Program-made: the position numbers and the translations under genes | DNA from: Bacilli bacterium | GTDB taxonomy: Bacteria; Bacillota_I; Bacilli_A; RF39; UBA660 | Direction: 5' to 3' | DNA length: 64,000 nucleotides | Assembly (NCBI GenBank): GCA_017416535.1 | Contig: JAFQCG010000001.1 | Location: 139,013-203,012 of the forward strand | Notes under the pieces: model-generated | The model's database searches: none | What the model saw: only the letters and a program-made list of their open reading frames with translations | What the model was told of the DNA's origin: nothing | Shown here: positions 1-64,000 of the stretch, piece after piece | How positions within the stretch are numbered: position 1 is the stretch's first letter | Layout of the letters: the number at the start of each line of letters is the position of its first letter

Positions 1-253
1 GAGGTTTTATTACATCATTGCTTACGGAAAAAGATAATCCTTCAGCTTGATTTGGCCCATGATATGGATCTTGACCAAGTATAACTACTTTTACATCATC
101 GAAACTTGTGTATCTAAAGGCATTAAATACTTCATTTTGTTTTGGATATATTACTTTTTCTCTATATTCTTTTTTTATGTAATCCATTAAATTAAGAAAA
201 TACTCTTTTTGATATTCTTCTTTTAAAATCATATCCCAACTATTACCAATCAT
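1..253 (-). CDS. ung: uracil-DNA glycosylase, N-terminal part (C-terminus runs off the window start)
   Basis: Minus-strand translation from ATG 253 gives MIGNSWDMILKEEYQKEYFLNLMDYIKKE...LGQDPYHGPNQAEGLSFSV, the family-1 UDG motif GQDPYH. An RBS GGAGGA lies upstream (rc of 258-263). Confidence 0.8.
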   Translation of the reverse strand, partial: MIGNSWDMILKEEYQKEYFLNLMDYIKKEYREKVIYPKQNEVFNAFRYTSFDDVKVVILGQDPYHGPNQAEGLSFSVSNDVIKP

Positions 254-261
254 ATTTCCTC

Positions 262-717
262 CTATTTGTGATAACTCTCATTATTAATTATTTTATATGC
301 TCTATATATTTGTTCTAGTAAAAATACTCTAAATAATTGATGTGGAAATGTCATTTTTGAAAATGATAGATGTAATTTTGCTTTACTTTTAATTTCATCA
401 CTTAATCCATAACTACCACCAATTATAAATACAATATTACTACTTTCTATTTGTATCTGATTTAGCTTTGTTGCGAATTCTTCTGAAGTAAAAGATTTTC
501 CTTCTATTTCTAGGGTAATAATATAATCTTTAGATGATAAATATTTATTTATCTTTTCGCCTTCTAAATTAATAGCTTTTTGTTCTTCTACAAGTCCTTC
601 ATCTTTTACTTCAATTAGTTCAATATTAGTATATTTTTTTAAACGTTTTAAATATTCTTCTATAGCTTCTTTTAGATATTTTTCTTTAATTGTACCTACA
701 GTTATAATTTTTATCAT
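262..717 (-). CDS. rlmH: 23S rRNA (pseudouridine1915-N3)-methyltransferase RlmH (SPOUT)
   Basis: 151 aa, MIKIITVGTIKEKYLKEAIEEYLKRL... typical of RlmH/YbeA. It sits next to a yycJ-like gene, as yydA does in Bacillus. Confidence 0.8.
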   Translation of the reverse strand: MIKIITVGTIKEKYLKEAIEEYLKRLKKYTNIELIEVKDEGLVEEQKAINLEGEKINKYLSSKDYIITLEIEGKSFTSEEFATKLNQIQIESSNIVFIIGGSYGLSDEIKSKAKLHLSFSKMTFPHQLFRVFLLEQIYRAYKIINNESYHK

Positions 718-718
718 A

Positions 719-1474
719 TTATACCTCTATAAATTCGCTTTCTTCATATTGTTTGGCAATAAGTATTCTTACTTTTTCGTTATTTATTTCTTCTTTTGTA
801 CATTTATACGCTAATTCTTCAGTGTTGTTTTTTTCACTTATATGCGCAAGAATTATATATTTAGTTTTATTTCCTATTATTTTAGATAAGTATTTTGATG
901 TTGTGGTGTTAGATAAGTGTCCTTTGTCACTTATTACTCTTTCTTTTAGGAATCTTGGATAAGGACCATCCATTAACATTACTTCATCATGATTACTTTC
1001 TATTAAGTATAAGTCTTTATTTTCCATTTTTTTTAGATATTTTCTATTTATATAACCTGTATCTGTAACATATACAATACTTTTTTCATTTTGTGTAATT
1101 ATAAAACCTATAGAATATGGAGCATCATGTGATGTGTGAATTAACTCTATTTCTGTATCATTTGTTTTAAATTTGTCATCTATAAACTCACATCTATCTT
1201 TTGGTACTATTTCTTTTATACCATCATACATTTCTATAGGAATAAATACTTTGATATGTGTTTTTTTAATTAGAGATGCTAGACCACTAATGTGGTCTTT
1301 GTGATTATGTGTTATTAATATTCCAGTGAATTGGTCAAAAGAAAGGGAATTTTCTTCTAAACTTCTTTTCAAAGTTAAGTAGGAAATTCCCATGTCTATT
1401 ATAAATTTTGTCTCATCACATAAGACGATTGAACAATTTCCTTTTGAACCACTGGCTATTGTTTTTAACTTCAT
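719..1474 (-). CDS. MBL-fold metallo-hydrolase (WalJ/YycJ-like)
   Basis: 251 aa with an HxHxDH motif (ITHNHKDHISG). Position between rlmH and the dnaB-proximal genes mirrors yycJ. Confidence 0.75.
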   Translation of the reverse strand: MKLKTIASGSKGNCSIVLCDETKFIIDMGISYLTLKRSLEENSLSFDQFTGILITHNHKDHISGLASLIKKTHIKVFIPIEMYDGIKEIVPKDRCEFIDDKFKTNDTEIELIHTSHDAPYSIGFIITQNEKSIVYVTDTGYINRKYLKKMENKDLYLIESNHDEVMLMDGPYPRFLKERVISDKGHLSNTTTSKYLSKIIGNKTKYIILAHISEKNNTEELAYKCTKEEINNEKVRILIAKQYEESEFIEV

Positions 1475-1475
1475 A

Positions 1476-2987
1476 TTAGTAGAATTGCATTGGGTTTAAA
1501 ACCGTTCCTCTGTGAGGATATCCTTTCCAAATTGCAAAGTGTAAGTGTACTCCTGTTGCAGCTCCGGTTTTACCCATACCTCCAATTGGTTGTCCTTTTT
1601 CTACTACATCTCCTGTTTTTACATATCTACATCCTGGACACATATGTGCATATTCTGAATAATATCCATTTCCATGGTCTATGAAAATAATTTCTCCATT
1701 CATTCCATAACCACCTGGCCATCCACCACTTCTATCTGCTTTTGACATTACAACTTTTCCTGCTTGTGCTGCGAAGATATAAGAACCTTGACCACATCCG
1801 GCAATATCAATTCCTTTGTGTAATGATCCCCAACGCCATCCAAAGTAACTAGATACTGAACTACATGTTGCTGGCCATCCCCAAGATCCTGAAACAGAAA
1901 CATGATTTCCATATCCATGACCATAGCTTTTTTTACCTTTTACTATTACTTCATTAATTGCCTCTTTTATTACTTCAGTACTTATTGGCTCAATTGTTTT
2001 TGTTGCTCCATTAACCTTATAAACTCTTTGTGTTACTCTGTTTTCACCATCTCTACCTTTTTGTTTTGTAACTTGGTATCCTACAAATTGATTGCTATCA
2101 TATTTTACTTCTGTTGAGTATTTTTTCTTAACTCTTGATACTACATAATCTTGTTCAACAACGTTAATTTGAGGGTTAAGAACTCCAATATTAACTGGTT
2201 GTCCTGGTGCTAATAAACTATTTTCATCAGTGTATGAAGGATTTGCAATTAAAAATTCTTCTGTTGACATCTTATTATTAAATGCGATATCAGAAATTGT
2301 ATCTCCTGATTTAACGATGTATTCTTTTTGTTTCTCTGTTGTTCCAAAGATTAAGTATTGACTTAGTTCAACATCATCTTGATATATTTTTTCATCTACT
2401 GGAATATTTTGTTTTTTTATTGTTACTTTGTTCTCTAAGTATATTTTTTCAATTACTTTTCCTGTGTCATCAATCTTTGCTTGTGTATCATTGGCAAAAT
2501 TATTATAGTCTTCTTCTGAAATAAATGATTTTACCGAATTATCAATTGCTTCTATAAATGTATCTTTTTCAATTACATATACTGTTTGGTTCTTTATTTC
2601 ACTTTCTATTTGTGTACTACCTTCAGTTGCAGCAACACCTTTAATTGTTATTTTATAACCATTAATTGTAAAAGGTGATGTCCCTTCTATTTTATTGTAA
2701 ATCTTTTTAATACTTGTTGTATCTTCATTAAATGTTATTTCTTTTACTATATCGATATCTTCTGGAGCATATACCTTTTCTACTCCATATTCTTCTTTGA
2801 TTTGTTTTTGCTTCTTATTGATATAATTTTCTAAAGATGCTTTAGATTTTATAATTCCTAAAGACTTTCCTTTTAAATAAACTCTGTATACTGTTTTGGG
2901 AGCTTTTATTTTAAATGAAAACCCTACTGATAAGAATGCTGATAATACAATCATTATAATTGCTATTATTTTTAATTTTTTAGACAT
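1476..2987 (-). CDS. membrane-anchored LysM-domain M23 family metallopeptidase
   Basis: N-terminal TM; LysM-like segment YIVKSGDTISDIAFNNKMSTEEFLIANP...GQPVNIGVLNP; C-terminal M23 motifs (GIDIAG..., HLHFAIW). Start set to ATG 2987, which has a GGAGGGG RBS, rather than the upstream GTG. Confidence 0.75.
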   Translation of the reverse strand: MSKKLKIIAIIMIVLSAFLSVGFSFKIKAPKTVYRVYLKGKSLGIIKSKASLENYINKKQKQIKEEYGVEKVYAPEDIDIVKEITFNEDTTSIKKIYNKIEGTSPFTINGYKITIKGVAATEGSTQIESEIKNQTVYVIEKDTFIEAIDNSVKSFISEEDYNNFANDTQAKIDDTGKVIEKIYLENKVTIKKQNIPVDEKIYQDDVELSQYLIFGTTEKQKEYIVKSGDTISDIAFNNKMSTEEFLIANPSYTDENSLLAPGQPVNIGVLNPQINVVEQDYVVSRVKKKYSTEVKYDSNQFVGYQVTKQKGRDGENRVTQRVYKVNGATKTIEPISTEVIKEAINEVIVKGKKSYGHGYGNHVSVSGSWGWPATCSSVSSYFGWRWGSLHKGIDIAGCGQGSYIFAAQAGKVVMSKADRSGGWPGGYGMNGEIIFIDHGNGYYSEYAHMCPGCRYVKTGDVVEKGQPIGGMGKTGAATGVHLHFAIWKGYPHRGTVLNPMQFY

Positions 2988-2988
2988 T

Positions 2989-4341
2989 TTACCCCTCCAC
3001 ACTCTCTCGATCTTTTCTTAAGTTCAAGAATGTTGATGTATTCTTTTTAAATAATAGTTCTACTGTAGCAGTTGGCCCATTACGGTGCTTTCCTATAATG
3101 AATTCACTGATACTATTATTATCTTCTGTTCTTGCTTCTTTGTTATAGTAATCATCTCTATATAAGAAACCTACTATATCAGCATCTTGTTCAATTGATC
3201 CTGATTCACGCAAGTCACTCATTAATGGTCTTTTATCTTCACGACCTTCAACACTACGTGATAATTGTGATAAGGCAATTACTGGAACACCAAGTTCTAA
3301 TGCAAGTGTTTTTAAACTTCTAGAAATGTCTGAAACTTCTTGTTGACGATTTGTTCCATAATTTTTACCACCTGAAATAAGTTGTAGGTAGTCAATTACA
3401 ACTAATGCTAATCCTTTTTCGCTACTTGCTAAACGTCTACATTTTGCTCTAATTTCTCCTATTGTTATACCTGGAGTATCATCTATTACTAAATTTGTAT
3501 TTGCAAGTTGTGATACAGCTTCATTTATTCTTTTCCAATCATTATTCATTAAATTTCCTGTACGTAATTTAAATCCTTCTAATTGTCCTACTGAAGATAA
3601 AATACGCATTGCTAATTGTTCTGCAGACATTTCTAAGTTAAACACCGCAACAGATTTATCTTGCGTCATAGCAACATGTGTAGCTAAATTTAAAGCAAAT
3701 GCTGTTTTTCCCATTGCTGGACGTGCGGCAATAATAATAAATTCATTTGGATGAAGTCCTGTTGTCAATTTATCAAAGTCATACCATCCTGTTGCTAAAC
3801 CAGTAATTTCACCTTTATTTTCAGACAATCTTTCTAGGTCTGATTGTGTTTTTGCTAATACATCTTTTATACTTCTGAATTCACTTGATTTACGATTTTT
3901 TACTATATTTAGAATTTTCTTTTCTGAACTATCTAATATTTCATTTACTGTTTCATCCGTTCTATATCCTTCTGTTGCAATTTCTGTTGCTGTTTCGATT
4001 AATCTACGAAGTAGAGCTGCTTCTTCAACTGTTTTTATATAATAATCTATATTACTTGCAGTTGGTACAAAATTTACAATTTCTGTTAGGTATTCTACTC
4101 CACCCACTTCAGTAAGTTCATTTTTCTTCTTTAAAGCACTTGTTACTGTTGTCAAATCTATTGGTGTGTGTTCTTCCATTAGAGCGATCATAGTAGCAAA
4201 AATTTTACCATTTTTGTCATTGTAAAACGCTTCTGGTGATAAATTTTCCCCTGCTTTTTGTAAAGCATATTTTGAAAGGAAACATGCACCTAGAACAGAT
4301 TGTTCTGCTTCTAAATTGTTCGGTAAAATTCTACCATTCAT
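2989..4341 (-). CDS. dnaB: replicative DNA helicase DnaB (DnaC of B. subtilis)
   Basis: 450 aa. N-terminus LEAEQSVLGACFL, plus Walker A GKTAFALNLA and other RecA-like helicase motifs. Confidence 0.9.
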   Translation of the reverse strand: MNGRILPNNLEAEQSVLGACFLSKYALQKAGENLSPEAFYNDKNGKIFATMIALMEEHTPIDLTTVTSALKKKNELTEVGGVEYLTEIVNFVPTASNIDYYIKTVEEAALLRRLIETATEIATEGYRTDETVNEILDSSEKKILNIVKNRKSSEFRSIKDVLAKTQSDLERLSENKGEITGLATGWYDFDKLTTGLHPNEFIIIAARPAMGKTAFALNLATHVAMTQDKSVAVFNLEMSAEQLAMRILSSVGQLEGFKLRTGNLMNNDWKRINEAVSQLANTNLVIDDTPGITIGEIRAKCRRLASSEKGLALVVIDYLQLISGGKNYGTNRQQEVSDISRSLKTLALELGVPVIALSQLSRSVEGREDKRPLMSDLRESGSIEQDADIVGFLYRDDYYNKEARTEDNNSISEFIIGKHRNGPTATVELLFKKNTSTFLNLRKDRESVEG

Positions 4342-4351
4342 ATTATCACCT

Positions 4352-4801
4352 CTACTTTACTACGTGTACTTTGATTGTTGCTGTTATACCTGGATAAAGT
4401 TTGATATCAACATTATGAAATCCAAGTGATGAAATTGAATTTGTGATATCAATTTGACTTTTATCTATTTTAAAATTTTTCTTTTGTAGTTCATCTTTTA
4501 TTTGTTTTACACTAATACTCCCGAAGACTTTGTCTCCTTCTCCTGTTTTTACTTTAAATTCTAAAACCACTTTGTCTAATTCTGATTTTAATGCTGTTGC
4601 TTGCTTTTTACTTTCAGCATCTTGTGCAGCTTTATTTCGTTGTTCACATTCAAGTTTTGCTAGACTTTCTTTTGTTTTCTTTACTGCATATCCTTGTTTG
4701 ATTAAGAAGTTTTCTGCGTAACCATCTTTTACATTTTTTATTTGACCCTTTTTACCTTGGTTTTTTAAATCTTTTATGAAGATTACTTCCATCTTACTCA
4801 C
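4352..4801 (-). CDS. rplI: 50S ribosomal protein L9
   Basis: 149 aa, [36 protein letters not shown]. Confidence 0.9.
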
Positions 4802-5780
4802 CCATTTCTTTTATTGTATTTTTAAGTAATTTTTCAACATTACTTATTGTTGTATCTTCGAATTTAGCAGCTCCATTGTAATCACTGCCTCCTCCGCCTA
4901 TTTTTTCTAAGATTTTATTTATTTCATAATTTCCTAGACTTCTTGCACTGACACCTACTGTATCTTTTCCTATTTTTCCTATTACAAAAGATGCTTCTAT
5001 ATTATTAAAGAATAATAATGTATCTGCTACTCTAGCTAAGTCTTCTCTTCTATAAATTGTATACGGTGTTGCTTTTGTAATTGCAATTCTTCCATTTATA
5101 GTTTCTATACCTGCTAACAACTTTTGTCTTTCAGTATATTCTTCAATATCTTGTTTTAATAAATACTGTACTTTTTTAGCACTGGCTCCAAGACTTGATA
5201 GGTAGTATGCAGCATAATATGTACCAGGGTTTGTTTTTAATGTGAAATTATTTGTATCTAAAACTATTCCTGCTAATAGTACAGTTGCATAATATGATTC
5301 AATTTCTACATCATAAAATTCTATTAGTTCTGTAATCATTTCACATGTACTTGATACTTCTGTATCATTAATTATTATTGCATCTTTAATAGATGTTTTT
5401 GATAAATCGTGATGGTCTATAACTACCTTTTTATCAAACTTTTTTAATAATTCTTTGCTTTGAACTAGTTCTGGTTTGTTTGTATCTAAAATCATCAGTA
5501 AGTTTTTAGATTCGCGAGGATACATATATTTTTCAATATCTTCACTTTTTATAATTGTTATACATCCTTCTAATTCTCTTAAAACTTTTTCAACACCTAA
5601 TTCGTGTGTTATGTCATCTACTACAATGTAACAATTCTTTCTTTTTCCTTTTAAAATTAGATACATTCCAATAGAACTTCCTAAGGCGTCTAAATCTAAA
5701 TCTTTATGTGCCATTAAAAATATTGTTTTCGCATTATTTATTGCTTTATTTAGAGCATTTCTTTGTTTAATTATTGACAT
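4794..5780 (-). CDS. DHH/DHHA1 family phosphoesterase (GdpP C-terminal-like; no TM/PAS/GGDEF part)
   Basis: DHH motif [14 protein letters not shown] and DHHA1 [11 protein letters not shown]. Occupies the gdpP position between rplI and rpsR. ATG 5780 has a strong AAGGAGG RBS; the upstream in-frame TTG would overlap rplI. Confidence 0.75.
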
Positions 5781-5842
5781 ATAGACCTCCTTTAAAGTAT
5801 CACTTTTATTATATAATACATTGGGTCTTTTGTAAAACAAAA

Positions 5843-5866
5843 AAGCAGCCTAGAATTAGGCTACTT
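5843..5866 (-). terminator. rho-independent terminator downstream of rpsR
   Basis: Hairpin GCAGCCTA-GAAT-TAGGCTAC followed by a T-run on the minus strand. Confidence 0.55.
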
Positions 5867-5867
5867 A

Positions 5868-6083
5868 TTATCTTGAATAAGGCATTAATGCGATTGCACG
5901 TGCTCTTTTTACTTGTTTTGAAACATGTCTTTGATGTAATGCACAAGTTCCAGTTACTCTTCTTGGTACGATTTTACCCTTTTCATTTGTATATCTTCTT
6001 AGAGTTTCAACGTCTTTATAATCAACTGTTTTACCAGCACACATCATACAGATTTTTTTCTTTCTACGATTGAATTCTGCCAT
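5868..6083 (-). CDS. rpsR: 30S ribosomal protein S18
   Basis: 71 aa, [18 protein letters not shown]...[29 protein letters not shown]. Confidence 0.9.
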
Positions 6084-6103
6084 TTTAAATCCTCCTTTTT
6101 AGA

Positions 6104-6589
6104 TTAGAATGGTAATTCGTCATCACTGATTTCGATACTTGCTCCGAAGTCAGCAAACGGATTACTGTCTACGTCTGTTCCTTTTGGTTCTGGAGTTTCT
6201 CCAAAATCATAAGGACTTGGCCCTGCAGCGTAATCTGCTGAACCACCCATGTTATTAGAATTTCCTGAGGAATTACGTGATCCTAAAAATTCAACGTTAT
6301 CAGCAACTACTTCAGTAACATATACTTTCTTTCCATCTTGTCCATCATAGTTTCTTGTTTGAATTCTACCTTCTATTGCAACTTGGCTACCTTTTGTTAA
6401 GTAGTTTTTACAATTTTCAGCTTGTTTTCTCCATACAATAATATTGATGAAATCAGCTTCTCTTTCTCCTGCTTGGTTTGTAAAATTTCTATTTACAGCA
6501 ATTGAGAATGTAGCTGTTGGAATATTGCTACCTGTATATCTCAATTCAGGATCTCTTGTTAATCTTCCTATTAAAAAAACTTTATTCAT
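6104..6589 (-). CDS. ssb: single-stranded DNA-binding protein
   Basis: 161 aa OB-fold (MNKVFLIGRLTRDPELRYT), glycine-rich tail and acidic C-terminal tip DDELPF. Confidence 0.9.
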   Translation of the reverse strand: MNKVFLIGRLTRDPELRYTGSNIPTATFSIAVNRNFTNQAGEREADFINIIVWRKQAENCKNYLTKGSQVAIEGRIQTRNYDGQDGKKVYVTEVVADNVEFLGSRNSSGNSNNMGGSADYAAGPSPYDFGETPEPKGTDVDSNPFADFGASIEISDDELPF

Positions 6590-6605
6590 AACATACCTCT
6601 TTTTC

Positions 6606-6893
6606 TTAGTCTTCTACTTTTACAACTAAATGACGAAGTAGACTTTCATTGATTCTAGCAACACGATCAAATTCTTTAACTGCTGCTGAGTCTGCTTCAA
6701 CTACGAATAAGTAGTAATATCCTGTTGAGAATTTGTTGATTTCATAAGCTAGTTCTCTTTGTCCCATAGCTTTTTCTTCAACGATTGTTGCATTTTTTTC
6801 TGTTAAAACCTTTTTTGCTTCTTCTGCAGTATTTTTGATTTCTGCTTCTTCCATGTCTGGTCTAACAATGAACATGATTTCATATTTATTCAT
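6606..6893 (-). CDS. rpsF: 30S ribosomal protein S6
   Basis: MNKYEIMFIVRPDMEEAE...GQRELAYEI. Start moved to ATG 6893, which has an AAGGAGGTG RBS; the listed ORF start further upstream reads through leader sequence. Confidence 0.9.
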   Translation of the reverse strand: MNKYEIMFIVRPDMEEAEIKNTAEEAKKVLTEKNATIVEEKAMGQRELAYEINKFSTGYYYLFVVEADSAAVKEFDRVARINESLLRHLVVKVED

Positions 6894-6938
6894 CTTTGAC
6901 ACACCTCCTTTTGGACTTTTCGGCCACATTTGTGGCAA

Positions 6939-6993
6939 GGAGTATTTTAAATACTCGGATGTATTATATCAAATAGGATATTGTTTGTCCACC
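6939..6993 (-). promoter_or_regulatory. rpsF 5' leader with palindromic hairpin (possible S6:S18 autoregulatory leader)
   Basis: GCCACATTTGTGGC perfect hairpin in the rpsF 5' UTR. Structured leaders that bind S6:S18 are known upstream of rpsF in Firmicutes. Confidence 0.3.
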
Positions 6994-7767
6994 CTATTTG
7001 TAAAAAAATCCTACGAAATTTTGTCCTTTTTTATCAATATTCCCTTTTACAAATGCGCTATGTGAATAGTATAACGGGCTTGTGACTGTATCATATGGAC
7101 TTATTGTTATATTATTTATATTTAATTCATTTAGTTGCCTTATTATTGCACTTTCCATATCAATAGTATATTTTCCATTATTGTTTGTTATATTATTATC
7201 CCAAACTTTACGATTCGTTGCCCATGCTGGATATTTGTCATATATATAACTTTCTTTTTTTGAATTACTTCCAATATATACATATAAATTATCTGGTTCA
7301 CTATTGAAATTTTTAATTAATGCTTCTGCTGTTTGAAATGGTAATTCTCTATTTATATATGGTGCTCCACAATGTGATAAAGCTGTTATTCCTTGTTTTC
7401 TATCCTCTACTATAAGTATTGGACAATCTGCCATTTGATTACCTACTACAATATTTTTATGTTTTTCTTCGATTATTAATATATCTGCTGGGATTTCTAC
7501 ATACCATAAGTCATCATTATTGATGTCCTCATCTGTTATTAAATGGTATGTTCCATCTGGATAATCTAATTTATTTGTATCTGTTTTTTGTAATGCTTGT
7601 AATATCCTTTTTCCATTAAATCTAAATTTTTTTCCTATATTAAGTCTTGTTGTTAAAAATTCTTCTTTTATTTGATCTTCTGTATAATTTTCCGGATAAA
7701 ATTTAGGATTTTTGGACATTATTCCATCAGATATTCCTGTTTCAAATATTTTTATTTTTGTTTCCAT
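6994..7767 (-). CDS. hypothetical protein, weakly resembling DUF152/YfiH (PgeF) laccase-domain proteins
   Basis: 257 aa from ATG 7767. ADCPILIV...ALSHCGAPY weakly resembles ADCxPVL...AHAGWRG of YfiH. The assignment is uncertain. Confidence 0.35.
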   Translation of the reverse strand: METKIKIFETGISDGIMSKNPKFYPENYTEDQIKEEFLTTRLNIGKKFRFNGKRILQALQKTDTNKLDYPDGTYHLITDEDINNDDLWYVEIPADILIIEEKHKNIVVGNQMADCPILIVEDRKQGITALSHCGAPYINRELPFQTAEALIKNFNSEPDNLYVYIGSNSKKESYIYDKYPAWATNRKVWDNNITNNNGKYTIDMESAIIRQLNELNINNITISPYDTVTSPLYYSHSAFVKGNIDKKGQNFVGFFYK

Positions 7768-7795
7768 TGATTCTCCTTTATATAAAGAAAAGACT

Positions 7796-8896
7796 TTAGA
7801 CATTAAATCTAAAGTGACATATATCTCCATCTTGCATTAAGTAGTCTTTTCCTTCTAGTCTTGCTTTACCCGCTTCTTTTACTTTTAATTCACTTCCACA
7901 TTCTATTAAATCTTCGTATGACATAACTTCTGCTCTAATGAATCCTTTTTCAAAGTCAGTGTGAATAATTCCGGCGCATTGTTTTGCATTCATTCCTTTT
8001 TTGAATGTCCATGCTCTAACTTCATCTTTACCTACTGTGAAATATGTGGCTAGACCTAAAATGTCATATGTTGCTGTTATTAGCTTATCTAGCCCAGAAC
8101 CATCTAGTCCTAGCCCTTCTAGCATTTCTTGTTTATCTTCTTTTGATAACTCACTTAATTCTTCTTCTACTTTTGCACATAAACTAACTACCTTAGCATT
8201 CTCTTTTTCAGCATATTCTCTAACTTGCTTTACATAATCGTTATCGGGATTACCTAATTCATCTTCTTTGATATTTGCTAAATAAATAATTGGTTTTAGT
8301 GTTAAAAAGCTATATGATTTTAGTAATTTTAGCTCATCATCACTATATTCAACTTGGCGTAATGGTTTATTTTCTAAAAGTGCTGCTTTTGATTTTTCTA
8401 ATGCCTCTACTTCTGTTATATCATCTTTATTTTTTGTAGTTCTAGCTTTTTTAGCAACTCTTTCTAATCTATTATTAATAACATCTAAATCTGCTATTGC
8501 TAATTCAAGATTTATTGTTTCTATATCTCTAATTGGATCTGGTGCTCCATCTACGTGAATTATTTTTCCATCATCAAAACATCTTACTACTTCAACAATT
8601 GCATCGACTTCTCTTATGTGTGACAAAAACTTATTCCCTAAACCTTCTCCTTGTGATGCACCTTTTACTAATCCTGCTATATCAGTAAATTCATATGCTG
8701 TTGGGATGAATTTATTTGGTTCGTACATTTCATTTAATTTATCCATTCTTTCGTCTGGAACTGTTACTACTCCAACATTTGGTTCAATTGTTGCGAAAGG
8801 ATAATTTTCTGCTAATATCTTTTGATTTGTTATTGCGTTAAAAAGTGTTGATTTACCAACATTTGGTAATCCAACAATTCCTGCTGTTAAACTCAT
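7796..8896 (-). CDS. ychF: ribosome-binding ATPase YchF
   Basis: 366 aa, MSLTAGIVGLPNVGKSTLFNAIT G1 motif, C-terminal TGS domain. Confidence 0.9.
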   Translation of the reverse strand: MSLTAGIVGLPNVGKSTLFNAITNQKILAENYPFATIEPNVGVVTVPDERMDKLNEMYEPNKFIPTAYEFTDIAGLVKGASQGEGLGNKFLSHIREVDAIVEVVRCFDDGKIIHVDGAPDPIRDIETINLELAIADLDVINNRLERVAKKARTTKNKDDITEVEALEKSKAALLENKPLRQVEYSDDELKLLKSYSFLTLKPIIYLANIKEDELGNPDNDYVKQVREYAEKENAKVVSLCAKVEEELSELSKEDKQEMLEGLGLDGSGLDKLITATYDILGLATYFTVGKDEVRAWTFKKGMNAKQCAGIIHTDFEKGFIRAEVMSYEDLIECGSELKVKEAGKARLEGKDYLMQDGDICHFRFNV

Positions 8897-8931
8897 ATTT
8901 ATACCTCTTTTCTTTTTCCTTTTTTATTATA

Positions 8932-9519
8932 TCATAATTTCATTATTTCTTTAAATAGTGGGGATTGTAAAAATTTCTGAAATGACTTTATTTCTTGTTC
9001 TTTTTGTCTTTCTCGTTCTTGCTCTATTAATTCGTAACTTGGAAATAATGGTTGTTTTCTTTTTAAAAATGTTTTTCTTCGTGGATATTTATAGGATGAA
9101 GAGAATGTATTATAAAAACCTTGTTTACTAAAGAAATGTGTAGCATTACTTATACATTCTAATGTAATATCACAATCTTCTGATGATGCGTATAATTTTA
9201 TTTCATCCATTAATGTTTTACCATAACCTAATTTTTGTTTGTCTTTTCTAATTACAAATTGTCCAATATGATATGTGGTTTTATTTTGTCTAGATATTGA
9301 GGCATATCCAATAAAATCATTATTATCTTCTATAATTAATATTCTTGTTGAAAGGATTGAACCATCAATTACACCATTTATTATTTTTTCTTCTTCATAT
9401 ATTGATGGTTTTAAATCAGAATTTATTCCAATGCATCCAAAATCTTCAGAATTAAATAATTTTAAGTAATTACCTTTATCTTTTTCTTCGATAAGTCTTA
9501 TATTAACTTTTTTCTTCAT
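8932..9519 (-). CDS. GNAT family N-acetyltransferase with C-terminal extension
   Basis: 195 aa. Acetyl-CoA binding-like segment QFVIRKDKQKLGYGKTLM. Confidence 0.55.
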   Translation of the reverse strand: MKKKVNIRLIEEKDKGNYLKLFNSEDFGCIGINSDLKPSIYEEEKIINGVIDGSILSTRILIIEDNNDFIGYASISRQNKTTYHIGQFVIRKDKQKLGYGKTLMDEIKLYASSEDCDITLECISNATHFFSKQGFYNTFSSSYKYPRRKTFLKRKQPLFPSYELIEQERERQKEQEIKSFQKFLQSPLFKEIMKL

Positions 9520-9564
9520 AATATCCCTGCTTTTTGTGCTATATTATATCTTTTTTTCCTTTAT

Positions 9565-9590
9565 ATAGCAATAAAAAAACACCATATGGT
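9565..9590 (-). terminator. terminator downstream of the AbgT-family gene
   Basis: ACACCATATGGTGT hairpin flanked by A/T runs. Confidence 0.5.
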
Positions 9591-9591
9591 G

Positions 9592-11187
9592 TTAAATTGT
9601 TGGATACACTCCTGGTCCTATTGGAAGACCTACTATATACCATCCTACAATAAGTACTATCCAGACTGCTGCAATAAGCAAGAAATATGGTGTTATCATT
9701 TTTAATGATTTTCTTATTGTGATTGGTTTTTCCTTGTTTAAATTATATAAATTTAAATATCCTATATATATAACAAATGATGCTAGTAAAGGAGTAAATC
9801 CTTTTGTCATTGAATCTGCTGCACGCATTACTATTTGAGCAAATTCTGGAGATATATTTGATTGCATATATATTGGAACAACTACTGGTGAAAATAGAGC
9901 CCATTTACTAGATACACTTGTTAGTAATAATCCAGATAAAGCAATAATTACTAGTGTAAATATAATCAATATAATTCCATTCATTTCAATATATTCAAGT
10001 ATACTTACTAACCAAGTTGTAACTACTATTCCAATATTTGTTTTTTTATAAATTGCTACGAATTGAGATACCACAAACATAAGTATAAAAATTGGAGCAA
10101 TTTTTGATATCTTAGAACTCATTTTATCAATTAGATCTTTATCATTTTTTATTGATTTAGCACCAAATGCGTAGGCAAATCCTGTTACAATAAAGAATAA
10201 TGCAACTAGATAACTAAATCCATTTTGGAAATATGATTTTGGTCCAAATATTTGTTGTGAGTATATTTTCTCGCTCATATCTAACATCATACCTGAACCT
10301 GGTAATCCTGGAATTAATGCATATATAACAAATATAGAATAGATAATGCCTACTATTAATGCTGCTCTAATTCCTTTTTTCTCTCTTTTTTCTTTTTCAA
10401 TTTGTTTTTGTTCTTCTTCTTCAATACTTATAGGACTATATTGTTCTGTATTTGCAAATTCTTCTTCTTTTTTATATTTTCCTATTCTTGGGGCAATAAT
10501 ATTTTCAATTATTATTGTTCCTACTATTGATAACACAAGAGTTGCAGCTATTGAGAATATTAAGTTAGAACTTAGCGCTATATGCGCTGATTCATTAATC
10601 AGAATAGCGGCATTTTTTGTATATTCCATAAGCATTATTTCTTGAGTCCCTACAAATAATGATACTCCATATCCAAATGATACCCCGCAGAAAGCTGTTG
10701 CTATTCCAAGTAATGGATTTCTTTTATTTATAAAATATATTACAGCTACTAAAGGGATTAATAATGCATACCCTACTTCATTTACTATTGATGATGCTGA
10801 GGCTACGAATAATACAATAAATGTAAAAATGTGTCTTGGAATTTTAGATAAATATCTTTTTGTTACTGTTTCAATAAATCCTGTTGATTCTGCAAGGGAA
10901 AGGGCTATTACAGAAACAAGTAACATTCCCATTGGACCAAAACTTAAGAAGTTTTTAACTGCATTACTTACAATAAAACGCAATCCACTTAAACTAAATA
11001 AGTTTTCTACTGTTATTAATGTTGGCTCAAGATCTTTTGCATTTACATTTACTGAATTATATGTTGCTTGCATTTCAAATAGTGAAAATACTCCACTCAA
11101 TACAATTACTAATATTGATAATATTAAAAATGTTGTTATTGGGTGAAAATAAAACTTTTTTAATTTTAATTTTCTTTTATCGTTCAT
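9592..11187 (-). CDS. AbgT family (p-aminobenzoyl-glutamate-type) transporter
   Basis: 531 aa polytopic. N-terminal region ...LFSLSGLRFIVSNAVKNFLSFGPMGMLLVSV and C-terminal VGLPIGPGVYPTI closely match AbgT/MtrF family signatures. Confidence 0.7.
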   Translation of the reverse strand: MNDKRKLKLKKFYFHPITTFLILSILVIVLSGVFSLFEMQATYNSVNVNAKDLEPTLITVENLFSLSGLRFIVSNAVKNFLSFGPMGMLLVSVIALSLAESTGFIETVTKRYLSKIPRHIFTFIVLFVASASSIVNEVGYALLIPLVAVIYFINKRNPLLGIATAFCGVSFGYGVSLFVGTQEIMLMEYTKNAAILINESAHIALSSNLIFSIAATLVLSIVGTIIIENIIAPRIGKYKKEEEFANTEQYSPISIEEEEQKQIEKEKREKKGIRAALIVGIIYSIFVIYALIPGLPGSGMMLDMSEKIYSQQIFGPKSYFQNGFSYLVALFFIVTGFAYAFGAKSIKNDKDLIDKMSSKISKIAPIFILMFVVSQFVAIYKKTNIGIVVTTWLVSILEYIEMNGIILIIFTLVIIALSGLLLTSVSSKWALFSPVVVPIYMQSNISPEFAQIVMRAADSMTKGFTPLLASFVIYIGYLNLYNLNKEKPITIRKSLKMITPYFLLIAAVWIVLIVGWYIVGLPIGPGVYPTI

Positions 11188-11190
11188 ATA

Positions 11191-11388
11191 TTATCCTTCC
11201 TGTGAAATTATTTTTTTAACTTTCTTGTTAAATTCAATTCTAGGAATTAATATTGTTCTACCACAGTTTAAACATTTTATTTTTATATCAGCACCTAAAC
11301 GTGTGATTTCCCATTCATTAGCTCCACATGGGTGTTGTTTTTTCATAACCACTTTTGTTCCTAATTCATAATTTAAATTATTATCCAT
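11191..11388 (-). CDS. DUF951 family protein (yyzM-like)
   Basis: 65 aa, HPCGANEWEITRLGADIKIKCLNCGRTILIPR. A conserved small protein next to parB in Firmicutes. Confidence 0.7.
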   Translation of the reverse strand: MDNNLNYELGTKVVMKKQHPCGANEWEITRLGADIKIKCLNCGRTILIPRIEFNKKVKKIISQEG

Positions 11389-11444
11389 TGTACACCTCTA
11401 ATCGTTAAAATATAATTTCTACATAATATATAATTATTTAGAGA

Positions 11445-12341
11445 TTATCCTCTAGGAATTATATTCATTACTTCTAAAATTCTATTTAAATCACTTGCAT
11501 TGACAAAACTAATTTCAATTTTATTATTTTTTACTTTTACTTTTGTTCCTAGTTTTTCACACATTTCATCTTGAATATATTGATATTCATTAGTTGTATT
11601 TCCTACTCTTTTTATTTTATTTGTTCTTTCATATTGATCTGTAGAATTAGTTAATGATTCTAATTGTCTTACACTTAATCCTTCTTCTACTATTTTATTT
11701 GCTAGTTCTTTTTGTTGAACATTATTATCTAATTTACTAAGTACTCTAGCATGTCCCATAGTGATTTTTCTTTCACTAATTTGTTGTTGAATATCTTCTG
11801 GAAGAGATAATAAACCAAGCATATTTGTAATATGACTTCTACTCTTTCCTAATCTCTTAGCTAATTCTTCTTGTGTTAAAGCTAATGTTTCGATTAATTT
11901 CTTATAAGCTGTCGCTTCTTCCACTGCATTTAGATTTTCTCTTTGTAGATTTTCTAATAATGCAATTTCCATCATTTCTGTATCATTAAAATCTCTAATA
12001 ATAGCTGGAATTTCTTCTAATCCTGCTAAAATTGAAGCTTTTACACGACGTTCTCCAGCAATTATTTCATATCCTTTGATACTTTTTTTAATAATTATAG
12101 GTTGGAAAACACCATGCTCTTTTATTGATGCAGCTAATTCTTGTAGTGCTGATTCATCAAATACTTTTCTTGGCTGATATGGATTGCTTCTTAATTCAGA
12201 TAATTTTACTTTTACGATTTCTTCACTTGGAGTCTCAGTAATTATTTTTTCTTCTACTTTATCATAGGCAATTGGTTCATTGAAAAATAGCTCTTCTAGA
12301 CCTCTTCCTAAAGCTCTTCTTTTTGTATTATTTGTCTCCAT
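11445..12341 (-). CDS. parB: chromosome partitioning protein ParB (Spo0J)
   Basis: RRALGRGLEELF N-terminus, ParB box GERRVKAS, HTH, conserved C-terminus. ATG 12341 chosen (RBS AAGGAAGTGA upstream). Confidence 0.85.
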   Translation of the reverse strand: METNNTKRRALGRGLEELFFNEPIAYDKVEEKIITETPSEEIVKVKLSELRSNPYQPRKVFDESALQELAASIKEHGVFQPIIIKKSIKGYEIIAGERRVKASILAGLEEIPAIIRDFNDTEMMEIALLENLQRENLNAVEEATAYKKLIETLALTQEELAKRLGKSRSHITNMLGLLSLPEDIQQQISERKITMGHARVLSKLDNNVQQKELANKIVEEGLSVRQLESLTNSTDQYERTNKIKRVGNTTNEYQYIQDEMCEKLGTKVKVKNNKIEISFVNASDLNRILEVMNIIPRG

Positions 12342-13116
12342 TTCTTGCAATCACTTCCTTTGCTAAATTGATATATGCTTCAGATCCTCTACTTTTTGGA
12401 TCGTATGCTACAATTGGTTCCCCATGTGATGGAGCTTCTGTTAATCTTACTAGTCTTGGAATTATTGTGTTATAAACTTTTTCTTTAAAGAATTTTCTAA
12501 TGTCATCAACAACTTCAAATCCTAAATTTGTTCTTGAATCAAGCATTGTTAGTAATACTCCTTCAATATCTAATGTTGGATTTAATGTTTTTTGTGCTAG
12601 CATAATTGTTTTTAATAATTGTGTAATACCTTCTAATGCAAAGAATTCACATTGTACTGGAATGATTACTGAGTTTGATGCAGTTAGTGCATTTGTTGTA
12701 ATTATTCCTAGTGAAGGAGGACAATCTAAGATAATATAGTCGAAACTATCAATTATTTCAGCTAAATGAATTTTTAATTGTTCTCCTTTTAAAAATCCAT
12801 TTTCTCTATGACTTTTTTCTACTAGTTCAATATCCAATCCCGCTAAATTAATTGTTGCTGGTAATACGTATAAATTTTTATATTTTGTTTTAATCATTGC
12901 TTCTGTAATCTTACATTCTCCTATTAAAACATCATATACGCTTTTTTCAATATCACCTTTGTTGATTCCTACACCAGTAGTTGTATTTCCTTGAGGGTCT
13001 AAATCAATTAATAATACTTTCTTCCCTAATACTGCTAATGATGCAGAAAGATTGATACTTGTAGTTGTTTTACCAACTCCACCTTTTTGATTTACTAATG
13101 ATATAACCTTTCCCAT
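12328..13116 (-). CDS. parA: chromosome partitioning ATPase ParA (Soj)
   Basis: 262 aa, deviant Walker A KGGVGKTT, LIDLDPQGN. Confidence 0.9.
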   Translation of the reverse strand: MGKVISLVNQKGGVGKTTTSINLSASLAVLGKKVLLIDLDPQGNTTTGVGINKGDIEKSVYDVLIGECKITEAMIKTKYKNLYVLPATINLAGLDIELVEKSHRENGFLKGEQLKIHLAEIIDSFDYIILDCPPSLGIITTNALTASNSVIIPVQCEFFALEGITQLLKTIMLAQKTLNPTLDIEGVLLTMLDSRTNLGFEVVDDIRKFFKEKVYNTIIPRLVRLTEAPSHGEPIVAYDPKSRGSEAYINLAKEVIARNGDK

Positions 13117-13180
13117 CTAATCACCCATTTTCCATTTTACTTTATAATTGTATCAAATAAATAAACTTTTTTAAATGATT

Positions 13181-13209
13181 TTATAAAAAAAAGTAGATTT
13201 TTATCTACT
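13181..13209 (-). terminator. terminator downstream of the noc-like gene
   Basis: AGTAGAT-TTTT-ATCTACT hairpin flanked by T-runs on both strands. Confidence 0.65.
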
Positions 13210-13217
13210 TTCTTTTT

Positions 13218-14567
13218 TTACTTATCTACCTTAATGATTATTTGATATGAATTATCAAAATTCATTTCATCAGCTTGTATCGAAATTCCATTTGCTTTTA
13301 ATTCTGAAATAGTGTCTCTTAACTTTTTCATTGCAGTATCAACATTATATTCTGTTTTAACTGTCATTTCTGGTATTCCCATATTTGTTGCTGCTATATT
13401 TGGAATAAAGTCTGCTGTTTTAAAATAATCTGCGGCCTTTTCTTGTGGCATTACTTTTGTAGCATCATTCTTTACAATTTCTTCTGCTGGTGTTAAGAAT
13501 GCACTTGTTCCTGGAATATTTCCTACAGATGGTCCTGCTCCTAAATTTTGTAAATTTAGTAAACTATCTAAATCTGCTGACGGCATTTTCTTTTCTTCTT
13601 TTGGTTCGCTTATATCAACAGCACTATTTCTTATAGAATTTAAATCTATTGGTGCTACTGGGTTATTAAATTGCATCGGTTCATCATCGTCGTCATCATC
13701 ATCAATTTCTCCGTAATTAATAAACTTAGATGTTTCTGATAATGTATTTGTTGAAGGTATTGTATTTATATCAACAATCGGTGGAACTGATGATGTTTCA
13801 CTAAAACTAGTTGGCTCTGTTGGTTCTTTAATATCCATCGTTGGCATAAGTGGATTTGTGTTTATAAAACTACTTGCTGGTGGTACTGAAATATCAATTG
13901 GTTTATTAATATTTTGATTTTCCATATCACTAGCACCTTCGTTCTTTTCTTCTTTTGGATATAATTGTTTTATTTCTTCCTCTACAGCTCTTACACTCAT
14001 TTTATTACTTATAATTTTCTTTAACATCTCTGTTTGTTTATTATGATCTGGTATATTTAAAAGTGCTCTTGCATGTCTTTCTGATATTTGTTCTTTTAAT
14101 AAGGAATCTTGAACATCATCTGGTAGTGATAATAATCTTAATTTATTAGCTACTGCAGATTGACTTTTTCCCATTGTTTTTGCTAAGTCTTCTTGTGTCA
14201 TTTCATCTATTTCTAGAATTTTTTGGTATGTTCTTGCTTCCTCTATTGGTGTTAAATTTTTTCTTTGTAAATTTTCTAATAAAGCTACTTTTGAACTTTC
14301 TTTATCATCTAGATCTCTTATAATTGCTGGTATTTTTGTTAAACCTGCTAAAGCTGATGCTTTATAACGTCTCTCTCCAGCTATTATTTCATACTTTCCT
14401 TTTACATTGCGGACAATAATTGGTTGAATTACACCATGTTCTTTTATAGATACAGCCAATTCTTTTAGTGCTTTTTCATCAAAAACCTCTCTTGGTTGAA
14501 ATCTGTTAGGTATTATGTCATCTAAATATAATTGGACTACTTGATCATTTGTATTTTCTGTATTCAT
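13218..14567 (-). CDS. noc: nucleoid occlusion protein Noc homolog (ParB paralog) with a long internal low-complexity insertion
   Basis: N-terminal ParB domain (IPNRFQPREVF, GERRYKAS), HTH (MTQEDLAKTMGKSQSAVANKLRLL) and C-terminus AMKKLRDTISELKANGISIQADEMNFDNSYQIIIKVDK, which aligns with the B. subtilis Noc C-terminus. Sits between rsmG and parA as in Bacillus. About 200 aa of P/S/T/D-rich sequence, including DDDDDDDE, is inserted. ATG 14567 has a GAGGGG RBS. Confidence 0.8.
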   Translation of the reverse strand: MNTENTNDQVVQLYLDDIIPNRFQPREVFDEKALKELAVSIKEHGVIQPIIVRNVKGKYEIIAGERRYKASALAGLTKIPAIIRDLDDKESSKVALLENLQRKNLTPIEEARTYQKILEIDEMTQEDLAKTMGKSQSAVANKLRLLSLPDDVQDSLLKEQISERHARALLNIPDHNKQTEMLKKIISNKMSVRAVEEEIKQLYPKEEKNEGASDMENQNINKPIDISVPPASSFINTNPLMPTMDIKEPTEPTSFSETSSVPPIVDINTIPSTNTLSETSKFINYGEIDDDDDDDEPMQFNNPVAPIDLNSIRNSAVDISEPKEEKKMPSADLDSLLNLQNLGAGPSVGNIPGTSAFLTPAEEIVKNDATKVMPQEKAADYFKTADFIPNIAATNMGIPEMTVKTEYNVDTAMKKLRDTISELKANGISIQADEMNFDNSYQIIIKVDK

Positions 14568-14640
14568 ATATTGTCCCCTCACTTTATTCTTTTTATCCTA
14601 TGTTATCATTATAGACTATTTTTTCTTTGCTTTCAATAAA

Positions 14641-14676
14641 AAAACATCTCTTTAATGTTATAGAGATGTCTTTTTA
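14641..14676 (-). terminator. terminator downstream of rsmG
   Basis: ACATCTCT-TTAATGTTAT-AGAGATGT hairpin plus T-run. Confidence 0.6.
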
Positions 14677-14685
14677 TGTATATTT

Positions 14686-15321
14686 TTACTTATTTTTTAT
14701 AACAACTAAACTTCTATTACTATTTTCTTTTGGTAATAAAAATTTATTTATTTCAGTTATTTGGTATTTTTTATTAATTTTATTTATTACTTCAGAAGTC
14801 ATTTCTTCTTCAATATTACCTTTCATTGCAATGAACATTCCTTCTTTATTAACTAAATGCATTGTAAAACCAAGTAACTTTTCAATGTTTGCTACTGCTC
14901 TTGCTGTTACTACATCAAATTTTTCTTTAAAATCTTCCCCTCTTGAGTGAATTGCATGTATATTTTCAAGTTTTAGATCACTAATAATTGCATTAAGATA
15001 ATTTACCCTTTTTAATAATGAATCTACTAATGTTATTTTTAAATTAGGAAAGACTATTTTTAGTACTATACCAGGAAAACCAGCACCAGTTCCAACATCA
15101 CATAATGTTTCTTTTGTTGATAAGTCAACTACTTTAGAGATTGTTAAACTATCATAAAAATGTTTTAAATATACTTCTTTTTCTTCAGTTATTCGGGTTA
15201 GGTTGATTTTTTCATTCCATTCAATCAATAAGTTATAAAACTTGTTTAGTTTTACTAACTGTTCTTCTGTTAATTCTATTCCTAGTTCTTTTATTGAAAT
15301 TATAAATTCTTCTTTATTCAT
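14686..15321 (-). CDS. rsmG: 16S rRNA (guanine527-N7)-methyltransferase RsmG (GidB)
   Basis: 211 aa, SAM-binding [11 protein letters not shown]. Confidence 0.9.
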
Positions 15322-17173
15322 TATATCCTCTTCTTAAGTAAACCATTAATATTGATATATCAGCTGGATTTACTCCACTTATTCTTGATGCTTGGCCTAT
15401 TGTTGTTGGAGATATTTCTGTTAATTTTTGTCTTGCTTCGCTTGCAAGATTAGGTATTTTTGAATAATCAATATCACTAGGAATTTGTTTTTCTTCTAAT
15501 GCTAACATTTTTTCTGCTTCTTTTAAGGACTTTTTGATATACCCTTCATATTTTATATTTATTTCAACTTGTTCTTTTACTTCTTTATCGTATGGAATTT
15601 CAATAAAATGTTCTAGATGTTCTAATTTAACTTCTGGTCTTTTTAAAAACTCATATAATGATATTCCTTCTTTTAATGCAGGTGTACCAATACTTTCTAC
15701 ATACTCATTTATTTCTTTTTTAGGAGTTATTCTTGTTTGCTTTAGCAATTCAAAAAACTCTTCAATATTTTGTTTTTTGTTATTAAATTCTTTATATTTC
15801 TCTTCTGAGATTAGACCTACTTGATATCCGTAGTCTCTTAGTCTTAAGTCTGCATTATCATTTCTTAGTAATAAACGATATTCTGCACGTGATGTAAGTA
15901 ATCTATATGGGTCTTTTACTCCTTTTGTTACTAAATCATCAATTAAAACTCCAATATAGGATTCATTTCTTTTTAAAATTAATGGGTCTTTTCCTTCTAA
16001 TTTTAATGCAGCATTAATTCCTGCAATTAATCCTTGTCCTGCTGCTTCTTCATATCCACTTGTACCATTGATTTGCCCTGCTGTATATAAACCTTCAATT
16101 AATTTAGTTTCTAAAGATTGTTTTAGTTGTCTTGAATCAATAGCATCATATTCAATTGCATATGCATATTTTAATATTTTTGCATTTTCTAACCCTGGTA
16201 AACTTCTTACCATTTTATCTTGAACATAGTGTGGCATACTTGTTGAAAATCCTTGAATATAAATATCATCATAGTATATACTTTCTGGTTCAAGGAATAG
16301 TTGATGTCTTTCTTTTTCTCCAAATCTTACTATTTTATCTTCTATTGATGGACAATATCTTGGACCTACTCCTTCTACATGTCCTCCATACATGCTAGAT
16401 TCATTTAAATGTTCTCTAATAATGTTATGTGTTTCTTCTGTTGTATATATTAAATGACATGGAATTTGATTATCTACATCATAATATACATTATTATCAA
16501 ATGAGAAAGTTCTTTCTACTGGATCACCAGGTTCTAGCGATGTTTTTGAGTAATCGATTGAATTTTTATCAATTCGTTGTGGTGTTCCTGTTTTTAATCT
16601 AAGTATTGTAAAACCTAATTCTTTTAAATGGTTACTTAAATATTTTGATTCTTCTTCACCATGTGGACCACCTGGTGTTTTATCTGCACCTATTAGTATG
16701 ACACTTCTTAAATATGTTCCTGTAGTTAAGATTACTGCTTTTGAATTAATTTTTGTTCCATCAGCTAGTTCTACACCTTGAATTTTATTACCTTCTACTA
16801 ATAATTTTTCGACCATAGCTTCTTTTATGTCTAAATTTTTAGTTGTTTCTAAAGTTTTAATCATTTCTTTTGGATATGTTATTTTATCCGCTTGGGCTCT
16901 TAAAGCTTGTACTGCTGGGCCTTTTTTTGTATTTAACATCTTTATTTGAAGTGCACCTTTATCTGCATTTCTTCCCATTTCTCCACCAAGTGCATCTATT
17001 TCTCTAACAACAATACCTTTTGCTGGACCACCAATAGATGGATTACATGGCATATCAGCTATATTTTTTTTATTTCCTGTTATTAGCAAGGTTTTATGTC
17101 CTTTTCTGGCACTAGCTAAACAAGCCTCACAACCAGCGTGACCTCCACCTACTACTATAATTTCGTACTCCAT
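15314..17173 (-). CDS. mnmG: tRNA uridine 5-carboxymethylaminomethyl modification enzyme MnmG (GidA)
   Basis: [20 protein letters not shown]-binding N-terminus. Roughly 620 aa. Confidence 0.9.
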
Positions 17174-17185
17174 TTTATTCACTTC

Positions 17186-18538
17186 CTATTTTCCTACACA
17201 GAAATTTTCAAATAGGTTATCAATTATTTCTTCACTATATGTTTCACCTATAATTTCACCTAGTATATCAAAACATTCTTTTAAATCTATTTCAATAATA
17301 TCAACAGGTGCATCTTCTTCAATTGCTTGTTCTGCTGATAAAAGACTTTTGTATGCTTGTTTTGCAAGAGATATTTGACGACTATTTGTTAAATATGTAT
17401 AGTCTTTTGTTTGTATTTTTTCTAAATTAAATAATTCTTTTATCTTATTTTTTAAAGAATTAATCCCTTCATAGTCATTTGTATTTGTTTCAACTGTATT
17501 TTCTAATTCTTGTGATATTTCAATATTCTTTTCTAAATCATTTTTATTTATGACAATTATTCTTGTCTTATCTTTTGTTTTTTCTAATATTTCTTTGTCT
17601 TCTTCTGTTAATTTCTCATTATTATTTAAAACCACAATTACTAAGTCAGCTTCATCTATCATAGATAGACTCTTCTCTACACCTATTTTTTCAACTATAT
17701 CATCAGTTGAACGTATACCTGCAGTATCTATTATATTTAATAATACTCCATCCAGATAAATTTCACCCTCAACTATATCGCGTGTTGTTCCAGCAATATC
17801 TGTTACAATTGCTTTTTCTTGTTCTAGTAGTTTATTTAATATACTACTTTTTCCAACATTTGGTTTACCAATTATTACTGTTTTTATACCATTTTTTATT
17901 GTTACTGTATTTTCTGATTCATTAACTAATGTTAATAACTCTTTTTTCATTTGTGTTACTTGTTCTTTTACTTTTTCTATTGTCATTACTTCAATATCAT
18001 AGTATTCAGGATAATCTATATTAACTTCGATTGATGAAAGTAAGAATTTTAATGTTTTTCTAAAATTAGATATTAAATTAGAAGTCCTTCCACCCAATTG
18101 TGATAGAGCTATTTTTCTTGCTTCATCTGACTTACTTTCAATTAGGTCCATTACTGCTTCACTTTTTACAAGGTCTATTCTACCGTTTAAAAATGCTCTT
18201 TTTGTAAATTCTCCTGGTTCAGCAAGTCTTGCACCATTATTTAACATTGTTTCTAATATTTTATTAGTAGTTATTATACCTCCATGGCAATTTATTTCTA
18301 CTATATCTTCTGCTGTAAAACTACGAGGTCCTCTCATTATTGATATAAGTACTTCGTCTACTAATTCTTCACCATCATAGATATGGCCATAATGTATTGT
18401 ATGAGTTGGGACTTCTTCTAAATTTTTTTCTTTAAAACTTTTATTTGCAATTGAGATGGCTTCTTTACCACTTAATCTTACTATTGATATTGCCCCTACT
18501 CCCATTGTTGTTGAAATGGCTACTATTGTATCATTCAT
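17186..18538 (-). CDS. mnmE: tRNA modification GTPase MnmE (TrmE)
   Basis: MNDTIVAISTTMGVGAISIVRLSG, G-domain GKPNVGKSS, C-terminal CxGK (FENFCVGK). ATG 18538 has an AGGAGG RBS. Confidence 0.9.
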   Translation of the reverse strand: MNDTIVAISTTMGVGAISIVRLSGKEAISIANKSFKEKNLEEVPTHTIHYGHIYDGEELVDEVLISIMRGPRSFTAEDIVEINCHGGIITTNKILETMLNNGARLAEPGEFTKRAFLNGRIDLVKSEAVMDLIESKSDEARKIALSQLGGRTSNLISNFRKTLKFLLSSIEVNIDYPEYYDIEVMTIEKVKEQVTQMKKELLTLVNESENTVTIKNGIKTVIIGKPNVGKSSILNKLLEQEKAIVTDIAGTTRDIVEGEIYLDGVLLNIIDTAGIRSTDDIVEKIGVEKSLSMIDEADLVIVVLNNNEKLTEEDKEILEKTKDKTRIIVINKNDLEKNIEISQELENTVETNTNDYEGINSLKNKIKELFNLEKIQTKDYTYLTNSRQISLAKQAYKSLLSAEQAIEEDAPVDIIEIDLKECFDILGEIIGETYSEEIIDNLFENFCVGK

Positions 18539-18600
18539 GGGAATACCTCCTTTTTTTCTGAACATATTATAACACATTATTATAATAAAAAAAAGAAGAA

Positions 18601-19215
18601 TTAATCTTCTTTTGGTTTTACTACAACACAGCGATTTGGTTCTTCTCCTTCGCTTTCTGTATATACTCTCTTATTATTTGTTAGAGCATTATGAATAATT
18701 CTTCTTTCATAAGAATTCATTGAGTCCATTTTTACTTCGATTTTTGAACTTGCAACTTCTCTTGCTACTCTTTTTGCTAATTGAACTAATTGTTTTTCTC
18801 TTTTTTCTTTATATGAATTTATATCAATAATAAATTTATATGTTTTACCTATTTCTTTATTTATATGTTGATTTACTACAACAGATAATGCTTTTAGATT
18901 TTTTCCATTTTTTCCAATTAAAAGTGCATCATTATCAGAATATACTGTATATGTTGGAATTGTTTCTTTATTTTTTATTTCAACATTTGCTTGAAATCCT
19001 AAATCTTTAAGCAATTTAACTATATAATCTTTTATATATTTTACAATTTCTCTTTTTTCAATTACTTCAATTTCAACTTTAGGACTTTTGAATAATCCGC
19101 CTTTTATGTTTTCTATTTCTTTAATAATTAAATTATCTTCTACTTCTTGTAATTCTATTGTTGCAGTTGATATAGCTTCTTCTTTTGTTTTTCCTTGATA
19201 TCTATGCTTTTCCAT
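18601..19215 (-). CDS. khpB: Jag/KhpB RNA-binding protein (KH + R3H domains)
   Basis: C-terminal R3H (YERRIIHNAL) and KH (LIGKNGKNLKAL). Lies downstream of yidC as in Bacillus. Confidence 0.8.
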   Translation of the reverse strand: MEKHRYQGKTKEEAISTATIELQEVEDNLIIKEIENIKGGLFKSPKVEIEVIEKREIVKYIKDYIVKLLKDLGFQANVEIKNKETIPTYTVYSDNDALLIGKNGKNLKALSVVVNQHINKEIGKTYKFIIDINSYKEKREKQLVQLAKRVAREVASSKIEVKMDSMNSYERRIIHNALTNNKRVYTESEGEEPNRCVVVKPKED

Positions 19216-20143
19216 TTGCTTCTTTACTCCTTTTAACAATAATATTTTGGACAATTGTAAATGCATTTGATGTTGCCCAATAAATACCTAATCCAGAAGG
19301 CATGAATAATGCTGTAACAATAATCATTCCTGACATCATAATTGGCATCATTTTCATACTAGGATCTTGCATGTTTCCAGTAGAATTCATTTTAAATGAA
19401 TAGAATGTTGTTAGTGCAATTATTAACATTAAAATAATATATGCATAGAAACTAGCTGTTGTAATACCTGCTACTGGAGTTGTTCCAAGTTGTAATCCTA
19501 AAAATTTATCTTCAAATAATGCTGGTGTTCTTTGTACTGCTTCGAAGAATGCAATAAATAATGGTAATTGTAACATTGAGAATAAACATCCAGCCATTGG
19601 ATTAATGTTATATTTTTTATAAACCATTAAAGTTTCTTGATTTTGTTTAATCATTGACTCTTGGTCTTCTTTTCCTTGATATTTCTTTTGAATTCGATTT
19701 AGTTCAGGTTGAGCTTTCTTTATTAATTCAGATTGAAGTGCTGTCTTTTTGGTTACAGGATAAGCAATTAATCTGATTGCTAAACTTACAATAATTATTG
19801 ATAATGCATATTTTCCTGTAAATCCTAATATTTTACCAATTGTTAATAAAATGAATGCTAATGGTTTAACTAGAAAACTTGTCCATAAACCTTCATATTT
19901 ACCAGATGTAATTTTAAAGTTTTCACATTTTGGTAATTTTTCTAAGTCTACCCCATTCTTTTCATATGATTTTATTGATACTTTATCAGTTGGTTGACAA
20001 ATAATATTTTTTGTTAATGTTTGTTGTGTTACTTCGTTCTTTACTGGTTTATTATCTTTATCAGTAAGTGTCTTAGTACATCCTGTTGTTAGTAATAATA
20101 ACATTATTAATATAATTATTTTAATTTTATTTTTTTTCTTCAT
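19202..20143 (-). CDS. yidC: membrane protein insertase YidC/OxaA (lipoprotein type)
   Basis: 313 aa, lipobox LLLTTGC, 60 kDa inner-membrane-protein core. Confidence 0.9.
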   Translation of the reverse strand: MKKKNKIKIIILIMLLLLTTGCTKTLTDKDNKPVKNEVTQQTLTKNIICQPTDKVSIKSYEKNGVDLEKLPKCENFKITSGKYEGLWTSFLVKPLAFILLTIGKILGFTGKYALSIIIVSLAIRLIAYPVTKKTALQSELIKKAQPELNRIQKKYQGKEDQESMIKQNQETLMVYKKYNINPMAGCLFSMLQLPLFIAFFEAVQRTPALFEDKFLGLQLGTTPVAGITTASFYAYIILMLIIALTTFYSFKMNSTGNMQDPSMKMMPIMMSGMIIVTALFMPSGLGIYWATSNAFTIVQNIIVKRSKEANGKA

Positions 20144-20483
20144 GTAATTTTATATCCTTTCTTATATTATCCATTAATTGCAAAAATTCATTTTCTAATT
20201 CTTTATATTCCTTCTCTTTTGCAATTCCTCTTAATATTATAATATAATCTTGGCTATTTACATATAGTTTTTTGTAATTATCTATAATAGCTCTTAATTT
20301 TCTTTTATATTTATTTCGATTTACAGCATTCCCTATTCTTTTTCCTACTGATATTCCAAATCTATCGTATGGTAGATTATTTTTTTCATAATATATAACA
20401 TAGCTACTATTTTTTCGATAACGACCATCTTTTATTATTTTATCAAAATCACGTTGATTTTTTACTATATATAATTTTCTCAT
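20127..20483 (-). CDS. rnpA: ribonuclease P protein component
   Basis: 118 aa, basic. Follows rpmH in the conserved rpmH-rnpA-yidC arrangement. Confidence 0.85.
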   Translation of the reverse strand: MRKLYIVKNQRDFDKIIKDGRYRKNSSYVIYYEKNNLPYDRFGISVGKRIGNAVNRNKYKRKLRAIIDNYKKLYVNSQDYIIILRGIAKEKEYKELENEFLQLMDNIRKDIKLHEEKK

Positions 20484-20539
20484 TTAATCACCTAACTTTA
20501 TGGTAATACTAAAAAACCACTGTTTTATCAGCGGTATTT

Positions 20540-20662
20540 TTATTTACAAAGACTTTTACGTCCTTTACGACGACGACGATTTAATATATTTGTTTTTTTG
20601 CGTGCGAAAAAACCTAATCTTTTAGCTTTTTTACGGTTGTTTGGTTGATATGTTCTCTTCAT
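20540..20662 (-). CDS. rpmH: 50S ribosomal protein L34
   Basis: Below the 60-aa cutoff so not in the ORF track. Minus-strand translation gives [40 protein letters not shown], with a GGAGGTGG RBS at 20669-20676 (complement). Confidence 0.85.
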
Positions 20663-20759
20663 TTATTCCACCTCCAGACATAAATCTCCATTATTATAAT
20701 AGAATTTTCTTATTTTTGTCAATAAAATGTTTGTTTTTTCAGTAAATATTTAGATTTCA

Positions 20760-20885
20760 ACAATATCCACAGGAATGTGGAATACTTAAATAGAGATTGT
20801 TAAAAAAAATCTGTGGAAAATGTGGAAAACTCATTTTTTCTTATATATATCAACATTTTAATAGTGGAAAAAAATGTGGAAATCT
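20760..20885. promoter_or_regulatory. oriC DnaA-box cluster upstream of dnaA
   Basis: At least 6 DnaA-box-like 9-mers (ATATCCACA, TGTGGAATA, 2x TGTGGAAAA in tandem, AGTGGAAAA, TGTGGAAAT). Each is 7-8/9 matches to TTATCCACA / TGTGGATAA. Confidence 0.75.
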
Positions 20886-21141
20886 TGTTTAAAACTTTTT
20901 TTATAAAAAAATGGTTTATTTTTTCAACAAATTCAATTATACTAATCGTGACAATTTTAATTATGGGAGAATTAACCCCTAGAAGTATTTATAGAGTAGG
21001 GGATAAATTAATATTAATATAGATATTATTAATAAAATCTTTTATAATTAAAGTGATATATATGTTTTTTAAAAAAAGGGTTTTCTTTTTTATTAAAGTA
21101 ACATATACTAATTCGTATAAATTTCTTGCGGGGGAGATGGT
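20886..21141. promoter_or_regulatory. AT-rich region (candidate DNA unwinding element and dnaA promoter)
   Basis: More than 85% A+T with long A/T tracts, lying between the DnaA-box cluster and the dnaA start. Confidence 0.5.
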
Positions 21142-22518
21142 ATGATGAATGTAGATATTCTATGGTCTAACTTTTTATCACAGATAAAAGAAGAAATGAC
21201 CTCTTTATCATTTAATACCTGGTTCTCCGAAACTGAATTATATAAACTTGAAGATGGTAAAGCTTATATAATTGTACCAATGCCAATTCACAAAAAACAT
21301 TTAATGGATAATTTTTCCACTTTAATTGTTGATAAAATTACATCAATTACAGGTAGTAATTATGAACTTGAATTATTATTAAAAGAAGAAATAGATAAAA
21401 TTATTCCAAAAAAAGAAGAATCCACAATAGTTGTGGAAGAAAATAATAATGTTAATATAAAACCGCAATCTAATTTAAAAAGTAAATATACATTTGATAA
21501 TTTTATAGTCGGAAATAGTAATAAATTTGCTCATGCAGCTGCCTTATCTGTTGCTGAGAATCCTGGAAATATGTATAATCCTTTGTTTATATATGGAAAT
21601 AGCGGTTTAGGAAAAACACATTTAATGCATGCAATTGGAAATTATATTATTGAAAATTCTAGTAAGACTGTATTATATGTAACTAGTGATAATTTTATTC
21701 AAGATTTTATTAGTATGAGTAAAAAAGATGAGCATGGAAGTAATTTTAATTATGTTGACTTTTTTAAGAATAAATATAGAAATATAGATGTTCTTATAAT
21801 TGATGATATTCAATTTTTAGGTGGTGCAACACAAACTCAACAAGAATTTTTCCACACATTTAACAATTTATATAATGATAGTAAACAGATAATTGTTTCT
21901 TCGGATAGATCTCCTGGTGATTTAAAACAATTAGAAGAACGTTTAAGAACAAGGTTTTCATGGGGATTAACTGTTAATATTTATCCGCCTGACTTTGAAT
22001 TAAGAAAAGAAATATTAAAGAAAAAGATTATAGCAGGTAATTTTGAAAAAGAAATACCAGACGATGTAATAGAATATATTGCATCAAATATTGGAACTGA
22101 TGTTAGACAATTAGAAGGTTCTATTACTCGTTTAATAGCTTATTCAGCTATGATGGGTGGTTCTGAAATAACACTTGATTTAGCAATTGAAGCATTAAAA
22201 GACTTTATTAGTAAGGGAATGAGTGAAAAAAATGATGTTCATAGAATTCAAAAAATTGTTTCAGAATATTTTCAAATATCTGTTGAGGATATAAGAAGCA
22301 AGAAGAGAAGTTCTAATATTTCTTTTCCAAGACAGATAGCTATGTACTTATGTAGAGTAATGACTAGTGAGTCTTTTCCTAAGATTGGTATTGAATTTGG
22401 AGGAAAAGATCATTCTACGGTAATGCATTCAGTAGAGAAGATAGAAACAGAAATTAAACAAAATAAAGATTTAGCAAATATAATAGAAAAATTAAAAAAA
22501 GATATAGGGGTTGTTTAA
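21142..22518 (+). CDS. dnaA: chromosomal replication initiator DnaA
   Basis: 458 aa, AAA+ Walker A GNSGLGKTHLMHAIGN, domain IV DNA-binding C-terminus. Confidence 0.95.
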   Translation: MMNVDILWSNFLSQIKEEMTSLSFNTWFSETELYKLEDGKAYIIVPMPIHKKHLMDNFSTLIVDKITSITGSNYELELLLKEEIDKIIPKKEESTIVVEENNNVNIKPQSNLKSKYTFDNFIVGNSNKFAHAAALSVAENPGNMYNPLFIYGNSGLGKTHLMHAIGNYIIENSSKTVLYVTSDNFIQDFISMSKKDEHGSNFNYVDFFKNKYRNIDVLIIDDIQFLGGATQTQQEFFHTFNNLYNDSKQIIVSSDRSPGDLKQLEERLRTRFSWGLTVNIYPPDFELRKEILKKKIIAGNFEKEIPDDVIEYIASNIGTDVRQLEGSITRLIAYSAMMGGSEITLDLAIEALKDFISKGMSEKNDVHRIQKIVSEYFQISVEDIRSKKRSSNISFPRQIAMYLCRVMTSESFPKIGIEFGGKDHSTVMHSVEKIETEIKQNKDLANIIEKLKKDIGVV

Positions 22519-22538
22519 AACTTTTGTTAAGTAAAATT

Positions 22539-22610
22539 TTTTCCACAGATTGAAATATGAATTTTACTTTGAAAAATAAAGGAAAAAGAGATTTTTAAAC
22601 TTTTTCCACA
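22539..22610. promoter_or_regulatory. DnaA boxes in the dnaA-dnaN intergenic part of oriC
   Basis: TTTTCCACA at 22539-22547 and 22602-22610 (8/9 matches each). Confidence 0.65.
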
Positions 22611-22648
22611 GTAATAATATAAATAATTAAAAGAAAGAAGGAATATAT

Positions 22649-23776
22649 ATGAAATTAACAATTAAAAAAGATTTATTATTAGATGCTTTAAATAAAGTAT
22701 CAAAAGCTATTTCTACAAAAAATTTAATTCCAGTTTTAGCTGGTATAAAATTTGAATTAAAGAAAAAGAAGTTAACTTTAACTGCTAGTGATAATGATAT
22801 TACTATTCAAACAACTATTAATTGTAATAGTGATGAAGATTTTACTGTTGAAAGTGAAGGAAGTATTATTATTCAAGGTAAATATGTTTTAGATATTGTT
22901 AGAAAATTACCTGATAAGTATATTAATATAGAAGTTGTTGATGAATTAAAAATTCTTATTTATACAGAAAATAGTGAATTTAATTTAAATGGTATTAGTG
23001 AAAGTGAATATCCTAATATTGGATTAGAAGAAAGTAAGAAGAAAATTGTTGTTAAAGCTGGTGTTTTTAAAAGTATTGTTAATCAAACTGCTTTTGCATC
23101 TTCAAATGAAGAAAGTAAACCTGTATTAACTGGTATTAATTTTAATATAGCTGGAGATGTTTTAGAATGTAATTCAACAGATTCTTATAGATTGGCAAGA
23201 AAAGTTGTTAAACTAGATAATGTTAGTGAGGAAAACTATAATATAGTTATACCAAGTCATAATATTGTTGAATTTTCAAGAATATTAGGTGATGATGAAG
23301 AAGATGTTGAAATCCATATATTTAGTAATAAAGTTTTATTTAAAAATGGATATTTAAAATTTGAATCTAGATTGATTAATGGAACTTATCCAAATACATC
23401 TAATTTATTACCTGATGACTCTTTCTTAGTAATTAGTACAAATTTAAGTGCTTTTTATGATGTAATTGATCGTGTTAGTATTTTAACTAGTGATAAAGAG
23501 AAGAATATAGTTACTCTTGAAACAAATGGAAATATGTTAGTTCTAAGAAGTAGCTCTGCAGAAATTGGTAGAGTTGAAGAAAAAATGCCAATATCAAAGA
23601 ATAATAATGAAGATATTAAAATTTCATTTAGTGCAAAGTACATGATGGAAGCTTTAAAAAGTTTTTCAACAGAAACTGTGGATATTCATTTTGTTGGAGA
23701 AATTAAACCAATTTTAATTAAATCAACAGAGGATGAAACTTTAACACAATTAGTTTTACCAATAAGAACATATTAA
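22649..23776 (+). CDS. dnaN: DNA polymerase III beta sliding clamp
   Basis: 375 aa, MKLTIKKDLLLDALNKVSKAIS, three-domain clamp. Confidence 0.95.
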   Translation: MKLTIKKDLLLDALNKVSKAISTKNLIPVLAGIKFELKKKKLTLTASDNDITIQTTINCNSDEDFTVESEGSIIIQGKYVLDIVRKLPDKYINIEVVDELKILIYTENSEFNLNGISESEYPNIGLEESKKKIVVKAGVFKSIVNQTAFASSNEESKPVLTGINFNIAGDVLECNSTDSYRLARKVVKLDNVSEENYNIVIPSHNIVEFSRILGDDEEDVEIHIFSNKVLFKNGYLKFESRLINGTYPNTSNLLPDDSFLVISTNLSAFYDVIDRVSILTSDKEKNIVTLETNGNMLVLRSSSAEIGRVEEKMPISKNNNEDIKISFSAKYMMEALKSFSTETVDIHFVGEIKPILIKSTEDETLTQLVLPIRTY

Positions 23777-23778
23777 AA

Positions 23779-23800
23779 AGGAGTAAAATCCTTTTTTTTT
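23779..23800 (+). terminator. weak terminator after dnaN
   Basis: AGGA-GTAAAA-TCCT followed by T9. Confidence 0.45.
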
Positions 23801-23943
23801 CACTTTTTTTGTGGAAATAAAATAAATTTCGTAATATTTTGCGAATAATTTTTATGATAGGTGTTTTTATGACATATATCGACTTAATTATTTGATAAAT
23901 TTATGTCGGAAACAAAAAAGTTTCCACAGATTGGGGGAAAAGT

Positions 23944-24390
23944 ATGAAATATGAAATAAGTAGGGGAACTTTAGCGATTGTTCCTAATGAAAAAGAAAAT
24001 AGTGTAGTATATGAGGATGAGGAAAGATATATCGTAGATGATAAGCCATTTAAAATTATGGAAGATAGTTGTAAGTATTTTGGTAGTACTTACGAAGGAA
24101 GAAAAGAAAGTGCAAAAGATATTTTAGGAGCAGAATATAAAGTTCCTATTGTTGTTGAGGATACTGAAAATTTAGTTATATTTCCAACAACTTCACCATA
24201 TTCAGATGAGTGTGTTTGGATTTCATTAAAAAGATTAAAAAAGTTCGAAAAAGTTGACTCTTTTAATACAAAAATTATATTTGACAATAATAAAGAAATA
24301 ATTGTTCCTTGCTCTTATAGAACAATAGAAAATCAAATATCTAGAGCATCGAGACTTGATTATATTTTACGCATGCGAAAAAGTAGATAA
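23944..24390 (+). CDS. comK: ComK-family competence transcription factor homolog
   Basis: 148 aa. Aligns with B. subtilis ComK over most of its length (MEDSCKYFGSTYEGRKE, VIFPTTSPYSDECVWIS, SYRTIENQ). Confidence 0.7.
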   Translation: MKYEISRGTLAIVPNEKENSVVYEDEERYIVDDKPFKIMEDSCKYFGSTYEGRKESAKDILGAEYKVPIVVEDTENLVIFPTTSPYSDECVWISLKRLKKFEKVDSFNTKIIFDNNKEIIVPCSYRTIENQISRASRLDYILRMRKSR

Positions 24391-24445
24391 AAATAAGAAA
24401 AATAGTTTTTATAACTATTTTTTTAGTGTTTTTTTTAGCTTTTTA

Positions 24446-24454
24446 TGCTATAAT
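24446..24454 (+). promoter_or_regulatory. extended -10 (TGCTATAAT) upstream of recF
   Basis: TGnTATAAT about 70 bp upstream of the recF start. Confidence 0.4.
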
Positions 24455-24522
24455 ATATACGTATGTATAGGAATACTGAAATAGGGGATAGGTGATTGTA
24501 TGGGTCTTTTAAAGGGTTTTAA

Positions 24523-25635
24523 ATGAAACTTACAAAAATAAATCTTCTTAATTTTAGAAATTGTGCAAATGTTAATATTAGTTTTTGTGAAAATATGAAT
24601 ATTTTTATTGGGAATAATGCACAAGGTAAAACTAATATATTAGAAGCTATTACTATGCTTGCTCTTACTAAATCACATAGAGTAGGAGTAAATCCTAATA
24701 TTATTATGTTTAATAAAAAGAAGGCTCAAATAAAAGGTGTAGTAAAGAAAAATAAGATTATTTCTAAAATGGAAGTAGTAGTTACTGAAGAAGGTAAATC
24801 TTTAAAAATTAATCAAAATGATATAAAAAAAGTTTCTGATTATATTTCTAATCTAAATGTTATTGTTTTTACACCTGATGATTTAGAAATAGTTAAAGGT
24901 TCACCAAATATTCGTAGAAATTTATTAAATATACAATTATCACAAATATCTAAAACATATTTAAATACGTACAATGAATATAATAAGCTTTTAAAAACTA
25001 GAAATGAGTATTTAAAAATTTTATTTAGTAATAACATAGCTGATAAAACATATTTGGATATAATTACTGAAAAATTAATTGAAAAAGCTATAATTATTTA
25101 TCAAAAAAGAAAAGAATACATTGATTTTGTTAATTTAAATATTGATAAATATTATAGGGAAATAGCTGGATTTGATGGTTTAAAAGTAATATATACAAAA
25201 AATATCGATTTTGAAAGTTATGATTATGAAACAATTAGAAAGAAAATGAAGCATATATTTTGTAAGAATTATAATAAGGAATTAAATTATGGTATGACAA
25301 TGTATGGGCCTCATAGAGATGATTTTTATTTTGAATTAAATAATAATGATTTAAAATATTTTGGTTCGCAAGGTCAACAAAAAATAGCTATTTTATCATT
25401 TAAATTAGCTGAAATTCCTATTTTTACAGATTTATGTGAAACTGAACCATTGTTATTATTGGATGACATTTTTAGTGAATTAGATATTAAAAAGAGAAAT
25501 AAGTTGTTGAACTTTATTAATGAAAGTAATGTTCAAACTATAATAACAACAACAGATTTAAAAAATATTAATAAGAAATATTTAAATAATGCTTATATAT
25601 ATGAAGTAAAAAATGGTAATGTTGAAAGAAAGTAG
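24523..25635 (+). CDS. recF: DNA replication and repair protein RecF
   Basis: 370 aa, Walker A GNNAQGKTNILEAI, SMC-like. Confidence 0.9.
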   Translation: MKLTKINLLNFRNCANVNISFCENMNIFIGNNAQGKTNILEAITMLALTKSHRVGVNPNIIMFNKKKAQIKGVVKKNKIISKMEVVVTEEGKSLKINQNDIKKVSDYISNLNVIVFTPDDLEIVKGSPNIRRNLLNIQLSQISKTYLNTYNEYNKLLKTRNEYLKILFSNNIADKTYLDIITEKLIEKAIIIYQKRKEYIDFVNLNIDKYYREIAGFDGLKVIYTKNIDFESYDYETIRKKMKHIFCKNYNKELNYGMTMYGPHRDDFYFELNNNDLKYFGSQGQQKIAILSFKLAEIPIFTDLCETEPLLLLDDIFSELDIKKRNKLLNFINESNVQTIITTTDLKNINKKYLNNAYIYEVKNGNVERK

Positions 25636-25640
25636 GTTAG

Positions 25641-27572
<1,932 letters not shown>

Positions 27573-27583
27573 GAGGGTTTGAA

Positions 27584-30064
27584 ATGGATAGATTAGAAAA
27601 AAATAGTATTGTAAAAGAAGTCCAAGACTCTTTCTTAGAATATTCAATGAGTGTTATTGTTGCTCGTGCTTTACCTGACTTGAGGGATGGTTTAAAGCCA
27701 GTTCATAGAAGAATTTTATATTCTATGTACGAGTCTGGTTATACACCTGATAAACCTCATAAAAAGAGTGCAAGAATTGTCGGAGATGTAATGGGTAAAT
27801 ATCACCCACATGGTGATTCTTCTATTTATGAAGCAATGGTAAGAATGGCTCAAGATTTCTCATATCGCTATATGTTAGTTGATGGACATGGTAACTTTGG
27901 TAATATAGAAGGTTACGGGGCTGCGGCAATGCGTTATACAGAGTCTCGTTTATCTAAAATTTCATTAGAATTGCTTAGAAATATTAATAAAGATACAGTT
28001 GATTTTTCTCCTAACTTTGATGAGAGTGAAAGGGAACCAGCTGTATTACCTTCGAGATTTCCTAATATTTTAGTTAATGGAACTACTGGTATAGCTGTAG
28101 GAATGGCAACAAACATTCCACCACATAACTTAGGAGAAGTTATTGATGGGTGCGTTGCTTATATTGATAATCCTGATATTGATGTAGATGGATTAATGAA
28201 ATATATTAAAGGACCTGATTTTCCTACGGGTGCTACAATTTTAGGAAATAGTGGTATAAAGAAAGCATATGAAACTGGAAGAGGTTCAATAACAATTAGA
28301 AGTAAAGCTACTATTGAGGAAAAAAATGGAAAACAATATATTATTGTTGATGAAGTTCCTTATGGTGTTAATACATTAGAATTAAAGAATAAGGTGGCAG
28401 AACTTGTTCATAATAAAACAATTGAAGGAATTGCTGATTACCATTCAGATTTAAAAGATGGAATTAAAATTACAATTACTTTGAAAAAAGATGCAAATGC
28501 TCAAGTTGTTTTAAATAAATTATATAAGCATACTTCATTCCAAACTTCATATGGTATTATTTTCCTTATGTTAGACCAAGGAGTCCCAAAAACATTAGGA
28601 TTAAAGGATATTATTAGTAAATATATTGAATATCAAAAAGAAGTTATTATTAGAAGAACTAGATTTGATCTAGATGTGGCAGAAAAAAGAGTTCATATAT
28701 TAGAGGGTTTAAAAATTGCGTTAGATAATATTGATGCTGTTATCAAATTAATTCGTGCAGCAAAATCTGATGAAGAAGCTAGAAATGGCTTAATGAATAA
28801 CTTTAAATTAAGTGAAGTTCAAGCAAATGCAATTTTGGAAATGAAATTACGTCGTTTAACGGGCTTAGAGCGTGAAAAGATTGAAAATGAACTAAATGAC
28901 TTATTAAAGTTAATTGACGAGTTACGTGCTATTTTAGCTAGTGATGCGAAGATATTAGAAGTTATTAAAAATGAGTTATTAGAAATTAAAGATAAATATG
29001 GAGATGAAAGACGAACAAATATTGATATGACAGCTATTGAATATATCGAAGATGAATCTTTAATTCCTGAAGAAGATATAATTATTACACTAACTAAAAA
29101 TGGTTATATAAAAAGATTAAGATCAGATACTTATAGAACTCAAAATAGAGGAGGAGTTGGAGTTAAGGGTATGGCTACAAATGAAGATGATTTTGTAGAA
29201 CATATGATTTCAATGAAAACTCATGATTATTTATTATTCTTCTCTAATAGAGGTAGAGTATATAGAATGAAAGGTTATGAGGTTCCTGAATATGCAAGAC
29301 AATCTAAAGGGTTACCAATTATTAACTTGTTACCACTAGAAAAAGATGAGAACATTAGTTCGATTGTTGAGTTAGATGCTAACGATGATATTACTAAATA
29401 TTTAATGTTTGCAACACGTAATGGTATTGTTAAACGTACTGAAATAGGTGAGTTTGATAGTATTCGTAAAGGTGGTAAAATTGCAATTGTTTTAAAGGAA
29501 GATGATGAATTAATTTCAGTTAGAAAGACTTGTGGAAAAAATGAAATTGCAATTGGAGCAAGTAATGGACGAATGGTTAGATTTGATGAAAATGAAATTC
29601 GTTCAATGGGTAGAAGTAGTTCTGGAGTTAAGGGAATTGATTTAGATGGTGCGACTGTAGTTGGTGCTGAAGTAGTTAATTCTGGACAATATATTCTAAT
29701 TGTTACTGAAAAAGGTTACGGTAAGAAAACTGTGATTGATGAGTATAGATTAACTCATAGAGGAAGTAAAGGTGTAAGAGCATTTAATGTTACTGAAAAG
29801 AATGGTATGATGTCTGCTCTTAAATGTGTGGATGAAGGTAATGACTATGATGTAATAGTTGTTACTAATAGTGGTATTATCATGAAAATGCCAGGAGAGC
29901 AAATTTCAACTTTAAAACGTGCTACTCAAGGAGTTAGATTAATTAATTTAAAAGATGATCAAACTGTAGCTACTGTTGCAATTGTAGCGAAGGAAGAAGA
30001 ATCAGAAGATTCAGAACTTACTGATACCCCTGTGGATAAAATAAATTCTGAAGTTACAGCTTAA
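27584..30064 (+). CDS. gyrA: DNA gyrase subunit A
   Basis: 826 aa, active-site region [10 protein letters not shown]-terminal beta-pinwheel repeats. Confidence 0.95.
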
Positions 30065-30186
30065 TTAATTAAAAGGATGTTTACATCCTTTTTTTTATTT
30101 TGTTTTTTCATTTTATATAAATTTACCCTTGTGGAAAAAATTATTTTTGTTAATTAATTATTTAAGTAAAATTATTTCCCAAAAAT

Positions 30187-30200
30187 ATTTCCCGGGAAAT
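30187..30200. promoter_or_regulatory. Noc-binding site (NBS) palindrome ATTTCCCGGGAAAT
   Basis: Perfect 14-bp match to the B. subtilis Noc-binding consensus. A half-site-like GGGAAATAAT follows immediately. Confidence 0.6.
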
Positions 30201-30373
30201 AATTTGGGAAATAATTATATTTTTTTACATTTAGTCAATAAATTTATATGTTTTTATTTAAAAAACAGCTGAAATGTGTCAAATTTGACGTCATGATTCA
30301 TTTTAAGAGATTTTTCTATTTTTATACGTATATGTGATAGTTTAATTTTGTTAAAATTAACGTTTTTATTATT

Positions 30374-30389
30374 GGTTTCACGTGAAACT
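30374..30389. promoter_or_regulatory. near-consensus parS site (GGTTTCACGTGAAACT, 14/16)
   Basis: Matches the ParB/Spo0J parS consensus TGTTTCACGTGAAACA at 14 of 16 positions. Confidence 0.55.
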
Positions 30390-30445
30390 TTTTTTATTGT
30401 AATTATTTATTATGTGTCTATAAAACTGTAGAAAATTTTTATTTA

Positions 30446-30461
30446 TGTTTCACGTGAAACA
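30446..30461. promoter_or_regulatory. perfect parS site TGTTTCACGTGAAACA
   Basis: 16/16 match to the Firmicute parS consensus. A perfect DnaA box follows 4 bp downstream. Confidence 0.75.
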
Positions 30462-30464
30462 TTT

Positions 30465-30473
30465 TATCCACAA
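30465..30473. promoter_or_regulatory. perfect DnaA box TTATCCACA
   Basis: 9/9 consensus. Confidence 0.6.
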
Positions 30474-30538
30474 TTTTGTGAATTTTTAAAAATTATATTT
30501 ATATTTATTTTATTAATATATTTTTATGTTTTGATTTT

Positions 30539-30547
30539 TTATCCACA
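30539..30547. promoter_or_regulatory. perfect DnaA box TTATCCACA
   Basis: 9/9 consensus. Confidence 0.6.
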
Positions 30548-30632
30548 TTTGCTGTGCAATTGTAGTTTTTTTGTTAATTATTAATATTTGTTTATATATT
30601 TTAAATAATTATTAAGTATTTTAATTTGTTTA

Positions 30633-30648
30633 TGTTTCACGTGAAACA
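30633..30648. promoter_or_regulatory. perfect parS site TGTTTCACGTGAAACA
   Basis: 16/16. Part of a 29-bp direct repeat TATGTTTCACGTGAAACATTTTATCCACA, also present at 30444-30473. Confidence 0.75.
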
Positions 30649-30650
30649 TT

Positions 30651-30659
30651 TTATCCACA
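30651..30659. promoter_or_regulatory. perfect DnaA box TTATCCACA
   Basis: 9/9 consensus. Confidence 0.6.
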
Positions 30660-30792
30660 GAAATTGTTAATAAGTTTAATATATATATAAAAATCCACTG
30701 TTTTTGTGTATAAATTTCTTTTTCTATAATAAATTTGAATCATTTAAAACTATTTACAAAATTATATTCTTATATTAAAATATATATCGTGC

Positions 30793-30866
30793 AATGGAAG
30801 TGTTTGAACCAGGTCAGGATCGGAAGGTAGCAGCCTTAAGGACCTCCTTCCATGTGCACTTTTTTA
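30793..30866 (+). ncRNA. ffs: signal recognition particle RNA (small, 4.5S-type)
   Basis: ACCAGGUCAGGAUCGGAAGGUAGCAGCCUUAAGG nearly matches the E. coli 4.5S domain IV (ACCAGGUCAGGUCCGGAAGGAAGCAGCCAAGG). It is enclosed by a 12-bp stem (GUGCAAUGGAAG / CUUCCAUGUGCAC) and followed by a U-run. In B. subtilis scr lies next to tadA-dnaX. Confidence 0.7.
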
Positions 30867-30879
30867 TTGGAGTGATTTT

Positions 30880-31326
30880 ATGAATTTAGAATATATGGAA
30901 GTTGCTTTTAAAGAAGCTGAAAAGGCATTTAAAAGGGGAGAAGTTCCTATTGGTGCTGTTATTGTTAAAAACGGTAAAATAATTGCAAAAGCATTTAATA
31001 ATAAGGAAAAAAAGCATTGTTGTATTGAACATGCTGAAATTACAGCTATAAAAAGAGCTTCTAGAAAACTTAAAAATTGGCGTTTAGAGGATTGTGATAT
31101 CTATGTGACATTAGAACCATGTCCGATGTGTGCAAGTGCTATTAAACAATCGAGAATTAAAAATGTTTATTCTGCTTTAAAAAATAGTGATATAAATAAT
31201 ATTGATATTATTAATAGAATATTTAATGCCGATAAAGTTAATCCTAAAGTTAATTTTGTTAATAATTTATCTGTGGAAAAAAGTACGACATTATTACAAA
31301 AATTCTTCTCTAGCAGAAGAAAATAG
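30880..31326 (+). CDS. tadA: tRNA-specific adenosine deaminase TadA
   Basis: 148 aa, CDA zinc motifs HAEITAI and PCPMC. Confidence 0.85.
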   Translation: MNLEYMEVAFKEAEKAFKRGEVPIGAVIVKNGKIIAKAFNNKEKKHCCIEHAEITAIKRASRKLKNWRLEDCDIYVTLEPCPMCASAIKQSRIKNVYSALKNSDINNIDIINRIFNADKVNPKVNFVNNLSVEKSTTLLQKFFSSRRK

Positions 31327-31347
31327 TAATAATGTTTTTTTCTTTGT

Positions 31348-31356
31348 GCTATAATA
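31348..31356 (+). promoter_or_regulatory. extended -10 (TGCTATAAT) upstream of dnaX
   Basis: TGnTATAAT about 22 bp upstream of the dnaX start. Confidence 0.4.
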
Positions 31357-31377
31357 TAAGAAATTGGGAGGTGTCTT

Positions 31378-33150
31378 ATGTATCGTGCTTTATATAGAAA
31401 ATATAGACCTCAAGGATTTGAAAGCGTTGTTGGTCAAAATACTATTGTAAAAACGTTACTAAATTCGGTTAAAAATGGTTCTTTTGGACATGCTTACATG
31501 TTTTTTGGACCTCGTGGTGTAGGAAAAACAACGGCTTCTAAAATTTTTGCTAGAGCTATTAATTGTTTGGAACCAATTGATGGTAATGCATGTGGTAAAT
31601 GTTCTAATTGTAGTCATTCTTTTGAAAAAGAGTGTGTTGATATTATAGAAATAGATGCTGCATCTAATAATGGTGTTGATGAAATAAGAGAATTAAAAAA
31701 TAAAATTTCTTTAGTACCTGCTGAACTTAAATATAAGGTATATATAATTGATGAAGTTCATATGTTGTCAATTGGTGCTTTTAATGCACTTCTTAAAACT
31801 TTAGAAGAACCGCCAGAACATGCAATTTTTATTTTAGCAACAACTGATCCTCAAAAAGTTCCTGAAACTATTATTTCAAGATGTCAATGTTTTTCTTTTA
31901 AGAGAATTTCTGATGAAATGATTGTGGATAGACTTAAAACTGTATGTGAAAATGAAAATATTGATATAGATGAAGAAGTTTTAAGGGAAATTGCAATTGC
32001 TTCAGATGGAGGAATGAGAGATTCATTAAGTTCTCTTGATAAATTAATTTCTTATTCTGATAAAAAAATTACAGTTGATGATTTTGCTGAACTAAATGGT
32101 ATGATTACTAAAAAAGATTTAATTGAACTATGTGATAATGTTTTTGAAGGTGATATTGCAAAAGTTTTATTTAAATTGAATAAATTTAATAGTGATGGTA
32201 AAAATTTAATTCAAATTATATTACAATTAATGCATTTTTTACGTAATTCAGTTGTAAATTACTATGTGGAAAACAAAAAATGTAATTATTCTATAGATGA
32301 TATGTTAAAATTAATTAATATTATTAACGAAAATATGTTCGATATTAAAAAGAGTGGTAATCCTAAAATATTTATTGAAATGTTATTAATAAAATATATA
32401 AAAGACACTGGTGGTGACAAAATTATTTCCCAGGAAATAAAAAATGATAATGATTTAAAAAAATCTATAATTACTAGTGATGATAAATTAGGTGAAGATG
32501 ATGATAATTCTTTGGAAAATGAGTCTGATTCTAATAGTGTTGAACTTGATGAAGAGGATGAAGAAGAATTTGATTTTGATAAAGAGTATTCTGACGAAGA
32601 AGAATATAATGATGAATTTATTGAAAAAAACGTTGTGGATAAAGTTGTTTTAGAAGACTCTAATGATGAACAAAGACAAATTATCAATATTGATGAGATA
32701 ATGAAAATAAGAGTTAATAATACTTTAGCATGTGCTAATAAAAATATATTGAACCAAGAAATTGATAATATGAAGTTATTAAACGATTTTACATTTGATC
32801 AAGAAATTGGTTATATTGTATGTAATTTACTTGATTCTAATATTAGAGCTGCTAGCGAAGATAGCATAATTATAAGTTTTGAATATGATTCGATAGTTAA
32901 ACAAAATTTAATGGAATTAGAAAAAATTATATATGTTTATAATAAAATTACTAATTCAAATAAGAAAATCGCTATTATTACTGATGAAGAATGGGAAAAA
33001 GAAAAAAGTAATTACATTAAAAGTATTAAAGATGGTAAGACATACCAAGTTGTGGAAGAACCTAAAGAAATCTATGAAGAAGTTAAAAAAAATGATATAA
33101 TATCTAATAGTGCAATGGAACTATTTGGTGATATTGTAGAAATTAAATAA
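31378..33150 (+). CDS. dnaX: DNA polymerase III subunit gamma/tau
   Basis: 590 aa, Walker A GPRGVGKTT, zinc module CGKCSNC, and an acidic low-complexity linker. Confidence 0.9.
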   Translation: MYRALYRKYRPQGFESVVGQNTIVKTLLNSVKNGSFGHAYMFFGPRGVGKTTASKIFARAINCLEPIDGNACGKCSNCSHSFEKECVDIIEIDAASNNGVDEIRELKNKISLVPAELKYKVYIIDEVHMLSIGAFNALLKTLEEPPEHAIFILATTDPQKVPETIISRCQCFSFKRISDEMIVDRLKTVCENENIDIDEEVLREIAIASDGGMRDSLSSLDKLISYSDKKITVDDFAELNGMITKKDLIELCDNVFEGDIAKVLFKLNKFNSDGKNLIQIILQLMHFLRNSVVNYYVENKKCNYSIDDMLKLINIINENMFDIKKSGNPKIFIEMLLIKYIKDTGGDKIISQEIKNDNDLKKSIITSDDKLGEDDDNSLENESDSNSVELDEEDEEEFDFDKEYSDEEEYNDEFIEKNVVDKVVLEDSNDEQRQIINIDEIMKIRVNNTLACANKNILNQEIDNMKLLNDFTFDQEIGYIVCNLLDSNIRAASEDSIIISFEYDSIVKQNLMELEKIIYVYNKITNSNKKIAIITDEEWEKEKSNYIKSIKDGKTYQVVEEPKEIYEEVKKNDIISNSAMELFGDIVEIK

Positions 33151-33165
33151 AAGGAGAGTAATTTT

Positions 33166-33462
33166 ATGAATATACAAGCAATGATGAAACAAGCTCAAGC
33201 TTTACAAAAAGATATGTTAAAAGTAAAGGATGAAGTTGATAATACTGAATTTACTGGTGAAAGTTCATTAGTAAAAGTTACTTTAAAAGGAACAAAAGAA
33301 GTAGTTAAAGTTGAAATTGATGCAAAGGATGGTCTTGATGCAGATGATATTGAAATGCTTCAAGATATGATTATGGTTGCAATCAATCAAGCAAATGAAA
33401 AAATTGATGAAGCGTTAGATAAGAAAATGGGAAAATTTGGAAATATTCCAGGTTTATTTTAG
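33166..33462 (+). CDS. ybaB: nucleoid-associated protein YbaB/EbfC
   Basis: 98 aa, MMKQAQALQKDMLKVKDE. Lies between dnaX and recR. Confidence 0.85.
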   Translation: MNIQAMMKQAQALQKDMLKVKDEVDNTEFTGESSLVKVTLKGTKEVVKVEIDAKDGLDADDIEMLQDMIMVAINQANEKIDEALDKKMGKFGNIPGLF

Positions 33463-33472
33463 GAATTAATTT

Positions 33473-34069
33473 ATGTATCCTGATAGTATAAAAAACTTAA
33501 TTGAATCATTTAAATATTTACCAGGAATTGGGGAGAAAACAGCCGAGAGACTGGCTTTTTCTGTTTTAGAATTAGAAGAAGAACAAGTAGAATTATTTGT
33601 GGAAAGTTTATCTGATGTTAATAAAAAAATTCATAAATGTGATGTATGTAATACTTTAACAGAAGATGAAAAATGTTTTATCTGTAATGATGATTCAAGA
33701 GATAATAAGGTATTATGTGTTGTTGAGGATACAAAAAATGTTTTCTTATTTGAAAAGTTAGGCATGTTTCAAGGAAAATATCATGTATTGGATGGTTTAA
33801 TATCTCCATTAGATGGTATAAATCCTGAGGATATTGGGTTAGATAAGTTAATCGATAGAATAACTAATGAAAAATTTGAAGAAATTATTTTTGCTTTTAA
33901 ACCTAGTATTGAAGGAGAAACAACGTCTTTATATATTAAAAGAATTTTAGATGGTTTAAATATTAAAACAACTCGTTTAGCGAGTGGAGTACCTATTGGT
34001 GCTGATATGGAATATGTGGATAGTTTAACTCTTGAAAGAGCTTTAAATGATAGAAAAGAAATTGAATAA
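33473..34069 (+). CDS. recR: recombination protein RecR
   Basis: 198 aa, HhH, C4 zinc finger CDVCNTLTEDEKCFIC, Toprim. Confidence 0.9.
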   Translation: MYPDSIKNLIESFKYLPGIGEKTAERLAFSVLELEEEQVELFVESLSDVNKKIHKCDVCNTLTEDEKCFICNDDSRDNKVLCVVEDTKNVFLFEKLGMFQGKYHVLDGLISPLDGINPEDIGLDKLIDRITNEKFEEIIFAFKPSIEGETTSLYIKRILDGLNIKTTRLASGVPIGADMEYVDSLTLERALNDRKEIE

Positions 34070-34109
34070 TGTTTGATTTTTATCATATCTCTTAATAGGA
34101 GATGATGAT

Positions 34110-34295
34110 ATGAAGGTTTTAGTTAAATTTATAAAAAAAGTTATACTTAGTTCATTTTTGTTATATGGATATAATCTTATTGCAGTTAATTTTAATATGA
34201 TTATTCCTATTAATTTATTTACTATTTTAAGTATGTGTATTTTAGGGATTCCATCTCTATTTGCTTTATTACTTTTTAAATTATTTATTTTGTGA
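34110..34295 (+). CDS. bofA: BofA-like small membrane protein (pro-sigma-K processing inhibitor family)
   Basis: 61 aa with two TM segments. IPINLFTILSMCILGIPSLFALLLFK aligns with B. subtilis BofA VPINLVTTAISGILGIPGIAALVVIK. Lies downstream of recR as in Bacillus. Confidence 0.6.
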   Translation: MKVLVKFIKKVILSSFLLYGYNLIAVNFNMIIPINLFTILSMCILGIPSLFALLLFKLFIL

Positions 34296-34304
34296 GGTGA
34301 TCTT

Positions 34305-35129
34305 ATGAATTTATCTGTTGCAAAAAATAGATATTACAATTTAATTAATAGTATTGTAAAAAATAATAAGATATCTCATGCTTATTTAATTGAAGTTGAT
34401 AATTATGAAGATGATTATAAATGTATAATGGATTTTGTTAAACTTATTATATGTAGTTCTAATGATGATGATATTAATAATATGATTGATTCAGGTAATT
34501 ATCCGGATCTTAAAATTATTGAGCCAGACGGTAATTCAATAAAAAAAGCACAATTAATAAAGTTACAAGAGGAATTTAGAAATAAATCATTTCTTAATAA
34601 TAGAATGATATATATTATTAAAGAAGCTGATAAATTAAATGATTCATCTGGTAATACAATTTTGAAATTTTTAGAAGAACCAGAGGAAGATATTATTGGA
34701 ATTTTAGTTACTACAAATCGTTATAAAGTTATTGATACAATTTTATCGAGATGCCAAGTTATTTCTATACAAGATGGAATTATGAATACAGATTGTGATG
34801 AAAATACTTTAAATCTTTTAAAATTTTTATCAAAAAAAGATGATTTATTTATTAATTATCAATATATTTGTGACAATATTTTAATTGATAAACTGATTGC
34901 TAAAGATATTTTGGCTAGTTTAGAGAGTGTCTTGTTACAATATTTGAATTATTGTTCAGATAAAAATGTATATTGTGATCAGAATGTTGTTGGTATTTTA
35001 AGTAATATATCTACTGATAAAATAATTAGATATATTGCTATTATTGAGGAAGAAGTGAAAAAATTTGAATTTAATATTAATTATAAATTATGGTTAGATT
35101 GTTTTTTTGCTAAGTTAATTGAGGTATAG
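34305..35129 (+). CDS. holB: DNA polymerase III delta' subunit
   Basis: 274 aa AAA+-like clamp-loader subunit (SHAYLIE, LKFLEEPEEDIIGILVT, SRCQV). Confidence 0.8.
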   Translation: MNLSVAKNRYYNLINSIVKNNKISHAYLIEVDNYEDDYKCIMDFVKLIICSSNDDDINNMIDSGNYPDLKIIEPDGNSIKKAQLIKLQEEFRNKSFLNNRMIYIIKEADKLNDSSGNTILKFLEEPEEDIIGILVTTNRYKVIDTILSRCQVISIQDGIMNTDCDENTLNLLKFLSKKDDLFINYQYICDNILIDKLIAKDILASLESVLLQYLNYCSDKNVYCDQNVVGILSNISTDKIIRYIAIIEEEVKKFEFNINYKLWLDCFFAKLIEV

Positions 35130-35142
35130 TAGGAGGTAATTT

Positions 35143-35934
35143 ATGATAGACGTTGTTGTTGTAAGATTAAAATCTACAAAGGGAATATATTATGTTTCTC
35201 CAAATTTAATTGAATTGGAAAAAGGAAATATAGTTGTATTTGAAACAGAAAATGGTTTGCAACTTGGTGAGGTTTGTAAAGATATTTATAAAGAAAAACA
35301 AGAAAACTTAGATTTACCTTTATCAAAAGTGGTTAGAATTGCTACAGAAGATGATTTATCTATGTTTGATGAAAACGCTGAAGCAACAGAAAAAGCTTTA
35401 AAGGATGCGAGAAAGTTAAGTAAGGAATTAGAACTAGATATGAATTTTGTTGAAGCTTATTATAGTTTAGATAAGTCTCAATTAGTATTTTCATTTTTAT
35501 CAGATAACAGAGTTGATTTTAGAGAATTAGCAAAGAAACTTGCACAAAAATATAAAACTAGAATTGAACTTAGACAAATTGGTGTTAGAGATAAATCTAA
35601 AAAAATTGGTGGATTAGGACCTTGTGGATTATTTTTATGTTGTAATTCATTTTTAACAGATTTTAATAGTGTATCTATTAATATGGCAAAAAATCAGTTC
35701 CTAGCATTAAATCCATCAAAAATTAATGGTGCTTGTGGTAGACTTTTGTGTTGTTTAGATTATGAGAATGATGTTTATACTGAATTAAAAAAAGATTTAC
35801 CAAAAATTGGTATGGTAGCTGATACACCTATGGGGATGGGAAAAGTTGTTTCTGTAGATGTATTTAAAAAGACTTATTCTGTTGATTTAAAAGAAAAGGG
35901 AATTGTTGAATTCTCAAAGGATGATAAAAAATAA
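35143..35934 (+). CDS. ricT: PSP1-domain protein RicT (YaaT)
   Basis: 263 aa. TRIELRQIGVRD, GGLGPCG and CGRLLCC match B. subtilis YaaT. Follows holB. Confidence 0.8.
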   Translation: MIDVVVVRLKSTKGIYYVSPNLIELEKGNIVVFETENGLQLGEVCKDIYKEKQENLDLPLSKVVRIATEDDLSMFDENAEATEKALKDARKLSKELELDMNFVEAYYSLDKSQLVFSFLSDNRVDFRELAKKLAQKYKTRIELRQIGVRDKSKKIGGLGPCGLFLCCNSFLTDFNSVSINMAKNQFLALNPSKINGACGRLLCCLDYENDVYTELKKDLPKIGMVADTPMGMGKVVSVDVFKKTYSVDLKEKGIVEFSKDDKK

Positions 35935-36662
35935 TGGAAGTTCTAAATGATATATTAGGTTATAAAAATAGAAAAATTTATCAAGATACTGATTATTTTT
36001 CGTTTTCTTTAGATAGTATTATGTTAGCTAATTTTGCGACAATTAGATTAAGAGACAGACTAATATGTGATCTTGGTTGTGGAAATGGTGTTATTCCTCT
36101 TATTTTATCTTTAAGAACTAATAAGAATATTGTTGGAGTAGAAATTCAAAAAAAGTTGTCAGATATGGCAATTAAGTCAGTTGATTTAAATAAATTGTCT
36201 GATCAAATTAAAATAATTAATATTGATATGAAGAAATTTGTTAATAGTGAATATTTTGAATCATTTGATTTGATTACATGTAATCCTCCATATTTTAAAG
36301 TTAATGATAAAAGTTTTTTTAATGAGAGTTATGAGAAAATGATTGCTCGTCATGAGATAGAAATTAATCTTAGTGAATTATTATTGGTTGTTAATAAACT
36401 CTTGAAAAATAATGGTAATTTTGCTATAGTACATAGACCTGAGAGGTTAATGGAGATTTTATTTGAGTTTAGGAAAAATCATATTGAACCTAAGAGAATT
36501 CAATTTGTTTATGAAAAAGCATCAAAAGGTTCAACATTAGTACTTATTGAAGGACAAAAAAATGGAAAAGATGGTTTAAAGATAGAAAATCCTATTATTA
36601 TGTATAATGAGGATGGTAGTTTTACAGATGAATATGAGCTTTTACAAAATGAGGTGAGATAA
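35934..36662 (+). CDS. class I SAM-dependent N6-adenine methyltransferase (YabB/TrmN6-like)
   Basis: 242 aa. Motif I DLGCGNG and motif IV CNPPYF. Confidence 0.7.
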   Translation: MEVLNDILGYKNRKIYQDTDYFSFSLDSIMLANFATIRLRDRLICDLGCGNGVIPLILSLRTNKNIVGVEIQKKLSDMAIKSVDLNKLSDQIKIINIDMKKFVNSEYFESFDLITCNPPYFKVNDKSFFNESYEKMIARHEIEINLSELLLVVNKLLKNNGNFAIVHRPERLMEILFEFRKNHIEPKRIQFVYEKASKGSTLVLIEGQKNGKDGLKIENPIIMYNEDGSFTDEYELLQNEVR

Positions 36663-37513
36663 TGGTTCAGAAGAGTTACGACGACAGTGCTAGTTTATAT
36701 TTAATTCCAACTCCTATAGGTAATTTGGATGATATTACTGTTAGAGCACTTAAAACATTGGAATCTGTTGATTTTATTTTATGTGAAGATACTCGTGAAA
36801 CAGGAAAACTTTTAAGTAAATATAATATTAAAAAGAAATTGGTAAGTTGTCATGAATATAATGAAGAAGCTGTTAGAAATTATGTTGTAGAAGAACTAAA
36901 AAAAGGATTAAATATTGGATTAGTTACAGACCAAGGGACACCAATTATTAGTGATCCTGGATATATTGTTGCTAAAGAAGTTATTAGATGTGGATATAAT
37001 GTTGTTAGTTTGCCTGGGGCAACTGCTTTTGTACCTGCACTTACTATGTCTGGTATTGATCCATCTCCATTTTTATTTTATGGATTTTTAAATGCAAAGA
37101 GTTCTAAAAGAAAAAAAGAACTTAATTCTTTAAAAGACTTAAAGTTTACTTTGATATTTTATGAGGCTCCTCATAGATTGAAGGATTCATTAATTTCTAT
37201 GTTAGAGATTTTAGGAGATCGTAATATTACTATTAGTAGGGAAATATCTAAAATTTATGAAGAGGTTTTAAGAGATAAGATAAGTAATTTAATTGATGTT
37301 GCTGATACATTGAAAGGTGAATTTGTATTAATTGTTGAAGGAAACAAGGATGTAGTTGATTTTTCTTCTATGAATATTGTTGAACATGTTAAATTGTATG
37401 TTGAAGATGGTATGAGTGAAAAAGATGCTATTAAATTAGTTGCTAAGGAACGTAATATTGCTAAATCAATAGTATACAAAGATTACCATTTAGAAAGAGA
37501 TAGTGATGAGTAG
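36662..37513 (+). CDS. rsmI: 16S rRNA (cytidine1402-2'-O)-methyltransferase RsmI
   Basis: 283 aa, LYLIPTPIGNLDDITVRALKTLESVDFILCEDTR tetrapyrrole-methylase fold. Confidence 0.85.
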   Translation: MVQKSYDDSASLYLIPTPIGNLDDITVRALKTLESVDFILCEDTRETGKLLSKYNIKKKLVSCHEYNEEAVRNYVVEELKKGLNIGLVTDQGTPIISDPGYIVAKEVIRCGYNVVSLPGATAFVPALTMSGIDPSPFLFYGFLNAKSSKRKKELNSLKDLKFTLIFYEAPHRLKDSLISMLEILGDRNITISREISKIYEEVLRDKISNLIDVADTLKGEFVLIVEGNKDVVDFSSMNIVEHVKLYVEDGMSEKDAIKLVAKERNIAKSIVYKDYHLERDSDE

Positions 37514-37704
37514 TGACTCATAAAGTTAATCCACATAATATTAGAGTTGGTATAATACGTGATTGGGATTCAAGATGGACTCCTAGTGACATTACTATAA
37601 GTGGTGAAAAATTTAGAAATTTAGTAGTTACTGAGAATATTAAAGTTTTTGGAAATAATCAAAGTGACATTGAAAGAATTGTTAAAACTATGAAGAAAAG
37701 GTGA
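37513..37704 (+). CDS. small ORF whose N-terminus mimics the ribosomal protein S3 N-terminus (truncated KH-like); GTG start overlapping the rsmI stop
   Basis: 63 aa. (M)THKVNPHNIRVGIIRDWDSRW versus B. subtilis S3 [21 protein letters not shown] gives about 17 identities in 21. The rest diverges. The RBS is weak and expression is uncertain. Confidence 0.35.
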   Translation: MTHKVNPHNIRVGIIRDWDSRWTPSDITISGEKFRNLVVTENIKVFGNNQSDIERIVKTMKKR

Positions 37705-37710
37705 TTCAAT

Positions 37711-38280
37711 ATGAAATTAATTGTTGGACTTGGAAATCCTGGAAAAGAATATGAAAATACACGTCATAATATTGGTTTTATGGTTGTGGATAATTATATT
37801 TCAAAAAAAGGTATTAGTGATAGTTGGAAAAGTAAATTTAATGGTTTATATTTAGAAACTAATATTAATGGTGAAAAAGTTGTTTTTGTTAAACCACAAT
37901 CTTATATGAACTTATCTGGTAGTGTTGTAAGTCAATTTGTTAATTTTTATAAAATTGATATTAATGATATTTTAGTTATTTCAGATGATTTAGATTTATT
38001 AACTGGCAATTATAAGTTAAAAAGTCAAGGTTCATGTGGTGGACACAATGGTTTAAGAGATATTGAAAGATGTCTTTGTACTCAAGAATATAAGCGTTTA
38101 AAAGTTGGTATATCTAAAGATAATGATATTGATACTAAAGATTATGTATTAAGTAAGATATCTAAGGATGATGCAAAGATTTACGATGATCTTTTTAGTT
38201 TACTTATTGATGTAATAGATAATTTTTTTAGTATGTCATTTAGCGATTTAATGAATAAACACAATAGTAAGAATAGGTGA
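37711..38280 (+). CDS. pth: peptidyl-tRNA hydrolase
   Basis: 189 aa, MKLIVGLGNPGKEYENTRHNIGF. Confidence 0.9.
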   Translation: MKLIVGLGNPGKEYENTRHNIGFMVVDNYISKKGISDSWKSKFNGLYLETNINGEKVVFVKPQSYMNLSGSVVSQFVNFYKIDINDILVISDDLDLLTGNYKLKSQGSCGGHNGLRDIERCLCTQEYKRLKVGISKDNDIDTKDYVLSKISKDDAKIYDDLFSLLIDVIDNFFSMSFSDLMNKHNSKNR

Positions 38281-38284
38281 TTAG

Positions 38285-41200
38285 ATGGGTTTATTTGATC
38301 AATTTATTACTGTAGATATAAAAAAGAACATGGGTATAGCTGGTCTTACCGATGAGTTTTTTTGTGTCTATTTGAATAATTTATTTGAAAAATATAGTAA
38401 AAATATTCTTGTTGTTGTTAATTCTTTATATGAAGCAAATCAATTATTTTCATCTTTAAAAAATTATACTGATAATTGTTGTTTATTTCCGATGGATGAT
38501 TTTCTTACTAGTGAAGCTTTGGCTATAAGTCCAGATTTACAAATTACTAGACTTGAAACAATTAATGAAATTGTAAAAGATAAACCACTAATTGTTATTG
38601 CAAATTTAATGGGTTATTTGAGATTTTTGCCTACAAAAAAGACATATACAGAGTCTATTTTAGAATTAAAAGTTGGAAATATCATTAGTCCTCAAACCCT
38701 TGTGAATAAACTTATTTCTAGTGGTTACACAAGAGATACTATTGTTACTAAGACTGGTGAGTTTGGTGTACGTGGATTTATAATTGATGTTTTTCCTGTG
38801 GATGAAGAAAATCCAATTCGTATTGAATTTTTTGATGATGAAATTGACTCTATAAGAACATTTGATCCTGAATCTCAAAAATCTTTAGAAAATATTAAGA
38901 ACATTTTAATAAAACCGTATTTTGAATTTATTACGAATGAAGAAGTTCCAGATGATAGATTTGGTAAACAAAAGTATTTACCTGAGTATGGTAGAGTTTC
39001 TTCTATAGCGGATTATTTAGATGATTCTATTACTATTTTCAAAGATTATGAGCAATTAGAGTTTAGTTTTTCTCATATTATGGAAGAGGTTATTACATAT
39101 AAAGAGTCAAAAGATGTTAATTTTGATGGAGATTATATGTTTAATTTTGGTGAAATTAAATGTAATTTTCCAGTTTATTATATGAGTGTTAATAATATTA
39201 TTAATAATAAGGATATTTCTGAATTAAAAAATTTTGGTGTTCGTACTATAAATAATTTTGCAGAAAATGTGGATACAATTAATAATTATATTAGAAAAGC
39301 TTTAGATGATAAAAAAACAATTCTAATTTGTTTGAAGAAGCATGAACTAAGAAGTATTATAAAAGTACTTAATATGAAGGTTATAGAGAGTACTTTTAAT
39401 GATATTAAATTAGGTATGGTTAACTTAATAGAAAAAGAAGTTAATCAAGGGTTTATTTATAATGATTTGGTAGTTTTATCTGCACATGAATTATTTTTAA
39501 ATAATAATAGTAAAAAGAAATATAAAACAAAATTTAAATATTCTGTAAGTATTAAGGATGTTAATAAGTTAAGTGTTGGTGATTATGTTGTACATAATGT
39601 TCATGGTATTGGTGTATATAATGGAATAAAAACACTTACTTTAAATGGTATTACTAAGGACTATTTAGAGGTTTTATATCAAGGAACTGATAAAATATAT
39701 ATACCTGTTGAAAAAATAGATCTACTTTCTAAATATTCTGGTAAGGAAGGTGCTGCTCCTAAAATTAATAAATTAGGTGGTAATGAATGGAATAAGACTA
39801 AGGCTAGAGTAAAGAGCAAAGTTAATGATATGGCTGATCAATTACTTGCTTTATATGCAGAAAGAGAATCTCGTCGTGGTTTTGCGTTCTCTCCTGATTG
39901 TGATATGTCATACGACTTTGAGCAAGACTTTCCATATGAATTAACTCGTGACCAAGTACAGGCGATTAGTCAAATTAAAGCTGATATGGAATGTCCTGTA
40001 CCAATGGATAGATTACTATGTGGAGATGTTGGTTTTGGTAAGACAGAAGTTGCTTTTGTTGCGGCATTTAAGGCAATTCTTGATTCAAAACAAGTATTAT
40101 TTCTTTGTCCAACAACAATTCTTTCTAATCAACATTATGAAAATGCTAAGTTAAGGTTTAAAAATTTTCCAGTATCTATTGGTTTATTAAATAGGTTTAC
40201 TAGTCCTAAAGAGGCAAAAAGAATTCTTGACGGATTACGTGATGGAACTATTGATATGGTATTTGGTACTCACAGATTATTAAGTGATGATGTTAAAATG
40301 AAAGATTTAGGGTTACTTGTGATTGATGAAGAACAAAGATTTGGTGTTGCTCATAAGGAGAAAATTAAGCAATATAAGACTAATGTTGATGTTTTAACTC
40401 TTACTGCAACTCCAATTCCTAGAACTCTTCAAATGTCATTAGTAGGTATTAGAAGTTTATCTTTAATTGAGACTCCTCCTATGAATAGATATCCTGTTCA
40501 AACTTATGTGGTTGAAGAAAATAAACAAATTATTAAGGATGCTATTTATAAGGAATTATCTCGTAATGGACAAGTGTTTATTTTGTATAACCGAGTTCAG
40601 TCTATTGAGGAGACCAAAAGTAGAATTCAGAATTTAGTACCTGATGCACGTATTGCTATTGCTCACGGTCAAATGACTAAGAATGAACTTGAAAATGTTA
40701 TTATAGATTTTACTAATCATGAATATGATGTATTAGTTTGTACTACAATTATTGAAACTGGTATTGATATTCCTAATGTTAATACTTTAATAATTATGGA
40801 TGCTGATCATTTTGGTTTAAGTCAGTTATATCAAATAAGAGGACGTGTTGGTCGAGGAGACAAGTTTGCTTATGCTTATTTAATGTATCAACCGTTTAAG
40901 TCTTTATCAGAAACTGCTGTTAAAAGACTTAATGTTATTAAGGAGTTTACTGAATTAGGTAGTGGTTTTTCTATTGCAACACGCGATTTATCTATTCGTG
41001 GAGCAGGTGATATTTTAGGTAGTGAACAAGCAGGATTTATTGATTCTGTTGGAATTGATTTATATTTAAAAATGCTTAATGATGAAGTTGCTCGTAAGAA
41101 AAATATTATACTTGAAGTAGAGGATGATGAATTAGATAAACCACCACTTTTAAGTGTTACTACTCATATTGATGATTCTTATGTTAGTGAAGATGAACTA

Positions 41201-41602
41201 AAAATTGAAATTCATAGAAAAATTAATGAAATTGATTCAAAAGAAAAGTTTGAAGAAGTAAAAGTTGAACTTGAAGATAGATTTGGTAAATTAAGTGAAG
41301 AAATAATTATCTATATGTATGAAGAATGGTTTGAAAAGCTTGCTTATAAAGTTAAGATTTCTAATGTTCATCAAACTAAGAATTCTATTGAGTTAGTATT
41401 TCCGATGGATGTTGTATCTAAAATGGATACAGAAGAGTTATTTATGGATGCTTTTTATGTATCAAATATGTTTAGATTTATTAGTAGAGGAAGTAACTTG
41501 GTAATTGTTCTTGATATTATTAAATTAGAAAAACATCCTGTTTATTATTTAGTTGAGTTGTTAGATAAAATTTATGACAAATTTGGAAAAAACATTGACT
41601 AA
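38285..41602 (+). CDS. mfd: transcription-repair coupling factor Mfd
   Basis: 1105 aa. UvrB-homology, RNAP-interacting domain, DEAD/DEAH helicase motifs (GDVGFGKTEVA, DEEQRFG), TRG motif. Confidence 0.9.
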   Translation: MGLFDQFITVDIKKNMGIAGLTDEFFCVYLNNLFEKYSKNILVVVNSLYEANQLFSSLKNYTDNCCLFPMDDFLTSEALAISPDLQITRLETINEIVKDKPLIVIANLMGYLRFLPTKKTYTESILELKVGNIISPQTLVNKLISSGYTRDTIVTKTGEFGVRGFIIDVFPVDEENPIRIEFFDDEIDSIRTFDPESQKSLENIKNILIKPYFEFITNEEVPDDRFGKQKYLPEYGRVSSIADYLDDSITIFKDYEQLEFSFSHIMEEVITYKESKDVNFDGDYMFNFGEIKCNFPVYYMSVNNIINNKDISELKNFGVRTINNFAENVDTINNYIRKALDDKKTILICLKKHELRSIIKVLNMKVIESTFNDIKLGMVNLIEKEVNQGFIYNDLVVLSAHELFLNNNSKKKYKTKFKYSVSIKDVNKLSVGDYVVHNVHGIGVYNGIKTLTLNGITKDYLEVLYQGTDKIYIPVEKIDLLSKYSGKEGAAPKINKLGGNEWNKTKARVKSKVNDMADQLLALYAERESRRGFAFSPDCDMSYDFEQDFPYELTRDQVQAISQIKADMECPVPMDRLLCGDVGFGKTEVAFVAAFKAILDSKQVLFLCPTTILSNQHYENAKLRFKNFPVSIGLLNRFTSPKEAKRILDGLRDGTIDMVFGTHRLLSDDVKMKDLGLLVIDEEQRFGVAHKEKIKQYKTNVDVLTLTATPIPRTLQMSLVGIRSLSLIETPPMNRYPVQTYVVEENKQIIKDAIYKELSRNGQVFILYNRVQSIEETKSRIQNLVPDARIAIAHGQMTKNELENVIIDFTNHEYDVLVCTTIIETGIDIPNVNTLIIMDADHFGLSQLYQIRGRVGRGDKFAYAYLMYQPFKSLSETAVKRLNVIKEFTELGSGFSIATRDLSIRGAGDILGSEQAGFIDSVGIDLYLKMLNDEVARKKNIILEVEDDELDKPPLLSVTTHIDDSYVSEDELKIEIHRKINEIDSKEKFEEVKVELEDRFGKLSEEIIIYMYEEWFEKLAYKVKISNVHQTKNSIELVFPMDVVSKMDTEELFMDAFYVSNMFRFISRGSNLVIVLDIIKLEKHPVYYLVELLDKIYDKFGKNID

Positions 41603-41645
41603 TGATTTGAATTCTTGTTAAAGTTAATATGCTAGGAGTGAAGAT

Positions 41646-42311
41646 ATGATGATAGATACATTGGAAGAATTCAAAAAACAACATTTTGACAATTATAAAC
41701 AAGCTATTTTGGAGATTATTCGTAATAATACTGATGTACTAGTTAATGAAGATATTATGTCTTTACTAAGAAAACCTCCACTTGATTCTATGGATTCAAT
41801 TAAGTCAAAATATTTAGATTTAGCAAAAAAAAATAAAATAGTTTTAGATACAGTTAAATTGGATGCTTTACTTGAAGGATATAGAAAAGAAGTTATTAAA
41901 TGTTGTGATGATGTAAAAAAAATTAGAGTTACAGCTCTTGAGAATATAGTTAAGGAAACTAAGTTTTCTAAAGAAACAGATATTATTAAATTTAATAAAA
42001 AGGATTTTAATGAAATAAATAAGAAGATTAAAAAGTCTATGAAAGATAGTCTTCAAGACTCTGTTGAAAAAAGAATTATAAAGAAAGTAGATACTGTATT
42101 TCCTAATGATATTGATGCTTCGATAAAGAAAAAAATTAGTGATGAAGTTATTAAGTTTGTAAAGGGTGCATATCAAAGACAATTACTTGAAAATGTAGAT
42201 TTTAAGATTCTTGTTAAGGATACTACTTTAGCAAATAGTGCAAAAGAGCATGGAGAAAGACATTTGTTTACTTTGACTAATTCAAGAATATTTAGACAAG
42301 AAGATAAATAA
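41646..42311 (+). CDS. hypothetical lysine-rich protein, no recognizable family
   Basis: 221 aa, predicted soluble, K/D/E-rich. Consistent coding periodicity; an RBS GGAG lies upstream. Confidence 0.5.
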   Translation: MMIDTLEEFKKQHFDNYKQAILEIIRNNTDVLVNEDIMSLLRKPPLDSMDSIKSKYLDLAKKNKIVLDTVKLDALLEGYRKEVIKCCDDVKKIRVTALENIVKETKFSKETDIIKFNKKDFNEINKKIKKSMKDSLQDSVEKRIIKKVDTVFPNDIDASIKKKISDEVIKFVKGAYQRQLLENVDFKILVKDTTLANSAKEHGERHLFTLTNSRIFRQEDK

Positions 42312-42332
42312 GAGACGTTTGTCTCTTTTTTT
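42311..42332 (+). terminator. rho-independent terminator
   Basis: AGAGAC-GTTT-GTCTCT hairpin plus T6. Confidence 0.7.
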
Positions 42333-42381
42333 GTGTCGTTATTTTTTTGTTTACATAAGATATGATAGCGGAGGAATTTAA

Positions 42382-43140
42382 ATGATTTTATTATATTGTA
42401 TGTTAGGAATTTTAATACCATTTATTGGTACTTGTTTGGGAAGTTTTTTTGTTTTTTTCTTAAAAAAAGAAATTAATCCAAACTTTCAAAAGGTAATGAC
42501 AGGTTTTGCAAGTGGAGTTATGATTGCTGCAAGTATTTGGTCACTTATAATACCGTCTGTTGAAATGGTGGAGTTACAGTATAAATTAATATGGCTTCCT
42601 GCTGTTGTTGGTTTATTACTAGGTGTTTTATTTTTAATTTTTGTTAATAAGGTATCGGATAATGTCCAAAATAATAGAGGTAAAGGTATTAATATGTTGA
42701 TGTTTTCAGTTACTCTTCATAATATTCCAGAGGGAATGGCTGTGGGTGTCTGTTTTGCTAGTGTATTATCTGGCAACACAGGAGTTAGTCTACTTAGTGC
42801 AATTATATTAGCTTTGGGTATTGCTATTCAGAATATTCCTGAAGGAGCTATTATTTCAATGCCAATGAAGTTAGATGGAGTCTCTAAAAAAGAATCTTTT
42901 TTTACAGGAGTAATGTCAGGTATTGTTGAACCAATTGCATCTTTAATAACTATTGCACTTATTAATGTTGTTGTTCCTTTATTACCATATCTTTTGGCAT
43001 TTGCTGCAGGTGCAATGATATATGTTGTATTTGAGGAATTAGTTCCTGAAATGCATAATGGTAATAAATCTTTTTGGGGAATTATAAGTGTAATTATTGG
43101 TTTTTCAGTTATGATGATTTTAGACATTACATTGGGTTAG
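42382..43140 (+). CDS. zupT: ZIP family metal (zinc) transporter ZupT-like
   Basis: 252 aa, 8 TM, HNIPEGMAVG and QNIPEGA signature motifs. Confidence 0.8.
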   Translation: MILLYCMLGILIPFIGTCLGSFFVFFLKKEINPNFQKVMTGFASGVMIAASIWSLIIPSVEMVELQYKLIWLPAVVGLLLGVLFLIFVNKVSDNVQNNRGKGINMLMFSVTLHNIPEGMAVGVCFASVLSGNTGVSLLSAIILALGIAIQNIPEGAIISMPMKLDGVSKKESFFTGVMSGIVEPIASLITIALINVVVPLLPYLLAFAAGAMIYVVFEELVPEMHNGNKSFWGIISVIIGFSVMMILDITLG

Positions 43141-43239
43141 TATTTGTATAATACTTGTCAAATATTCATTTTCTTTTGTTCTTTTTTCTTATAGTTTTTT
43201 TATGATGTGTTATATTAAAAATATAATAGGAGTGATATT

Positions 43240-43815
43240 ATGGTTTTTGGATCAGTTAAAGGATATGGTATTCAACAAATATCTTTAAAGATGTTAGAGA
43301 ATAAAAAGTGGAATTTTAGTGAATTAGAGATAAAAGATTCTGATATAAAAAATGAAATTAAATCTGTAATAGAAAATGGGGGAACTGTCTTTGCTTTAGA
43401 AAAAAAGAAGATATTTAAAGCCGTTTATTTATTTAAATTAGTTAATGATAGTGATGATAAATATTTATCTTTTGCTAAGAAAATTGTATTAGATGAAATT
43501 ATTGAGGATGCTATTAAAGAGTTTGAAGATGATATGACTACTTTATTAGGTGAGGCGGTTGCTGGTGAAGAAGTGTCTAAAGTTATTTGGGGAGAAAAGG
43601 AAATAGAATTATCAAAAATAAAAATTGGTAAATTAGAAATACCATTATCAATTATTTGGATGTTAATGGGTATTTTGTTCTGGTTATTATTTGATGACTT
43701 TATGTGGTTTGTGATTTATTTATGTATTGGGGTATCTTCTGGATATGCTGTTAAAATTAATGAACCAAAGAGAAAATTAAAAAAGAGTAAGAAAAAGACT
43801 AAAGAAAAGAAATAG
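43240..43815 (+). CDS. hypothetical protein: N-terminal soluble domain, two C-terminal TM helices, basic tail
   Basis: 191 aa. TM segments IIWMLMGILFWLLF / FVIYLCIGVSSGYAV, tail KRKLKKSKKKTKEKK. Confidence 0.5.
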   Translation: MVFGSVKGYGIQQISLKMLENKKWNFSELEIKDSDIKNEIKSVIENGGTVFALEKKKIFKAVYLFKLVNDSDDKYLSFAKKIVLDEIIEDAIKEFEDDMTTLLGEAVAGEEVSKVIWGEKEIELSKIKIGKLEIPLSIIWMLMGILFWLLFDDFMWFVIYLCIGVSSGYAVKINEPKRKLKKSKKKTKEKK

Positions 43816-43826
43816 TCTTTTTTATT
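43793..43826 (+). terminator. terminator after the 191-aa hypothetical
   Basis: AAGACTA...TAGTCTT hairpin plus T-run. Confidence 0.55.
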
Positions 43827-43839
43827 TGGTATAAAAATT

Positions 43840-43853
43840 ATTTCCCGGGAAAT
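43840..43853. promoter_or_regulatory. Noc-binding site (NBS) palindrome ATTTCCCGGGAAAT in the spoVT upstream region
   Basis: Perfect 14-mer, identical to the site at 30187. It lies 29 bp upstream of the spoVT start. Confidence 0.6.
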
Positions 43854-43881
43854 AATATTTTTAGGGAAAGTGAGGAATAAT

Positions 43882-44412
43882 ATGAAGTCAACAGGTGTTG
43901 TTAGAAGAGTAGATGATTTAGGAAGAATTGTTATTCCAAAAGAAATAAGAAGAACTCTTAGAATTAGAGATGGTGAAGAGTTAGAAATATTTGTAGATGA
44001 CGAAGCTATCATTTTAAAAAAATTTTCAAATGTCGCAGATTTAGGTGATGTATCAAAAAAAATTGTTGATGTTGTAAGTTCTTTTATTGGTAAGACTGTG
44101 TTAGTTACGGATAGAGATACATTTATTACTGGAAGTGGTGAGTTAAAGAAAAAATATTTAAATAAGGAGATATCTAGTTATATTGAAGATATTATGTCTA
44201 ATCGTAATGTTGTGGTTCAGAAGAATATTGGAAATATTCAGTTGGGTGATGTTTCTGGCGAAATGTATTCTTATATTATTAATCCTATTATTAGTTTTGG
44301 TGATGTCATTGGGTCTGTTATTGTGATATCTACTAGTAGTGATATTTCTGAATTTGATGTTACTATTACTGGAATGATTACACAATTTTTAGGAAAATAT
44401 GTTGAAGATTAA
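43882..44412 (+). CDS. spoVT: stage V sporulation protein T (AbrB-N domain + GAF-like domain)
   Basis: MKSTGVVRRVDDLGRIVIPKEIRRTLRIRDGEELEIFVD nearly matches B. subtilis SpoVT. The C-terminal domain is also conserved. Lies downstream of mfd, as in Bacillus. Confidence 0.8.
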   Translation: MKSTGVVRRVDDLGRIVIPKEIRRTLRIRDGEELEIFVDDEAIILKKFSNVADLGDVSKKIVDVVSSFIGKTVLVTDRDTFITGSGELKKKYLNKEISSYIEDIMSNRNVVVQKNIGNIQLGDVSGEMYSYIINPIISFGDVIGSVIVISTSSDISEFDVTITGMITQFLGKYVED

Positions 44413-44439
44413 ATATTTTTATGTTATATTAAGTCCGTA

Positions 44440-44705
44440 ACTTTTTAAATGTGTTGATGAAGAGTCTATAGCAAAACGTTTATTTTTAGAGACCTCGGTT
44501 AGGTGAAAGCGAGGAATAGATTAAGTTATATGATATGGCTTCTGAACTACTATATCGATATGTAGGTATAGTCGTAGATAGGCGTTAACTATTTAAGTGT
44601 ATAATATCAAATTATTATGAAATAAGGTGGTACCGCGAAAATCTTCGTCCTTATGTCGTAATAATTTTTTTTTGATATTTAATATGATTAAAGGGAGTGA
44701 TTTTG
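44440..44705 (+). promoter_or_regulatory. putative T-box riboswitch leader of metS
   Basis: AAUAAGGUGGUACCGCG at 44621-44637 matches the T-box core AAUUAGGGUGGUACCGCG. About 250 nt of structured leader precede the aminoacyl-tRNA synthetase gene. The specifier and terminator were not resolved by eye. Confidence 0.55.
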
Positions 44706-46253
44706 ATGGCAGAAAAATATTATATTTCTACTGCAATTGCTTATACTTCAGGTAAACCTCATATTGGGAATACTTATGAGATTGTTTTAGCAGATGCAAT
44801 TGCGAGATGGAAAAGATTAAAAGGTTATGATGTTTATTTTCAAACTGGAACAGATGAACATGGTATTAAAATTGAGGAGAAAGCTGCAGCAGCTGGTGTT
44901 GAACCACAATCATTTGTTGATGATGTAGCTGGAGAAATTAAACGTATTTGGGATTTAATGAATACAAGTTATGATCGTTTTGTTAGAACTACTGATAAGC
45001 GACATAAAGAAGTTGTTCAACATATTTTTAAGAAAATGTATGATAAAGGAGATATTTACAAAGGTGAATACAAGGGACTTTATTGTACTCCTTGTGAATC
45101 TTTTTGGACTGAGTCTCAATTAGTTGATGGTAAGTGTCCTGATTGTGGAAGAGATGTTCATGAGCAAAGTGAGGAAGCATATTTCTTTAAATTAAGTAAT
45201 TATCAAGAAAAACTTGAAAAGTACATTGAGGAACATCCTGATTTTATTCAACCTGTGGCACGTAAGAATGAAATGTTAAATAACTTTATCAAACCTGGAC
45301 TACAAGATTTATGTGTTTCACGTACAACATTAAAATGGGGAATTCCAGTAGATTTTGATCCTAAGCATGTTGTATATGTCTGGCTAGATGCATTAACAAA
45401 TTATATTACTAATATAGGATATGATGTAGATAATGCAAATGAAGAATTTAAAAAACTTTGGCCAGCAGACTTACATTTGATTGGAAAAGATATTATTCGT
45501 TTCCATACTATCTATTGGCCTTGTTTCTTATGGTCTTTAGATTTAGAATTACCTAAGAAAGTTTTTGGACACCCTTGGTTATTAACTAGTAGTGATAAGA
45601 TGAGTAAGTCTAAAGGAAATGTTATTTATGCTGACGATTTAGTTGATAAGTTTGGATTAGATGCAGTTAGATTCTATTTATTACATGAAATTCCATTTGC
45701 AAGTGATGGTAATATTACTTATGATTTATTAATTGAAAGAGTTAATAGTGAGTTGGCAAATGTATTAGGTAATTTAGTTCAAAGAACTATTTCTATGGGA
45801 AATAAATATTTTGAGGGAAAAGTTACTAACAAGAAGGTTAATGGAGAAGTAGATGAGGTATTTATTAATAGTATTAATGAATTAGATGGTTTAGTTACTG
45901 CTAAAATGGATGAATTGCAAGTGGCTGATGCTATGACTGAAATCTTTAATGTTTTACGTGCTTCTAATAAGTATATTGATGATACTATGCCTTGGGCTTT
46001 AGCTAAAGATGAAACTCAACAAGATAGATTGGAAACTGTTTTATATAACTTACTTGAATCTATTAGAGTATGTGGTTCTATGTTAGAAGCATTTATGCCA
46101 GATACAAGTGCTAGTGTTTTAAGTCAAATTAATAGCACAGATAAATCTTATACATTTAATGAAAATAGTTCTTATGAATTAGGACAACCTAGTCCTTTGT
46201 TCCAAAGAATTGATCGTGATAAATTTATTGCAGAACATAATTTAGAAGTGTAA
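44706..46253 (+). CDS. metG: methionine--tRNA ligase (short form, no C-terminal tRNA-binding extension)
   Basis: HIGH-like PHIGNTYE, KMSKS, zinc knuckle CTPCESF...CPDCG. Confidence 0.9.
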   Translation: MAEKYYISTAIAYTSGKPHIGNTYEIVLADAIARWKRLKGYDVYFQTGTDEHGIKIEEKAAAAGVEPQSFVDDVAGEIKRIWDLMNTSYDRFVRTTDKRHKEVVQHIFKKMYDKGDIYKGEYKGLYCTPCESFWTESQLVDGKCPDCGRDVHEQSEEAYFFKLSNYQEKLEKYIEEHPDFIQPVARKNEMLNNFIKPGLQDLCVSRTTLKWGIPVDFDPKHVVYVWLDALTNYITNIGYDVDNANEEFKKLWPADLHLIGKDIIRFHTIYWPCFLWSLDLELPKKVFGHPWLLTSSDKMSKSKGNVIYADDLVDKFGLDAVRFYLLHEIPFASDGNITYDLLIERVNSELANVLGNLVQRTISMGNKYFEGKVTNKKVNGEVDEVFINSINELDGLVTAKMDELQVADAMTEIFNVLRASNKYIDDTMPWALAKDETQQDRLETVLYNLLESIRVCGSMLEAFMPDTSASVLSQINSTDKSYTFNENSSYELGQPSPLFQRIDRDKFIAEHNLEV

Positions 46254-46278
46254 AGTTTATGCAAAGATAAATAAAAAG

Positions 46279-46311
46279 TATGTGGATTAGTTTAATTCAC
46301 ATATTTTTTTT
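46279..46311 (+). terminator. terminator after metS
   Basis: ATGTG...CACAT stem plus T8. Confidence 0.45.
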
Positions 46312-46344
46312 GTTATATTAATATTGTAGTACATCGGAGGAATT

Positions 46345-46518
46345 ATGACTAATGAAAAAAGTAGTATATTGTCTGTAGATGTAGTTTATTTGGTTATTAT
46401 AATGTTACTTACATTATGTTTTTTGGGTGCAAAAAATGTTGTGGATTTACTTTTTTTGGTAGTAGTGACATTTTATTATATTAGAATTAAAGTTTATCGC
46501 TACCAAAAATACCATTAA
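46345..46518 (+). CDS. putative small membrane protein (57 aa)
   Basis: RBS GGAGG at 46336-46340, then ATG 46345. The product MTNEKSSILSVDVVYLVIIMLLTLCFLGAKNVVDLLFLVVVTFYYIRIKVYRYQKYH is hydrophobic. Below the ORF-track cutoff. Confidence 0.3.
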   Translation: MTNEKSSILSVDVVYLVIIMLLTLCFLGAKNVVDLLFLVVVTFYYIRIKVYRYQKYH

Positions 46519-46547
46519 TGTGGTATTTTTATTTTGGAGGTATTTTT

Positions 46548-47300
46548 ATGTTTATAGATACACATTGTCATTTGTCATATGAAGATTATGATGATATTGA
46601 TTTAGTAATAAAAGAGAATTGCAAAGCTAATGTTGAAAAAATTATTATTTCTGGTTGTAGCAAGGAATGGATTAGTGAATCATTAAAACTGGCAGATCTA
46701 TATGATGATGTATATGTAACTTTAGGTTATCATCCATCTGAGGTAGATGTTGTTACTGATGAAATGCTTAATGATTTAAAGAAACAATTAAAAAATAAAA
46801 AGGTTGTAGGATTAGGTGAAATAGGACTTGATTACTATTATGGTAAAGATAATAAGGAAAAACAACTAGAGTTATTTGAAAAACAACTTAAAATTGCTGA
46901 AGCTATGAATTTAAAAGTTGTTATTCATAGTAGAGATGCTACAGAGGATACAATTAATTGTTTAAAAAAGTATAATGTATCAGGAGTTATTCATTGTTTT
47001 AGTGGTAGTGTTGAAACTGCTAAAATATATGTTGCTATGGGATACAAATTAGGTATTGGTGGAGTTGTTACTTTTAAAAATAGTAAATTGTTTGAAGTTG
47101 TACAAGCTGTTGGATTAGAGAATATTGTATTGGAAACAGATGCTCCTTATTTAGCTCCTACTCCTTTTAGAGGACAAAAAAACAGTTCAAAGTTTATTCC
47201 AATAATTGCAGAAGAAATCGGAAAAATCTTGAATAAATCTGTGCAAGAAGTTGCATCTGTTACTACTAATAATGCTTATGAATTGTTTGACTTAAGATAG
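46548..47300 (+). CDS. tatD: TatD family metal-dependent DNase (YabD)
   Basis: MFIDTHCHL start with a GGAGG RBS. The upstream listed start is read-through. Confidence 0.85.
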   Translation: MFIDTHCHLSYEDYDDIDLVIKENCKANVEKIIISGCSKEWISESLKLADLYDDVYVTLGYHPSEVDVVTDEMLNDLKKQLKNKKVVGLGEIGLDYYYGKDNKEKQLELFEKQLKIAEAMNLKVVIHSRDATEDTINCLKKYNVSGVIHCFSGSVETAKIYVAMGYKLGIGGVVTFKNSKLFEVVQAVGLENIVLETDAPYLAPTPFRGQKNSSKFIPIIAEEIGKILNKSVQEVASVTTNNAYELFDLR

Positions 47301-47348
47301 TATTTATGTTAATCTTTAGTTGATAATAGGGATAGAAGGTGATGATTA

Positions 47349-47918
47349 GTGGGTAAGAAAACTGAAATATTTAAATATTATGTAGTTCCTATTTTTATTA
47401 TATTAGCAGTATTTGGATGTTGTACGTTTTATCTATTAGAAAATATTCCTCATTCTGAAGATGATTTAGATGTTAATTATTCAAGTAAAAAGATCATCAT
47501 TAATAATGATTTATTATTTAATGATGTTGTAGGTAAGAGTATTACTAAAGATAATTTAAAAGTTGGTACTACTGGGTATGTTGAATTTGAAGTAAGTTCA
47601 AAATTAGACGAAAAGGTAAAATATGAAGTTGTTCTTTCAAAAGAAGAAGCATCTCCTGAGATTCCTCTTGAATATGTAAAAGTGTATTTGACAGATGAAA
47701 ATGATAATCCATTATTAGATTCAAGTAATGGTAAAGTTTTATCTTATTTTGATTTAAAAGTTGCAGATAGTAATCTAAGTGGTAAATTGTTATATAGCGG
47801 TTATTTAAAAGATAAAGGCAGTAAGAAATTTAAATTGAGAATGTGGACTGCTGATACATATGAATTAACTGCAACAACAAGTATTTTCTCTGCGAAAATG
47901 GATGTTAATGTAAAATAG
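47349..47918 (+). CDS. secreted/anchored protein, paralog 1 of a tandem pair; candidate SipW-cognate substrate
   Basis: 189 aa from a GTG start with RBS GAAGGTGA. N-terminal K-rich n-region, then a hydrophobic core ending AVFGCCTFYLLE. Shares motifs with paralog 2 (EYVKVYL / KFKLRMWTADT). Confidence 0.5.
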   Translation: MGKKTEIFKYYVVPIFIILAVFGCCTFYLLENIPHSEDDLDVNYSSKKIIINNDLLFNDVVGKSITKDNLKVGTTGYVEFEVSSKLDEKVKYEVVLSKEEASPEIPLEYVKVYLTDENDNPLLDSSNGKVLSYFDLKVADSNLSGKLLYSGYLKDKGSKKFKLRMWTADTYELTATTSIFSAKMDVNVK

Positions 47919-47926
47919 GAGGATTT

Positions 47927-48526
47927 ATGGAAAATAAAAAGGGTGTTTCAAGAAAAATAATTATTATTTCATTTTGTATTGTAATATTGATTTTAGGTAT
48001 TATTGGTGGTGCTTTTTATATTCAAAAAAGTCAACCGGTTGATGTTATAGAGGAGACATTACCTGGAGGTAGTGTATCTCTTACATATACAGATGAAGAA
48101 AATTTGTTTGTTATAGAAAAGGCTATTCCTACTAGTGATGTTGTAGGAACTGCAAGTGATGCTGCAGAATTGTATTTTGATTTTACAGTAACAACTGATA
48201 TGGATGAAGCAAGTTTAATTAAATATTCTGTTTTGCTTGTTAAAGATGAAAGTGTTTCTACAGCTATTAATGAAAACATTAAAGTTTATTTAGAAAAACA
48301 AGTAGATGGTACATATAAAAAAGTTAGGGATCCAAAACTTTTTGAAAATAATTATAAAGATGAACAAATAGGTAATACTATTATGAAAATTCATGAACAA
48401 AAGAAGAGAGAATCTGGTAGTGATAATTATAGATTGAGAATATGGCTTTCTGATACTGCTGTTTTAGATTCTAAGGATAATCAAAATTTTGGTGTTAAAA
48501 TCGCAGTAGTGGGTACAGCTGAGTAG
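47927..48526 (+). CDS. secreted/anchored protein, paralog 2; candidate SipW-cognate substrate (TasA/camelysin-like role)
   Basis: 199 aa, RBS AGGAGG. Signal-like N-terminus ...ILGIIGGAFYIQ resembles the SipW-cognate TasA signal LVGGGTWAAFND. Shares IKVYLEKQ and NYRLRIWLSDT with paralog 1. Confidence 0.5.
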   Translation: MENKKGVSRKIIIISFCIVILILGIIGGAFYIQKSQPVDVIEETLPGGSVSLTYTDEENLFVIEKAIPTSDVVGTASDAAELYFDFTVTTDMDEASLIKYSVLLVKDESVSTAINENIKVYLEKQVDGTYKKVRDPKLFENNYKDEQIGNTIMKIHEQKKRESGSDNYRLRIWLSDTAVLDSKDNQNFGVKIAVVGTAE

Positions 48527-48534
48527 TAAATTTA

Positions 48535-48556
48535 AACGTGTAAAACACGTTTTTTT
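48535..48556 (+). terminator. rho-independent terminator after paralog 2
   Basis: AACGTGT-AAA-ACACGTT hairpin plus T6. Confidence 0.7.
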
Positions 48557-48622
48557 CTTTTGAAAATATAGTTTTTTAAATAGATTAGTATTATAATTAA
48601 TTTGAAGATCGGTGGTGATTAT

Positions 48623-49231
48623 ATGGCAAGGTCAAAATTAAATGAGAAAAAAGCTGGCTATTATACTAAGTTGTTTTTGCGTTCTTGTTTAGTTGCGGTA
48701 TTTGTTATTTTATTATCACTGTTTGGTATTATGGCTGTATGTTTTTGTGACTCTTTATATAATGAAAGTAAAGGAAATGATAAGAATCCTTTATTAAATG
48801 CTTATGTCATAGTGACTGAAAGTATGGTTCCTACAATTAAGGTAAATGATGCGATTGTTGTTAGCAGAGTAAAAAACAATTCTGTTAAGATTGGTGATGT
48901 AATAACTTTTTCATCTTCGGATAAGTACTTTAATGGATTAACAATTACTCATCGTGTTATTGGAAAAGAACTAAATGAAAGTGGTAATTATACTTATAGA
49001 ACAAAAGGAGATAATAATATTGTTGCTGATACAGCTTTAGTTAATGGAAATAAAATACATGGTAAGGTTTTATTTAAGATCCCTAAAATAGGATATATTT
49101 ATAATTTTATTTCTTCACCTAATGGTTTTATTTTTTCAATAGTTTTACCAGTATTATTGGTAATAGGATATGAGTGTTTTAGAATTTATAGAGTTATTAA
49201 ACAAAGATATCATGAAGTTGAAATATTATAA
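48623..49231 (+). CDS. sipW: signal peptidase I, SipW type (archaeal/ER-like, C-terminal TM anchor)
   Basis: Catalytic VTESMVPT (Ser), ITHRVIG (His), conserved TKGDNN, C-terminal TM FIFSIVLPVLLVIGY. ATG 48623 follows a GGTGGTGA RBS. Confidence 0.75.
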   Translation: MARSKLNEKKAGYYTKLFLRSCLVAVFVILLSLFGIMAVCFCDSLYNESKGNDKNPLLNAYVIVTESMVPTIKVNDAIVVSRVKNNSVKIGDVITFSSSDKYFNGLTITHRVIGKELNESGNYTYRTKGDNNIVADTALVNGNKIHGKVLFKIPKIGYIYNFISSPNGFIFSIVLPVLLVIGYECFRIYRVIKQRYHEVEIL

Positions 49232-49293
49232 GAAAAAAGGTACTATGCTTTTTTCTTTTTTTATATTATAATATGTGCGAAGTGGTGAGGAAT

Positions 49294-50094
49294 ATGGAAA
49301 AATATGATGTTAAATTTAAAAAGAAATTTGGACAAAATTTTTTAAAGGATGTTAATATCGTAAAACGTATAGTAAGTTGTGCTGGTATAGAAAGTAATTC
49401 TCTTGTAATTGAAGTAGGACCAGGTGGTGCTATTATGACTCGTGAACTTGCTAGTGTTGCTGATAATGTTCTTGCTTATGAAATTGATACTGATTTAGAA
49501 CTTGAACTATCTAAAAGATTGGAAAATTGTACTAATGTTGACGTGGTTTTTCAAGACTTTTTGACTTCTAATTTAATTGAAGATACGTCGAAATATAATT
49601 ATGAGCATTTATATTTTGTTAGTAATGTTCCTTATTATATAACTACACCTATTTTAATGAAACTTGTTGAAAGTGGATTAAAATTTGAAAAAATTGTAAT
49701 GATGGTTCAAAAAGAAGTTGGGGATAGGTTCTCTACTTCTAGTGGTAATAAAGAATATGGTTCTATTACCGTATTATTGAATTATTTCTATAATGTAAAA
49801 AAAGAATTTTTTGTTTCTAGAAAACAATTTGTTCCTGAACCTAATGTTGATAGTGTAATTGTTTCTTTTAGTGAGAAAAGTGAAAAATTACCTTTAAATG
49901 ATTTTAAGTTTTTTGAAAAAATTGTTAGAGATAGTTTTCAATATAAAAGAAAGAATTTACGTAATAATTTAAAAAATTATGATTTAGACATAGTATCTGA
50001 TGTTCTTCAAGAATATGGTTATGATCTGACTGTTAGGGCTGAAGCTTTAGATGTTAATGTCTTTGTAGATATTGCTAATGCATTAAAAAAATAA
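49294..50094 (+). CDS. rsmA: 16S rRNA (adenine1518/1519-N6)-dimethyltransferase RsmA (KsgA)
   Basis: FKKKFGQNFL, VIEVGPGGAIMT, and the NVPYYITTPIL-type motif. Confidence 0.9.
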   Translation: MEKYDVKFKKKFGQNFLKDVNIVKRIVSCAGIESNSLVIEVGPGGAIMTRELASVADNVLAYEIDTDLELELSKRLENCTNVDVVFQDFLTSNLIEDTSKYNYEHLYFVSNVPYYITTPILMKLVESGLKFEKIVMMVQKEVGDRFSTSSGNKEYGSITVLLNYFYNVKKEFFVSRKQFVPEPNVDSVIVSFSEKSEKLPLNDFKFFEKIVRDSFQYKRKNLRNNLKNYDLDIVSDVLQEYGYDLTVRAEALDVNVFVDIANALKK

Positions 50095-50105
50095 GTCATA
50101 ATGAC

Positions 50106-50669
50106 TTATTTTTTGTATATATATTTTCTTGTTCCATAATAACTTAGTGTTTCAATTGTTTCAGCGATTTCATTAATATCTGTTTCAAAATCATTTTGAA
50201 CCCAGAAGTTTATTACGCCGAGAGCTCCATTAAATATAAATATTGAGGCATATTCCATATCTGTTTCTTTTATATTAGGTAAATCTTTTTCCCATTTTTC
50301 TTTACATCGTGAATATGCAATTTCTAATATATTATTTAAGAAATATAACCCATTATTTGTATTAAATAGCATTTTTACTAACTCTTTATTATCTATAAAA
50401 ACTTCTAACATAGCTTTAGCAAAATTAATAACCGTATTTTCCGCTTCTGTTTTTGGTATATAAGCATTTTTTAGTTCTGTTTCAAATTCTTTTTTTATTG
50501 AATCTAATAAATTGTATACATCTAAATAATATCTATAAAATGTTGCGCGGTTTATGTCTGCTTTGGCACATATTTCACTTACTGTTATTTTTTTTATTTC
50601 CTTTTGTGATACTAATTCAATAAATGTATCTTTTATAACTTTTTTTGTATATTTTACTCTTCTGTCCAT
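50106..50669 (-). CDS. TetR/AcrR family transcriptional regulator
   Basis: 187 aa. N-terminal HTH ITVSEICAKADINRATFYRYY. Confidence 0.8.
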   Translation of the reverse strand: MDRRVKYTKKVIKDTFIELVSQKEIKKITVSEICAKADINRATFYRYYLDVYNLLDSIKKEFETELKNAYIPKTEAENTVINFAKAMLEVFIDNKELVKMLFNTNNGLYFLNNILEIAYSRCKEKWEKDLPNIKETDMEYASIFIFNGALGVINFWVQNDFETDINEIAETIETLSYYGTRKYIYKK

Positions 50670-50779
50670 AAAACCTCTTTTTTAAACATATTTTATTTAT
50701 TTGTTTAATAACTATCAATATTGTAATTTTTGATTATTGTAATGATTATATATTAATTATATAATACAATTGTAATATA

Positions 50780-50795
50780 TTCAACAAGTGTTGAA
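50780..50795. promoter_or_regulatory. candidate TetR operator: perfect palindrome TTCAACAAGTGTTGAA
   Basis: 7-bp inverted repeat with a 2-bp spacer, 17 bp upstream of the acyl-CoA ligase start, in the divergent TetR/ligase intergenic region. TTGTAAT direct repeats are nearby. Confidence 0.5.
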
Positions 50796-50811
50796 TAATA
50801 GAGGTGAAGAT

Positions 50812-52536
50812 ATGAAGATAATAGATAAAGTTATAAATAAAATAAAATATAAAAATCCATGGGATAAATTTTATGATAAAGATAAACGAACAATTGAAGT
50901 TCCAAATGTATCGGTTTATGAATATTTAAGAGATTGTAATAAGGATAATTTAGATTCAATAGCTATTAATTATTTTAATAAAAAAATGACTTATAGAACC
51001 TTTTTAAATGAAATTAATGTATGTGCTAGAGCTCTTAGAAGTCAAGGGATTCGTGAAGGTGATGTTGTTACAATTTGTATGCCTAATACACCTGAGGCTG
51101 TTATTGCATTTTATGCTACGAATGAAATTGGTGCTATTGCAAATATGGTTCATCCTCTTTCTGCAGAGGAAGAAATTAAACATTCTTTGATTAGTACAAA
51201 AAGTGTAATGCTTATAGCAATTAATTTGAGTTATAAGAAAGTAAAGGAAATTATTGAAGATACAGATGTATATAAAACAATTATTGTTTCTGCAAGTGAC
51301 TCTATGCCCACTTTATTAAAAATTGGATATAATCTTACATCTGGTAGAAAAATAGAAAAACCTAAAAAAAGTGAAACTTATATGTACTGGCATGATTTTA
51401 TTGAAAAAGGAAAACATTATTCCAACAAGGTACTAGTAAAAACTACTAAAGAACAACCTGCAGCTATTTTACATAGTGGTGGAACAACTGGAACACCTAA
51501 AAATATTGTTTTAACTAATGGTAATATTGTTGCTTTAGCAAAGCAAGCAACAATTATATTTCCTAAAATAGGTCCTGGCGATTCAATTTTAACTATTTTA
51601 CCATTATTCCATTGTTTTGGATTATGTGTGTGTGTAAATGCAGTTTTATGTTTAGGTGGTACTAATATATTGATTCCACAGTTTGATGCTAAAAGATTTG
51701 ATAAATTATTTTCTTCGTATCGTCCAACAATTGTAGCTGGTGTTCCAACTTTATATGAAGCATTACTTACAAATAAGCATATGGATAATATGAATTTGTC
51801 TTACGTTAAATATGTTATTTCTGGGGGAGACAGTTTAGTTCCAGAAAAGAATGAAGCTGTAAATAAGTTTTTTAGAAGACATGGAGCTAATATAAGTATT
51901 ATTCAAGGTTATGGTATGACTGAAACTGGTGGTCCAGTTTGTGCTCAAGTATTAGATGCTACAGTTCCAGGAAGTATTGGAATTCCTTTTCCAAGTAATG
52001 AAATTAAAATTGTAAATCCTGATACAAAAGAAGAAGTACCATATGGTGAAACTGGTGAAATTTGCATTCATAGTCCTGCAACAATGGCTGGTTATTTAGA
52101 TAATGAAAAAGAAACTAATGAGATTCTTCAAATGGATAAAAAAGGAAAAATTTGGGTACATACAGGTGATTTAGGATATATGACAGAGGATGGAATTGTA
52201 TTCTATGTATCACGTTTAAAACGTATGCTTATTGTATCTGGATATAATGTTTATCCATCTCATATCGAAAATGTTTTAATGAAACATCCTGATGTATTAA
52301 ATTGTGGTGTTATTGGTATTCCACATCCATATAAAGTTCAAGTTCCAAAAGCATATATTGTTTTAGATAATGGGGTAAAAGATAAGATGAAAGTTCGTAA
52401 TGATATTAAAGAATATTGTAAGAAAAACTTAGCAGCTTATATGGTTCCAAAAGAATTTGAATTTAGAGAAAGTTTACCAAAGACTATGATTGGTAAAGTT
52501 AATTATCGTGAATTAGAAAAAGAAAATAAAAAATAG
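50812..52536 (+). CDS. AMP-dependent synthetase/ligase (long-chain acyl-CoA synthetase-like)
   Basis: AMP-binding motif ILHSGGTTGTPKNIVLTNGN, plus GYGMTETGG and the C-terminal lysine region. ATG 50812 follows a GAGGTGA RBS. Confidence 0.8.
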   Translation: MKIIDKVINKIKYKNPWDKFYDKDKRTIEVPNVSVYEYLRDCNKDNLDSIAINYFNKKMTYRTFLNEINVCARALRSQGIREGDVVTICMPNTPEAVIAFYATNEIGAIANMVHPLSAEEEIKHSLISTKSVMLIAINLSYKKVKEIIEDTDVYKTIIVSASDSMPTLLKIGYNLTSGRKIEKPKKSETYMYWHDFIEKGKHYSNKVLVKTTKEQPAAILHSGGTTGTPKNIVLTNGNIVALAKQATIIFPKIGPGDSILTILPLFHCFGLCVCVNAVLCLGGTNILIPQFDAKRFDKLFSSYRPTIVAGVPTLYEALLTNKHMDNMNLSYVKYVISGGDSLVPEKNEAVNKFFRRHGANISIIQGYGMTETGGPVCAQVLDATVPGSIGIPFPSNEIKIVNPDTKEEVPYGETGEICIHSPATMAGYLDNEKETNEILQMDKKGKIWVHTGDLGYMTEDGIVFYVSRLKRMLIVSGYNVYPSHIENVLMKHPDVLNCGVIGIPHPYKVQVPKAYIVLDNGVKDKMKVRNDIKEYCKKNLAAYMVPKEFEFRESLPKTMIGKVNYRELEKENKK

Positions 52537-52609
52537 ACAAGTACCTTTATGGTACTTTTTTTGTGTTAAAAAAACTATTATTTCATATGTTTATATAGGA
52601 GATGATATT

Positions 52610-53380
52610 TTGTTTAAACTTGGAGATTTAGTAACTCGAATATCTCATAAGCATGATATAGTTTTTAAAATTGTTGGTTTAGATGGTAATACAGTTTTTT
52701 TAAAAGGAGTAGATCTTAGGCTTTATGCAGATAGTGATGTAAATGATTTAGTTGTTGTTAAGGAAATAGTTAATTCAGATAAGGATATAATTGATGCCAA
52801 CTTACGAGATATTAATTTAGATCGCAGTCAATATTTTTATTTACCAGGTAGAATTTTACATATTGATGGAGATAATGATTATTTAGAAAGATGTATGACT
52901 TTTTACCAAAATATGAATGTAAAGGCAAATGGAATTGCTTTACCAGAGTTTGAAATAGCAAGTAAAATCAATTCTTTATTAAATGAATATAAACCAGATA
53001 TTGTAGTTATTACTGGACATGATGCCTATTATGATAGAAAGAGAGATACCGCGGAAAAATATCAAAATACATATAATTTTATTGATGCTGTTAAACAGGC
53101 TAGAATATATGAAAAAAGTCAGGATAAATTAATAATAATTGCTGGTGCTTGTCAGTCTAATTATGAGGAACTTATTAAAGCTGGAGCTAATTTTGCATCT
53201 AGTCCTAAAAGAATTAATATACACGCACTAGATCCTGCAATTATTGCTTCTTCTTTATCGTTGTCGGATAAAAATCAAAGTATTGATGTTATTAAATTGA
53301 TAGAAAAAACGAAGTACGGAAGTGATGGAATTGGTGGAATTATAACAAATGGAACTATGTATGTGGGGTATCCTAGATGA
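52610..53380 (+). CDS. yabG: sporulation-specific protease YabG
   Basis: LGDLVTRISHKHDIVFKIVGLD, YLPGRILHIDGDNDYLERC, PDIVVITGHDAY and IIAGACQSNYEELIKAGANFASSPKRINIHALDP align with B. subtilis YabG. Confidence 0.8.
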   Translation: MFKLGDLVTRISHKHDIVFKIVGLDGNTVFLKGVDLRLYADSDVNDLVVVKEIVNSDKDIIDANLRDINLDRSQYFYLPGRILHIDGDNDYLERCMTFYQNMNVKANGIALPEFEIASKINSLLNEYKPDIVVITGHDAYYDRKRDTAEKYQNTYNFIDAVKQARIYEKSQDKLIIIAGACQSNYEELIKAGANFASSPKRINIHALDPAIIASSLSLSDKNQSIDVIKLIEKTKYGSDGIGGIITNGTMYVGYPR

Positions 53381-53586
53381 TTTTAGATAGTGTAAAAGAG
53401 AAGATCAAGACGAATAAAGGAATTATGAAAAAATTTATTTTTCATGGTACTCGTAATCAAAATGAAGAATTTGAGGGTGTAATTATTAAAATGTATAATT
53501 CTTTATTTTTAATAAAGACAATTGATAATCAAATAAGGAGTTATAGTTATGCTGATGTTTTAATATCTAACCTAGAGATTATTTAA
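53377..53586 (+). CDS. veg: Veg (DUF1021) protein
   Basis: 69 aa. DNQIRSYSYADVLIS versus B. subtilis Veg ENSFERVSYSYADILT. Lies immediately after yabG, with a 4-nt ATGA overlap. Confidence 0.7.
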   Translation: MILDSVKEKIKTNKGIMKKFIFHGTRNQNEEFEGVIIKMYNSLFLIKTIDNQIRSYSYADVLISNLEII

Positions 53587-53615
53587 TAAAATTATTTTCT
53601 AATTGTAATTTTGTT

Positions 53616-53624
53616 TGGTATAAT
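53616..53624 (+). promoter_or_regulatory. extended -10 (TGGTATAAT) upstream of the GT2 gene
   Basis: TGnTATAAT 22 bp upstream of the start. Confidence 0.35.
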
Positions 53625-53645
53625 AATGCTATTAGGAGAATGATT

Positions 53646-54740
53646 ATGAAGAAAAAAACAGTTATTTTAATTCCATCACTTAATCCAAATGAAATATTAT
53701 TAGATTATGTAAAAGAACTTCTTTCTGCGAGTAAAAATATAGATGTTATTGTTGTTGATGATGGTAGCAAAGATAATTTAAAATATATTTTTAATGAGGT
53801 GGAAAAATTAGAGAGATGTGTTGTATTAACTCATGCTATTAATTTGGGCAAAGGTAGAGCCTTAAAAAATGGGTTTAATTATTTTATTAACAATTATAAA
53901 TCTGATGATGTAAATGGTATTATTACAGCTGATTCTGATGGACAACATTCTGTTAAGGATGTTTTGAATATTGCTAAAGAATTAAATTCAGCCAAAGAAG
54001 AATCTTTAGTATTAGGAACAAGAAATTTCAATTTGGAACATGTTCCATTTAAAAGTAGAAAAGGAAATAAAATTACCACTTTTGTTTTCAAACTATTATA
54101 TGGTAAAAAAATAAATGACACACAAACTGGTTTAAGAGGATTAACTTATAATTTTGTTAAGGATTGTATTGCACTTGATGGTGAACGATTTGAATATGAA
54201 ATTAATATGTTAATTGAGTCTGTAAAAAAGAAAATTAAAATTGTTGAACCTACGATTGAGACAATTTATTTTGATAATAATAGTGAATCACATTTTAGAC
54301 CTGTAATGGACTCTTTGAAGATTTATAGTGTTATGTTTAAAAAGTTTTTTAAGTTTGCTCTATCAGGTATTAGCTCAGCTGTTTTAGATATATTATTATT
54401 TACTATTTTTTATAGTATTTTAAAATGTTTAATAGGAAAAAATATTTCAATTTTATTGGCAACAGTTGGTGCTCGTATATTTTCTTCTTTATTTAATTAT
54501 TTTGTTAATAAAAATATTGTCTTTAATGATAACAAACAAAAAAATACTATTATTAAATACTATTCATTATGTATTGTTCAGACATTTGCTTCTTGGGGAT
54601 TAGTTAATTTTGGATTTGCAATTACTAAAGAAATAATACACCCAAGTATAATTAAAATTTTGGTAGATGGATTGTTATTTTTAGTAAGTTTTCAAATTCA
54701 ACAAAAATGGGTGTTTGGGCGCAGAAATGCTAATGATTAA
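53646..54740 (+). CDS. family 2 glycosyltransferase fused to a C-terminal GtrA-like membrane domain (polyprenol-phosphate sugar transferase type)
   Basis: GT-A DxD region VIVVDDGSKDN, TADSDGQH. The C-terminal roughly 130 aa carry 4 TM helices typical of GtrA. Confidence 0.7.
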   Translation: MKKKTVILIPSLNPNEILLDYVKELLSASKNIDVIVVDDGSKDNLKYIFNEVEKLERCVVLTHAINLGKGRALKNGFNYFINNYKSDDVNGIITADSDGQHSVKDVLNIAKELNSAKEESLVLGTRNFNLEHVPFKSRKGNKITTFVFKLLYGKKINDTQTGLRGLTYNFVKDCIALDGERFEYEINMLIESVKKKIKIVEPTIETIYFDNNSESHFRPVMDSLKIYSVMFKKFFKFALSGISSAVLDILLFTIFYSILKCLIGKNISILLATVGARIFSSLFNYFVNKNIVFNDNKQKNTIIKYYSLCIVQTFASWGLVNFGFAITKEIIHPSIIKILVDGLLFLVSFQIQQKWVFGRRNAND

Positions 54741-54765
54741 GATTACATTATTTGTAATCTTTTTT
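54741..54765 (+). terminator. rho-independent terminator
   Basis: GATTACA-TTATT-TGTAATC plus T6. Confidence 0.7.
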
Positions 54766-54850
54766 GTTACATAAAATATTGATTTTTCGTTGATAATATT
54801 ATAAAATGGACTTATAAAGTGGTTATACTTTAAGAGGGAGGAATATTTTC

Positions 54851-55126
54851 ATGAAAATTACATCAGTTAATGTACGTAAAATTGAAAAAGAAGGTTCTCG
54901 TATGAAGGGAATCGCATCAGTATTACTTGATGATAGCTTTGCAGTACATGATATTCGTATTATTGAGGGAGACAACGGTCTATTTATAGCAATGCCTAGC
55001 CGAAAGACTGCTACAGGTGGATATCGTGATATCGCTCATCCAATTAACCCTGAAGTTCGCGCTATGTTTGAAGAAGCAATTTTAGAAGCTTACGAAAACG
55101 CTCCTGAGGCGACAGAAGAAGAATAA
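54851..55126 (+). CDS. spoVG: septation protein SpoVG
   Basis: 91 aa, [53 protein letters not shown]. Very close to B. subtilis SpoVG. Confidence 0.9.
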
Positions 55127-55149
55127 GAAGCATAAGCTTCTTTTTTTTT
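55126..55149 (+). terminator. terminator after spoVG
   Basis: AGAAGC-ATAA-GCTTCT plus T9. Confidence 0.65.
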
Positions 55150-55189
55150 CATAAATTTTATTTGTATGCATATTCTTATGTAGGAGGAG

Positions 55190-55489
55190 ATGTGTATGGA
55201 TAAACAAGACAATACTATAAATAGCTATAATCATGGAATAAGTCTATTTGAGAGAAAAAATTTAGTAATTACAGGAGTTAAAAAAATTGAAAACTTTGAT
55301 AATACACAATTTATATTGGAGACTATAATGGGATTTATGATTATTAAAGGTTGTGACTTGGAACTTGTTAAATTAGATACTCTTCAAGGCCATGTAACAA
55401 TTAAAGGTACAATTAATTCTATTAGTTATGCTGAGGAAAGTTCTAAAAAAGAAAAGGAAGAAAGTATTTTTAGTAGATTATTTAAATAA
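55190..55489 (+). CDS. yabP: sporulation protein YabP
   Basis: ITGVKKIENFDNTQFILETIMGFMIIKGCDLELVKLD...RLFK matches the YabP family pattern ITGV..V.SFD..EFLLET..G.L.IKG. Confidence 0.75.
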   Translation: MCMDKQDNTINSYNHGISLFERKNLVITGVKKIENFDNTQFILETIMGFMIIKGCDLELVKLDTLQGHVTIKGTINSISYAEESSKKEKEESIFSRLFK

Positions 55490-55764
55490 TGAATTTATAT
55501 TTACAGATTTTTTCGTTATTGTTTTCTTTTTTTTATGGTTTGTTATTTTCTTTTTTGATTAAAATAAGTCATGTATTTTTATTTCATGTAAATACTTATA
55601 TAAAAATATGGAGTTCATTTCTTTTTATTTTAATTATGTCTTTAATTTATTTTTTCTCTTTATATGTTATTAATGGCGGAATAATTCATTTTTATTTTTT
55701 ATTAATATTTGTTTGTGGATGGTATTTAGGATATTTATTTGTTGTTAAGTTGTCAAAAAAATAG
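55489..55764 (+). CDS. yabQ: spore cortex biosynthesis protein YabQ-like small membrane protein
   Basis: 91 aa, 3 TM. Adjacent to yabP and upstream of divIC, as in the Bacillus yabP-yabQ-divIC cluster. Confidence 0.55.
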   Translation: MNLYLQIFSLLFSFFYGLLFSFLIKISHVFLFHVNTYIKIWSSFLFILIMSLIYFFSLYVINGGIIHFYFLLIFVCGWYLGYLFVVKLSKK

Positions 55765-55842
55765 TGTAAAGTATTATCTAATTTTGTTTTATTTATTGAA
55801 AGAAATATTTGACTAGAGTTATACTATACTATGAAAAGGTAG

Positions 55843-56157
55843 GTGATGATAGTGGCAAATAGAAAGAAGAATGTTAGACAAAAAAGAAATCGTAGAATGC
55901 TGATTCTTGGTTTAGGTTCTATTGCTGTTATTATCATGATGACTTTGACTATTGGTAAGTATTGGATAGATATTTATGATAAGTATAAAGAAAAGCAAGA
56001 ACTAGAAGAAAAACTTGCTGAATTACAAAAGAAAGAAAAGGAACTTAAACTTGATGCTGATAAGTTACAAGATCCTGATTATATAGCTAGATATGCTAGA
56101 GAAAAATATTCATATTCAAAAGATGGGGAATTTATTATTAAAATACCAGAAAAATAA
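55843..56157 (+). CDS. divIC: cell division protein DivIC/FtsB (septum formation initiator family)
   Basis: 104 aa. Basic N-terminus, single TM, coiled coil (QELEEKLAELQKKEKELK), DPDYIARYAREKY C-terminal motif. Confidence 0.7.
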   Translation: MMIVANRKKNVRQKRNRRMLILGLGSIAVIIMMTLTIGKYWIDIYDKYKEKQELEEKLAELQKKEKELKLDADKLQDPDYIARYAREKYSYSKDGEFIIKIPEK

Positions 56158-56185
56158 TAAATTTCTCTTTTTCTTTTTTTATTTA

Positions 56186-56194
56186 TGTTATAAT
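56186..56194 (+). promoter_or_regulatory. extended -10 (TGTTATAAT) upstream of tilS
   Basis: TGnTATAAT 30 bp upstream of the start. Confidence 0.4.
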
Positions 56195-56223
56195 ATTTTA
56201 TAGCTTTAGATAAAGGAGGACTT

Positions 56224-57537
56224 ATGATTAATATTGAAGATAATTTTAAGTTTAATATAAATGATACTATAGTTATTGGGTGTTCTAGCGGACCTGATTC
56301 AATGGCATTAGTTGATATGTTACTAAAAATTAGAGAAAAATATCAACTACAATTAATTATTGCTCATGTAAATCATAATGTTCGAAGTGAAAGTTATGAT
56401 GAAGCTATTTATATGAAAGAATACTGTGAAAAGAATAATTTAGTATTTGAAACAATGACAATTGAAGAATATGGTGATGATAATTTTCATAATGAAGCAA
56501 GAACTATTAGATATAATTTTTTTGAGTCTCTGATTAACAAATATGAAGCTAATTATTTGATGACTGCACATCATGGTGATGATTTAATAGAAACAATTCT
56601 TATGAGAATGGTTAGGGGTTCAAACTTAAATGGTTATAGTGGTTTTAAGGAAGTAGTTGAAATGGAAAACTATAAAATTGTAAGACCTTTAATTAGATAT
56701 ACCAAAGAAGAATTAGAAAAATATGATGAAGATAATAATGTTAAGTATTTTATTGATAGTTCAAATGATAAAGATAAATATACTAGAAATCGTTATAGAA
56801 AGTATTTGATTCCTTTTTTAAAAGAAGAAGAGTTCAACGTCCATCATAAATTTTTAAAGTTTAGTGAAGAATTAAGTGATGCAAGCAGATTTATTGATAA
56901 AGAAAGAGATAAAGCTTTAGATAGATGTTTAAAGGGAAATGTTATTAATCTTGATAAATTTATATTAGAAGATAAGTTCATTCAAAAGGAAATTTTATAT
57001 TATTTATTAAGTGAATTTTATCAAGATGATTTAATATTAGTTAATGATAAACATATTAATTTAGTTTTTAATTTGATTTATAGTAATAGGGCTAATAGTT
57101 TTGTTAATTTACCTAATGAGGTTGTTGCTAATAAGAGCTATAATATGTTAGAATTAAAACGTGAGACATTAGAAATAACTAGCTATGAAATAGAGTTTAA
57201 TAATTATGTTTTATTACCAGATAATCATATAATTGAGAGAGTATCTGATATCGACGATAATAGTAATAATGTTTGTCGTTTAAATAGTTCTGATATTACA
57301 TTACCGCTTATTATTCGTACTAGAAAAATTGGTGATAGAATGATGATTAAGGGACTTGACGGTTCTAAAAAAGTTAAAGATATTTTTATTGATAAAAAGA
57401 TAAAGATGGAAAAAAGGGATAGTTGGCCTATTGTTGTTGATTCTAAAGGAAAGATTGTTTGGATTCCTGGAATTAAAAAATCAATATTTGATAAGAAAAA
57501 AGTAGATAGTTATGACATTGTACTTAAGTACAGTTAA
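56224..57537 (+). CDS. tilS: tRNA(Ile)-lysidine synthetase TilS
   Basis: PP-loop IVIGCSSGPDSMAL; 437 aa. Confidence 0.85.
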   Translation: MINIEDNFKFNINDTIVIGCSSGPDSMALVDMLLKIREKYQLQLIIAHVNHNVRSESYDEAIYMKEYCEKNNLVFETMTIEEYGDDNFHNEARTIRYNFFESLINKYEANYLMTAHHGDDLIETILMRMVRGSNLNGYSGFKEVVEMENYKIVRPLIRYTKEELEKYDEDNNVKYFIDSSNDKDKYTRNRYRKYLIPFLKEEEFNVHHKFLKFSEELSDASRFIDKERDKALDRCLKGNVINLDKFILEDKFIQKEILYYLLSEFYQDDLILVNDKHINLVFNLIYSNRANSFVNLPNEVVANKSYNMLELKRETLEITSYEIEFNNYVLLPDNHIIERVSDIDDNSNNVCRLNSSDITLPLIIRTRKIGDRMMIKGLDGSKKVKDIFIDKKIKMEKRDSWPIVVDSKGKIVWIPGIKKSIFDKKKVDSYDIVLKYS

Positions 57538-57549
57538 GGAGGGAATTTA

Positions 57550-59508
57550 ATGGATAAGAAAACTGTAAAAAGAGGTTTGATGCCTTATTTATTTGTAGCT
57601 TTACTTATGCTTGGTATGTTTTATGCATTTAATATGACAAGTATCAAGGTATATGATTTAAGCTATGATGAATTTATTGAACATTTAGATGGTGGAAAGA
57701 TAAAAGAATTGGAAATTGTTCCAAAAACAAGTGGTCATACATATGATGTATCTGGAAAACTTGATAATTACAAAGATGGAGAAACATTTAAATCTGTAAT
57801 ACCTTTAAGTGATGAAGTAATGAAGAAAATTGTTGAAGCAAGTGATAATCAAGAGTTTAAGTTAATTACTAAGCCAGATCCTGCATCAAGTTCATTTCTT
57901 GTTATTTTAGTAAACGTAGTTCCATTTATCATTATTATTGGTGTTGGAATGTGGTTTTTAAATAAACAAGTAGCTGGAAATAAGAGTTCTATGGATTTTG
58001 GAAAGAGTAGAGCAAGACTTAATAGTGATAATAATAAAGTTACATTTAAAGATGTTGCTGGATTAAAAGAAGAAAAAGAGGAAGTTAAAGAGTTAATTGA
58101 TTTCTTAAAGAATCCTAAGAAGTTCCAAAAGTTAGGTGCTAGAATTCCAAAAGGTGTATTATTATTTGGGCCTCCAGGAACTGGTAAAACATTACTTGCT
58201 AAAGCTGTGGCAGGTGAAGCTGATGTTCCTTTCTACTTTATCAGTGGTTCTGATTTCGTAGAATTATTCGTAGGTGTTGGTGCTAGTCGTGTTAGAGATA
58301 TGTTCCAACAAGCAAAAAGAAATGCTCCATGTTTAATATTTATTGATGAAATTGATGCCGTAGGACGTCAAAGAGGAACTGGTTTAGGTGGAGGACATGA
58401 TGAACGTGAACAAACTCTTAACCAATTACTAACTGAGATGGATGGATTTGGTGCTAATGAAGGAATAATTATTATTGCAGCAACTAACCGTCCAGATGTA
58501 TTAGATCCTGCATTACTTCGACCAGGACGATTTGATAGACAAGTAACAGTTAATTTACCTGATATTAAAGGGCGTGAAGAAATTTTAGCAGTTCATGCAA
58601 GAAATAAAACTTTAGCTGAAGGAATAACTTTAGAAAACTTAGCTAGAAGAACACCTGGATTTAGTGGTGCTGACTTAGAAAACTTACTTAATGAAGCTGC
58701 ACTACTTGCAGTTAGAAGAAATAAAAACGAAATTACAATGAGTGAAGTTGATGAAGCTACAGACCGTGTTCTTATGGGACCAGCTAAAACTTCTCATAAG
58801 TATAGTGAAAATGATCGTAAACTTGTAGCTTACCATGAAGCTGGGCATGCTGTTATTGGATTGAAACTTGCACATGCAAATGTTGTACAAAAGGTTACAA
58901 TTATACCAAGAGGTACTGCTGGCGGATATAATATGATGGTTCCAAGTGAAGAGAAAATGTGCTCTACTAAGAGTGATTTATTAGAACAAATTACAGGATT
59001 ACTTGGTGGTAGAACAGCCGAGGAAGTTGTGTTTGGGGAAATTACAACAGGAGCTCATAATGACTTTGAAAAAGCTACTAAAATTGCAAGATCTATGGTT
59101 ACTGAATATGGAATGAGTGATTTAGGACCTCTTCAATTTGAGCAACAAGCTGGTAGTGTATTCTTAGGTAGAGATTATAATAAGAGTCAACATTTTTCAA
59201 ATGAAGTTGCAAATGAAATTGATATGGAAATGAGAAAGATTATTAATGGATGTCATAAGAAAGCAACTGAAATTATTAAGAAAAATGAAAGTTTATTAAA
59301 ACTTATTGCTGAAACATTATTAGAATATGAAACATTGACTAAAGAACAAATTGATTATTTAGTTGAACATGGAAAAATGCCTGAGGAAGATGAAAGTAAT
59401 TTAGAAGCATTATCTGTTACTAAATTAAGAGAAATTGCAAAGGAAAAAGGTATTAAAAATTATTCTAAGATGACAAAGGCTGAATTATTAAAAGAGTTAG
59501 ATGTTTAA
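57550..59508 (+). CDS. ftsH: ATP-dependent zinc metalloprotease FtsH
   Basis: 652 aa. AAA+ [16 protein letters not shown] zinc site. Confidence 0.95.
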
Positions 59509-59523
59509 TTTAACTCTTTTTTC

Positions 59524-59551
59524 TTGAAAAAAAATTGTTTGTTATTATAAT
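59524..59551 (+). promoter_or_regulatory. sigma-A-like promoter of mscL (TTGAAA-16-TATAAT)
   Basis: -35 TTGAAA at 59524-59529 and -10 TATAAT at 59546-59551. Confidence 0.45.
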
Positions 59552-59574
59552 AAATGTATAAGGAGTGGATGTAT

Positions 59575-60012
59575 ATGGCAAAGAAAAAGGTTGAAATTGA
59601 TGCTAAAAAAGAACTTGGAAAAGTAAAAAAAATTGGTGCGGATTTTAGAAAATTCATTTCAAGAGGAAATGTAGTTGATATGGCTGTCGGTGTTATTATC
59701 GGTGGTGCATTTGGTAAAATTGTTACAAGTTTAGTTAATGATGTTTTAACACCAATTATTGGAGTGTTTCTTGGAGGTTTAAATTTTAGCGAACTAAGTT
59801 TTGGATTAAAGGATGCGCAAATTAATTATGGATTATTTATTCAAACTGTAGTTGATTTCTTAATTATTGCTTTATGTATTTTTGCAATGATTAAATTGTT
59901 TGAGAAGTTTAAGAAGAAGGAGGATCCAAAAAAAGAAGAACCTCCAAAGAAAAGTGAAGAAGTTTTATTACTTGAAGAAATTAGAGATTTGTTAAAGAAA
60001 AAATCTAAATAA
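59575..60012 (+). CDS. mscL: large-conductance mechanosensitive channel
   Basis: FRKFISRGNVVDMAVGVIIGGAFGKIVTSLVNDVLTPIIG signature. ATG 59575 follows an AAGGAGTGG RBS. Confidence 0.85.
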   Translation: MAKKKVEIDAKKELGKVKKIGADFRKFISRGNVVDMAVGVIIGGAFGKIVTSLVNDVLTPIIGVFLGGLNFSELSFGLKDAQINYGLFIQTVVDFLIIALCIFAMIKLFEKFKKKEDPKKEEPPKKSEEVLLLEEIRDLLKKKSK

Positions 60013-60020
60013 TGTATTAG

Positions 60021-60045
60021 AGAATGACTATGTCATTCTTTTTTC
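60021..60045 (+). terminator. rho-independent terminator after mscL
   Basis: AGAATGAC-TAT-GTCATTCT plus T6. Confidence 0.75.
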
Positions 60046-60106
60046 TTGTGTATAAGTGCAATTATGTTGTATAATATGCTTGATTTAAAGGGAAAGAGAC
60101 GATTTT

Positions 60107-61084
60107 ATGGAGTGGAATATCGGAAATGTAAAAATTAAGAATCAAGTTGTTTTAGCGCCTATGGCAGGTATTTGTAATTCTGCATTCAGAAGAATTTGTA
60201 AAGAAATGGGTTGTGGATTAATATATGCTGAGATGGTAAGTGATAAGGCAATTACTTATAACAATAAAAAAACAATTGATATGTTATATATGACTGAAGA
60301 GGAAAGACCAATTGTTCAACAAATATTTGGTTCTGATAAAGAGTCATTTGTAGTTGCAGCTAAATATATATATGAGAATATGCATCCTGACATTATTGAT
60401 ATTAATATGGGGTGTCCTGTTCCTAAAGTTGCAGTTCGTGCACAAGCGGGGTCTGCGTTACTAAAAAGTCCTGAAAAGATATTTGAAATTGTCAAAGCGG
60501 TGGTCGAGGAAGTTCCTATTCCTGTTACTGTTAAAATTAGAAGTGGTTGGGATAGTAAAAATATCAATGCAGTTGAGATAGCTAAAATTGTGGAAAAAGC
60601 TGGTGCTAGCGCTATTTGTGTTCATCCTAGAACAAGAAGTCAAGGTTATAGTGGAAATGCTGATTGGTCTATTATTAAAGCTGTAAAAGAGAATGTTTTA
60701 ATTCCTGTAATTGGAAATGGTGATATTAAAACGCCAGAAGATGCTAAACGCATGATTATAGAAACTAATTGTGATGCAGTTATGATTGGGAGAGGCGTTT
60801 TAGGAAATCCATGGATTATAAAAAACACGATTGATTATTTAGATGGTAAAGATATTTCTTCGATTTCTAATAGAGAAAAGATTGATATGTGCCTTCATCA
60901 TTTAGACTATTTAAATAGTTTAAAAGATGAACATCTTGCATGTTTAGAAATACGTAATCATATAGGTTGGTATTTAAAAGGAATGAAAGATGGTAATATT
61001 GTTAAAAATAATATCTATCAAACTTCGAATATTCGTGATATAATCGATATATTAAATGAATTTAAGGAGGGATTAGATGAGTAA
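60107..61084 (+). CDS. dusB: tRNA-dihydrouridine synthase (DusB-like)
   Basis: VVLAPMAGICNSAFRRICKEMG FMN-binding TIM barrel; 325 aa. Confidence 0.85.
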   Translation: MEWNIGNVKIKNQVVLAPMAGICNSAFRRICKEMGCGLIYAEMVSDKAITYNNKKTIDMLYMTEEERPIVQQIFGSDKESFVVAAKYIYENMHPDIIDINMGCPVPKVAVRAQAGSALLKSPEKIFEIVKAVVEEVPIPVTVKIRSGWDSKNINAVEIAKIVEKAGASAICVHPRTRSQGYSGNADWSIIKAVKENVLIPVIGNGDIKTPEDAKRMIIETNCDAVMIGRGVLGNPWIIKNTIDYLDGKDISSISNREKIDMCLHHLDYLNSLKDEHLACLEIRNHIGWYLKGMKDGNIVKNNIYQTSNIRDIIDILNEFKEGLDE

Positions 61085-61196
61085 CAAAGATGTTTCTGAA
61101 TCTGAGAAATCAGACAAAGATGATAAATCAGACAAACAAAAATTAATATTAAGACCTTTTAATAGATTAGTTACTAAATCTAATCTGCTTATATAA
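61077..61196 (+). CDS. candidate lysine-rich small ORF (39 aa) overlapping the dusB stop, upstream of lysS
   Basis: RBS AAGGAGGGA 7 nt before ATG 61077. Product MSNKDVSESEKSDKDDKSDKQKLILRPFNRLVTKSNLLI. Speculative. Confidence 0.25.
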   Translation: MSNKDVSESEKSDKDDKSDKQKLILRPFNRLVTKSNLLI

Positions 61197-61229
61197 AAGG
61201 TTACTTACAAGAAGAAGGAGTAATATAAA

Positions 61230-62711
61230 ATGAGAGAATTAAGTGAACAAGAAATTGTTAGAAGAGAAAAATTACAAAATATTGAAAATCCATATCCTGA
61301 GAGATATGAAATTAATTATGAGTTGCATGAAGCAGCTGAGTTAGAAGATGGAACTACTGGAGTAAGAGTTGCTGGTAGAATTATTTTAATGAGAAAAATG
61401 GGTAAGATGAGTTTCTTAACTATTGGAGATATTCATGGTAAAATCCAAATTTCTGTTAAAATGGATATGATTGGTGAAGAAGCATATCAACAATTTAAGT
61501 CAAATTATGACTTAGGAGATTTTATTGGAGTAGAAGGTGAAGTATTTACTACTCATACTGGAGAAAAGACTGTTAGAGCAGATAGTATTACTTTCTTAGG
61601 AAAAGCTTTAAAACCACTTCCAGAAAAATTCCATGGTATTGAGGATATTGAAACAATTTATCGTGAGAGATATTTAGATTTAATTATGAATGATGATGCT
61701 AAAAAGAAATTTGTTTTCAGAAGCAAATTTATTCGTGAAATTAGAAATTATCTAGACGAAGCTGGATATATGGAAATTGAAACACCTATTTTAAATAATA
61801 AAGCTAGTGGTGCTACTGCAAGACCATTTATTACACATCATAATGCTTTAGATATTGATTTATATTTAAGAATTGCACCAGAAACTTATTTAAAGAGAGC
61901 TGTTGTTGGTGGAATTAATAAAGTATTTGAAATTGCAAGATGTTTCAGAAATGAAGGAATTGATGCAACTCACTTACAAGACTTTACTATGATCGAAGGA
62001 TATTGTGCATATTATAACTATAAAGATAATATGAAATTCTTAAGAGAAATGTTACAACATATTATTGAAAAGCTATTTGGAACACTTATTATTACTGTAG
62101 GAGATAAGCAAGTAGATTTAGGTGGAGAATGGCCAAGTGTTAGTTTTAGAGATTTAATATTACAATATGGAAATATTGATATTAATGAATACAATACAAA
62201 GGAATTATTATTGCAAAAGATTTATGATGAGAAAATTGAAATTGATTCAGATACACCACTTGAAGATTTAGGATATGGTAATTTAGTTGATCAATTATAT
62301 AAGAAAGTTGCTAGACCAAATGTTGTTAATCCAATTTTCTTAACTGAACATCCAATAAGTTTAAGTCCTTTAGCAAGAGCTAATGATGATAATCCAGAAA
62401 TAACAGATAGATTCCAATTAATTATTAATGGAGCTGAAATTATTAATGCATATTCAGAACTTGTTGATCCTCAAGAACAAGAAAGAAGACTTGAAGTTCA
62501 AGCTGCTTTAAAAGCTGAAGGTGATGAAGAAGCAATGCCAATGGATCATGAATATATATCTGCTATGGAAGTTGGTATGCCTCCAATTAGTGGATGGGGA
62601 ATGGGAATTGATCGTGTTGTTCAATTACTTACAAATGCTGATAATATCAAAGATGTTGTTATGTTCCCATTAATGAGACCATTAAATATTGAAAATAAAG
62701 ACTCTGAATAA
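61230..62711 (+). CDS. lysS: lysine--tRNA ligase (class II)
   Basis: 493 aa. N-terminal OB anticodon-binding domain, class II motifs (FRNEGID..., GGMGIDRVV). Confidence 0.95.
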   Translation: MRELSEQEIVRREKLQNIENPYPERYEINYELHEAAELEDGTTGVRVAGRIILMRKMGKMSFLTIGDIHGKIQISVKMDMIGEEAYQQFKSNYDLGDFIGVEGEVFTTHTGEKTVRADSITFLGKALKPLPEKFHGIEDIETIYRERYLDLIMNDDAKKKFVFRSKFIREIRNYLDEAGYMEIETPILNNKASGATARPFITHHNALDIDLYLRIAPETYLKRAVVGGINKVFEIARCFRNEGIDATHLQDFTMIEGYCAYYNYKDNMKFLREMLQHIIEKLFGTLIITVGDKQVDLGGEWPSVSFRDLILQYGNIDINEYNTKELLLQKIYDEKIEIDSDTPLEDLGYGNLVDQLYKKVARPNVVNPIFLTEHPISLSPLARANDDNPEITDRFQLIINGAEIINAYSELVDPQEQERRLEVQAALKAEGDEEAMPMDHEYISAMEVGMPPISGWGMGIDRVVQLLTNADNIKDVVMFPLMRPLNIENKDSE

Positions 62712-62722
62712 GAGTCTTTTTT
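62699..62722 (+). terminator. terminator after lysS
   Basis: AGACTC-TGAATA-GAGTCT plus T6. Confidence 0.7.
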
Positions 62723-62810
62723 CTTTTTTCTTAATTAAAAATTTATATAAAACCTTTGAAATGCTTGAAAAATAAGGTCATTATAGTATAATTATAGTGG
62801 GAGGTTAATT

Positions 62811-64000
62811 ATGAAGAAACATAATACAATGAAAGTCGTTCTTTTAGTTGTGACTGCTTTGTGGTTAATATCTGCATTATTCTTACCTGATAAGGATTGG
62901 GGAGTATTAGTTAAATGTGGATTATCACTAGTTGAACTATTTTTAATGTTATTTGCTTTAAAAGAAAAGAACAATGCATTAAAGGTTGTTTTAGTTACAA
63001 TTTTTGCATTATGTGTACTTGCTTGGATTTTACCAGCTGCTTATTATTCCGGTGAGTATATTGATCAAGGACGCACTCAAATAGGTTTATTTGATGTATT
63101 TAATTATTCACTAACTTCATTATCATACTTTGGGTATATTGGTTTATTCATCGTATTAGTTGGTGGATTCTATGGAATTTTATATAAAATTCCTGCGTAT
63201 CGTAGTTTCTTAGATAAGATTGTTGCTATTTGCAAAGGTAAAGAAGCTTTAACTCTATCAATTATTATGGTAGTTTTAGCTTTAATTACTTCTGTATGTG
63301 GATTACAAATGGGATTACTATTATTTTTCCCTATGTTAGCAGCTGTTATCTTATTAATGGGATACGATAAAATTGTTGTTGCACTTACTCTTGTAGGTTC
63401 TACAATGATCGGTATGGCTGGTACTACTTTTGGTCATACAAATACTGAGGTTTTAAACTCATCATTAGGTTTAGATATTATGAAGACTGCACCTATTAAT
63501 TTCTTATTTTTAGTTTTAGGTTTAGCTTTATTAATATTTAATACTTTATGGTATGCAAAAAAAGCCAACAATGTAAGTAAGACTGCGCTTAAGGCAGCAA
63601 AGACTGTTGTTAAGAGTGAAAATGAAGTTGTTGAAGTAAAAGCTGAAAAGAAAGTTTCAGTTAAGAAGACTACTTCAAAAACAACTGCAAAAAGTAGTGC
63701 TAAGAAAACTACAACTGCTAAGAAAGCTTCTAGTACTAAATCTACTAGTACAAAGAAAGCATCTAGTAGTAAAGGTAAATCTTCATCTAAGTCTAGTAGA
63801 AAAGATATTAAAGCAGCTGCAAAAGGTGATGATGTTATCGTAGTTAAAGAATCATTAGTTAATGATTCAATGGAAAAGTTTGTTCCTACAATGGTAGATA
63901 GCAAACATAAAATTTGGCCAATTGTAACAGGATTTATTATCATGTTTATAGTTATGCTTTTAGCTTTTATTCCTTGGGCCGATGTATTTAAAAATGATAT
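62811..64000 (+). CDS. polytopic membrane protein (transporter-like), 5' partial; contains a K/S/T-rich low-complexity loop; runs off the window end
   Basis: Open + frame from ATG 62811 (RBS GGGAGG) to the window end. Not in the ORF track because there is no stop. Multiple TM helices, then KKTTSKTTAKSSAKKTTTAKKASSTKSTSTKKASSSKGKSSSKSSRK, then further TM sequence. Confidence 0.6.
   Translation, partial: MKKHNTMKVVLLVVTALWLISALFLPDKDWGVLVKCGLSLVELFLMLFALKEKNNALKVVLVTIFALCVLAWILPAAYYSGEYIDQGRTQIGLFDVFNYSLTSLSYFGYIGLFIVLVGGFYGILYKIPAYRSFLDKIVAICKGKEALTLSIIMVVLALITSVCGLQMGLLLFFPMLAAVILLMGYDKIVVALTLVGSTMIGMAGTTFGHTNTEVLNSSLGLDIMKTAPINFLFLVLGLALLIFNTLWYAKKANNVSKTALKAAKTVVKSENEVVEVKAEKKVSVKKTTSKTTAKSSAKKTTTAKKASSTKSTSTKKASSSKGKSSSKSSRKDIKAAAKGDDVIVVKESLVNDSMEKFVPTMVDSKHKIWPIVTGFIIMFIVMLLAFIPWADVFKND

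Follow-up and report, generated by a model that had tools for sequence, protein, structure and literature searches.

The window, by which we mean the whole 64-kb stretch of DNA that was analysed, carries a noc-like gene in the order rsmG-noc-parA-parB, and its GC-skew minimum lies at position 20770. The initial annotation had proposed a Noc-type ParB paralog in this setting, and the synteny is as it described. The open reading frame spans 13218..14582 on the reverse strand and is open up to a GTG at 14582. We prefer the ATG at 14567 as the likely start, because a GAGGGG Shine-Dalgarno sequence lies 7 nt upstream of it; an in-frame stop at 14598-14600 means that no N-terminal extension of the protein is possible. 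No terminator was called when the flanks of the gene were scanned under strict settings. The identical 449-aa product is encoded on 15 contigs from separate assemblies, processed by independent gene callers, and one of these contigs is longer than 1 Mb. The features of the locus and the binding sites found elsewhere in the window are collected in Table 1.

Table 1. Features of the noc-like gene, its product and related sites in the window
Feature	Position	Strand	Remarks
noc-like CDS	13218..14567	-	449 aa + stop; likely start ATG 14567
ParB N-terminal (CTP-binding) domain	14265..14543	-	aa 9-101; Pfam ParB_N, E = 5e-35
Box I, PNRFQPR	14490-14510	-	ParB N-terminal domain
Box II, GERRYKA	14358-14378	-	ParB N-terminal domain
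ENLQR box	14262-14276	-	ParB N-terminal domain
HTH_ParB DNA-binding domain	13962..14261	-	aa 103-202; Pfam
Disordered acidic linker	13356..13961	-	aa 203-404; 202 aa; net charge -21
Island NPLMPT	13839..13856	-	aa 238-243; specific to the RF39 clade
Island KFINYGEI + poly-Asp	13680..13727	-	aa 281-296; most conserved linker island, 96%
Motif M1, PIDLNSIRNSAVDIS	13608..13652	-	aa 306-320; family-wide phi-D-phi-x-x-phi-K/R-x-x-A-x-D-I
Motif M2, ADLDSLLNL	13551..13577	-	aa 331-339; family-wide
Motif M3, FLTPAEEIVKND	13464..13499	-	aa 357-368; among the islands written F(I/L)TPAEEIVK
Island DYFKTAD	13410..13430	-	aa 380-386; also written DYFKTPD
Noc-type C-terminal domain	13221..13355	-	aa 405-449; putative; one helix + two strands (AlphaFold2)
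Near-consensus sigma-70-type promoter, TTGAAA-17-TATAAT	14608..14636	-	11/12; rsmG-noc gap; consensus match only
parA/soj	12328-13116	-	partner gene
parB/spo0J, canonical	11445-12350	-	301 aa; short linker; N-terminal LGRGL; R/G parS-type residues
NBS, perfect 16-bp consensus, TATTTCCCGGGAAATA	30186..30201	.	123 bp past gyrA stop
parS cluster	30374..30659	.	perfect at 30446 and 30633; 2-mismatch at 30374
NBS, one mismatch, TATTTCCCAGGAAATA	32424..32439	.	inside dnaX
NBS, perfect 16-bp, TATTTCCCGGGAAATA	43839..43854	.	~15 bp upstream of spoVT-like gene

The folded core

Pfam recognizes only ParB_N and HTH_ParB in the protein (aa 9-202 in the 449-aa numbering). AlphaFold2 folds aa 1-202 and, beyond the linker, aa 409-449, which form one helix and two strands with a pLDDT of 80-86. 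The closest known proteins are the canonical Noc of B. subtilis, G. thermoleovorans and S. aureus (NCBIfam model TIGR04285; PDB entries 7OL9, 7NFU, 7NG0 and 6Y93). Residue-level alignment to the Noc structures shows that the CTP boxes (FQPR, GERRxR and ENLQR) are intact, the sole change being arginine to lysine at the last position of box II (GERRYK). The equivalent residue in B. subtilis Noc is R91, the one residue where an alanine mutant is tolerated.

The best matches among solved structures are to Noc, with 213 bits for 7NG0/7NFU and 192 for 7OL9, followed by Spo0J (6SDK) with 176. TIGR04285 scores the native protein at 296.4 bits and the ParB of the window at 245. Removal of the linker raises the score of the noc-like protein to 308.9 bits, with the model aligned end to end (1-255 of 255); neither 296.4 nor 308.9 bits reaches the curated cut-off of 315 bits. 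The C-terminal 47 aa match positions 209-255 of the model (E = 5e-4, 19.5 bits). The Noc-like character that the initial annotation had assigned to the ParB N-domain and the HTH is supported, and that of the C-terminal part is probable.

The DNA-binding specificity positions are Q136, K142, S147 and R164, which correspond to Q173, K179, S184 and R201 in Caulobacter numbering and are read from the stretch GKSQSAVANKLRLLS...SERHAR. The equivalents of Q173, K179 and R201 show no variation among 76 orthologs, and in a pattern survey of the fetched proteins, nearly all of which are long-linker Nocs, Q and R are universal and K is near-universal. At position 184 the family has mostly asparagine or serine, whereas canonical Noc has lysine almost always (PMC7383237). 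For NBS specificity, Q173 and R201 plus one permissive lysine, at 179 and/or 184, are sufficient (Jalal 2020, PMC7383237).

The window's ParB has ALGRGLEELF at its N-terminus and R and G at the 173/201 equivalents. The noc-like protein has Q and R in place of these parS-specificity residues, and the LG(R/K)GL ParA-stimulating peptide is absent from its 19-aa N-terminus. The same LG(R/K)GL motif was seen in ParB fragments returned by a search with the B. subtilis N-terminus, which yielded short fragments only and is usable for N-terminal motifs, not for architectures. Taken together, the structure matches, specificity residues, synteny and NBS sites (see below) establish that the gene product is a true Noc ortholog.

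A short N-terminus and a long conserved linker

Canonical Noc has an N-terminal amphipathic helix (aa 1-10/15) that was reported as predicted in all Noc homologs examined and as essential for function (Adams 2015); in B. subtilis the protein needs it to work. In the window protein only 19 residues precede PNRFQPR, compared to 39 in B. subtilis Noc (7OL9) and 37 in G. thermoleovorans Noc (7NFU), and we therefore conclude that the membrane-targeting helix is absent. The alignment begins at Noc residue 24-26, so that the protein lacks both the FSRFFGLG helix and helix alpha-2, which comes next, and the residues that remain (MNTENTND) are polar with a low hydrophobic moment. This agrees with the N-terminus of about 20 aa, lacking an FSRFFGLG-like helix, noted in the initial annotation. 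All ~275 full-length long-linker proteins lack the helix and have a short N-terminus, of 14-21 aa in every case but one, where the 30 aa appear to reflect a mis-called start.

The insertion of about 200 aa reported between the HTH and the C-terminal domain is also real and measures 202 aa. It holds 35 acidic and 14 basic residues, and P, S, T and N make up 37% of it. AlphaFold2 leaves aa 203-404 mostly disordered (pLDDT mostly <50). The poly-Asp run DDDDDDDE occupies aa 289-296, and its codons form a (GAT)n tract at 13681-13704. Apart from a (GAT)8 run and a 9-bp microrepeat, the DNA of the linker shows no repeats, which indicates no recent tandem expansion. When the protein was scanned for hydrophobic moment, all top segments lay in the folded domains and none in the linker qualified as a cationic amphipathic helix. 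Together with the net charge of -21, this argues against direct membrane binding.

The insertion, described as low-complexity in the initial annotation, is more than that, since it contains short islands that are 82-96% conserved, compared to ~51% for the whole linker and 92% for the folded N-terminal part. Outside these six islands, linkers are ~40% conserved across species. The acidic run after KFINYGEI is conserved in composition. Where both M1 and M2 match, M2 follows within 30 aa, usually 7-15 aa. M3 has the clade consensus (Y/F)KFITPAEEIVKTD and reads GKFFSLPIEEEKEE in distant clades, where the M1-M2-M3 module is kept; in one of these, clade P0260, M3 is present in 83 of 84 proteins, where shuffling predicts 5.5. 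The pattern [IVLM]-D-[IVL]-[NSK] occurs five times in the window linker (IDIS, MDIK, VDIN, IDLN and VDIS), with a mean of 0.16 in shuffles, none of 5000 of which reached five. With regard to the repeated P-I-D-I/L motifs listed earlier, the APIDLNSIR..AVDIS pair is conserved family-wide, but the remaining copies are specific to this species group. On sequence grounds, the linker motifs appear to be under strong purifying selection, and their conservation argues that the linker has a specific function.

A linker profile searched against 1.84 billion representatives returned only Noc-like matches, apart from two spurious repeat proteins, and a Pfam scan of 19 sequences comprising linker plus C-terminal domain gave no family. 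M2 (ADLDSLL) bears a loose likeness to GLxALL in the ParB N-terminal peptide and has no counterpart of the LG(R/K) part.

The architecture is widespread. A GTDB genome scan with a single linker protein gave no match, whereas an alignment-based scan found a relative encoded in 314 species, from which we kept 80 species loci. All 80 encode full-length proteins with the linker architecture, which is shared by ~275 full-length proteins; the insertion is also carried by >120 protein clusters and is therefore a lineage trait and not the novelty of one gene that the initial annotation had considered. The length of the tail after the HTH ranges from 157 to 509 aa across the family, and in some clades (P0246, P0269 and P0261) the linker is enlarged by tandem peptide repeats. 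The gene order mnmE-mnmG-rsmG-noc-parA-parB-DUF951-abgT is complete in 63 of the 80 loci, and the other 17 have parts of it. All carriers of a long-linker Noc are uncultured Bacilli; those with names, Ca. Faecimonas and Ca. Faecenecus, are members of order RF39 (PMC8035907). A second homolog search returned another large long-linker clade and no cultured organism. A search of the literature for links between Noc or nucleoid occlusion and RF39, Mollicutes or Erysipelotrichia gave no relevant report.

Noc binding sites beside parS and DnaA boxes

The perfect NBS and parS sequences in the window are identical to the published consensus. Two perfect NBS and one with a single mismatch occur in 64 kb at 27% GC, where chance gives 0.18 (up to two mismatches), and CCCGGG is confined to the two perfect sites. 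One NBS, three parS and three perfect DnaA boxes share one 800-bp gap, ~9.5 kb from the GC-skew minimum; perfect DnaA boxes adjoin both perfect parS sites and the third box is at 30539.

No NBS or perfect parS was found in the 80 noc-centred loci (956 kb), or in the same stretch of the window, and NBS conservation was therefore examined around gyrA. In 21 RF39-like gyrA loci, a sample of ori-proximal DNA, 32 of 43 NBS and all 80 parS lie within 2.5 kb after gyrA. The 57 loci of more distant taxa have no NBS apart from one single-mismatch match. Two relatives contain tandem arrays in which every unit holds a single NBS and a single parS (L082, 119 bp x 4.6; L119, 105 bp x 6.1). A third, L086, has five contiguous sites of the form NBS-aatt-TTATCCACA-a-parS, in which NBS, DnaA box and parS form a 44-bp composite. 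NBS also occur outside the array, at 32424 and 43839 in the window and at -4.5 to -11 kb and +2.2 to +6.4 kb in relatives, and the parS arrays of L085, L089-L092 and L122 have no NBS inside.

A proposed effector-arm model and its relation to known systems

We consider it fairly likely that the gene is the Noc ortholog of a group of uncultured gut Bacilli (RF39 and relatives) that serves as an NBS-loaded clamp with the linker as its effector arm. By analogy with the Bacillus paradigm, Noc would load at NBS as a CTP-dependent clamp and spread onto nearby DNA. The linker, 200-450 aa between the DNA-binding and putative dimerisation domains, would take the place of the N-terminal helix, acting as a long flexible tether whose motifs join the DNA-bound clamp to a partner. 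That partner may be a membrane-associated protein or a division or segregation protein; less likely, the motifs of K-F-(F/I) type would contact the membrane itself. Since many NBS of this lineage lie near the origin, adjacent to parS and DnaA boxes, Noc probably has an origin-proximal task, as joint Noc/ParB organisation or origin anchoring, beyond genome-wide division inhibition.

Could the gene instead be a frameshift or assembly fusion with unrelated sequence, or a second parS-binding ParB? Its score below the curated Noc threshold would fit such a reading, which we nevertheless regard as highly improbable, since it is contradicted by the architecture common to hundreds of orthologs, the Q/K/R specificity residues instead of R/G, the canonical ParB two genes downstream and the cognate NBS in the window; the artefact named in the initial annotation is excluded by the 15 independent contigs. 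A purely DNA-bound factor is also rather improbable. In that case the linker would bind no specific partner and would serve as a flexible acidic spacer or entropic bristle, which might exclude proteins sterically or electrostatically, or tune clamp dynamics or self-association. Disorder, acidity and variable tail length throughout the family are consistent with a spacer, as is its lengthening by tandem repeats, but six highly conserved islands in otherwise divergent linkers are not what a spacer would be expected to show, nor is the M1-M2 proximity held across clades. We think it unlikely, too, that the membrane-targeting sequence was relocated rather than lost, with internal K-F-(F/I)-x-x..acidic motifs (KFINYGEI-DDDD and (K)F(I/L)TPAEE in the window, GKFFSLPIEEEKEE in other clades) binding the membrane directly and the long linker letting the clamp reach it. 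The amphipathic helix is a transplantable module (Adams 2015), and a matrix built from 76 M3 instances picks HSFSRFFGLGEKEQEP, the B. subtilis membrane-targeting helix in register, as the best segment of B. subtilis Noc 1-96, with a score of +5.8 that is reached by 1e-4 of 19,510 background segments (shuffle P 0.012) but is inflated because the M3 set was chosen by a pattern with [KR][FY][FILV]. By eye, SKFINYGEIDDD and SRFFGLGEKEQE share identical S, F, G and E. However, the likeness to the canonical N-terminal SRFFGLGEKEQE is one-directional: the reciprocal matrix, from 34 canonical N-termini, fails on the linker motifs, its best segment standing at the 5.6e-3 background level and KFINYGEI ranking second. 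Moreover, M3 of the window protein has no basic residue (SAFLTPAEE), the motifs precede proline or sit within strongly acidic sequence, the AlphaFold2 helices there are weak, and the hydrophobic-moment scan speaks against the idea as well.

A further alternative, which we hold as a tentative possibility, is that Noc here acts mainly at the origin region instead of inhibiting division, co-assembling with ParB and DnaA on the composite arrays downstream of gyrA. The linker-bearing Noc would then organise the origin, anchor it, insulate it or tune the initiation of replication, with an outcome comparable to the control of initiation reported for S. aureus Noc. Such a role is suggested by the concentration of NBS and parS just after gyrA, by the tandem units and the contiguous composite sites of relatives, and by the window's 800-bp gap. 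Two reports point the same way: S. aureus Noc is reported to control initiation (PMC5540599), and a block of early replication is reported to bring Spo0J and Noc into joint action (PMC6852036). On the other hand, the NBS away from the array fit a scattered genome-wide set as in Bacillus, the parS arrays of several relatives are without NBS, and the apparent enrichment near the origin may partly reflect ori-proximal sampling. An origin-region role is compatible with the effector-arm model. We would also entertain, as a doubtful extension, a helix-less, NBS-loaded CTP clamp that co-assembles with ParB and possibly DnaA on the arrays, its acidic arm tethering or condensing the origin onto a partner, so that centromere, origin anchor and division checkpoint would be combined. 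We know of no such combination described for any ParB-family protein.

In the current model, Noc has a single output, a CTP-released N-terminal amphipathic helix that drags DNA to the membrane. Here, in a large natural clade of abundant gut bacteria that comprises hundreds of species, the parts for NBS reading and CTP binding are kept and the helix output is gone, with a conserved disordered arm in its stead. The output end of RF39 Noc differs from that of every characterised Noc. Either nucleoid occlusion has more than one route, or Noc plays a second role near the origin. The conserved linker motifs provide a short list of candidate partner-binding peptides. On the interleaved NBS/parS/DnaA-box arrays, two sister CTP clamps would naturally be loaded side by side, a situation of relevance to the question of how clamps of the ParB family share a piece of DNA.

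Like Noc of Bacillus and Staphylococcus, RF39 Noc has a ParB-derived CTP-binding domain, an HTH with Q173/K179/R201 and a probable Noc-type C-terminal domain, sits at the rsmG-noc-soj-spo0J position and has the identical 16-bp consensus NBS in its genome. It differs from them in having no N-terminal amphipathic helix, in its 202-aa acidic disordered linker with conserved motifs (the canonical linker is only ~15-20 residues, as estimated from the 283-aa B. subtilis Noc), in serine instead of lysine at 184, in scoring below the curated family cut-off, and in the clustering of NBS interleaved with parS beside the origin in RF39 relatives. With ParB/Spo0J it shares the fold and the CTP boxes, the adjacent paralogous gene and the placement of NBS beside parS, but it has Q/R instead of R/G, no LG(R/K)GL peptide and a long linker where the 301-aa ParB is of normal size.

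SlmA of E. coli is a site-specific DNA binder that achieves nucleoid occlusion by contacting the C-terminal tail of FtsZ; it has an unrelated TetR fold and lacks both a CTP switch and a disordered arm. Should the linker motifs bind a division protein, RF39 Noc would follow the logic of SlmA, in which a DNA-bound factor makes a protein contact without membrane insertion; such a contact in RF39 Noc is hypothetical. RacA of B. subtilis, an origin-anchoring bridge from DNA to envelope, binds DivIVA. RicO of S. aureus is an origin-anchoring bridge with a C-terminal amphipathic helix (bioRxiv 10.64898/2026.03.06.710092). Both are site-specific binders with sites near the origin and a separate module directed to the membrane or pole. 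Their DNA-binding domains are unrelated to that of RF39 Noc, for which anchoring is a hypothesis, but an origin-factor role would be analogous in outcome to RacA or RicO.

The noc-like gene and its product

The window protein, the 449-aa product of the noc-like CDS, has a Noc-type fold, Noc specificity residues, a predicted Noc-type C-terminal domain, Noc synteny and cognate sites; it lacks the N-terminal helix and carries a disordered, motif-bearing linker (aa 203-404) that is conserved lineage-wide. On the minus strand the genes run jag, mnmE, mnmG, rsmG, the noc-like ORF (13218..14582), parA, parB and DUF951, adjoining the plus-strand dnaA-dnaN-recF-gyrB-gyrA block. The window has a GC content of 27%, and because the cumulative GC-skew minimum is at 20770, we place the replication origin within it.

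A GAGGGG Shine-Dalgarno sequence precedes the ATG at 14567, and the protein cannot extend further N-terminally because the frame is closed by a stop at 14598-14600. The initial annotation had raised the possibility of a sequencing or assembly frameshift artefact; this is excluded because gene calls on 15 contigs, all from independent assemblies, give exactly the same 449-aa product. Directly 3' of the rsmG stop lies a hairpin (gacatctct...agagatgt, then a T run; 14636-14680, -), with the noc promoter next; the strict terminator scan left the hairpin uncalled because of its 9-nt loop. Given the hairpin, T run and near-consensus promoter, noc may be transcribed separately from rsmG.

Several independent lines of sequence evidence identify the protein as Noc. 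Its top solved-structure matches are three Noc entries, above Spo0J/ParB, and the NCBIfam Noc model gives it 296 bits versus 245 bits for the window's own ParB. With the linker excised in silico, this model aligns end to end (309 bits), and the last 47 residues alone match its C-terminal 47 positions. Both scores are just below the curated cut-off of 315 bits, so by that criterion the protein is not a member.

Four positions determine NBS (Noc binding site) versus parS specificity: Q173 and R201 recognise the two bases that differ, and a single permissive lysine, at either 179 or 184, is enough (Jalal et al., 2020; PMC7383237). The window protein has Q, K, S and R at these positions, with Q, K and R invariant across 76 orthologs, whereas the neighbouring ParB (301 aa) has R and G, the parS type, together with an ordinary short linker and an N-terminal ALGRGL peptide. 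The gene order, the structural matches, these residues and the NBS sites described below bear out the earlier proposal of a Noc paralog at the canonical rsmG-noc-parA-parB position. We also surveyed the fetched proteins, almost all of which are long-linker Nocs, by pattern: Q and R occurred in every one and K in nearly every one, while position 184 varied (108 N, 80 S, 9 K), leaving K179 as the only permissive lysine in most. Canonical Noc almost always has K at 184, whereas the surveyed proteins mostly have N or S, which may shift affinity or site tolerance.

The linker and the absent N-terminal helix

Pfam matches only ParB_N and HTH_ParB in the window protein, and a Pfam search of the linker matched no family. 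In the AlphaFold2 model, built on the 76 orthologs, aa 1-202 form a folded block, aa 203-404 are mostly disordered apart from weak helices at 309-315, 333-336 and 360-370, and aa 409-449 form a confident C-terminal helix plus two strands. The CTP-binding boxes are intact. Only 19 residues precede PNRFQPR, versus 39 in B. subtilis Noc and 37 in G. thermoleovorans Noc, so the N-terminal amphipathic helix is absent, as first noted.

The linker contains 35 acidic versus 14 basic residues and is 37% P/S/T/N. All of the features initially listed for it were found, including the poly-Asp run (aa 289-296) and a reiterated phi-D-phi-(N/S/K) motif (5 copies versus 0.16 expected). It was first described as a low-complexity insertion, but it also contains islands conserved at 0.82-0.96 (table). 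Conservation, taken as the mean frequency of the commonest residue in the 76-sequence alignment, is highest in the folded N-terminal part (0.92), lower in the C-terminal domain (0.68) and lowest in the linker (0.51). Three motifs, M1, M2 and M3, keep the same fixed order far beyond the RF39 clade, and M3 occurs in 83 of the 84 proteins of one clade versus 5.5 expected from shuffles. Conserved islands together with ordered motifs are the signature of a disordered region bearing putative short linear interaction motifs. In some clades tandem peptide repeats lengthen the linker. Those of the distant long-linker proteins P0246, P0269 and P0261 (up to about 670 aa) are rich in aromatic and acidic residues, examples from this group being PEFNFVNQEPE, present about 8 times, the YESVPTYEVPE type and NLNNPWTM..EPSKIVEP.

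This form is widespread. Word-index searching yielded over 120 protein clusters (53-98% identity, all full length, 420-490 aa), and a GTDB scan that took one genome for each species turned up relatives in 314 of them. All 80 kept loci match along the whole protein, with the complete mnmE-to-abgT order in 63 and parts of it in 17; they come from gut MAGs under the labels Bacilli, Tenericutes, Mollicutes, Mycoplasma sp. CAG:877 or Ca. Faecimonas. Order RF39, family CAG-611, includes both Ca. Faecimonas (genus CAG-877) and Ca. Faecenecus (genus CAG-988) (Gilroy et al., PMC8035907). When 1.84 billion representatives were searched with a profile that joined the linker and the C-terminal domain, 241 proteins matched; two were spurious repeat proteins, and the other full-length matches that we read are Noc-like, 358-622 aa long, with short N-termini. 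A further homolog search added another large clade with linkers of up to about 500 aa. Across 275 full-length members, 14-21 aa precede PNRFQPR, with one 30-aa exception that is apparently a mis-called start.

The insertion is therefore a lineage trait, an outcome that the initial annotation had set against novelty. Yet an N-terminal amphipathic helix was predicted in all Noc homologs examined by Adams et al. (2015), who found it to be required for Noc function. Our literature search found nothing connecting Noc with RF39-type lineages. The ParB outgroup combines an N-terminal peptide with a short linker, which makes both the missing peptide and the acquired linker derived states; the two coincide in every case examined.

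One explanation would be that the membrane-targeting sequence moved into the linker, which would then bind the membrane directly. A matrix built from M3 and scored on Noc residues 1-96 selects the membrane-targeting helix as the best window of B. subtilis Noc, in register and at 1e-4 of local background; its best window in the window protein is KFINYGEIDDDD, and SKFINYGEIDDD lines up by eye with SRFFGLGEKEQE. However, the reciprocal matrix, from 34 canonical N-termini, singles out no linker motif, and the linker is strongly acidic, with no cationic amphipathic segment. For these reasons we regard relocation with direct membrane binding as possible but unlikely, and binding of a protein partner by the linker motifs as more probable.

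Binding sites downstream of gyrA

The window holds two perfect copies of the published 16-bp NBS consensus, TATTTCCCGGGAAATA, plus a third copy that differs at one base; across the AT-rich 64 kb, CCCGGG occurs only within the perfect copies. Perfect consensus parS sites are also present. Using metagenome loci retrieved with the window GyrA, we examined the conservation of the NBS that lies 123 bp past gyrA; 21 of these loci are RF39-like (GyrA at least 65% identical, GC 25-29%), and sites with at most one mismatch were counted (table). The gyrA loci of more distant taxa had no NBS except one single one-mismatch match.

Features of the noc-like gene, the linker and the binding-site clusters
Feature	Locus or sample	Position or extent	Strand	Details
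Near-consensus promoter, noc-like gene	window	14636-14608	-	consensus match
Island KFINYGEI	76-sequence alignment			conservation 0.96
Island ADLDSLLNL	76-sequence alignment			conservation 0.91
Island (F)(I/L)TPAEEIVK	76-sequence alignment			conservation 0.86
Island DYFKTP	76-sequence alignment			conservation 0.85
Island (NP)LMPT	76-sequence alignment			conservation 0.82
PP pair	linker	aa 262-263		invariant or nearly so
M1	linker			phi-D-phi-x-x-phi-K-x-x-A-x-D-I
M2	linker	within 30 aa after M1 where both match, usually 7-15 aa		DLDSLL
M3	linker			[KR]-F-[FI] then acidic residues, e.g. GKFFSLPIEEEKEE
First 2.5 kb after gyrA	21 RF39-like loci	37 kb		NBS 32, parS 80
Upstream of gyrA stop	21 RF39-like loci	213 kb		NBS 6, parS 0
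More than 2.5 kb after gyrA	21 RF39-like loci	59 kb		NBS 5, parS 0
noc-centred loci	80 loci	956 kb		NBS 0; parS 0 perfect, 1 with one mismatch
Tandem array	L082 (gyrA-centred)	12474-13022		4.6 units of 119 bp, one parS and one NBS per unit
Tandem array	L119 (gyrA-centred)	2440-3081		6.1 units of 105 bp, one NBS and one parS per unit
Composite elements	L086 (gyrA-centred)	12492-14050		five contiguous NBS-aatt-TTATCCACA-a-parS elements
gyrA-SRP RNA gene gap	window	30064-30880 (800 bp)		one perfect NBS, three parS, three perfect DnaA boxes, two abutting parS

NBS and parS are interleaved in several relatives, and each L086 element sets predicted Noc, DnaA and ParB sites back to back; the window's gyrA-SRP RNA gap is a milder composite cluster. 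These interleaved arrays strengthen the case for functional NBS in the RF39-like lineage, and their arrangement suggests adjacent loading of Noc and ParB near the origin.

The NBS at 30186 lies within a longer palindrome, ATTTCCCaaaaatATTTCCCGGGAAATaatTTGGGAAAT (30164-30222), whose outer arms resemble NBS half-sites set apart from each other; in the L119 repeat unit, too, the NBS is followed by the TTTGGGAAAT arm. Rfam places the small SRP RNA at 30783-30868, between gyrA and tadA, and a T-box leader at 44445-44655, upstream of a 518-aa ORF (44697-46253). Judging from the GC-skew minimum and the switch in gene orientation, oriC lies upstream of dnaA. The gaps on the oriC side of dnaA (20144-21141) and between dnaA and dnaN (22519-22648) have one-mismatch DnaA boxes only; the window's densest cluster of perfect boxes is in the gyrA-SRP RNA gap (30065-30782), about 9.5 kb from the minimum.

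In the RF39-like lineage, 80 of 80 parS sites (at most one mismatch) lie within 2.5 kb downstream of gyrA, and the mnmE-to-abgT block of L001-L080, which includes parB, has a single one-mismatch match. B. subtilis has a parS inside spo0J, whereas this parB-bearing block has no perfect parS.

Away from the gyrA gap, further NBS lie at 32424 and 43839 in the window and at scattered positions in relatives, so there may be a genome-wide set as in Bacillus, our sampling having covered ori-proximal DNA only. The perfect NBS at 43839 precedes, by about 15 bp, a SpoVT-like gene whose product has a MazE/AbrB-type N-terminal domain and SpoVT_C (43839-44412). This fits reports that RF39 has kept sporulation genes, and the NBS would be a predicted Noc site in the promoter region of a sporulation regulator.

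In the Bacillus paradigm, NBS-stimulated CTP binding leads to clamp closure and spreading (PMC8429893, PMC4331003), and by analogy NBS would stimulate CTP binding by the window protein, followed by closure and spreading. The linker, judging from its conservation, would act as an effector arm in place of the N-terminal helix, contacting protein or membrane, and the main role could be division inhibition, origin organisation or both. In evolutionary terms the window protein is a Noc ortholog, yet it lacks the one mechanistic feature regarded as defining for Noc function.

Follow-up and report, generated by a model that had tools for sequence, protein, structure and literature searches.

The window, the whole 64,000-nucleotide stretch of DNA analysed here, comes from an uncultured gut bacterium of the GTDB order RF39 (GC 27%) and contains oriC. 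The lineage assignment (o__RF39 f__UBA660) includes CAG-877 and UBA3789. GC skew changes sign at about 20–21 kb, and DnaA boxes lie in the rpmH-dnaA and dnaA-dnaN spacers. The tandem TGTGGAAAATGTGGAA pair of the first spacer is kept in 62 related loci. In the second spacer, after box 22602–22610 come G and TAATAATATAAATAAT, a stretch similar to DnaA-trios, and a perfect DnaA box was present in 74 of 77 related dnaA-dnaN spacers. A comK-family gene lies between dnaN and recF, about 2.8 kb from oriC. The order dnaA-dnaN-comK-recF-gyrB was found in 80 of 80 related species genomes and in 12 more divergent loci (nine metagenome loci, and three distant homologues picked by protein profile alone). 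No S4/yaaA-like ORF appeared in the ORF list of the dnaN-recF interval. The original prediction had put a ComK gene in the slot that yaaA (rlbA) takes in Bacillus, and Pfam placed dnaN and recF on either side of it. The terminator-like hairpin 3' of dnaN is weak, making read-through from dnaN possible, and recF looks to have an extended -10 of its own (TGCTATAAT at 24446–24454). The sporulation genes bofA, spoVT, yabG and yabP are present in the window; the roughly 90 kb read around oriC showed no late competence or DNA-uptake genes. Features are listed in Table 1.

Table 1. Features of the comK unit and its surroundings (window coordinates).
Feature	Position	Strand	Sequence and evidence
Upstream oriC cluster, rpmH-dnaA spacer	20763..20883	.	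DnaA boxes ATATCCACA, TGTGGAATA, AATCTGTGGAAAATGTGGAAAA, AGTGGAAAA, TGTGGAAAT; context, outside the comK unit
dnaA-dnaN spacer	22539..22627	+	DnaA boxes TTTTCCACA at 22539-22547 and 22602-22610; context only
dnaN, DNA polymerase III beta clamp, 375 aa	22649..23776	+	Pfam DNA_pol3_beta domains 1-3
Weak AT-rich terminator-like hairpin 3' of dnaN	23775..23800	+	AAAAGGAG-loop-TCCTTTTT, then T run; RNA fold -7.2 kcal/mol, z -2.0
Distal DnaA-box-like motif	23810..23818	-	TGTGGAAAT on plus strand, ATTTCCACA on minus strand
AT-rich element	23839..23859	+	TTGCGAATAATTTTTATGATA, local version of motif TTGNNAATAATATWWATRRA, found 5' of the repeat array in 47/80 loci
Two degenerate Spo0A-box-like repeats, 10 bp apart	23868..23884	+	TATGACA 23868-23874, ATCGACT 23878-23884; each 5/7 vs TTCGACA
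Extended -10	23893..23901	+	TGATAAATT; TG 23893-23894, hexamer TAAATT 23896-23901; no -35 hexamer at 17 bp
5'-UTR stem-loop	23905..23927	+	GUC-GGAAAC-AAAAAA-GUUUCC-AC; RNA fold -8.0 kcal/mol, z -2.2
Proximal DnaA-box-like motif	23920..23933	+	GTTTCCACA 23920-23928; 13-mer TTTCCACAGATTG 23921-23933; overlaps hairpin 3' arm
Ribosome-binding site	23933..23939	+	GGGGGAA, 5-11 nt upstream of ATG; GGGGGAA/GGAGGGGG kept in nearly all loci
comK-family gene, short form, 148 aa	23944..24390	+	ATG start; Pfam ComK, annotation, omega, AF2 model
AT-rich terminator-like hairpin 3' of comK	24390..24432	+	AAAAATAGTT-TTTAT-AACTATTTTT, then T run; RNA fold -9.4 kcal/mol, z -2.9
recF, 370 aa	24523..25635	+	Pfam SMC_N/AAA_23

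The 148-residue protein was searched against Pfam and matched ComK (PF06338) with E = 1.2e-44 and 152 bits (gathering cutoff 22.3), from position 3 to 151 of the 152-position profile. The family membership claimed by the original prediction was borne out over the whole profile. This identity is already known from GenBank, where an identical protein from a Bacilli MAG carries a ComK annotation. NCBIfam held no model matching the protein, and a PDB sequence search returned no relatives. Among 39 homologues, with identity down to 40%, 30 columns were invariant; C43, G52, K66, P68, I69 and P81 were invariant in short and long ComKs alike. The protein ends in a basic helix (...LRMRKSR). Long ComKs (187–195 aa) extend about 35–45 residues beyond this end in the alignment, in agreement with the earlier claim that the C-terminal tail of B. 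subtilis ComK is missing. Many 50%-identity cluster representatives are 146–157 aa long, as against 185–196 aa for the long forms, and the protein belongs to this short class as a complete ComK domain. Its AF2 model (pLDDT 94.7) weakly resembled the LytTR domains of AgrA/ComE (E 0.014–0.3). The MecA degron at the ComK C-terminus was described as FMLYPKEERT...GERY (PMC8138137), and ComK lacking its last 25 residues kept DNA binding and lost comGA activation (PMC3128618). Judged by the alignment, the RF39 protein is a short ComK without the tail that in B. subtilis holds the MecA/ClpCP degron and serves comG activation. Omega of comK was 0.045–0.147, like that of recF and dnaA, so the gene is under purifying selection, and its reading frame was unbroken in 368 species genomes. 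Literature searches on RF39 competence, on RF39 with ComK or comEC, and on ComK with dnaN, recF, Erysipelotrichales or Tenericutes yielded no relevant report.

Upstream of comK the conserved layout consists of two to three repeats TT(C/T)GACA with a 10-bp period (about -50 to -24), an extended -10 without a -35, a stem-loop at or near the mRNA 5' end and a strong Shine-Dalgarno sequence. A matrix anchored on the -10 gave three registers of TTcGACA, arranged as head-to-tail boxes one helical turn (10 bp) apart. At least two registers were filled within two mismatches in 53 of 80 loci, and a control register shifted by 5 bp was essentially empty. Of 77 dnaN-comK spacers, 20 had strict tandem pairs, in every case on the coding strand; no other intergenic region had one (0.01 in shuffles). 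The three distant loci, chosen without regard to repeats, all had triple arrays and an extended -10. An element resembling TGnTATAAT was kept 8–9 nt from the last repeat in the 80 loci and the distant loci. In the window both repeats occupy the registers of the relatives' TTTGACA and TTCGACA (anchored alignment, position matrix); the third, upstream register (23858–23864, TAGGTGT) holds no box, and no exact TTCGACA occurs in the 64 kb. Because these repeats are degenerate, the Spo0A argument for the window's species rests on position and on homology with relatives. The AT-rich element upstream of the array is a candidate second promoter or binding site. Transcription is predicted to start near 23906–23910. 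AAAA-N5-TTTT was found within 23777–23943 only in the dnaN terminator stem, and was absent from the conserved promoter matrix; by this motif search, the RF39 comK promoter has no B. subtilis-type K-box pair.

Read on the opposite strand, TTCGACA gives the Spo0A box TGTCGAA, and for this reason the repeats were interpreted as Spo0A boxes. The 0A box, with contacts at G2, C4 and G5, is common to Bacillus and C. difficile (PMC3485338). The same triple array was found 140 bp upstream of a Pfam-confirmed spo0A in gut Clostridia, and it also precedes spoVS and orphan histidine kinase genes. In B. subtilis, Spo0A~P binds PcomK directly (PMC3297582). No spo0A was found in the window or in related loci, and tblastn with B. 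subtilis Spo0A against the DNA analysed matched spo0A in two Clostridial loci only. RF39 was predicted to sporulate in a study whose list of reduced or absent RF39 genes does not include spo0A (PMC10868615), and SpoMAG put RF39 MAGs at 0% sporulation probability (PMC12536801). From the sporulation genes of the window and the former study we infer that the organism has Spo0A; the latter disagrees on sporulation.

The 5'-UTR hairpin was found in about 60 of 81 loci (15 of 80 were without it). Paired cells amounted to 76.6% vs 72.3% in shuffles, and the covariation score was 0.226 vs 0.148; neither value was reached in any of 500 shuffles, and slid partners gave at most 57% pairing. In nine of the 11 pairs, both partners vary. 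A structured RNA element is supported, because base pairs are kept through compensatory changes. No Rfam family came near any gathering score for the hairpin. Three other identities for this element were considered and rejected: a CodY box (half-sites in the wrong order), a protein operator (loop of variable length, 3 to 9 nt or longer) and an intrinsic terminator (no U tract).

Taken together, the locus is probably best explained, with moderate confidence, by an inherited and functional short comK that is switched by Spo0A~P, with a hairpin acting post-transcriptionally and DnaA-like motifs arising as by-products. The gene would be vertically inherited and monocistronic, kept between dnaN and recF by the whole RF39 lineage and its relatives. 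If the repeats are Spo0A boxes, phosphorylated Spo0A would switch comK transcription as cells enter stationary phase or sporulation, a pared-down form of the direct control that Spo0A exerts on B. subtilis PcomK. The missing -35 suggests that Spo0A would act by activation; it may instead repress, because the promoter-proximal repeat (about -30 to -24) sits between the usual -35 and -10. The hairpin would act after transcription, most likely as an mRNA 5' stabiliser. Because there is no degron, control would be expected at transcription and mRNA rather than at proteolysis.

Two DnaA-box-like motifs lie upstream of comK, as the original prediction had noted, together with repetition of the 13-mer TTTCCACAGATTG (23921–23933) in the dnaA-dnaN spacer. 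That exact copy, carried by box 22539–22547, lies at 22540–22552 (its start had been given as 22541), and a one-mismatch copy lies at 20807–20819 on the minus strand. Three matches compare with 0.12 expected, and none of 100 shuffles got to three. The 8-mer TTTCCACA has 16 copies on both strands of the 64 kb, five of them in the two oriC spacers, and two fall in the 167-bp dnaN-comK spacer as 8-of-9 boxes, where 0.042 are expected (Poisson P(>=2) ~8e-4). Box-like motifs are commoner than chance in the window's genome. Together with the nearness of oriC (1.3–3 kb) and the weak dnaN terminator (-7.2 kcal/mol), these counts speak for regulation of comK by DnaA, bound on either side of the promoter at TGTGGAAAT (23810) and GTTTCCACA (23920), with the leader site repressing or modulating and ComK tied to the initiator level. 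In a weaker form, read-through past the dnaN terminator would tie comK to the DnaA-autoregulated dnaA-dnaN operon.

Comparison of relatives makes DnaA control unlikely. The proximal GTTTCCACA is confined to 4 of 80 species, namely that of the window and the close relatives L009, L010 and L021; a perfect distal box in the same orientation and at about the same place was seen in just 8 of 80 relatives, and the dnaN-comK spacers of most of the 80 loci have no DnaA box, whereas 74 of 77 dnaA-dnaN spacers retain the oriC box. Neither site upstream of comK is a perfect TTWTCCACA. GTTTCC of the proximal motif is the 3' arm of the covarying hairpin, and the diagnostic C that creates TTTCCACA compensates an A-to-G change in the 5' arm (pair 10–32: AU n=44, GC n=6). 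Two close relatives keep the stem and break the box (L008, TTTCCATAG; L031, TTTCCGCAG). The GATT flank accounts for the identity of the 13-mer with its oriC copy; at oriC the relatives do not conserve this flank, and an extended DnaA-box consensus TTTCCACAGATT was rejected on the same ground. The motif enrichment stands, and the proposal that DnaA acts at this promoter finds no support as a trait kept across relatives. The motifs are best read as by-products, one a hairpin arm and the other a patchily occurring box beside oriC.

The repeats might instead be sites of the short ComK itself, in positive or negative autoregulation with a specificity unlike AAAA-N5-TTTT. This is improbable. ComK autoregulates in B. 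subtilis (PMC3297582), B. cereus ComK2 seems to repress its own gene (PMC3128618), the repeats always accompany comK, the promoter holds no B. subtilis-type K-box pair, and the LytTR domains that the AF2 model recalls bind direct repeats. The LytTR similarity is weak, however, and the repeat is an exact Spo0A box that stays constant while ComK diverges to 29–45% identity. The triple array also stands upstream of spo0A, spoVS and histidine kinase genes, in high-GC Clostridia as well, and no DNA-uptake gene was among the sampled array-linked genes. We know of no ComK in the Clostridia.

A similarly small chance was given to another response regulator, or DnaA-ATP on an array of weak sites, reading the phased repeats, the match to the Spo0A box being a coincidence. 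Direct repeats in phase across the -35 characterise many response regulators, a single mismatch separates TTTTCGACA from the local DnaA box TTTTCCACA, and no spo0A was found in the window or in the loci of this lineage. Against this, position 6 is G in 69–80% of the repeats, and the oriC boxes of these genomes have C there, so that repeats and oriC boxes form two distinct motif classes; identity to TGTCGAA is seven of seven, three times over in many species, and elsewhere the array is linked to spo0A genes. That comK no longer has any function and is decaying as the remnant of a competence system since lost, as the reduced genome, the missing tail needed for activation in B. subtilis and the lack of DNA-uptake genes in about 90 kb around oriC might suggest, is most improbable given its recF- and dnaA-like omega, its intact frame across species, the conserved promoter, hairpin and RBS, and a short form that is a large family and not a truncation private to this genome.

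The favoured reading of a functional, Spo0A~P-switched comK can be carried further, to a module of short ComK, triple Spo0A-box promoter and hairpin that would be ancient in RF39 and related Bacilli. Spo0A~P would be the direct and sole switch of a degron-less ComK, and copy number would track replication initiation, the gene being replicated first; the short form might even represent the ancestral ComK. We regard this extension as doubtful. If it is true, entry into the K-state (DNA uptake, repair or growth arrest) would be coupled to starvation signalling and replication status, and the coupling would work without the MecA/ClpCP/ComS layer of Bacillus.

RF39 are widespread gut inhabitants with reduced genomes, and their capacity to sporulate is disputed in the literature. 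To our knowledge no RF39 bacterium has been cultured. A strictly conserved and selected comK with Spo0A-type boxes indicates that RF39 probably keep a working Spo0A-centred developmental switch, with a ComK programme as its probable output. Should this output be DNA uptake, it would be relevant to horizontal gene transfer in the gut. The locus also offers a natural minimal form of comK control that lacks both degron and K-boxes, for comparison with the layered circuit of B. subtilis. As a lesson of method, a DnaA-box lookalike beside oriC was mostly the arm of an RNA stem, which was revealed only by comparing relatives.

The window's genome shares the gene order of the B. subtilis dnaA-dnaN-yaaA(rlbA)-recF-remB-gyrB-gyrA region on both sides of oriC, the shared order reaching rpmH-rnpA-yidC-jag-trmE-gidAB-parB and tadA-dnaX-ybaB-recR-bofA; it differs in having comK in the yaaA slot and in lacking remB between recF and gyrB. 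B. subtilis comK lies at a distant locus. The RF39 protein belongs to the same Pfam family as B. subtilis ComK (192 aa) over the whole domain, but is without the tail and hence without the MecA/ClpCP degron or the comG-activation region. Spo0A~P is bound at five 0A-box-like sites of B. subtilis PcomK (PMC3297582), scattered as activating and repressing sites, whereas the 0A-type boxes of the RF39 promoter are regularly spaced at 10 bp across the -35 region, with no K-box pair and with a 5'-UTR hairpin downstream. B. cereus ComK2 is, like RF39 ComK, naturally short and tail-less; its existence shows that short ComK forms are expressed regulators, and the truncated protein acts negatively, lowering comGA expression (PMC3128618). 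ComK2 lacks 22 residues and RF39 ComK about 40, and ComK2 coexists with a full-length ComK1, whereas no second ComK was seen in the RF39 stretch read. Position also differs, being fixed beside oriC in RF39.

DnaA also regulates targets away from oriC, such as sda and the dnaA promoter of B. subtilis, where its sites are clusters of good boxes with experimentally shown binding. RF39 comK resembles these in having box-like motifs near an origin-proximal promoter, but its two boxes are imperfect and unconserved, and one lies inside an RNA stem. The RF39 array shares the TGTCGAA core of the tandem-0A-box promoters (spo0A, spoIIG, abrB), and spo0A in gut Clostridia has the same triple repeat. A literature search on tandem 0A boxes found nothing; head-to-tail Spo0A boxes 10 bp apart, with spoIIG as the analogy, have reportedly been described by Zhao et al. 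in 2002 and in work from Satola/Moran and Spiegelman. The second RF39 repeat is often TTGACA, about 21 bp from the -10, a spacing similar to the overlong one in the spoIIG promoter that Spo0A activates. In RF39 the target is comK, and by the predicted sites the third box lies between -35 and -10.

The chromosomal origin lies inside the window, whose GC content is ~27%. The GC skew switches sign at 20-21 kb, and genes run leftward from rpmH (20662) and rightward from dnaA (21142). Gene order follows that of Bacillus, with rpmH, rnpA, yidC, jag, trmE, gidA, gidB, parB and soj on the left and dnaA, dnaN, the comK-family gene in question, recF, gyrB and gyrA on the right, continued past gyrA by SRP RNA, tadA, dnaX, ybaB, recR and bofA. 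No remB was found between recF and gyrB in the window. Left of the origin, soj is flanked by two ParB-family genes (13218-14582 and 11445-12350; 449 and 298 aa), the longer of which may be a Noc-like paralogue. In the dnaA-dnaN spacer (22602-22627), a second DnaA box is followed by G and then by TAATAATATAAATAAT, a run lying immediately ahead of the dnaN ribosome-binding site. The sequence resembles the unwinding element known from Bacillus origins, a DnaA box with trinucleotide repeats.

The protein encoded between dnaN and recF matched nearly the whole Pfam ComK profile (E 1.2e-44, profile positions 3-151 of 152), bearing out the family assignment in the original prediction. The annotation already existed before this analysis (GenBank entry for the identical protein, "MAG: competence protein ComK [Bacilli bacterium]"). 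No S4/yaaA gene was found in the dnaN-recF interval of the window, its position being taken by the ComK-family gene as proposed. The predicted loss of the C-terminal tail was confirmed by alignment with ComKs of 187-195 aa, which run 35-45 residues beyond the end of the RF39 protein. Among representatives of 50%-identity clusters, short ComKs (146-157 aa) form a large class. An AlphaFold model of the domain (23944-24387, pLDDT 94.7) predicted a beta-rich fold with a long basic helix at the end. Its nearest PDB structures were LytTR DNA-binding domains (AgrA, ComE), with weak scores; a sequence search found no ComK structure in the PDB.

A scan that took one genome per GTDB species turned up close relatives of the ComK protein in 368 genomes. 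All of the best 80 (68-90% identity) were MAGs of uncultured bacteria from gut or rumen, with the labels Bacilli, Tenericutes, Mycoplasma sp. CAG:877, Bacillales UBA3789 or Candidatus Faecimonas; CAG-877 and UBA3789 belong to o__RF39 f__UBA660 (table of PMC10868615). The order dnaA-dnaN-comK-recF-gyrB was kept in 80/80 loci, as far as contigs reach, and in 12 more divergent loci: nine from metagenomes (ComK 29-43% identity, DnaA 45-57%) and three distant homologues picked purely by protein profile (P0347, P0349 and P0366; 41-45%). Against its closest relatives comK gave omega 0.045-0.147, with recF and dnaA alike. The conserved synteny and low omega mark comK as an old, vertically inherited, functional resident of the dnaN-recF site, and rule out both a recent insertion and a relic. 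The gene call stands, as does its unusual location; both are conserved.

Features of the window and of one metagenome locus
Feature	Position	Remark
dnaN	22649-23776	
Repeat TATGACA	23868-23874	5/7 match to TTCGACA
Repeat ATCGACT	23878-23884	5/7 match to TTCGACA
Extended -10, TGATAAATT	23893-23901	
Hairpin	23905-23927	-8.0 kcal/mol
Ribosome-binding site GGGGGAA	23933-23939	
comK-family ORF	23944-24390	148 aa; sole ORF between dnaN and recF
recF	24523-25635	
SRP RNA	30783-30868	upstream of tadA-dnaX; ordinary, Bacillus-like position
bofA	34110-34300	
spoVT	43870-44412	
T-box leader	44445-44655	upstream of methionyl-tRNA synthetase gene; ordinary, Bacillus-like position
yabG	52610-53380	
spoVG, yabP, small ORF	54851-55764	
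Perfect triple array	L094:1031-1057	spo0A at 1197-1940; high-GC gut Clostridia

Sequences upstream of comK were aligned on the start codon, then on the best extended -10. A fixed layout was found, consisting of repeats, extended -10 (consensus TGnTATAAT), hairpin and ribosome-binding site (GGGGGAA). The two or three direct repeats have a 10-bp period (consensus TTCTACA, TTTGACA, TTCGACA), the last ending 8-9 nt ahead of the TG of the extended -10, and the stem-loop begins a few nt past the -10. No -35 hexamer was found 17 bp upstream of the extended -10. Many species carry perfect TTCGACA two or three times (e.g. L060, L080, L087); the window's own two repeats are degenerate, and exact TTCGACA occurs nowhere in its 64 kb. 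At least two registers at no more than two mismatches from TTCGACA were present in 53/80 loci, and essentially none in a control register shifted by 5 bp. Strict tandem pairs occurred in 20/77 dnaN-comK spacers, all on the coding strand (0.01 in shuffles), and in no other intergenic region or coding part of the 8-kb loci. The three distant loci, chosen with no DNA-motif selection, all had a triple array and an extended -10.

Upstream of the array, at a distance of 30-50 nt, the window (23839-23859) and 47/80 related loci share an AT-rich element, TTGNNAATAATATWWATRRA, placed before the dnaN terminator hairpin in some species and after it in others. The TGnTAATAAT inside it could be a second promoter. 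In L032 (3276-4000) and L035 the dnaN-comK spacer is 725 bp, against 105-205 bp in most others, and holds no ORF >53 aa.

Read on the opposite strand, TTCGACA is the 0A box TGTCGAA. Tandem boxes bound by Spo0A have a 3-bp separation, and TTGACA ~21-22 bp from the -10 is a hallmark of the Spo0A-activated spoIIG promoter. Spo0A of both B. subtilis and C. difficile recognises the core TGTCGAA, with contacts at G2, C4 and G5 (PMC3485338); conservation in the RF39 matrix was highest at the equivalent positions. Public metagenomes were scanned for TTCGACA-N3-TTCGACA-N3-TTCGACA, giving at least 120 loci; many of these, set aside here, were simple tandem repeats from unrelated DNA, high-GC or eukaryote-like. 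Among the matches listed, nine had a ComK gene immediately downstream, 9/9 between dnaN and recF where the contig reaches, and two, from high-GC gut Clostridia (L094, L203), had the array ~140 bp ahead of a gene whose product matches Pfam Spo0A_C (E 1.3e-46) and also has a receiver domain. L203 holds two copies of the perfect triple array. Other listed arrays (L127; L117, L136, L199; L097) lay upstream of spoVS, orphan histidine kinases and soj, and none of the matches listed had a DNA-uptake gene downstream. The triple array could serve as a signature in Spo0A-regulon prediction for uncultured Firmicutes. In B. subtilis, Spo0A~P binds PcomK directly at five sites, three of them activating and two repressing (PMC3297582), a precedent for a Spo0A-comK connection. 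We infer that the repeats upstream of comK are Spo0A-type boxes and that this lineage carries Spo0A; a spo0A gene from it was not retrieved in the DNA searched.

Sporulation-specific genes in the window are bofA, spoVT, yabG and yabP; spoVG and veg are present too. Several sporulation-specific genes are retained at Bacillus-like positions in this reduced genome of 27% GC. No spoIIE was found between divIC and tilS in the window, in agreement with the RF39 gene losses reported in PMC10868615. There RF39 is predicted to sporulate, and spo0A is treated as indispensable and is not among the genes listed as reduced or absent. The opposing view gives RF39 MAGs 0% sporulation probability (PMC12536801).

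The leader hairpin, GAAA(A/G)C-loop-G(T/C)TTTC, was found in ~60/81 loci, with inner pairs varying by species (CGA/TCG, CCA/TGG, CAA/TTG, GCC/GGC). Covariation was tested on a MAFFT alignment of 51 sequences. Helix pairing was 76.6% (72.3% in shuffles) and the covariation score 0.226 (0.148 shuffled), neither reached by any of 500 shuffles; a slid-partner control gave at most 57% paired, and 9/11 helix pairs had changes on both sides. Loops of 3 to 9 nt or more occur, a spread that disfavours a protein operator and points to RNA structure; a terminator is excluded by the lack of a U tract. No Rfam family matched. The hairpin sits close to the predicted 5' end, or exactly on it, and is followed directly by a strong Shine-Dalgarno sequence; from this placement it may serve as a 5' mRNA stabiliser or as a post-transcriptional control site. 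Fifteen loci have no leader hairpin (L014, L018, L027, L035-L037, L040, L041, L048, L052, L054, L055, L070, L073, L075); most share the leader AATTTCATGTTTAGGAGGGGGAA, and their ComK begins MEYEI.... These types of leader may correspond to two regulatory variants.

Two DnaA-box-like motifs in the dnaN-comK spacer had been proposed as a possible link between DnaA and comK. Both were found in place (proximal, 23920-23928; distal, 23810-23818), and dnaN-comK spacers from 80 loci were surveyed for them. The proximal GTTTCCACA, 24 nt ahead of the start codon, occurred only in the window and L009, L010 and L021 (4/80), the distal box was perfect in 8/80, and the majority of spacers had no DnaA box. 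As a positive control, perfect TTWTCCACA was present in 74/77 dnaA-dnaN spacers, typically as ACTTTTTCCACAGTAATAATA..., and the tandem TGTGGAAAATGTGGAA upstream of dnaA was kept in 62 loci. ACTTTTTCCACAGTAATAATA was nearly invariant among the dnaA-dnaN spacers of 77 species (window and L004-L087 viewed). With boxes scarce before comK and kept at oriC, DnaA control of comK is not a lineage feature, and the link is not supported beyond the window's species. comK could also be tied to the dnaA-dnaN operon through read-through past the dnaN terminator, which is weak (-7.2 kcal/mol). DnaA control as a peculiarity of the window's species alone is possible: in this genome the motifs are commoner than chance, the 167-bp spacer holding two TTTCCACA 8-mers where 0.042 would be expected (P ~8e-4). 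However, the proximal box arises from a hairpin arm. At pair 10-32, 44 sequences have A-U and six, including the window, have G-C. This C changes GTTTTC to GTTTCC, which together with the next ACA reads as the DnaA-like GTTTCCACA; in close relatives the stem persists without the box (L008 TTTCCATAG, L031 TTTCCGCAG). "Half" of the DnaA link thus dissolves into an RNA stem. The 13-mer is identical at 22540 and 23921, and its GATT flank is not conserved at oriC of relatives.

The sequences point to a new module kept across the lineage, in which a short ComK gene next to oriC is combined with phased, putative Spo0A-type boxes and a covarying leader hairpin; no description of it was found in the searchable literature. 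In B. subtilis, the MecA-dependent degron for ClpCP is the C-terminus of ComK (FMLYPKEERT...GERY; PMC8138137). Removal of the last 25 residues keeps DNA binding and abolishes comGA activation, and the naturally truncated ComK2 of B. cereus lowered comGA expression and changed >300 unrelated genes (PMC3128618). Control of the RF39 comK would act on transcription and mRNA instead of proteolysis, which would fit the elaborate upstream region. Unlike B. subtilis ComK, the RF39 protein has neither the C-terminal degron nor the comGA-activation region, and its promoter lacks the B. subtilis-type AAAA-N5-TTTT pair; it thus belongs to the ComK family, yet on these two counts it departs from a canonical competence master regulator of the B. 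subtilis type.

Follow-up and report, generated by a model that had tools for sequence, protein, structure and literature searches.

The gyrA–ffs spacer of this uncultured gut bacterium probably serves as a centromere-like loading platform for ParB, at which DnaA and a Noc-like clamp are recruited as well, as judged from its sequence. The spacer is gene-free and occupies positions 30065–30790 of the window, the 64-kb stretch of DNA that was analysed. It holds three parS sites, a Noc-binding site (NBS) and a group of DnaA boxes, two of which are joined to parS. These sites occur in statistical excess, are conserved in related loci, and are accompanied by cognate genes whose products carry matching specificity residues.

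Two of the parS sites are perfect copies of the sequence TGTTTCACGTGAAACA (30446–30461 and 30633–30648). The third, parS-1 (30374..30389, GGTTTCACGTGAAACT), matches at 14 of 16 positions, retains a perfect 14-bp core palindrome, and has no neighbouring DnaA box. Direct reading and pattern scans bore out the first-pass annotation on these three sites, on three perfect DnaA boxes and a perfect NBS, and on the lack of genes in the spacer. Each perfect parS is followed on the + strand by a perfect DnaA box, TTATCCACA, to give composite module 1 (30446..30472, box at 30464–30472) and composite module 2 (30633..30659, box at 30651–30659). This pairing had been noted previously, but with a spacing of 4 bp; measured from the 16-mer to the 9-mer, the gap is 2 nt in both modules. 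The direct repeat that had also been noted was seen here as a 35-nt unit of parS and DnaA box, present twice at 97% identity, 187 bp apart. The third perfect TTATCCACA on the + strand (30539..30547) sits alone between the modules. The composite of module 1 is kept in relatives L001, L002, L081, L094/095, L106 and L127/128, while module 2 is followed by GAAATTGTTAATAA, a stretch also found 3′ of the box in L002 and L081.

Two further boxes, opposite in orientation to these and missing from the earlier list, lie at the left end of the region. One is perfect (top strand TGTGGATAA) and falls within the final codons of gyrA, at 30031..30039 on the − strand; together with 30648–30660 it forms a 13-nt perfect inverted repeat. 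The other, identified by pattern scan at 30130..30138 on the − strand, is the variant TTTTCCACA (top strand TGTGGAAAA). The position has been kept in relatives L081 and L083, which carry a perfect TGTGGATAA there, 3′ of the terminator. Five WWWTCCACA boxes, four perfect and one TTTTCCACA, are thus found within 630 bp (30031–30659). A one-mismatch box, TTATACACA, at 30705..30713 on the − strand is a weak candidate from the same type of scan.

The predicted NBS (30173..30213) contains the 16-mer TATTTCCCGGGAAATA at 30186–30201, with a perfect 14-mer core, ATTTCCCGGGAAAT, at 30187–30200. Additional half-sites, which had gone unmentioned, flank it on either side (TATTTCCC at 30173–30180 and GGGAAATA at 30206–30213) and produce a nested palindrome. 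The NBS and its downstream GGGAAATA half-site are also present in L002, L081, L083 and L127. A terminator call at 30186–30213 was not convincing and corresponds to this nested palindrome; a match to a miRNA model at 30168–30216 was likewise set down to chance, being merely the NBS palindrome. Two more palindromes described in the first-pass annotation do exist, though at different coordinates, with GTCAAATTTGAC at 30278–30289 and TGACGTCA at 30286–30293. Because they are limited to strains of the same species, and are absent from L081, L083, L001 and L002, comparison offers no support for them. When 49 related loci were searched de novo for palindromes, parS and NBS were the only enriched GC-containing families, leaving a third functional palindrome unsupported.

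The element is bounded on its left by the intrinsic terminator of gyrA (30071..30092, + strand), a stem-loop followed by a T-run, and on its right by a promoter-like site and ffs (30753..30868 together). The promoter-like site, TTTACA-17-TAAAAT, is at 30753–30781 on the + strand and precedes the SRP RNA gene ffs, identified by an Rfam match at 30783–30868 on the same strand. No credible open reading frame was found in the spacer, where none reached 48 aa and the frames present were of low complexity, and an Rfam scan of the spacer returned nothing except ffs.

Site counts were compared with expectation across the window. Allowing up to 3 mismatches, four parS matches were found in 64 kb against 0.37 expected, and none of 100 shuffles reached four. 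The sole match beyond the spacer, at 45314, is within a gene. Perfect DnaA boxes numbered seven in the whole window against 0.68 expected, a count attained by no shuffle. A second perfect copy of the NBS occurs at 43840, where about 1 × 10−4 copies per window would be expected as estimated from base composition. The DNA is very AT-rich, and one-mismatch DnaA boxes are frequent in such sequence (about 25 expected per window), as a reading of the motifs as chance matches would have it. Perfect GC-containing 16-mer and 14-mer palindromes, however, are expected fewer than 1 × 10−3 times per window and yet were seen repeatedly, and the observed counts were unmatched in every shuffle. The conservation of the sites over 49 loci also contradicts chance. 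Window statistics and conservation together refute the chance reading, for which we consider the probability negligible. The distribution of parS and NBS in the host genome is described here for these 64 kb, and elsewhere other parS may occur and the overall spread of NBS may differ.

The comparison set comprised 49 related loci from uncultured Bacilli, with 0.93 Mb of flanking DNA that includes other intergenic regions. Gene order is kept in the relatives at 60–87% GyrA identity, as dnaA-dnaN-recF-gyrB-gyrA, the array, then ffs-tadA-dnaX. Within the gyrA–dnaX interval of the 49 loci, the parS core occurs at 2.29 per kb, compared with 0.0043 per kb outside (530-fold), and the NBS at 1.27 per kb, compared with 0.015 per kb outside (84-fold). 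The interval contains parS in 44/49 loci, NBS in 36/49, and both in 33. The comparison with related genomes proposed in the first-pass annotation thus showed that the location and layout of the array recur. A dedicated ParB loading platform, one of the roles suggested there, is strongly supported at the sequence level by the 530-fold concentration of parS and by a ParB–Soj pair encoded 18 kb from the spacer. The recruitment of SMC to the spacer is something we infer.

The relatives carry 78 perfect NBS cores in the gyrA–dnaX interval. Their tandem arrays, which vary in period and in the sequence of the spacers, often show parS and NBS in strict alternation. The periods are 64, 125, 82 and 72–73 bp, the spacers are unrelated, and every one of these arrays alternates parS with NBS; by sequence they appear to have independent origins. 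Within-array variation was 3–4 times lower in the motifs than in the spacers (Fisher p = 0.0004 for parS and 0.005 for NBS, in a test covering L003 and L015). Both motifs therefore look to be under selection inside arrays. Comparison with a same-species strain gave 26 variant columns out of 746, with zero in parS, DnaA box or NBS.

The parS cluster might instead be functional without the NBS and DnaA boxes sharing in a joint function. The genome is compact and has few long non-coding stretches near the origin, so that origin-proximal binding sites would simply collect in this one, with the NBS of tandem arrays as passengers of parS amplification. Arrays with parS only do exist, in L007 and L012, which have no array NBS, and L006 has a single flanking NBS. 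Scattered NBS also lie away from the array, one at 43840 of the window and 14 in the flanks of relatives, which consist of origin-proximal DNA only. A perfect DnaA box is present in the interval at 16/49 loci only. We regard this reading as unlikely, given the 84-fold density of the NBS relative to flanking DNA with its own intergenic regions, and given that it is included in no fewer than four arrays whose periods differ and whose spacers are unrelated. Moreover, the array NBS columns are conserved like those of parS, and the number of DnaA boxes at 0–7 nt from parS is far above chance. The NBS copies in tandem arrays could nevertheless be, in part, passengers of parS amplification. Across the clade, as judged by these alignments and counts, parS in this interval has the NBS as its conserved partner, the main conclusion and one that reaches beyond the view of the first-pass annotation.

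The DnaA boxes have a narrower distribution. A WWWTCCACA box is found 0–7 nt outward of parS in 21/285 distinct flanks, against 0.18 expected. As a sequence feature, then, the auxiliary DnaA-box cluster that had been suggested holds up, with its five boxes in 630 bp, but it is lineage-specific. The fusion of parS to a DnaA box recurs within one sub-clade only, and arrays in L003, L004, L020 and others have no DnaA box at all. In L009, L010 and L013, the box is on the opposite side of parS and in reversed orientation, which contradicts a one-sided roadblock with the box always origin-distal of parS. As most relatives' arrays have no DnaA box, and the geometry is flipped in these three loci, no single geometric mechanism fits all lineages.

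The boxes could also act mainly as transcriptional operators, for ffs–tadA–dnaX–ybaB–recR or for read-through from gyrA, with their closeness to parS being incidental. Several DnaA-box clusters of B. subtilis are sites where DnaA works as a transcription factor (PMC3245932), ffs has a good promoter-like site some 100 bp downstream from the final box, and the replisome gene dnaX follows downstream. The predicted promoter is free of boxes, however, and two of the boxes are fixed at 2 nt from parS rather than by distance from the promoter. In the relatives, the box stays within 0–7 nt of parS whatever the position of that parS in arrays of 0.8–2 kb. These observations make a mainly regulatory role quite unlikely, and a ParB platform with associated DnaA boxes remains the preferred reading.

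Genes for the proteins expected at such a platform, DnaA included, are present in the window. parB (spo0J, 11445..12341, − strand) encodes 298 aa with an LGRGL ParA-activating motif and the CTP motifs GERRxKA (GERRVKA here) and ENLQR. Its specificity residues, R-M-S-G, are parS-type, including the equivalents of R173 and G201. A scan of the 64-kb window found no parS within the parB gene. Adjoining it is soj (parA, 262 aa, 12328..13116, − strand). A ParB paralogue of 449 aa, Noc-like, is encoded at 13218..14567, also on the − strand; it retains the CTP motifs and has specificity residues Q-K-S-R. This is a 3/4 match to the Noc consensus QKKR, with S at position 184, and relatives' Noc-like proteins read Q-K-S/A/T-R. 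In the published ParB/Noc specificity-residue scheme, R or K prevail at position 184 in NBS-specific variants (PMC7383237). By tblastn, the Noc-like gene was found in every locus reaching far enough.

The Noc-like protein departs from Noc in other respects. Against the NCBIfam model TIGR04285 it scored 296.4 bits, below the cut-off of 315, with only residues 14–229 matched. Its linker of about 200 aa is acidic, rich in Pro, Ser and Thr, and contains the conserved short motifs KFINYGEI, ADLDSLLNL, FLTPAEEIVK and DYF; a Noc-like C-terminal domain follows. An N-terminal amphipathic membrane-targeting helix, a defining element of Noc function, is absent from this protein, whose short N-terminus is shared by 19 homologues. 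The start, MNTENTNDQVV, is 17 residues ahead of PNRFQPR, and the ribosome-binding site fits that ATG. NBS binding by the Q-K-S-R protein is plausible on the basis of its residues, though not certain, because of the sub-cut-off Noc score, the missing membrane helix and the S in place of K.

The first-pass annotation had also considered that the spacer may be part of the true replication origin, as a DnaA-box array with an AT-rich unwinding element and with parS embedded in oriC. Several features of the spacer would fit. Four of its five DnaA boxes are perfect, while only variants are found beside dnaA. With the left boxes reading TGTGGA.. and the right boxes TTATCCACA, the two sets face each other. 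At 15.5%, the GC content of 30400–30700 is the minimum of the 19–32 kb profile, and A/T trinucleotide runs follow the spacer boxes, so that a loose DnaA-trio pattern is possible. The dnaA–dnaN spacer, for its part, has just 38 bp from the last box to the dnaN start codon.

The position of the skew switch points elsewhere. Beside dnaA, at ~20.6–20.8 kb, cumulative GC skew reaches its minimum, AT skew changes and genes switch strand; skew was profiled at both 2-kb and 200-bp resolution. The comparison of 20.7 kb and 30.4 kb called for in the first-pass annotation thus placed the switch at ~20.7 kb. Genes from dnaA to gyrA share the positive skew of those on the right side of the array, and the array at 30.1–30.8 kb is ~9.5 kb to the right of the skew minimum and the dnaA box cluster. 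As in other Firmicutes, dnaA is flanked by DnaA-box clusters. Upstream, at 20763..20883, five WWWTCCACA boxes coincide with the GC-skew minimum; all are variants (ATATCCACA, TATTCCACA, TTTTCCACA twice and ATTTCCACA), and this cluster probably forms the left part of oriC. Two TTTTCCACA boxes (22539..22610, + strand) are found between dnaA and dnaN, the second followed by the A/T trinucleotide run GTA ATA ATA TAA ATA ATT, probably the right, unwinding part of oriC.

A basal unwinding system (BUS) has been defined by at least three DnaA-trios within 16 bp of a DnaA box (PMC8287927). A/T trinucleotide runs occur 3′ of boxes in both the gyrA–ffs and the dnaA–dnaN spacers, and are non-discriminating in DNA of 82–85% A+T. 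DnaA-trio scoring was set aside because any frame of 84% A+T DNA yields trio-like runs, which are as uninformative for the gyrA–ffs spacer. Furthermore, L003, L004, L020 and others have a box-free array and yet carry perfect boxes upstream of dnaA. The contrast between degenerate boxes upstream of dnaA and perfect ones in the spacer, as first reported, is real, but its meaning is uncertain because parS-adjacent boxes in sister genomes are TTTTCCACA, ATTTCCACA or TAATCCACA. With the skew and strand switch at dnaA, and after reading both dnaA-flanking spacers, we rejected the spacer as origin as the main explanation, and consider it very unlikely.

For a ParB platform outside oriC, we infer the following course of binding, spreading, SMC loading and regulation. 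ParB would nucleate on the three parS palindromes and then, by analogy with characterised ParBs, close into CTP-bound sliding clamps that spread over neighbouring kilobases, including oriC. It would act there together with Soj and would probably also load SMC. This lineage has two parS fused at 2 nt to predicted high-affinity DnaA boxes, and with the additional boxes the spacer would count as a third cluster of DnaA boxes, one outside oriC. Such a cluster may keep DnaA beside the ParB–Soj machinery; it could be a DnaA sink, or a point of cross-talk that couples initiation and segregation. Bound DnaA could also stop ParB clamps escaping on one side. The NBS would load the Noc-like paralogue at the same place, and the resulting origin-proximal nucleoprotein complex would be built of two paralogous clamps.

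A more specific form of this model may be put forward tentatively, and we would give it somewhat less than an even chance. It envisages, for this clade of gut Bacilli with small genomes, a hybrid centromere in which two CTP-dependent clamps, ParB and the helix-less Noc-like protein, are loaded next to one another from interleaved parS and NBS, with DnaA docking 2 nt from ParB sites in the window's lineage. The Noc paralogue would have been re-purposed from dispersed occlusion to organising the centromere or origin, its conserved linker motifs would recruit a partner, and initiator and segregation would be coupled through site architecture.

The component parts are of known kinds. As in the ParABS systems of B. 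subtilis (Spo0J/Soj) and of Caulobacter, Pseudomonas and Corynebacterium, where parS is clustered, the sites here follow the 16-bp consensus TGTTNCACGTGAAACA, lie within ~10 kb of oriC, and have cognate ParB and Soj encoded nearby. Unlike in those systems, all parS detectable in the window are in one post-gyrA spacer, with none inside parB. In B. subtilis, parS sites are dispersed across the origin-proximal region. DnaA-box clusters outside oriC are also found in B. subtilis, and like them the boxes here are consensus boxes clustered in an oriC-proximal intergenic region. According to Okumura et al. 2012 (PMC3245932), the B. subtilis clusters restrain initiation, acting with Spo0J/Soj on DnaA; the fusion of box to parS at a 2-nt gap was not found reported for B. 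subtilis. DnaA also binds the Caulobacter crescentus centromere (Mera, Kalogeraki & Shapiro 2014, as relayed in PMC6399470). On that secondary account, both cases have DnaA boxes within the parS region and tie the initiator to segregation. Caulobacter belongs to another phylum, however, and here there is no PopZ-type polar system but a repeated parS::box module, so the likeness would be convergent rather than by descent.

The closest parallels for the NBS are the Noc–NBS systems of B. subtilis and S. aureus (PMC8429893, PMC7383237, PMC5540599), in the latter of which Noc restrains initiation (PMC5540599). The 14-bp NBS core is identical, as is the gene position rsmG–noc–soj–parB, and the specificity residues Q, K and R and the CTP motifs are shared. 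In contrast to the known pattern, in which NBS are spread across the origin-proximal chromosome and missing around the terminus, NBS here are clustered with parS, and interleaved with it in relatives, not only dispersed, and the Noc-like protein has no 10-aa membrane-targeting helix, a long motif-bearing linker and a Noc score below the cut-off. The origin-anchoring factors RacA–ram of B. subtilis and RicO–ricS of S. aureus (bioRxiv 10.64898/2026.03.06.710092) similarly provide a second sequence-specific DNA-binder with origin-proximal sites, and the Noc-like protein with its NBS array may be analogous to them in function. Their proteins and motifs are unrelated to those described here, and the Noc-like protein showed no element for binding a membrane or a pole. 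A full-text literature search, with most subscription journals outside its coverage, found no interleaved parS/NBS arrays or parS::DnaA-box modules in Firmicutes, and in the literature searched neither the composite nor the interleaved arrays had been described.

The coupling of initiation, segregation and division is still known mainly from a few model species, in which parS, DnaA-box clusters and NBS are separate, dispersed sets of sites; here they are within a few hundred bp. This layout lets one ask whether ParB and DnaA, with neighbouring sites, cooperate or compete, whether two paralogous CTP clamps are able to share a loading zone without cross-talk, and what role a Noc protein has without a membrane anchor. 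The arrays also offer a practical marker for the origin-proximal centromere in this uncultured group. In the relatives they extend to as many as 8 parS copies, and in L012 parS is also found in frame within dnaX.

The spacer downstream of gyrA (27584–30064) is bordered on the left by the gyrA stop codon and on the right by ffs, the SRP RNA gene (30783–30868). The intrinsic terminator of gyrA (30071–30092) opens the spacer, and at its far end is a good promoter-like site for ffs (30753–30781). Its GC content falls to a minimum of 15.5%, and positions 30065–30790 contained no credible ORF and no Rfam match except ffs. Direct reading and a pattern scan both located perfect parS sites at 30446–30461 and 30633–30648. 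In agreement with the first-pass annotation, the scan also identified a 14/16 parS variant (30374–30389), three perfect plus-strand DnaA boxes (30464, 30539 and 30651) and a perfect Noc-binding site (NBS, 30187–30200). Extra half-sites on both sides of the NBS form a nested palindrome. Two more DnaA boxes, at 30031 and 30130, have the opposite orientation to those on the plus strand. A 35-nt unit of parS plus DnaA box is present twice with 97% identity; the gap between the two sites, given earlier as 4 bp, measured 2 nt. Across the 64-kb window, parS matches with up to three mismatches (4 observed, 0.37 expected), perfect DnaA boxes (7 against 0.68) and the relaxed box pattern WWWTCCACA (34 against 8.1) were all well beyond chance.

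The gene order is rnpA–rpmH / dnaA–dnaN–(ComK-like)–recF–gyrB–gyrA–spacer–ffs–tadA–dnaX–ybaB–recR. It had been suggested that the spacer might be part of the true replication origin. GC skew, AT skew and gene orientation, however, all switch at ~20.6–20.8 kb, so that the skew analysis pointed to 20.7 kb rather than 30.4 kb. Five WWWTCCACA boxes cluster at this switch (20763–20883) and two lie in the dnaA–dnaN spacer (22539 and 22602), a bipartite layout around dnaA. The gyrA–ffs spacer is thus a third box cluster, placed ~9.5 kb rightward from where the origin probably lies. Because skew and coding strand are confounded, this placement of the origin is strong without being absolute. The 148-aa ORF between dnaN and recF (23944-24390, plus strand), where B. 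subtilis has yaaA, carries a Pfam ComK match (PF06338) precomputed on identical contigs and had no NCBIfam match.

On sequence grounds, it is comparison with related genomes that decides the identity of the element. A GyrA search returned uncultured 'Bacilli'/'Tenericutes' MAGs of animal and human gut origin with 60–87% identity, including one circular genome of 1.52 Mb; cultured Bacillales and Erysipelotrichaceae were at 60% or less. A DnaA search added metagenome contigs covering the parB/noc genes plus the spacer. The comparison covered 64 kb of the window genome and ~20-kb pieces of the relatives, in which gene order was kept. Site densities in the gyrA–dnaX interval were compared with 0.93 Mb of flanks for 49 loci, many of them mutually related and hence not independent: the parS core was enriched 530× (2.29 per kb inside, 0.0043 outside), NBS 84× (1.27 and 0.015) and the perfect DnaA box 4.4× (0.375 and 0.086). 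The interval contained parS in 44/49 loci, NBS in 36/49 and both in 33/49. The only enriched GC-containing palindrome families found in a de novo search were NBS and parS, the latter including a variant, GTTCCACGTGGAAC, used by 14 loci.

In several relatives, parS and NBS alternate strictly in tandem: L003 (3819-4307, 8 parS and 8 NBS, period 64 bp), L004 (12474-13172, 6 and 6, 125 bp), L015 (13110-13749, 8 and 7, 82 bp) and L020 (2843-3182, 4 and 5, 72–73 bp). As their spacers are unrelated, the arrays appear to have been amplified independently of one another. Within the L003 and L015 arrays, parS and NBS were 3–4 times less variable than the spacers (p = 0.0004 and 0.005, respectively). Each L015 unit also holds a near DnaA box, CAGTGGAAAAAA. 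In another relative, L012, three parS 45 bp apart (14441-14546) lie in frame within the variable dnaX linker and translate to repeated …NV(S/P)R(G/E)T… segments; centromere sites are thus embedded in coding repeats.

The joining of parS to a DnaA box recurred in relatives. In the window and the related loci L001, L002, L081, L094/095, L106 and L127/128, WWWTCCACA follows parS by 0–7 nt, reading outward; such boxes occurred in 21/285 distinct, though not independent, flanks, where shuffled flanks gave an expectation of 0.18. L009, L010 and L013 have the opposite arrangement, TTATCCACA–1 nt–parS. The closest relatives outside the species, L081 and L083 (89% DnaA identity), match the window across the entire layout: terminator, TGTGGATAA, NBS with extra half-site, parS::TTATCCACAG… modules and finally ffs. 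In another strain of the species, 26/746 columns differed, none in parS, DnaA box or NBS. By these comparisons, the DnaA-box component is lineage-specific but not accidental. The first-pass annotation had set perfect boxes in the spacer against degenerate ones at dnaA. The contrast is real, but boxes adjoining parS in sister genomes are TTTTCCACA, ATTTCCACA or TAATCCACA, so it may not reflect an affinity hierarchy.

The cognate genes lie upstream of the spacer on the minus strand, grouped with rsmG: parB (11445–12341), soj (12328–13116) and a gene for a 449-aa Noc-like protein (13218–14567). All three proteins, the Noc-like one long and with a short N-terminus, are encoded in every locus reaching far enough. 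No parS-like sequence with three or fewer mismatches was found in the parB gene (11445-12350, minus strand); B. subtilis spo0J carries a parS site itself. Specificity residues were read by alignment to solved structures using the four-residue scheme of Jalal et al. 2020 (PMC7383237), in which ParB has R-T-A-G and Noc Q-K-K-R, and the parS type has R173 invariant, G201 preferred and the other two positions tolerant. The window ParB, with R-M-S-G, is predicted to be of the parS type, while the Noc-like paralogue, with Q-K-S-R, agrees with the NBS type at 3/4 positions. Both keep the GERRxKA and ENLQR CTP motifs; the LGRGL ParA-binding motif is in ParB and not in the paralogue, which scores 296 bits, below the curated Noc cut-off of 315. 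Nucleoid occlusion by Noc needs a 10-aa amphipathic membrane-targeting helix (PMC8429893), whereas the paralogue lacks such an N-terminal helix, because only 17 residues separate its start (ATG with ribosome-binding site) from the PNRFQPR motif. An acidic, Pro/Ser/Thr-rich linker of ~200 aa precedes a Noc-like C-terminal domain. Short linker motifs kept in 19 homologues (SFINxNPLxPT, KFINYGEI with an acidic run, ADLDSLLNL, FLTPAEEIVK and DYF) look like partner-binding motifs.

The sequences themselves show the sites, their statistical excess and conservation, and the cognate genes. From established ParB, Noc and DnaA biology, ParB would nucleate on the three parS sites and form CTP clamps spreading over kilobases; at the quoted distance of ~15 kb (PMC9242446), the range would take in oriC. 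Interaction of ParB with Soj would follow, and probably SMC loading as well. DnaA would sit on the predicted high-affinity boxes and, as two of these abut parS, would touch ParB or compete with it sterically. The nearest functional precedents are the oriC-proximal DnaA-box clusters of B. subtilis, which restrain initiation together with Spo0J/Soj (PMC3245932), and the Caulobacter centromere, bound by DnaA (PMC6399470). The Noc-like protein would load at the NBS. Lacking a membrane helix, it would more likely organise the origin region or recruit partners, through the conserved linker motifs, than act in classical nucleoid occlusion. Noc of S. aureus also restrains initiation (PMC5540599); RacA–ram and RicO–ricS (bioRxiv 10.64898/2026.03.06.710092) are looser analogies. 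The NBS of B. subtilis and S. aureus are spread over the half to two-thirds of the chromosome nearest the origin, whereas here they are interleaved with parS in the relatives' arrays. Full-text searches, with incomplete coverage of the literature, returned no report of parS-interleaved NBS or of Firmicutes parS::DnaA-box modules. Every site type is a member of a known family, and in principle we rate the spacer as probably an ordinary centromere whose composite architecture is unusual and conserved, accompanied by an atypical Noc paralogue.

Overlapping palindromes in the spacer, GTCAAATTTGAC and TGACGTCA (30278–30293), were kept within the species only (window, L161 and L162), the next relatives having neither; they could have arisen by chance or form a site for a regulator particular to the species. 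NBS are scattered beyond the spacer as well, with a second perfect copy at 43840-43853, between ORFs 43240–43815 and 43870–44412, and a one-mismatch copy, ATTTCCCAGGAAAT, within dnaX (32425-32438). The window's only other parS-like match (45314, 2 mismatches) is in an ORF of 518 aa (44697–46253), upstream of which lies a plus-strand T-box leader (44445-44655, Rfam RF00230, 113 bits).

Follow-up and report, generated by a model that had tools for sequence, protein, structure and literature searches.

Results

The locus lies between tatD and rsmA/ksgA in the window (the whole 64,000-nucleotide stretch of DNA analyzed here) and comprises two paralogous genes, P1 and P2, an intrinsic-terminator-like hairpin, and a gene for a SipW-type signal peptidase (Table 1). 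This layout, described in a first-pass annotation, was confirmed from the open reading frames and domain matches. The tatD–P1 gap is 48 nt, and a terminator looked for there was not found, so P1–P2 may be co-transcribed with tatD. GC content was flat across the cassette (0.25–0.30), and the window contained no additional member of the P1/P2 family and no additional S26B gene.

Table 1. Features of the cassette and its surroundings, with positions in the window (arrows in this text mark cleavage positions)
Feature	Positions	Strand	Remarks
tatD (TatD_DNase)	46518-47300	+	Left cassette boundary; context only
P1	47349-47918	+	GTG start, 189 aa; class C family member, invariably cassette gene 1
P2	47927-48526	+	199 aa; class B family member
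Intrinsic-terminator-like hairpin and T run	48534-48562 (hairpin 48534-48552)	+	Between P2 and peptidase; AAACGTG-TAA-AACACGTTT
ER/archaeal-type (S26B, SipW-like) signal peptidase I	48623-49231	+	202 aa from ATG 48623 (most likely start)
rsmA/ksgA	49273-50094	+	Right cassette boundary; context only
spoVT	43870-44412		Sporulation-linked neighbor within the window
yabG	52610-53380		Sporulation-linked neighbor within the window

The third gene had been read as a SipW-type signal peptidase, and it was borne out as the ER/archaeal S26B type: it scored 91.9 bits against TIGR02228 (cut-off 51.85; related peptidases, 79–110 bits) and has the catalytic residues Ser (48821-48823, SMVP), His (48950-48952, THR), and Asp (49010-49012, GDNN), with the SMxP, THR, and GDNN motifs conserved in 65 of the 66 related peptidases. 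A Ser–His dyad, not Ser–Lys, is the mark of ER-type signal peptidases (PMC10269814). Hydrophobic segments are present at both the N- and C-terminal ends. The score against the Bacillus SipW equivalog NF046067 was 85.3 bits, below its cut-off of 190; judged from these profiles, the peptidase is the same enzyme type as SipW, with no ortholog-level match to Bacillus SipW. The open reading frame as listed covers 48602-49231 with a TTG start at 48602, but the true start is most likely the ATG at 48623, which is preceded by the Shine–Dalgarno sequence GGTGGTGA, and public gene calls likewise give 202 aa.

P1 and P2 are paralogs, as had been proposed: BLASTP gave 26% identity over 125 residues (E = 6e-9), and P1 matched the P2-family HMM at 2e-12. 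P1 has a basic n-region, a hydrophobic segment (residues 10–30; 47376-47438), and then a beta-rich domain; its F-K-L-R-M-W motif is at 47829-47846. P2 has the n-region MENKKGVSRK, a hydrophobic segment (residues 11–32; 47957-48022), a low-confidence linker, and a predicted jelly-roll (residues 48–198; 48068-48520), and the invariant D-N-Y-R-L-R-x-W motif is at 48422-48445. The "G-G/C-x-F-Y"-like strings noted earlier do exist (...FGCCTFYLL in P1 and ...IGGAFYIQ in P2). Their reading as a SipW-cognate-like signal held in part: a TasA-type signature occurs in the wider family, but P1 has no plausible site and that of P2 is degenerate, a relic TasA-like site I-G-G↓A-F-Y with its G28↓A29 boundary at 48010/48011. 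The P1 N-terminus showed no small-x-small cleavage site, and for this reason P1 is probably an uncleaved N-in/C-out membrane anchor. In the 49 two-gene cassettes (that of the window included), P1-type and most P2-type N-termini resemble plain anchors with no small-x-small site, most having 18–30 uncharged residues with charged residues directly after. Given these anchor-like N-termini, the genes adjoining the peptidase may not encode its substrates. Anti-sigma-like regulators were rejected, as only about 10 residues are cytoplasmic and the Sigma_reg_N match (E = 0.84) is meaningless.

A terminator-like hairpin with a T run does lie between P2 and the peptidase gene, where a terminator had been noted, and a lenient search of 66 related loci found a hairpin of similar stem and loop at the corresponding position in 58. 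At sipW–bsaA, a terminator follows the structural gene and the later genes are reached by read-through (PMC7395162). The hairpin would similarly allow the structural genes to be expressed above the level of the enzyme.

Profile comparisons place P1 and P2 in a large, previously undescribed protein family of at least 2,402 clusters at 50% identity (E ≤ 1e-3). No Pfam or NCBIfam model matched the family, its clusters are named only "hypothetical protein", the literature searched held no description of it, and a profile search of PDB sequences returned chance matches only. Chance open reading frames were rejected for P1 and P2, both of which are kept in >60 species. The surveyed genomes with the family come from uncultured Bacilli of the human, ruminant, rabbit, and mouse gut. 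In its members, a short basic stretch at the N-terminus precedes a single hydrophobic segment and a predicted jelly-roll of ~150 residues, and this module also stands at the N-terminus of adhesins of 330–1,743 aa, followed by Big_2, Listeria–Bacteroides repeat (Flg_new), BspA-LRR (LRR_5), or DUF6273 domains. These long forms do not adjoin a peptidase gene, and LPXTG and a C-terminal TM segment were each found in 0 of 36. The strict motif G-x-[ST]-[YF]-A↓[AV]-F, absent from P1, occurs in 28 of the 36. Among the 290 family members fetched, 64 have the TasA-like P3–P2' site; in a motif-anchored alignment, residues outside the motif recur at fixed spacing (G at P5, 60/64; G at P8', 59/64; N at P12', 61/64), and the site is followed by a conserved 17-residue segment, A-F-[ST]-[YF]-[ST]-x-x-G-x-x-x-N-x-I-x-T-G. 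The suggestion of a new family of SipW-processed fiber or matrix proteins thus stood as regards a large, peptidase-linked family without a curated model, and was weakened by the N-termini of P1 and P2 in the window and by the anchor-like N-termini of most two-gene cassettes.

We located related loci by a profile search using an alignment of 10 sequences. The arrangement of two paralogous genes, terminator, and S26B peptidase is kept in ~60 genomes, counted at species level, of gut Bacilli that are uncultured and apparently form spores, and the cassette occupies the same position between tatD and rsmA in 59 of 62 genomes of related species on the upstream side and 52 of 54 on the downstream side. 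The locus had been described as inserted; this shared synteny, together with the flat base composition, speaks against a recent mobile insertion, which we rejected, and the cassette is an old, lineage-wide feature. Homologs, whose co-occurrence with sipW had been put forward as a check, were linked to a SipW-type peptidase in 62 of the 63 judgeable loci (those whose contig extends far enough), with the peptidase gene after the paralogs, and it stays adjacent although P2 identity falls to ~30%. All linked loci occupy one syntenic position, which indicates a single inherited and maintained event and not many independent associations. Some relatives have extended cassettes with 3–4 tandem paralogs and three further membrane proteins; Pfam searches with these extra genes and with class A proteins gave no match. 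Tandem near-identical class A copies are present, for example, in the loci L060, L066, L072, and L076. In one relative (L005), a sortase gene lies near the cassette.

Similarity to TasA was confined to the N-terminal part. Against P1 and P2, neither TIGR04088 (the SipW-cognate signal) nor Pfam PF12389 (Peptidase_M73/TasA), both put forward as checks, gave a match at E ≤ 1, and NCBIfam TIGR04089/90 gave no match; the best TIGR04088 score among 10 wider family members was 10.3 bits (E = 0.64; cut-off 19). An hhalign comparison of the family with TasA gave a probability of 35% (P = 3.9e-4) confined to the N-terminal ~60 columns (61), pairing the family N-terminus with the TasA signal and the GTLDL...NlKPG region (reversed control, P ~0.49). 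For the mature parts without the signal, P was 0.046, and global alignment failed. The first-pass annotation had seen no obvious similarity of these proteins to TasA; sequence homology is undetectable beyond the N-terminal ~60 columns. The predicted fold gave a mixed answer to the proposal of a TasA-like jelly-roll with donor-strand architecture: a jelly-roll was predicted, with the TasA fiber the best PDB match, marginally, for one of two models, whereas in the AF2 monomer models the post-signal segment is helix and disorder with no strand. The family signature G-x-[ST]-[YF]-A↓[AV]-F corresponds to the P3–P2' site of TasA, T-W-A↓A-F, and the mature TasA N-terminus AFND was confirmed against PDB 8aur. 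LepB is impeded by the Trp at P2 and the Phe at P2' of TasA, and it is SipW that cuts this site (PMC10269814). TasA-superfamily genes typically adjoin a signal peptidase I gene and paralogs (PMC12518558), a neighborhood also seen in 62 of the 63 loci here.

Discussion

A small number of cultured Firmicutes (TasA, CalY, and BsaA) and some archaea are known to have dedicated ER-type signal peptidases with cognate fiber proteins. We propose, at slightly better than even odds (about 55%), that the cassette represents the reduced core of a cell-surface system for fiber formation or adhesin display that is TasA-like, depends on a SipW-type enzyme, and is built from an undescribed protein family. Family members would be exported by Sec in an N-in/C-out orientation, and those with G-x-[ST]-[YF]-A↓[AV]-F would be cleaved by the cassette peptidase; the aromatic P2 and P2' residues match T-W-A↓A-F of TasA, a site that P-type peptidase handles poorly. 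The 17-residue segment freed by cleavage may serve as a donor or docking strand, and subunits and adhesins may join on the surface in the manner of TasA subunits. In the window, P1 would remain membrane-anchored and P2 would be either cleaved at its relic site or likewise anchored, and such anchored copies may act as a cell-bound base or acceptor.

The readiest alternative, which is a possible but clearly less probable reading, is that P1 and P2 are N-terminally anchored monomeric surface proteins (for example, cell-wall- or glycan-binding jelly-rolls), neither cleaved nor polymerized, with the S26B peptidase a general enzyme or one acting elsewhere and adjacent by inherited synteny. The absence of small-x-small sites from most two-gene-cassette N-termini and the single position of every linked locus are in keeping with it, and an uncleaved TM segment would account for how the long forms, which lack any other anchor, are attached. 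It also accords with the finding of no P-type peptidase in 1.19 Mb of related loci, where a B. subtilis SipS query gave weak matches to S26B genes and one other weak match, although this search says little because nearly all of these loci share one neighborhood. However, an anchor needs neither the strong conservation of the G-x-[ST]-[YF]-A-[AV]-F ending nor a 17-residue segment at fixed spacing, and this signature equals the SipW-dependent site of TasA. The occurrence of near-identical class A copies in tandem is a pattern typical of abundant structural subunits, and retention of the adjacent peptidase gene down to ~30% P2 identity likewise argues against this alternative.

We consider it improbable that the cassette makes spore-associated structural proteins (coat, crust, or appendage) processed by the peptidase during sporulation, even though spoVT and yabG are nearby in the window and relatives have veg, spoVG, yabP, and yabQ near the cassette. 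Firmicutes in general share metG-tatD-...-rsmA-yabG-veg as a conserved stretch of housekeeping genes (as in Bacillus subtilis), so adjacency to sporulation genes says little. TasA, for its part, was first described as the spore coat-associated protein CotN (PMC9674648), a precedent for the spore reading, but no sporulation promoter was identified at the locus, and the adhesin-type fusions (LRR_5, Big_2, and Flg_new) point to the vegetative cell surface. Pilins of the type IV or sortase-dependent kind are a very remote prospect and were rejected. They would fit the tandem arrangement of small paralogs, each with a hydrophobic segment near its N-terminus, and the sortase gene of L005, yet the defining signals are absent: the class III signal (G↓F/M-x-x-x-E) from the N-termini of P1 and P2, and LPXTG from P1, P2, and all 36 long forms. 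The cassette also has no prepilin peptidase or assembly ATPase, and an S26 enzyme cuts after the hydrophobic core, whereas class III cleavage falls before it.

Within the TasA-like reading, a bolder version, which we hold to be rather doubtful, is that uncultured gut Bacilli make a new chaperone-free strand-exchange filament, with an anchored P1/P2-type base and SipW-cleaved subunits and adhesins that would plug into one another via the jelly-roll module and the A-F-[ST]-[YF]-[ST] strand. If so, it would be a modular "plug-in" display of LRR, Big_2, and Listeria–Bacteroides-repeat adhesins without a sortase. For many large adhesins, no attachment module other than that of the family is possible, and the model, if correct, would account for their anchoring and display in these organisms. 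It would also extend the donor-strand filament class by a new branch and provide, in [ST]-[YF]-A↓[AV]-F, a sequence rule for finding substrates of such peptidases; the same dedicated-peptidase logic would then operate with a compact, unrelated-looking protein family.

The closest point of comparison is tapA–sipW–tasA of B. subtilis (CalY/camelysin and sipW in B. cereus), with which the family shares the jelly-roll fold (predicted here), a signal that pairs a hydrophobic core of ~21 residues with Gly, Ser/Thr, an aromatic residue, Ala, and Phe at P5, P3, P2, P1, and P2', respectively, and a conserved mature N-terminal segment followed by a G-T-x-x-L/M strand. Unlike in that system, the domain is ~150 residues (~230 in TasA), the peptidase gene stands downstream of the structural genes, beyond a terminator, the module also heads large adhesins, and the cleavage motif has been lost or has decayed in the window's P1 and P2. 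The sipW–bsaABC(RSD) locus of Clostridium perfringens likewise encodes SipW alongside several secreted proteins that are small and paralog-like; the major one polymerizes extracellularly only if SipW is present, and an internal terminator gives high structural-gene expression with read-through to the rest (PMC7395162). Its proteins are of a different family, its operon includes a two-component system, and BsaA polymers are reportedly joined by intermolecular isopeptide bonds (PMC11580942).

The archaeal TasA-superfamily filament proteins AbpA, AbpX, and CanX (cannulae) are also very divergent jelly-rolls recognized only by sensitive profile or fold comparison, often encoded beside a signal peptidase I gene and paralogs, and they assemble via N-terminal donor strands (PMC9245690, PMC12518558). 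They differ in being archaeal and in that their filaments have been shown by cryo-EM. To our knowledge, neither adhesin fusions nor membrane-anchored paralogs have been described for them. As a functional analogy only, the chaperone–usher adhesins FimH and PapG join a pilin-type beta-sandwich to an adhesin domain, which lets the adhesin plug into the fiber by strand complementation. They belong to an unrelated fold family and have an unrelated secretion route and cell envelope, and the present locus has no chaperone or usher and places the family module at the N-terminus.

Results and discussion

The first-pass annotation had described a three-gene cassette between tatD and ksgA (rsmA), and we found all its parts in place: two ORFs (P1 and P2), a terminator-like hairpin and a signal peptidase gene (see Table). 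The three ORFs (47349-49231) lie on one strand, with 8 nt from the P1 stop to the P2 start. P1 and P2 are indeed paralogs, sharing 26% identity over 125 residues (BLASTP, E = 6e-9), and an HMM built from P2 homologs matched P1 at 2e-12. The peptidase is likely translated from ATG 48623, since this codon has an upstream Shine-Dalgarno sequence (GGTGGTGA) and public gene calls on contigs identical to the window give 202 aa.

Table. Coordinates of features in the window and in related loci
Sequence	Feature	Position	Strand	Remarks
Window	SRP RNA	30783-30868	+	Bacterial small type, RF00169, 56.7 bits
Window	T-box leader	44445-44655	+	Rfam RF00230, 113 bits
Window	metG	44697-46253		Directly 3' of T-box leader
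Window	Hydrophobic ORF	46345-46518	+	57 aa; metG-tatD gap
Window	TatD	46518-47300	+	Left flank; Pfam/NCBIfam scans
Window	P1	47349-47918	+	GTG start, 189 aa
Window	P2	47927-48526	+	199 aa; AGGAGG ribosome-binding site in front
Window	Terminator-like hairpin	48534-48552	+	Inside P2-peptidase spacer; followed by T run
Window	Peptidase ORF	48602-49231	+	Listed from TTG 48602; 75-nt spacer after P2
Window	RsmA/KsgA	49273-50094	+	Right flank; Pfam/NCBIfam scans
Window	TetR and AMP-binding genes	50106-52536		TetR on minus strand; rsmA-yabG gap
Window	yabG	52610-53380		Peptidase_U57
L004	Extended-cassette extra genes	8058-9736		Also in L045, L072
L076	Extended-cassette extra genes	7184-8855		
L005	Sortase-like gene and 1,038-aa protein	8312-12590		Directly 3' of rsmA
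L079	Two divergent family members	15878-17080		187 and 191 aa

The peptidase scored 91.9 bits against TIGR02228 (archaeal/ER-type signal peptidase I; cut-off 51.85), retains the catalytic Ser (SMVP), His (THR) and Asp (GDNN), and has hydrophobic segments at its N- and C-terminal ends, which together make it an S26B enzyme of the SipW kind. However, it reached only 85 bits with the Bacillus SipW equivalog model (cut-off 190); the proposed SipW type thus holds for the class, not as an ortholog-level match. Catalytic motifs were intact in 65 of 66 peptidases of related loci.

P1 and P2 gave no match at E <= 1 to Pfam or NCBIfam, including the TIGR04088 SipW-cognate signal and Peptidase_M73/TasA (PF12389), the models initially suggested for comparison. 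Homolog searches returned 109 sequences related to P2 and 33 related to P1, among which no Pfam domain was found and whose only names were 'hypothetical protein' of 'Bacilli bacterium' MAGs. When 1.84 billion cluster representatives were searched with a profile built from 41 P2 homologs, 2,402 clusters matched at E <= 1e-3 (1,091 at E <= 1e-10), and the family is therefore large. Literature searches found no paper describing it; both the family and its size appear to be new.

Scanning one genome per GTDB species, we found 67 loci. All belong to uncultured 'Bacilli / Tenericutes / Mollicutes / Erysipelotrichaceae' MAGs, and the guts sampled were those of humans, ruminants, rabbits, mice and deer; this occurrence solely in uncultured gut Bacilli, among the genomes surveyed, also appears new. 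When all ORFs were searched with the family and peptidase HMMs, 62 of the 63 loci with sufficiently long contigs had two to four family genes in tandem with an S26B gene directly 3' of them (the other four stop too early), L071 being the single true exception. This linkage to a SipW-type peptidase is a single inherited arrangement rather than many independent associations. In these loci, tatD was directly 5' of the cassette in 59/62 loci and rsmA 3' in 52/54, and the wider gene order (mfd-spoVT-metG ... yabG-veg-spoVG-yabP) was constant. This shared position shows that the cassette is ancient within the lineage and not a recent insertion, contrary to its first description as an inserted locus; GC content and skew are also flat over it. 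Selection has kept the arrangement in place even though P2 identity has fallen to ~30%. Two loci, L033 (tatD 5', rsmA 3') and L069 (rsmA 3'), carry the Bacilli-type cassette although their MAGs bear the title 'uncultured Muribaculaceae bacterium', and their contigs are probably mis-binned.

A hairpin and T run lay between the final structural gene and the peptidase gene in 58/66 loci (lenient search), many with a similar stem and loop (...AAGTG-TAAAG-CACTT...); the intergenic hairpins of L007-L073 and the window (48534-48562) give the consensus ...[AC]GTG-T[AC]AAG-CAC[GT].... Such conservation exceeds the needs of a plain terminator, and the hairpin might therefore have a further role in regulation or RNA stabilisation. 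By analogy with sipW-bsaA of C. perfringens, where structural genes are highly expressed and read-through expression is lower (PMC7395162), the terminator would allow strong expression of the structural genes and a lower enzyme level. No terminator was found between tatD and P1 in the window, so P1-P2 may be co-transcribed with upstream genes.

Part of the family carries a TasA-like signature: of the 290 members fetched, 64 have a hydrophobic segment that closes with [ST]-[YF]-A-[AVIT]-[FY]. We aligned these 64 sequences without gaps, anchored on the motif; among positions that played no part in selection, Gly at P5 (60/64), Tyr/Phe at P4', Gly at P8' (59/64) and Asn at P12' (61/64) were conserved at fixed spacing, followed by I-x-T-G-T-I-x-M-x-Y-x-E. 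The TasA cleavage site is ...G-G-G-T-W-A|A-F-N-D..., with ...T-F-A-S-G-T-L-D-L coming after it (mature N-terminus checked against PDB 8aur), and the P5, P3, P2, P1, P1' and P2' patterns are alike. Aromatic P2 and P2' residues make TasA a poor substrate of P-type LepB, whereas ER-type SipW cleaves the site (PMC10269814).

The likeness to TasA beyond this site was limited. In hhalign (237 family sequences against 116 PF12389 proteins), only the N-terminal 61 columns aligned (P = 3.9e-4, probability 35%), pairing 'G-x-I-x-M-x-Y...N-x-I-x-I-x-N-A-x-P' with 'G-T-L-D-L...F-d-L-s-N-l-K-P-G' beyond the signal; P was 0.046 without signals and ~0.49 for the reversed-sequence control, and global alignment failed. 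The family profile matched no PDB sequence. In the confident AlphaFold2 models of P2 and the relative P0095 (pLDDT 86.9 and 86.6), a helix at the N-terminus is joined by a low-confidence linker to a compact beta-sandwich of 9-10 strands and ~150 residues. Foldseek ranked the TasA fibre 8aur_A first for the P0095 model (E = 3.2e-4, TM 0.35; AbpA 29th), a marginal match. Layout and functional signature are common to the TasA system and this family, but neither TasA model (TIGR04088, PF12389) recognizes the family, and homology is not established.

Many members are long forms (330-1,743 aa) with the module at the extreme N-terminus, followed by Big_2, Listeria-Bacteroides repeat (Flg_new), BspA-type LRR_5 or DUF6273 domains; this use in large adhesins appears new. 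Because these domains are extracellular families and the n-region is basic, the module is predicted to lie outside the membrane (N-in/C-out), which speaks against the cytoplasmic domains initially raised as a counter-indication. The motif occurs in 28/36 long forms, which sit at other genomic sites with no adjoining peptidase gene; none was found within the 64-kb window. In L079, two divergent members lie just 3' of a 1,743-aa long form, one with the N-terminus ...SSFALFTYFGEG...TTGTLVLNL, and no peptidase gene was found within 10 kb.

In the cassettes, structural classes precede the peptidase. Class A comprises near-identical tandem copies, a pattern usual for abundant major subunits; their S-F-A-A-F site is perfect (L060, L066, L070, L072, L076). 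Class B (P2 type) has an invariant D-N-Y-R-L-R-x-W motif, with S-F-A-T-F in L004, L045 and L052; class C (P1 type) is always first and has no cleavage site. The window and 48 other loci have the reduced order C-B-peptidase. Extended cassettes have three more genes 3' of the peptidase, for a divergent family member (~170-180 aa), a single-TM protein of ~230 aa and a four-TM protein of ~145-167 aa. No product matched Pfam; these proteins may help in assembly or anchoring and may have been lost from the window's cassette.

In two-gene cassettes, P1-type proteins and most of the P2 type begin with what looks like a plain anchor, 18-30 uncharged residues with charged residues immediately after. Only the window's clade (L005, L007-L011) keeps '[GA]-[GA]-A-F-Y-I', which can be read as a degraded I-G-G|A-F-Y (P1 Gly, P1' Ala, P2' Phe). 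Given this relic, we put the odds that window P2 is still cleaved at about even, whereas P1 is probably uncleaved. Such a mixture of anchored and cleavable paralogs appears new.

We favor, at roughly 55%, a SipW-dependent, TasA-like surface system made from a new protein family. The cassette peptidase would cut motif-bearing members, the conserved new N-terminus would serve as a donor or docking strand joining subunits and adhesins, and anchored members (P1, perhaps P2) would form a cell-bound base. The genes, fold class, family size, fusions, linkage and motif are established here, whereas cleavage, strand exchange and what each protein does are inferred. The main rival, about half as probable, is that P1 and P2 are plain anchored surface modules beside a peptidase that is general or serves other substrates. 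It is supported by the anchor-like N-termini and by the origin of the linkage at one syntenic position; against it, a plain anchor needs neither the conserved end nor the conserved 17-residue segment after the signal, which point to a cleavage site and a functional mature N-terminus. A spore-associated role, suggested solely by neighboring genes, is improbable. Type IV and sortase pilins were ruled out, their defining signals being absent. Systems of the favored kind, with a dedicated ER-type peptidase and cognate beta-sandwich surface proteins, are already known (TasA, CalY, BsaA, archaeal AbpX).

Some neighboring features deserve mention. The sortase-like gene and 1,038-aa protein of L005 have no counterpart in the window. 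Since yabG directly follows rsmA in L004 and L076, the TetR regulator and AMP-binding acyl-CoA-ligase-like gene, not the peptidase cassette, are the more recent local insertion. The 57-aa ORF, called at the same site in L004 and window-identical contigs (L083-L086), probably encodes a real small membrane protein.
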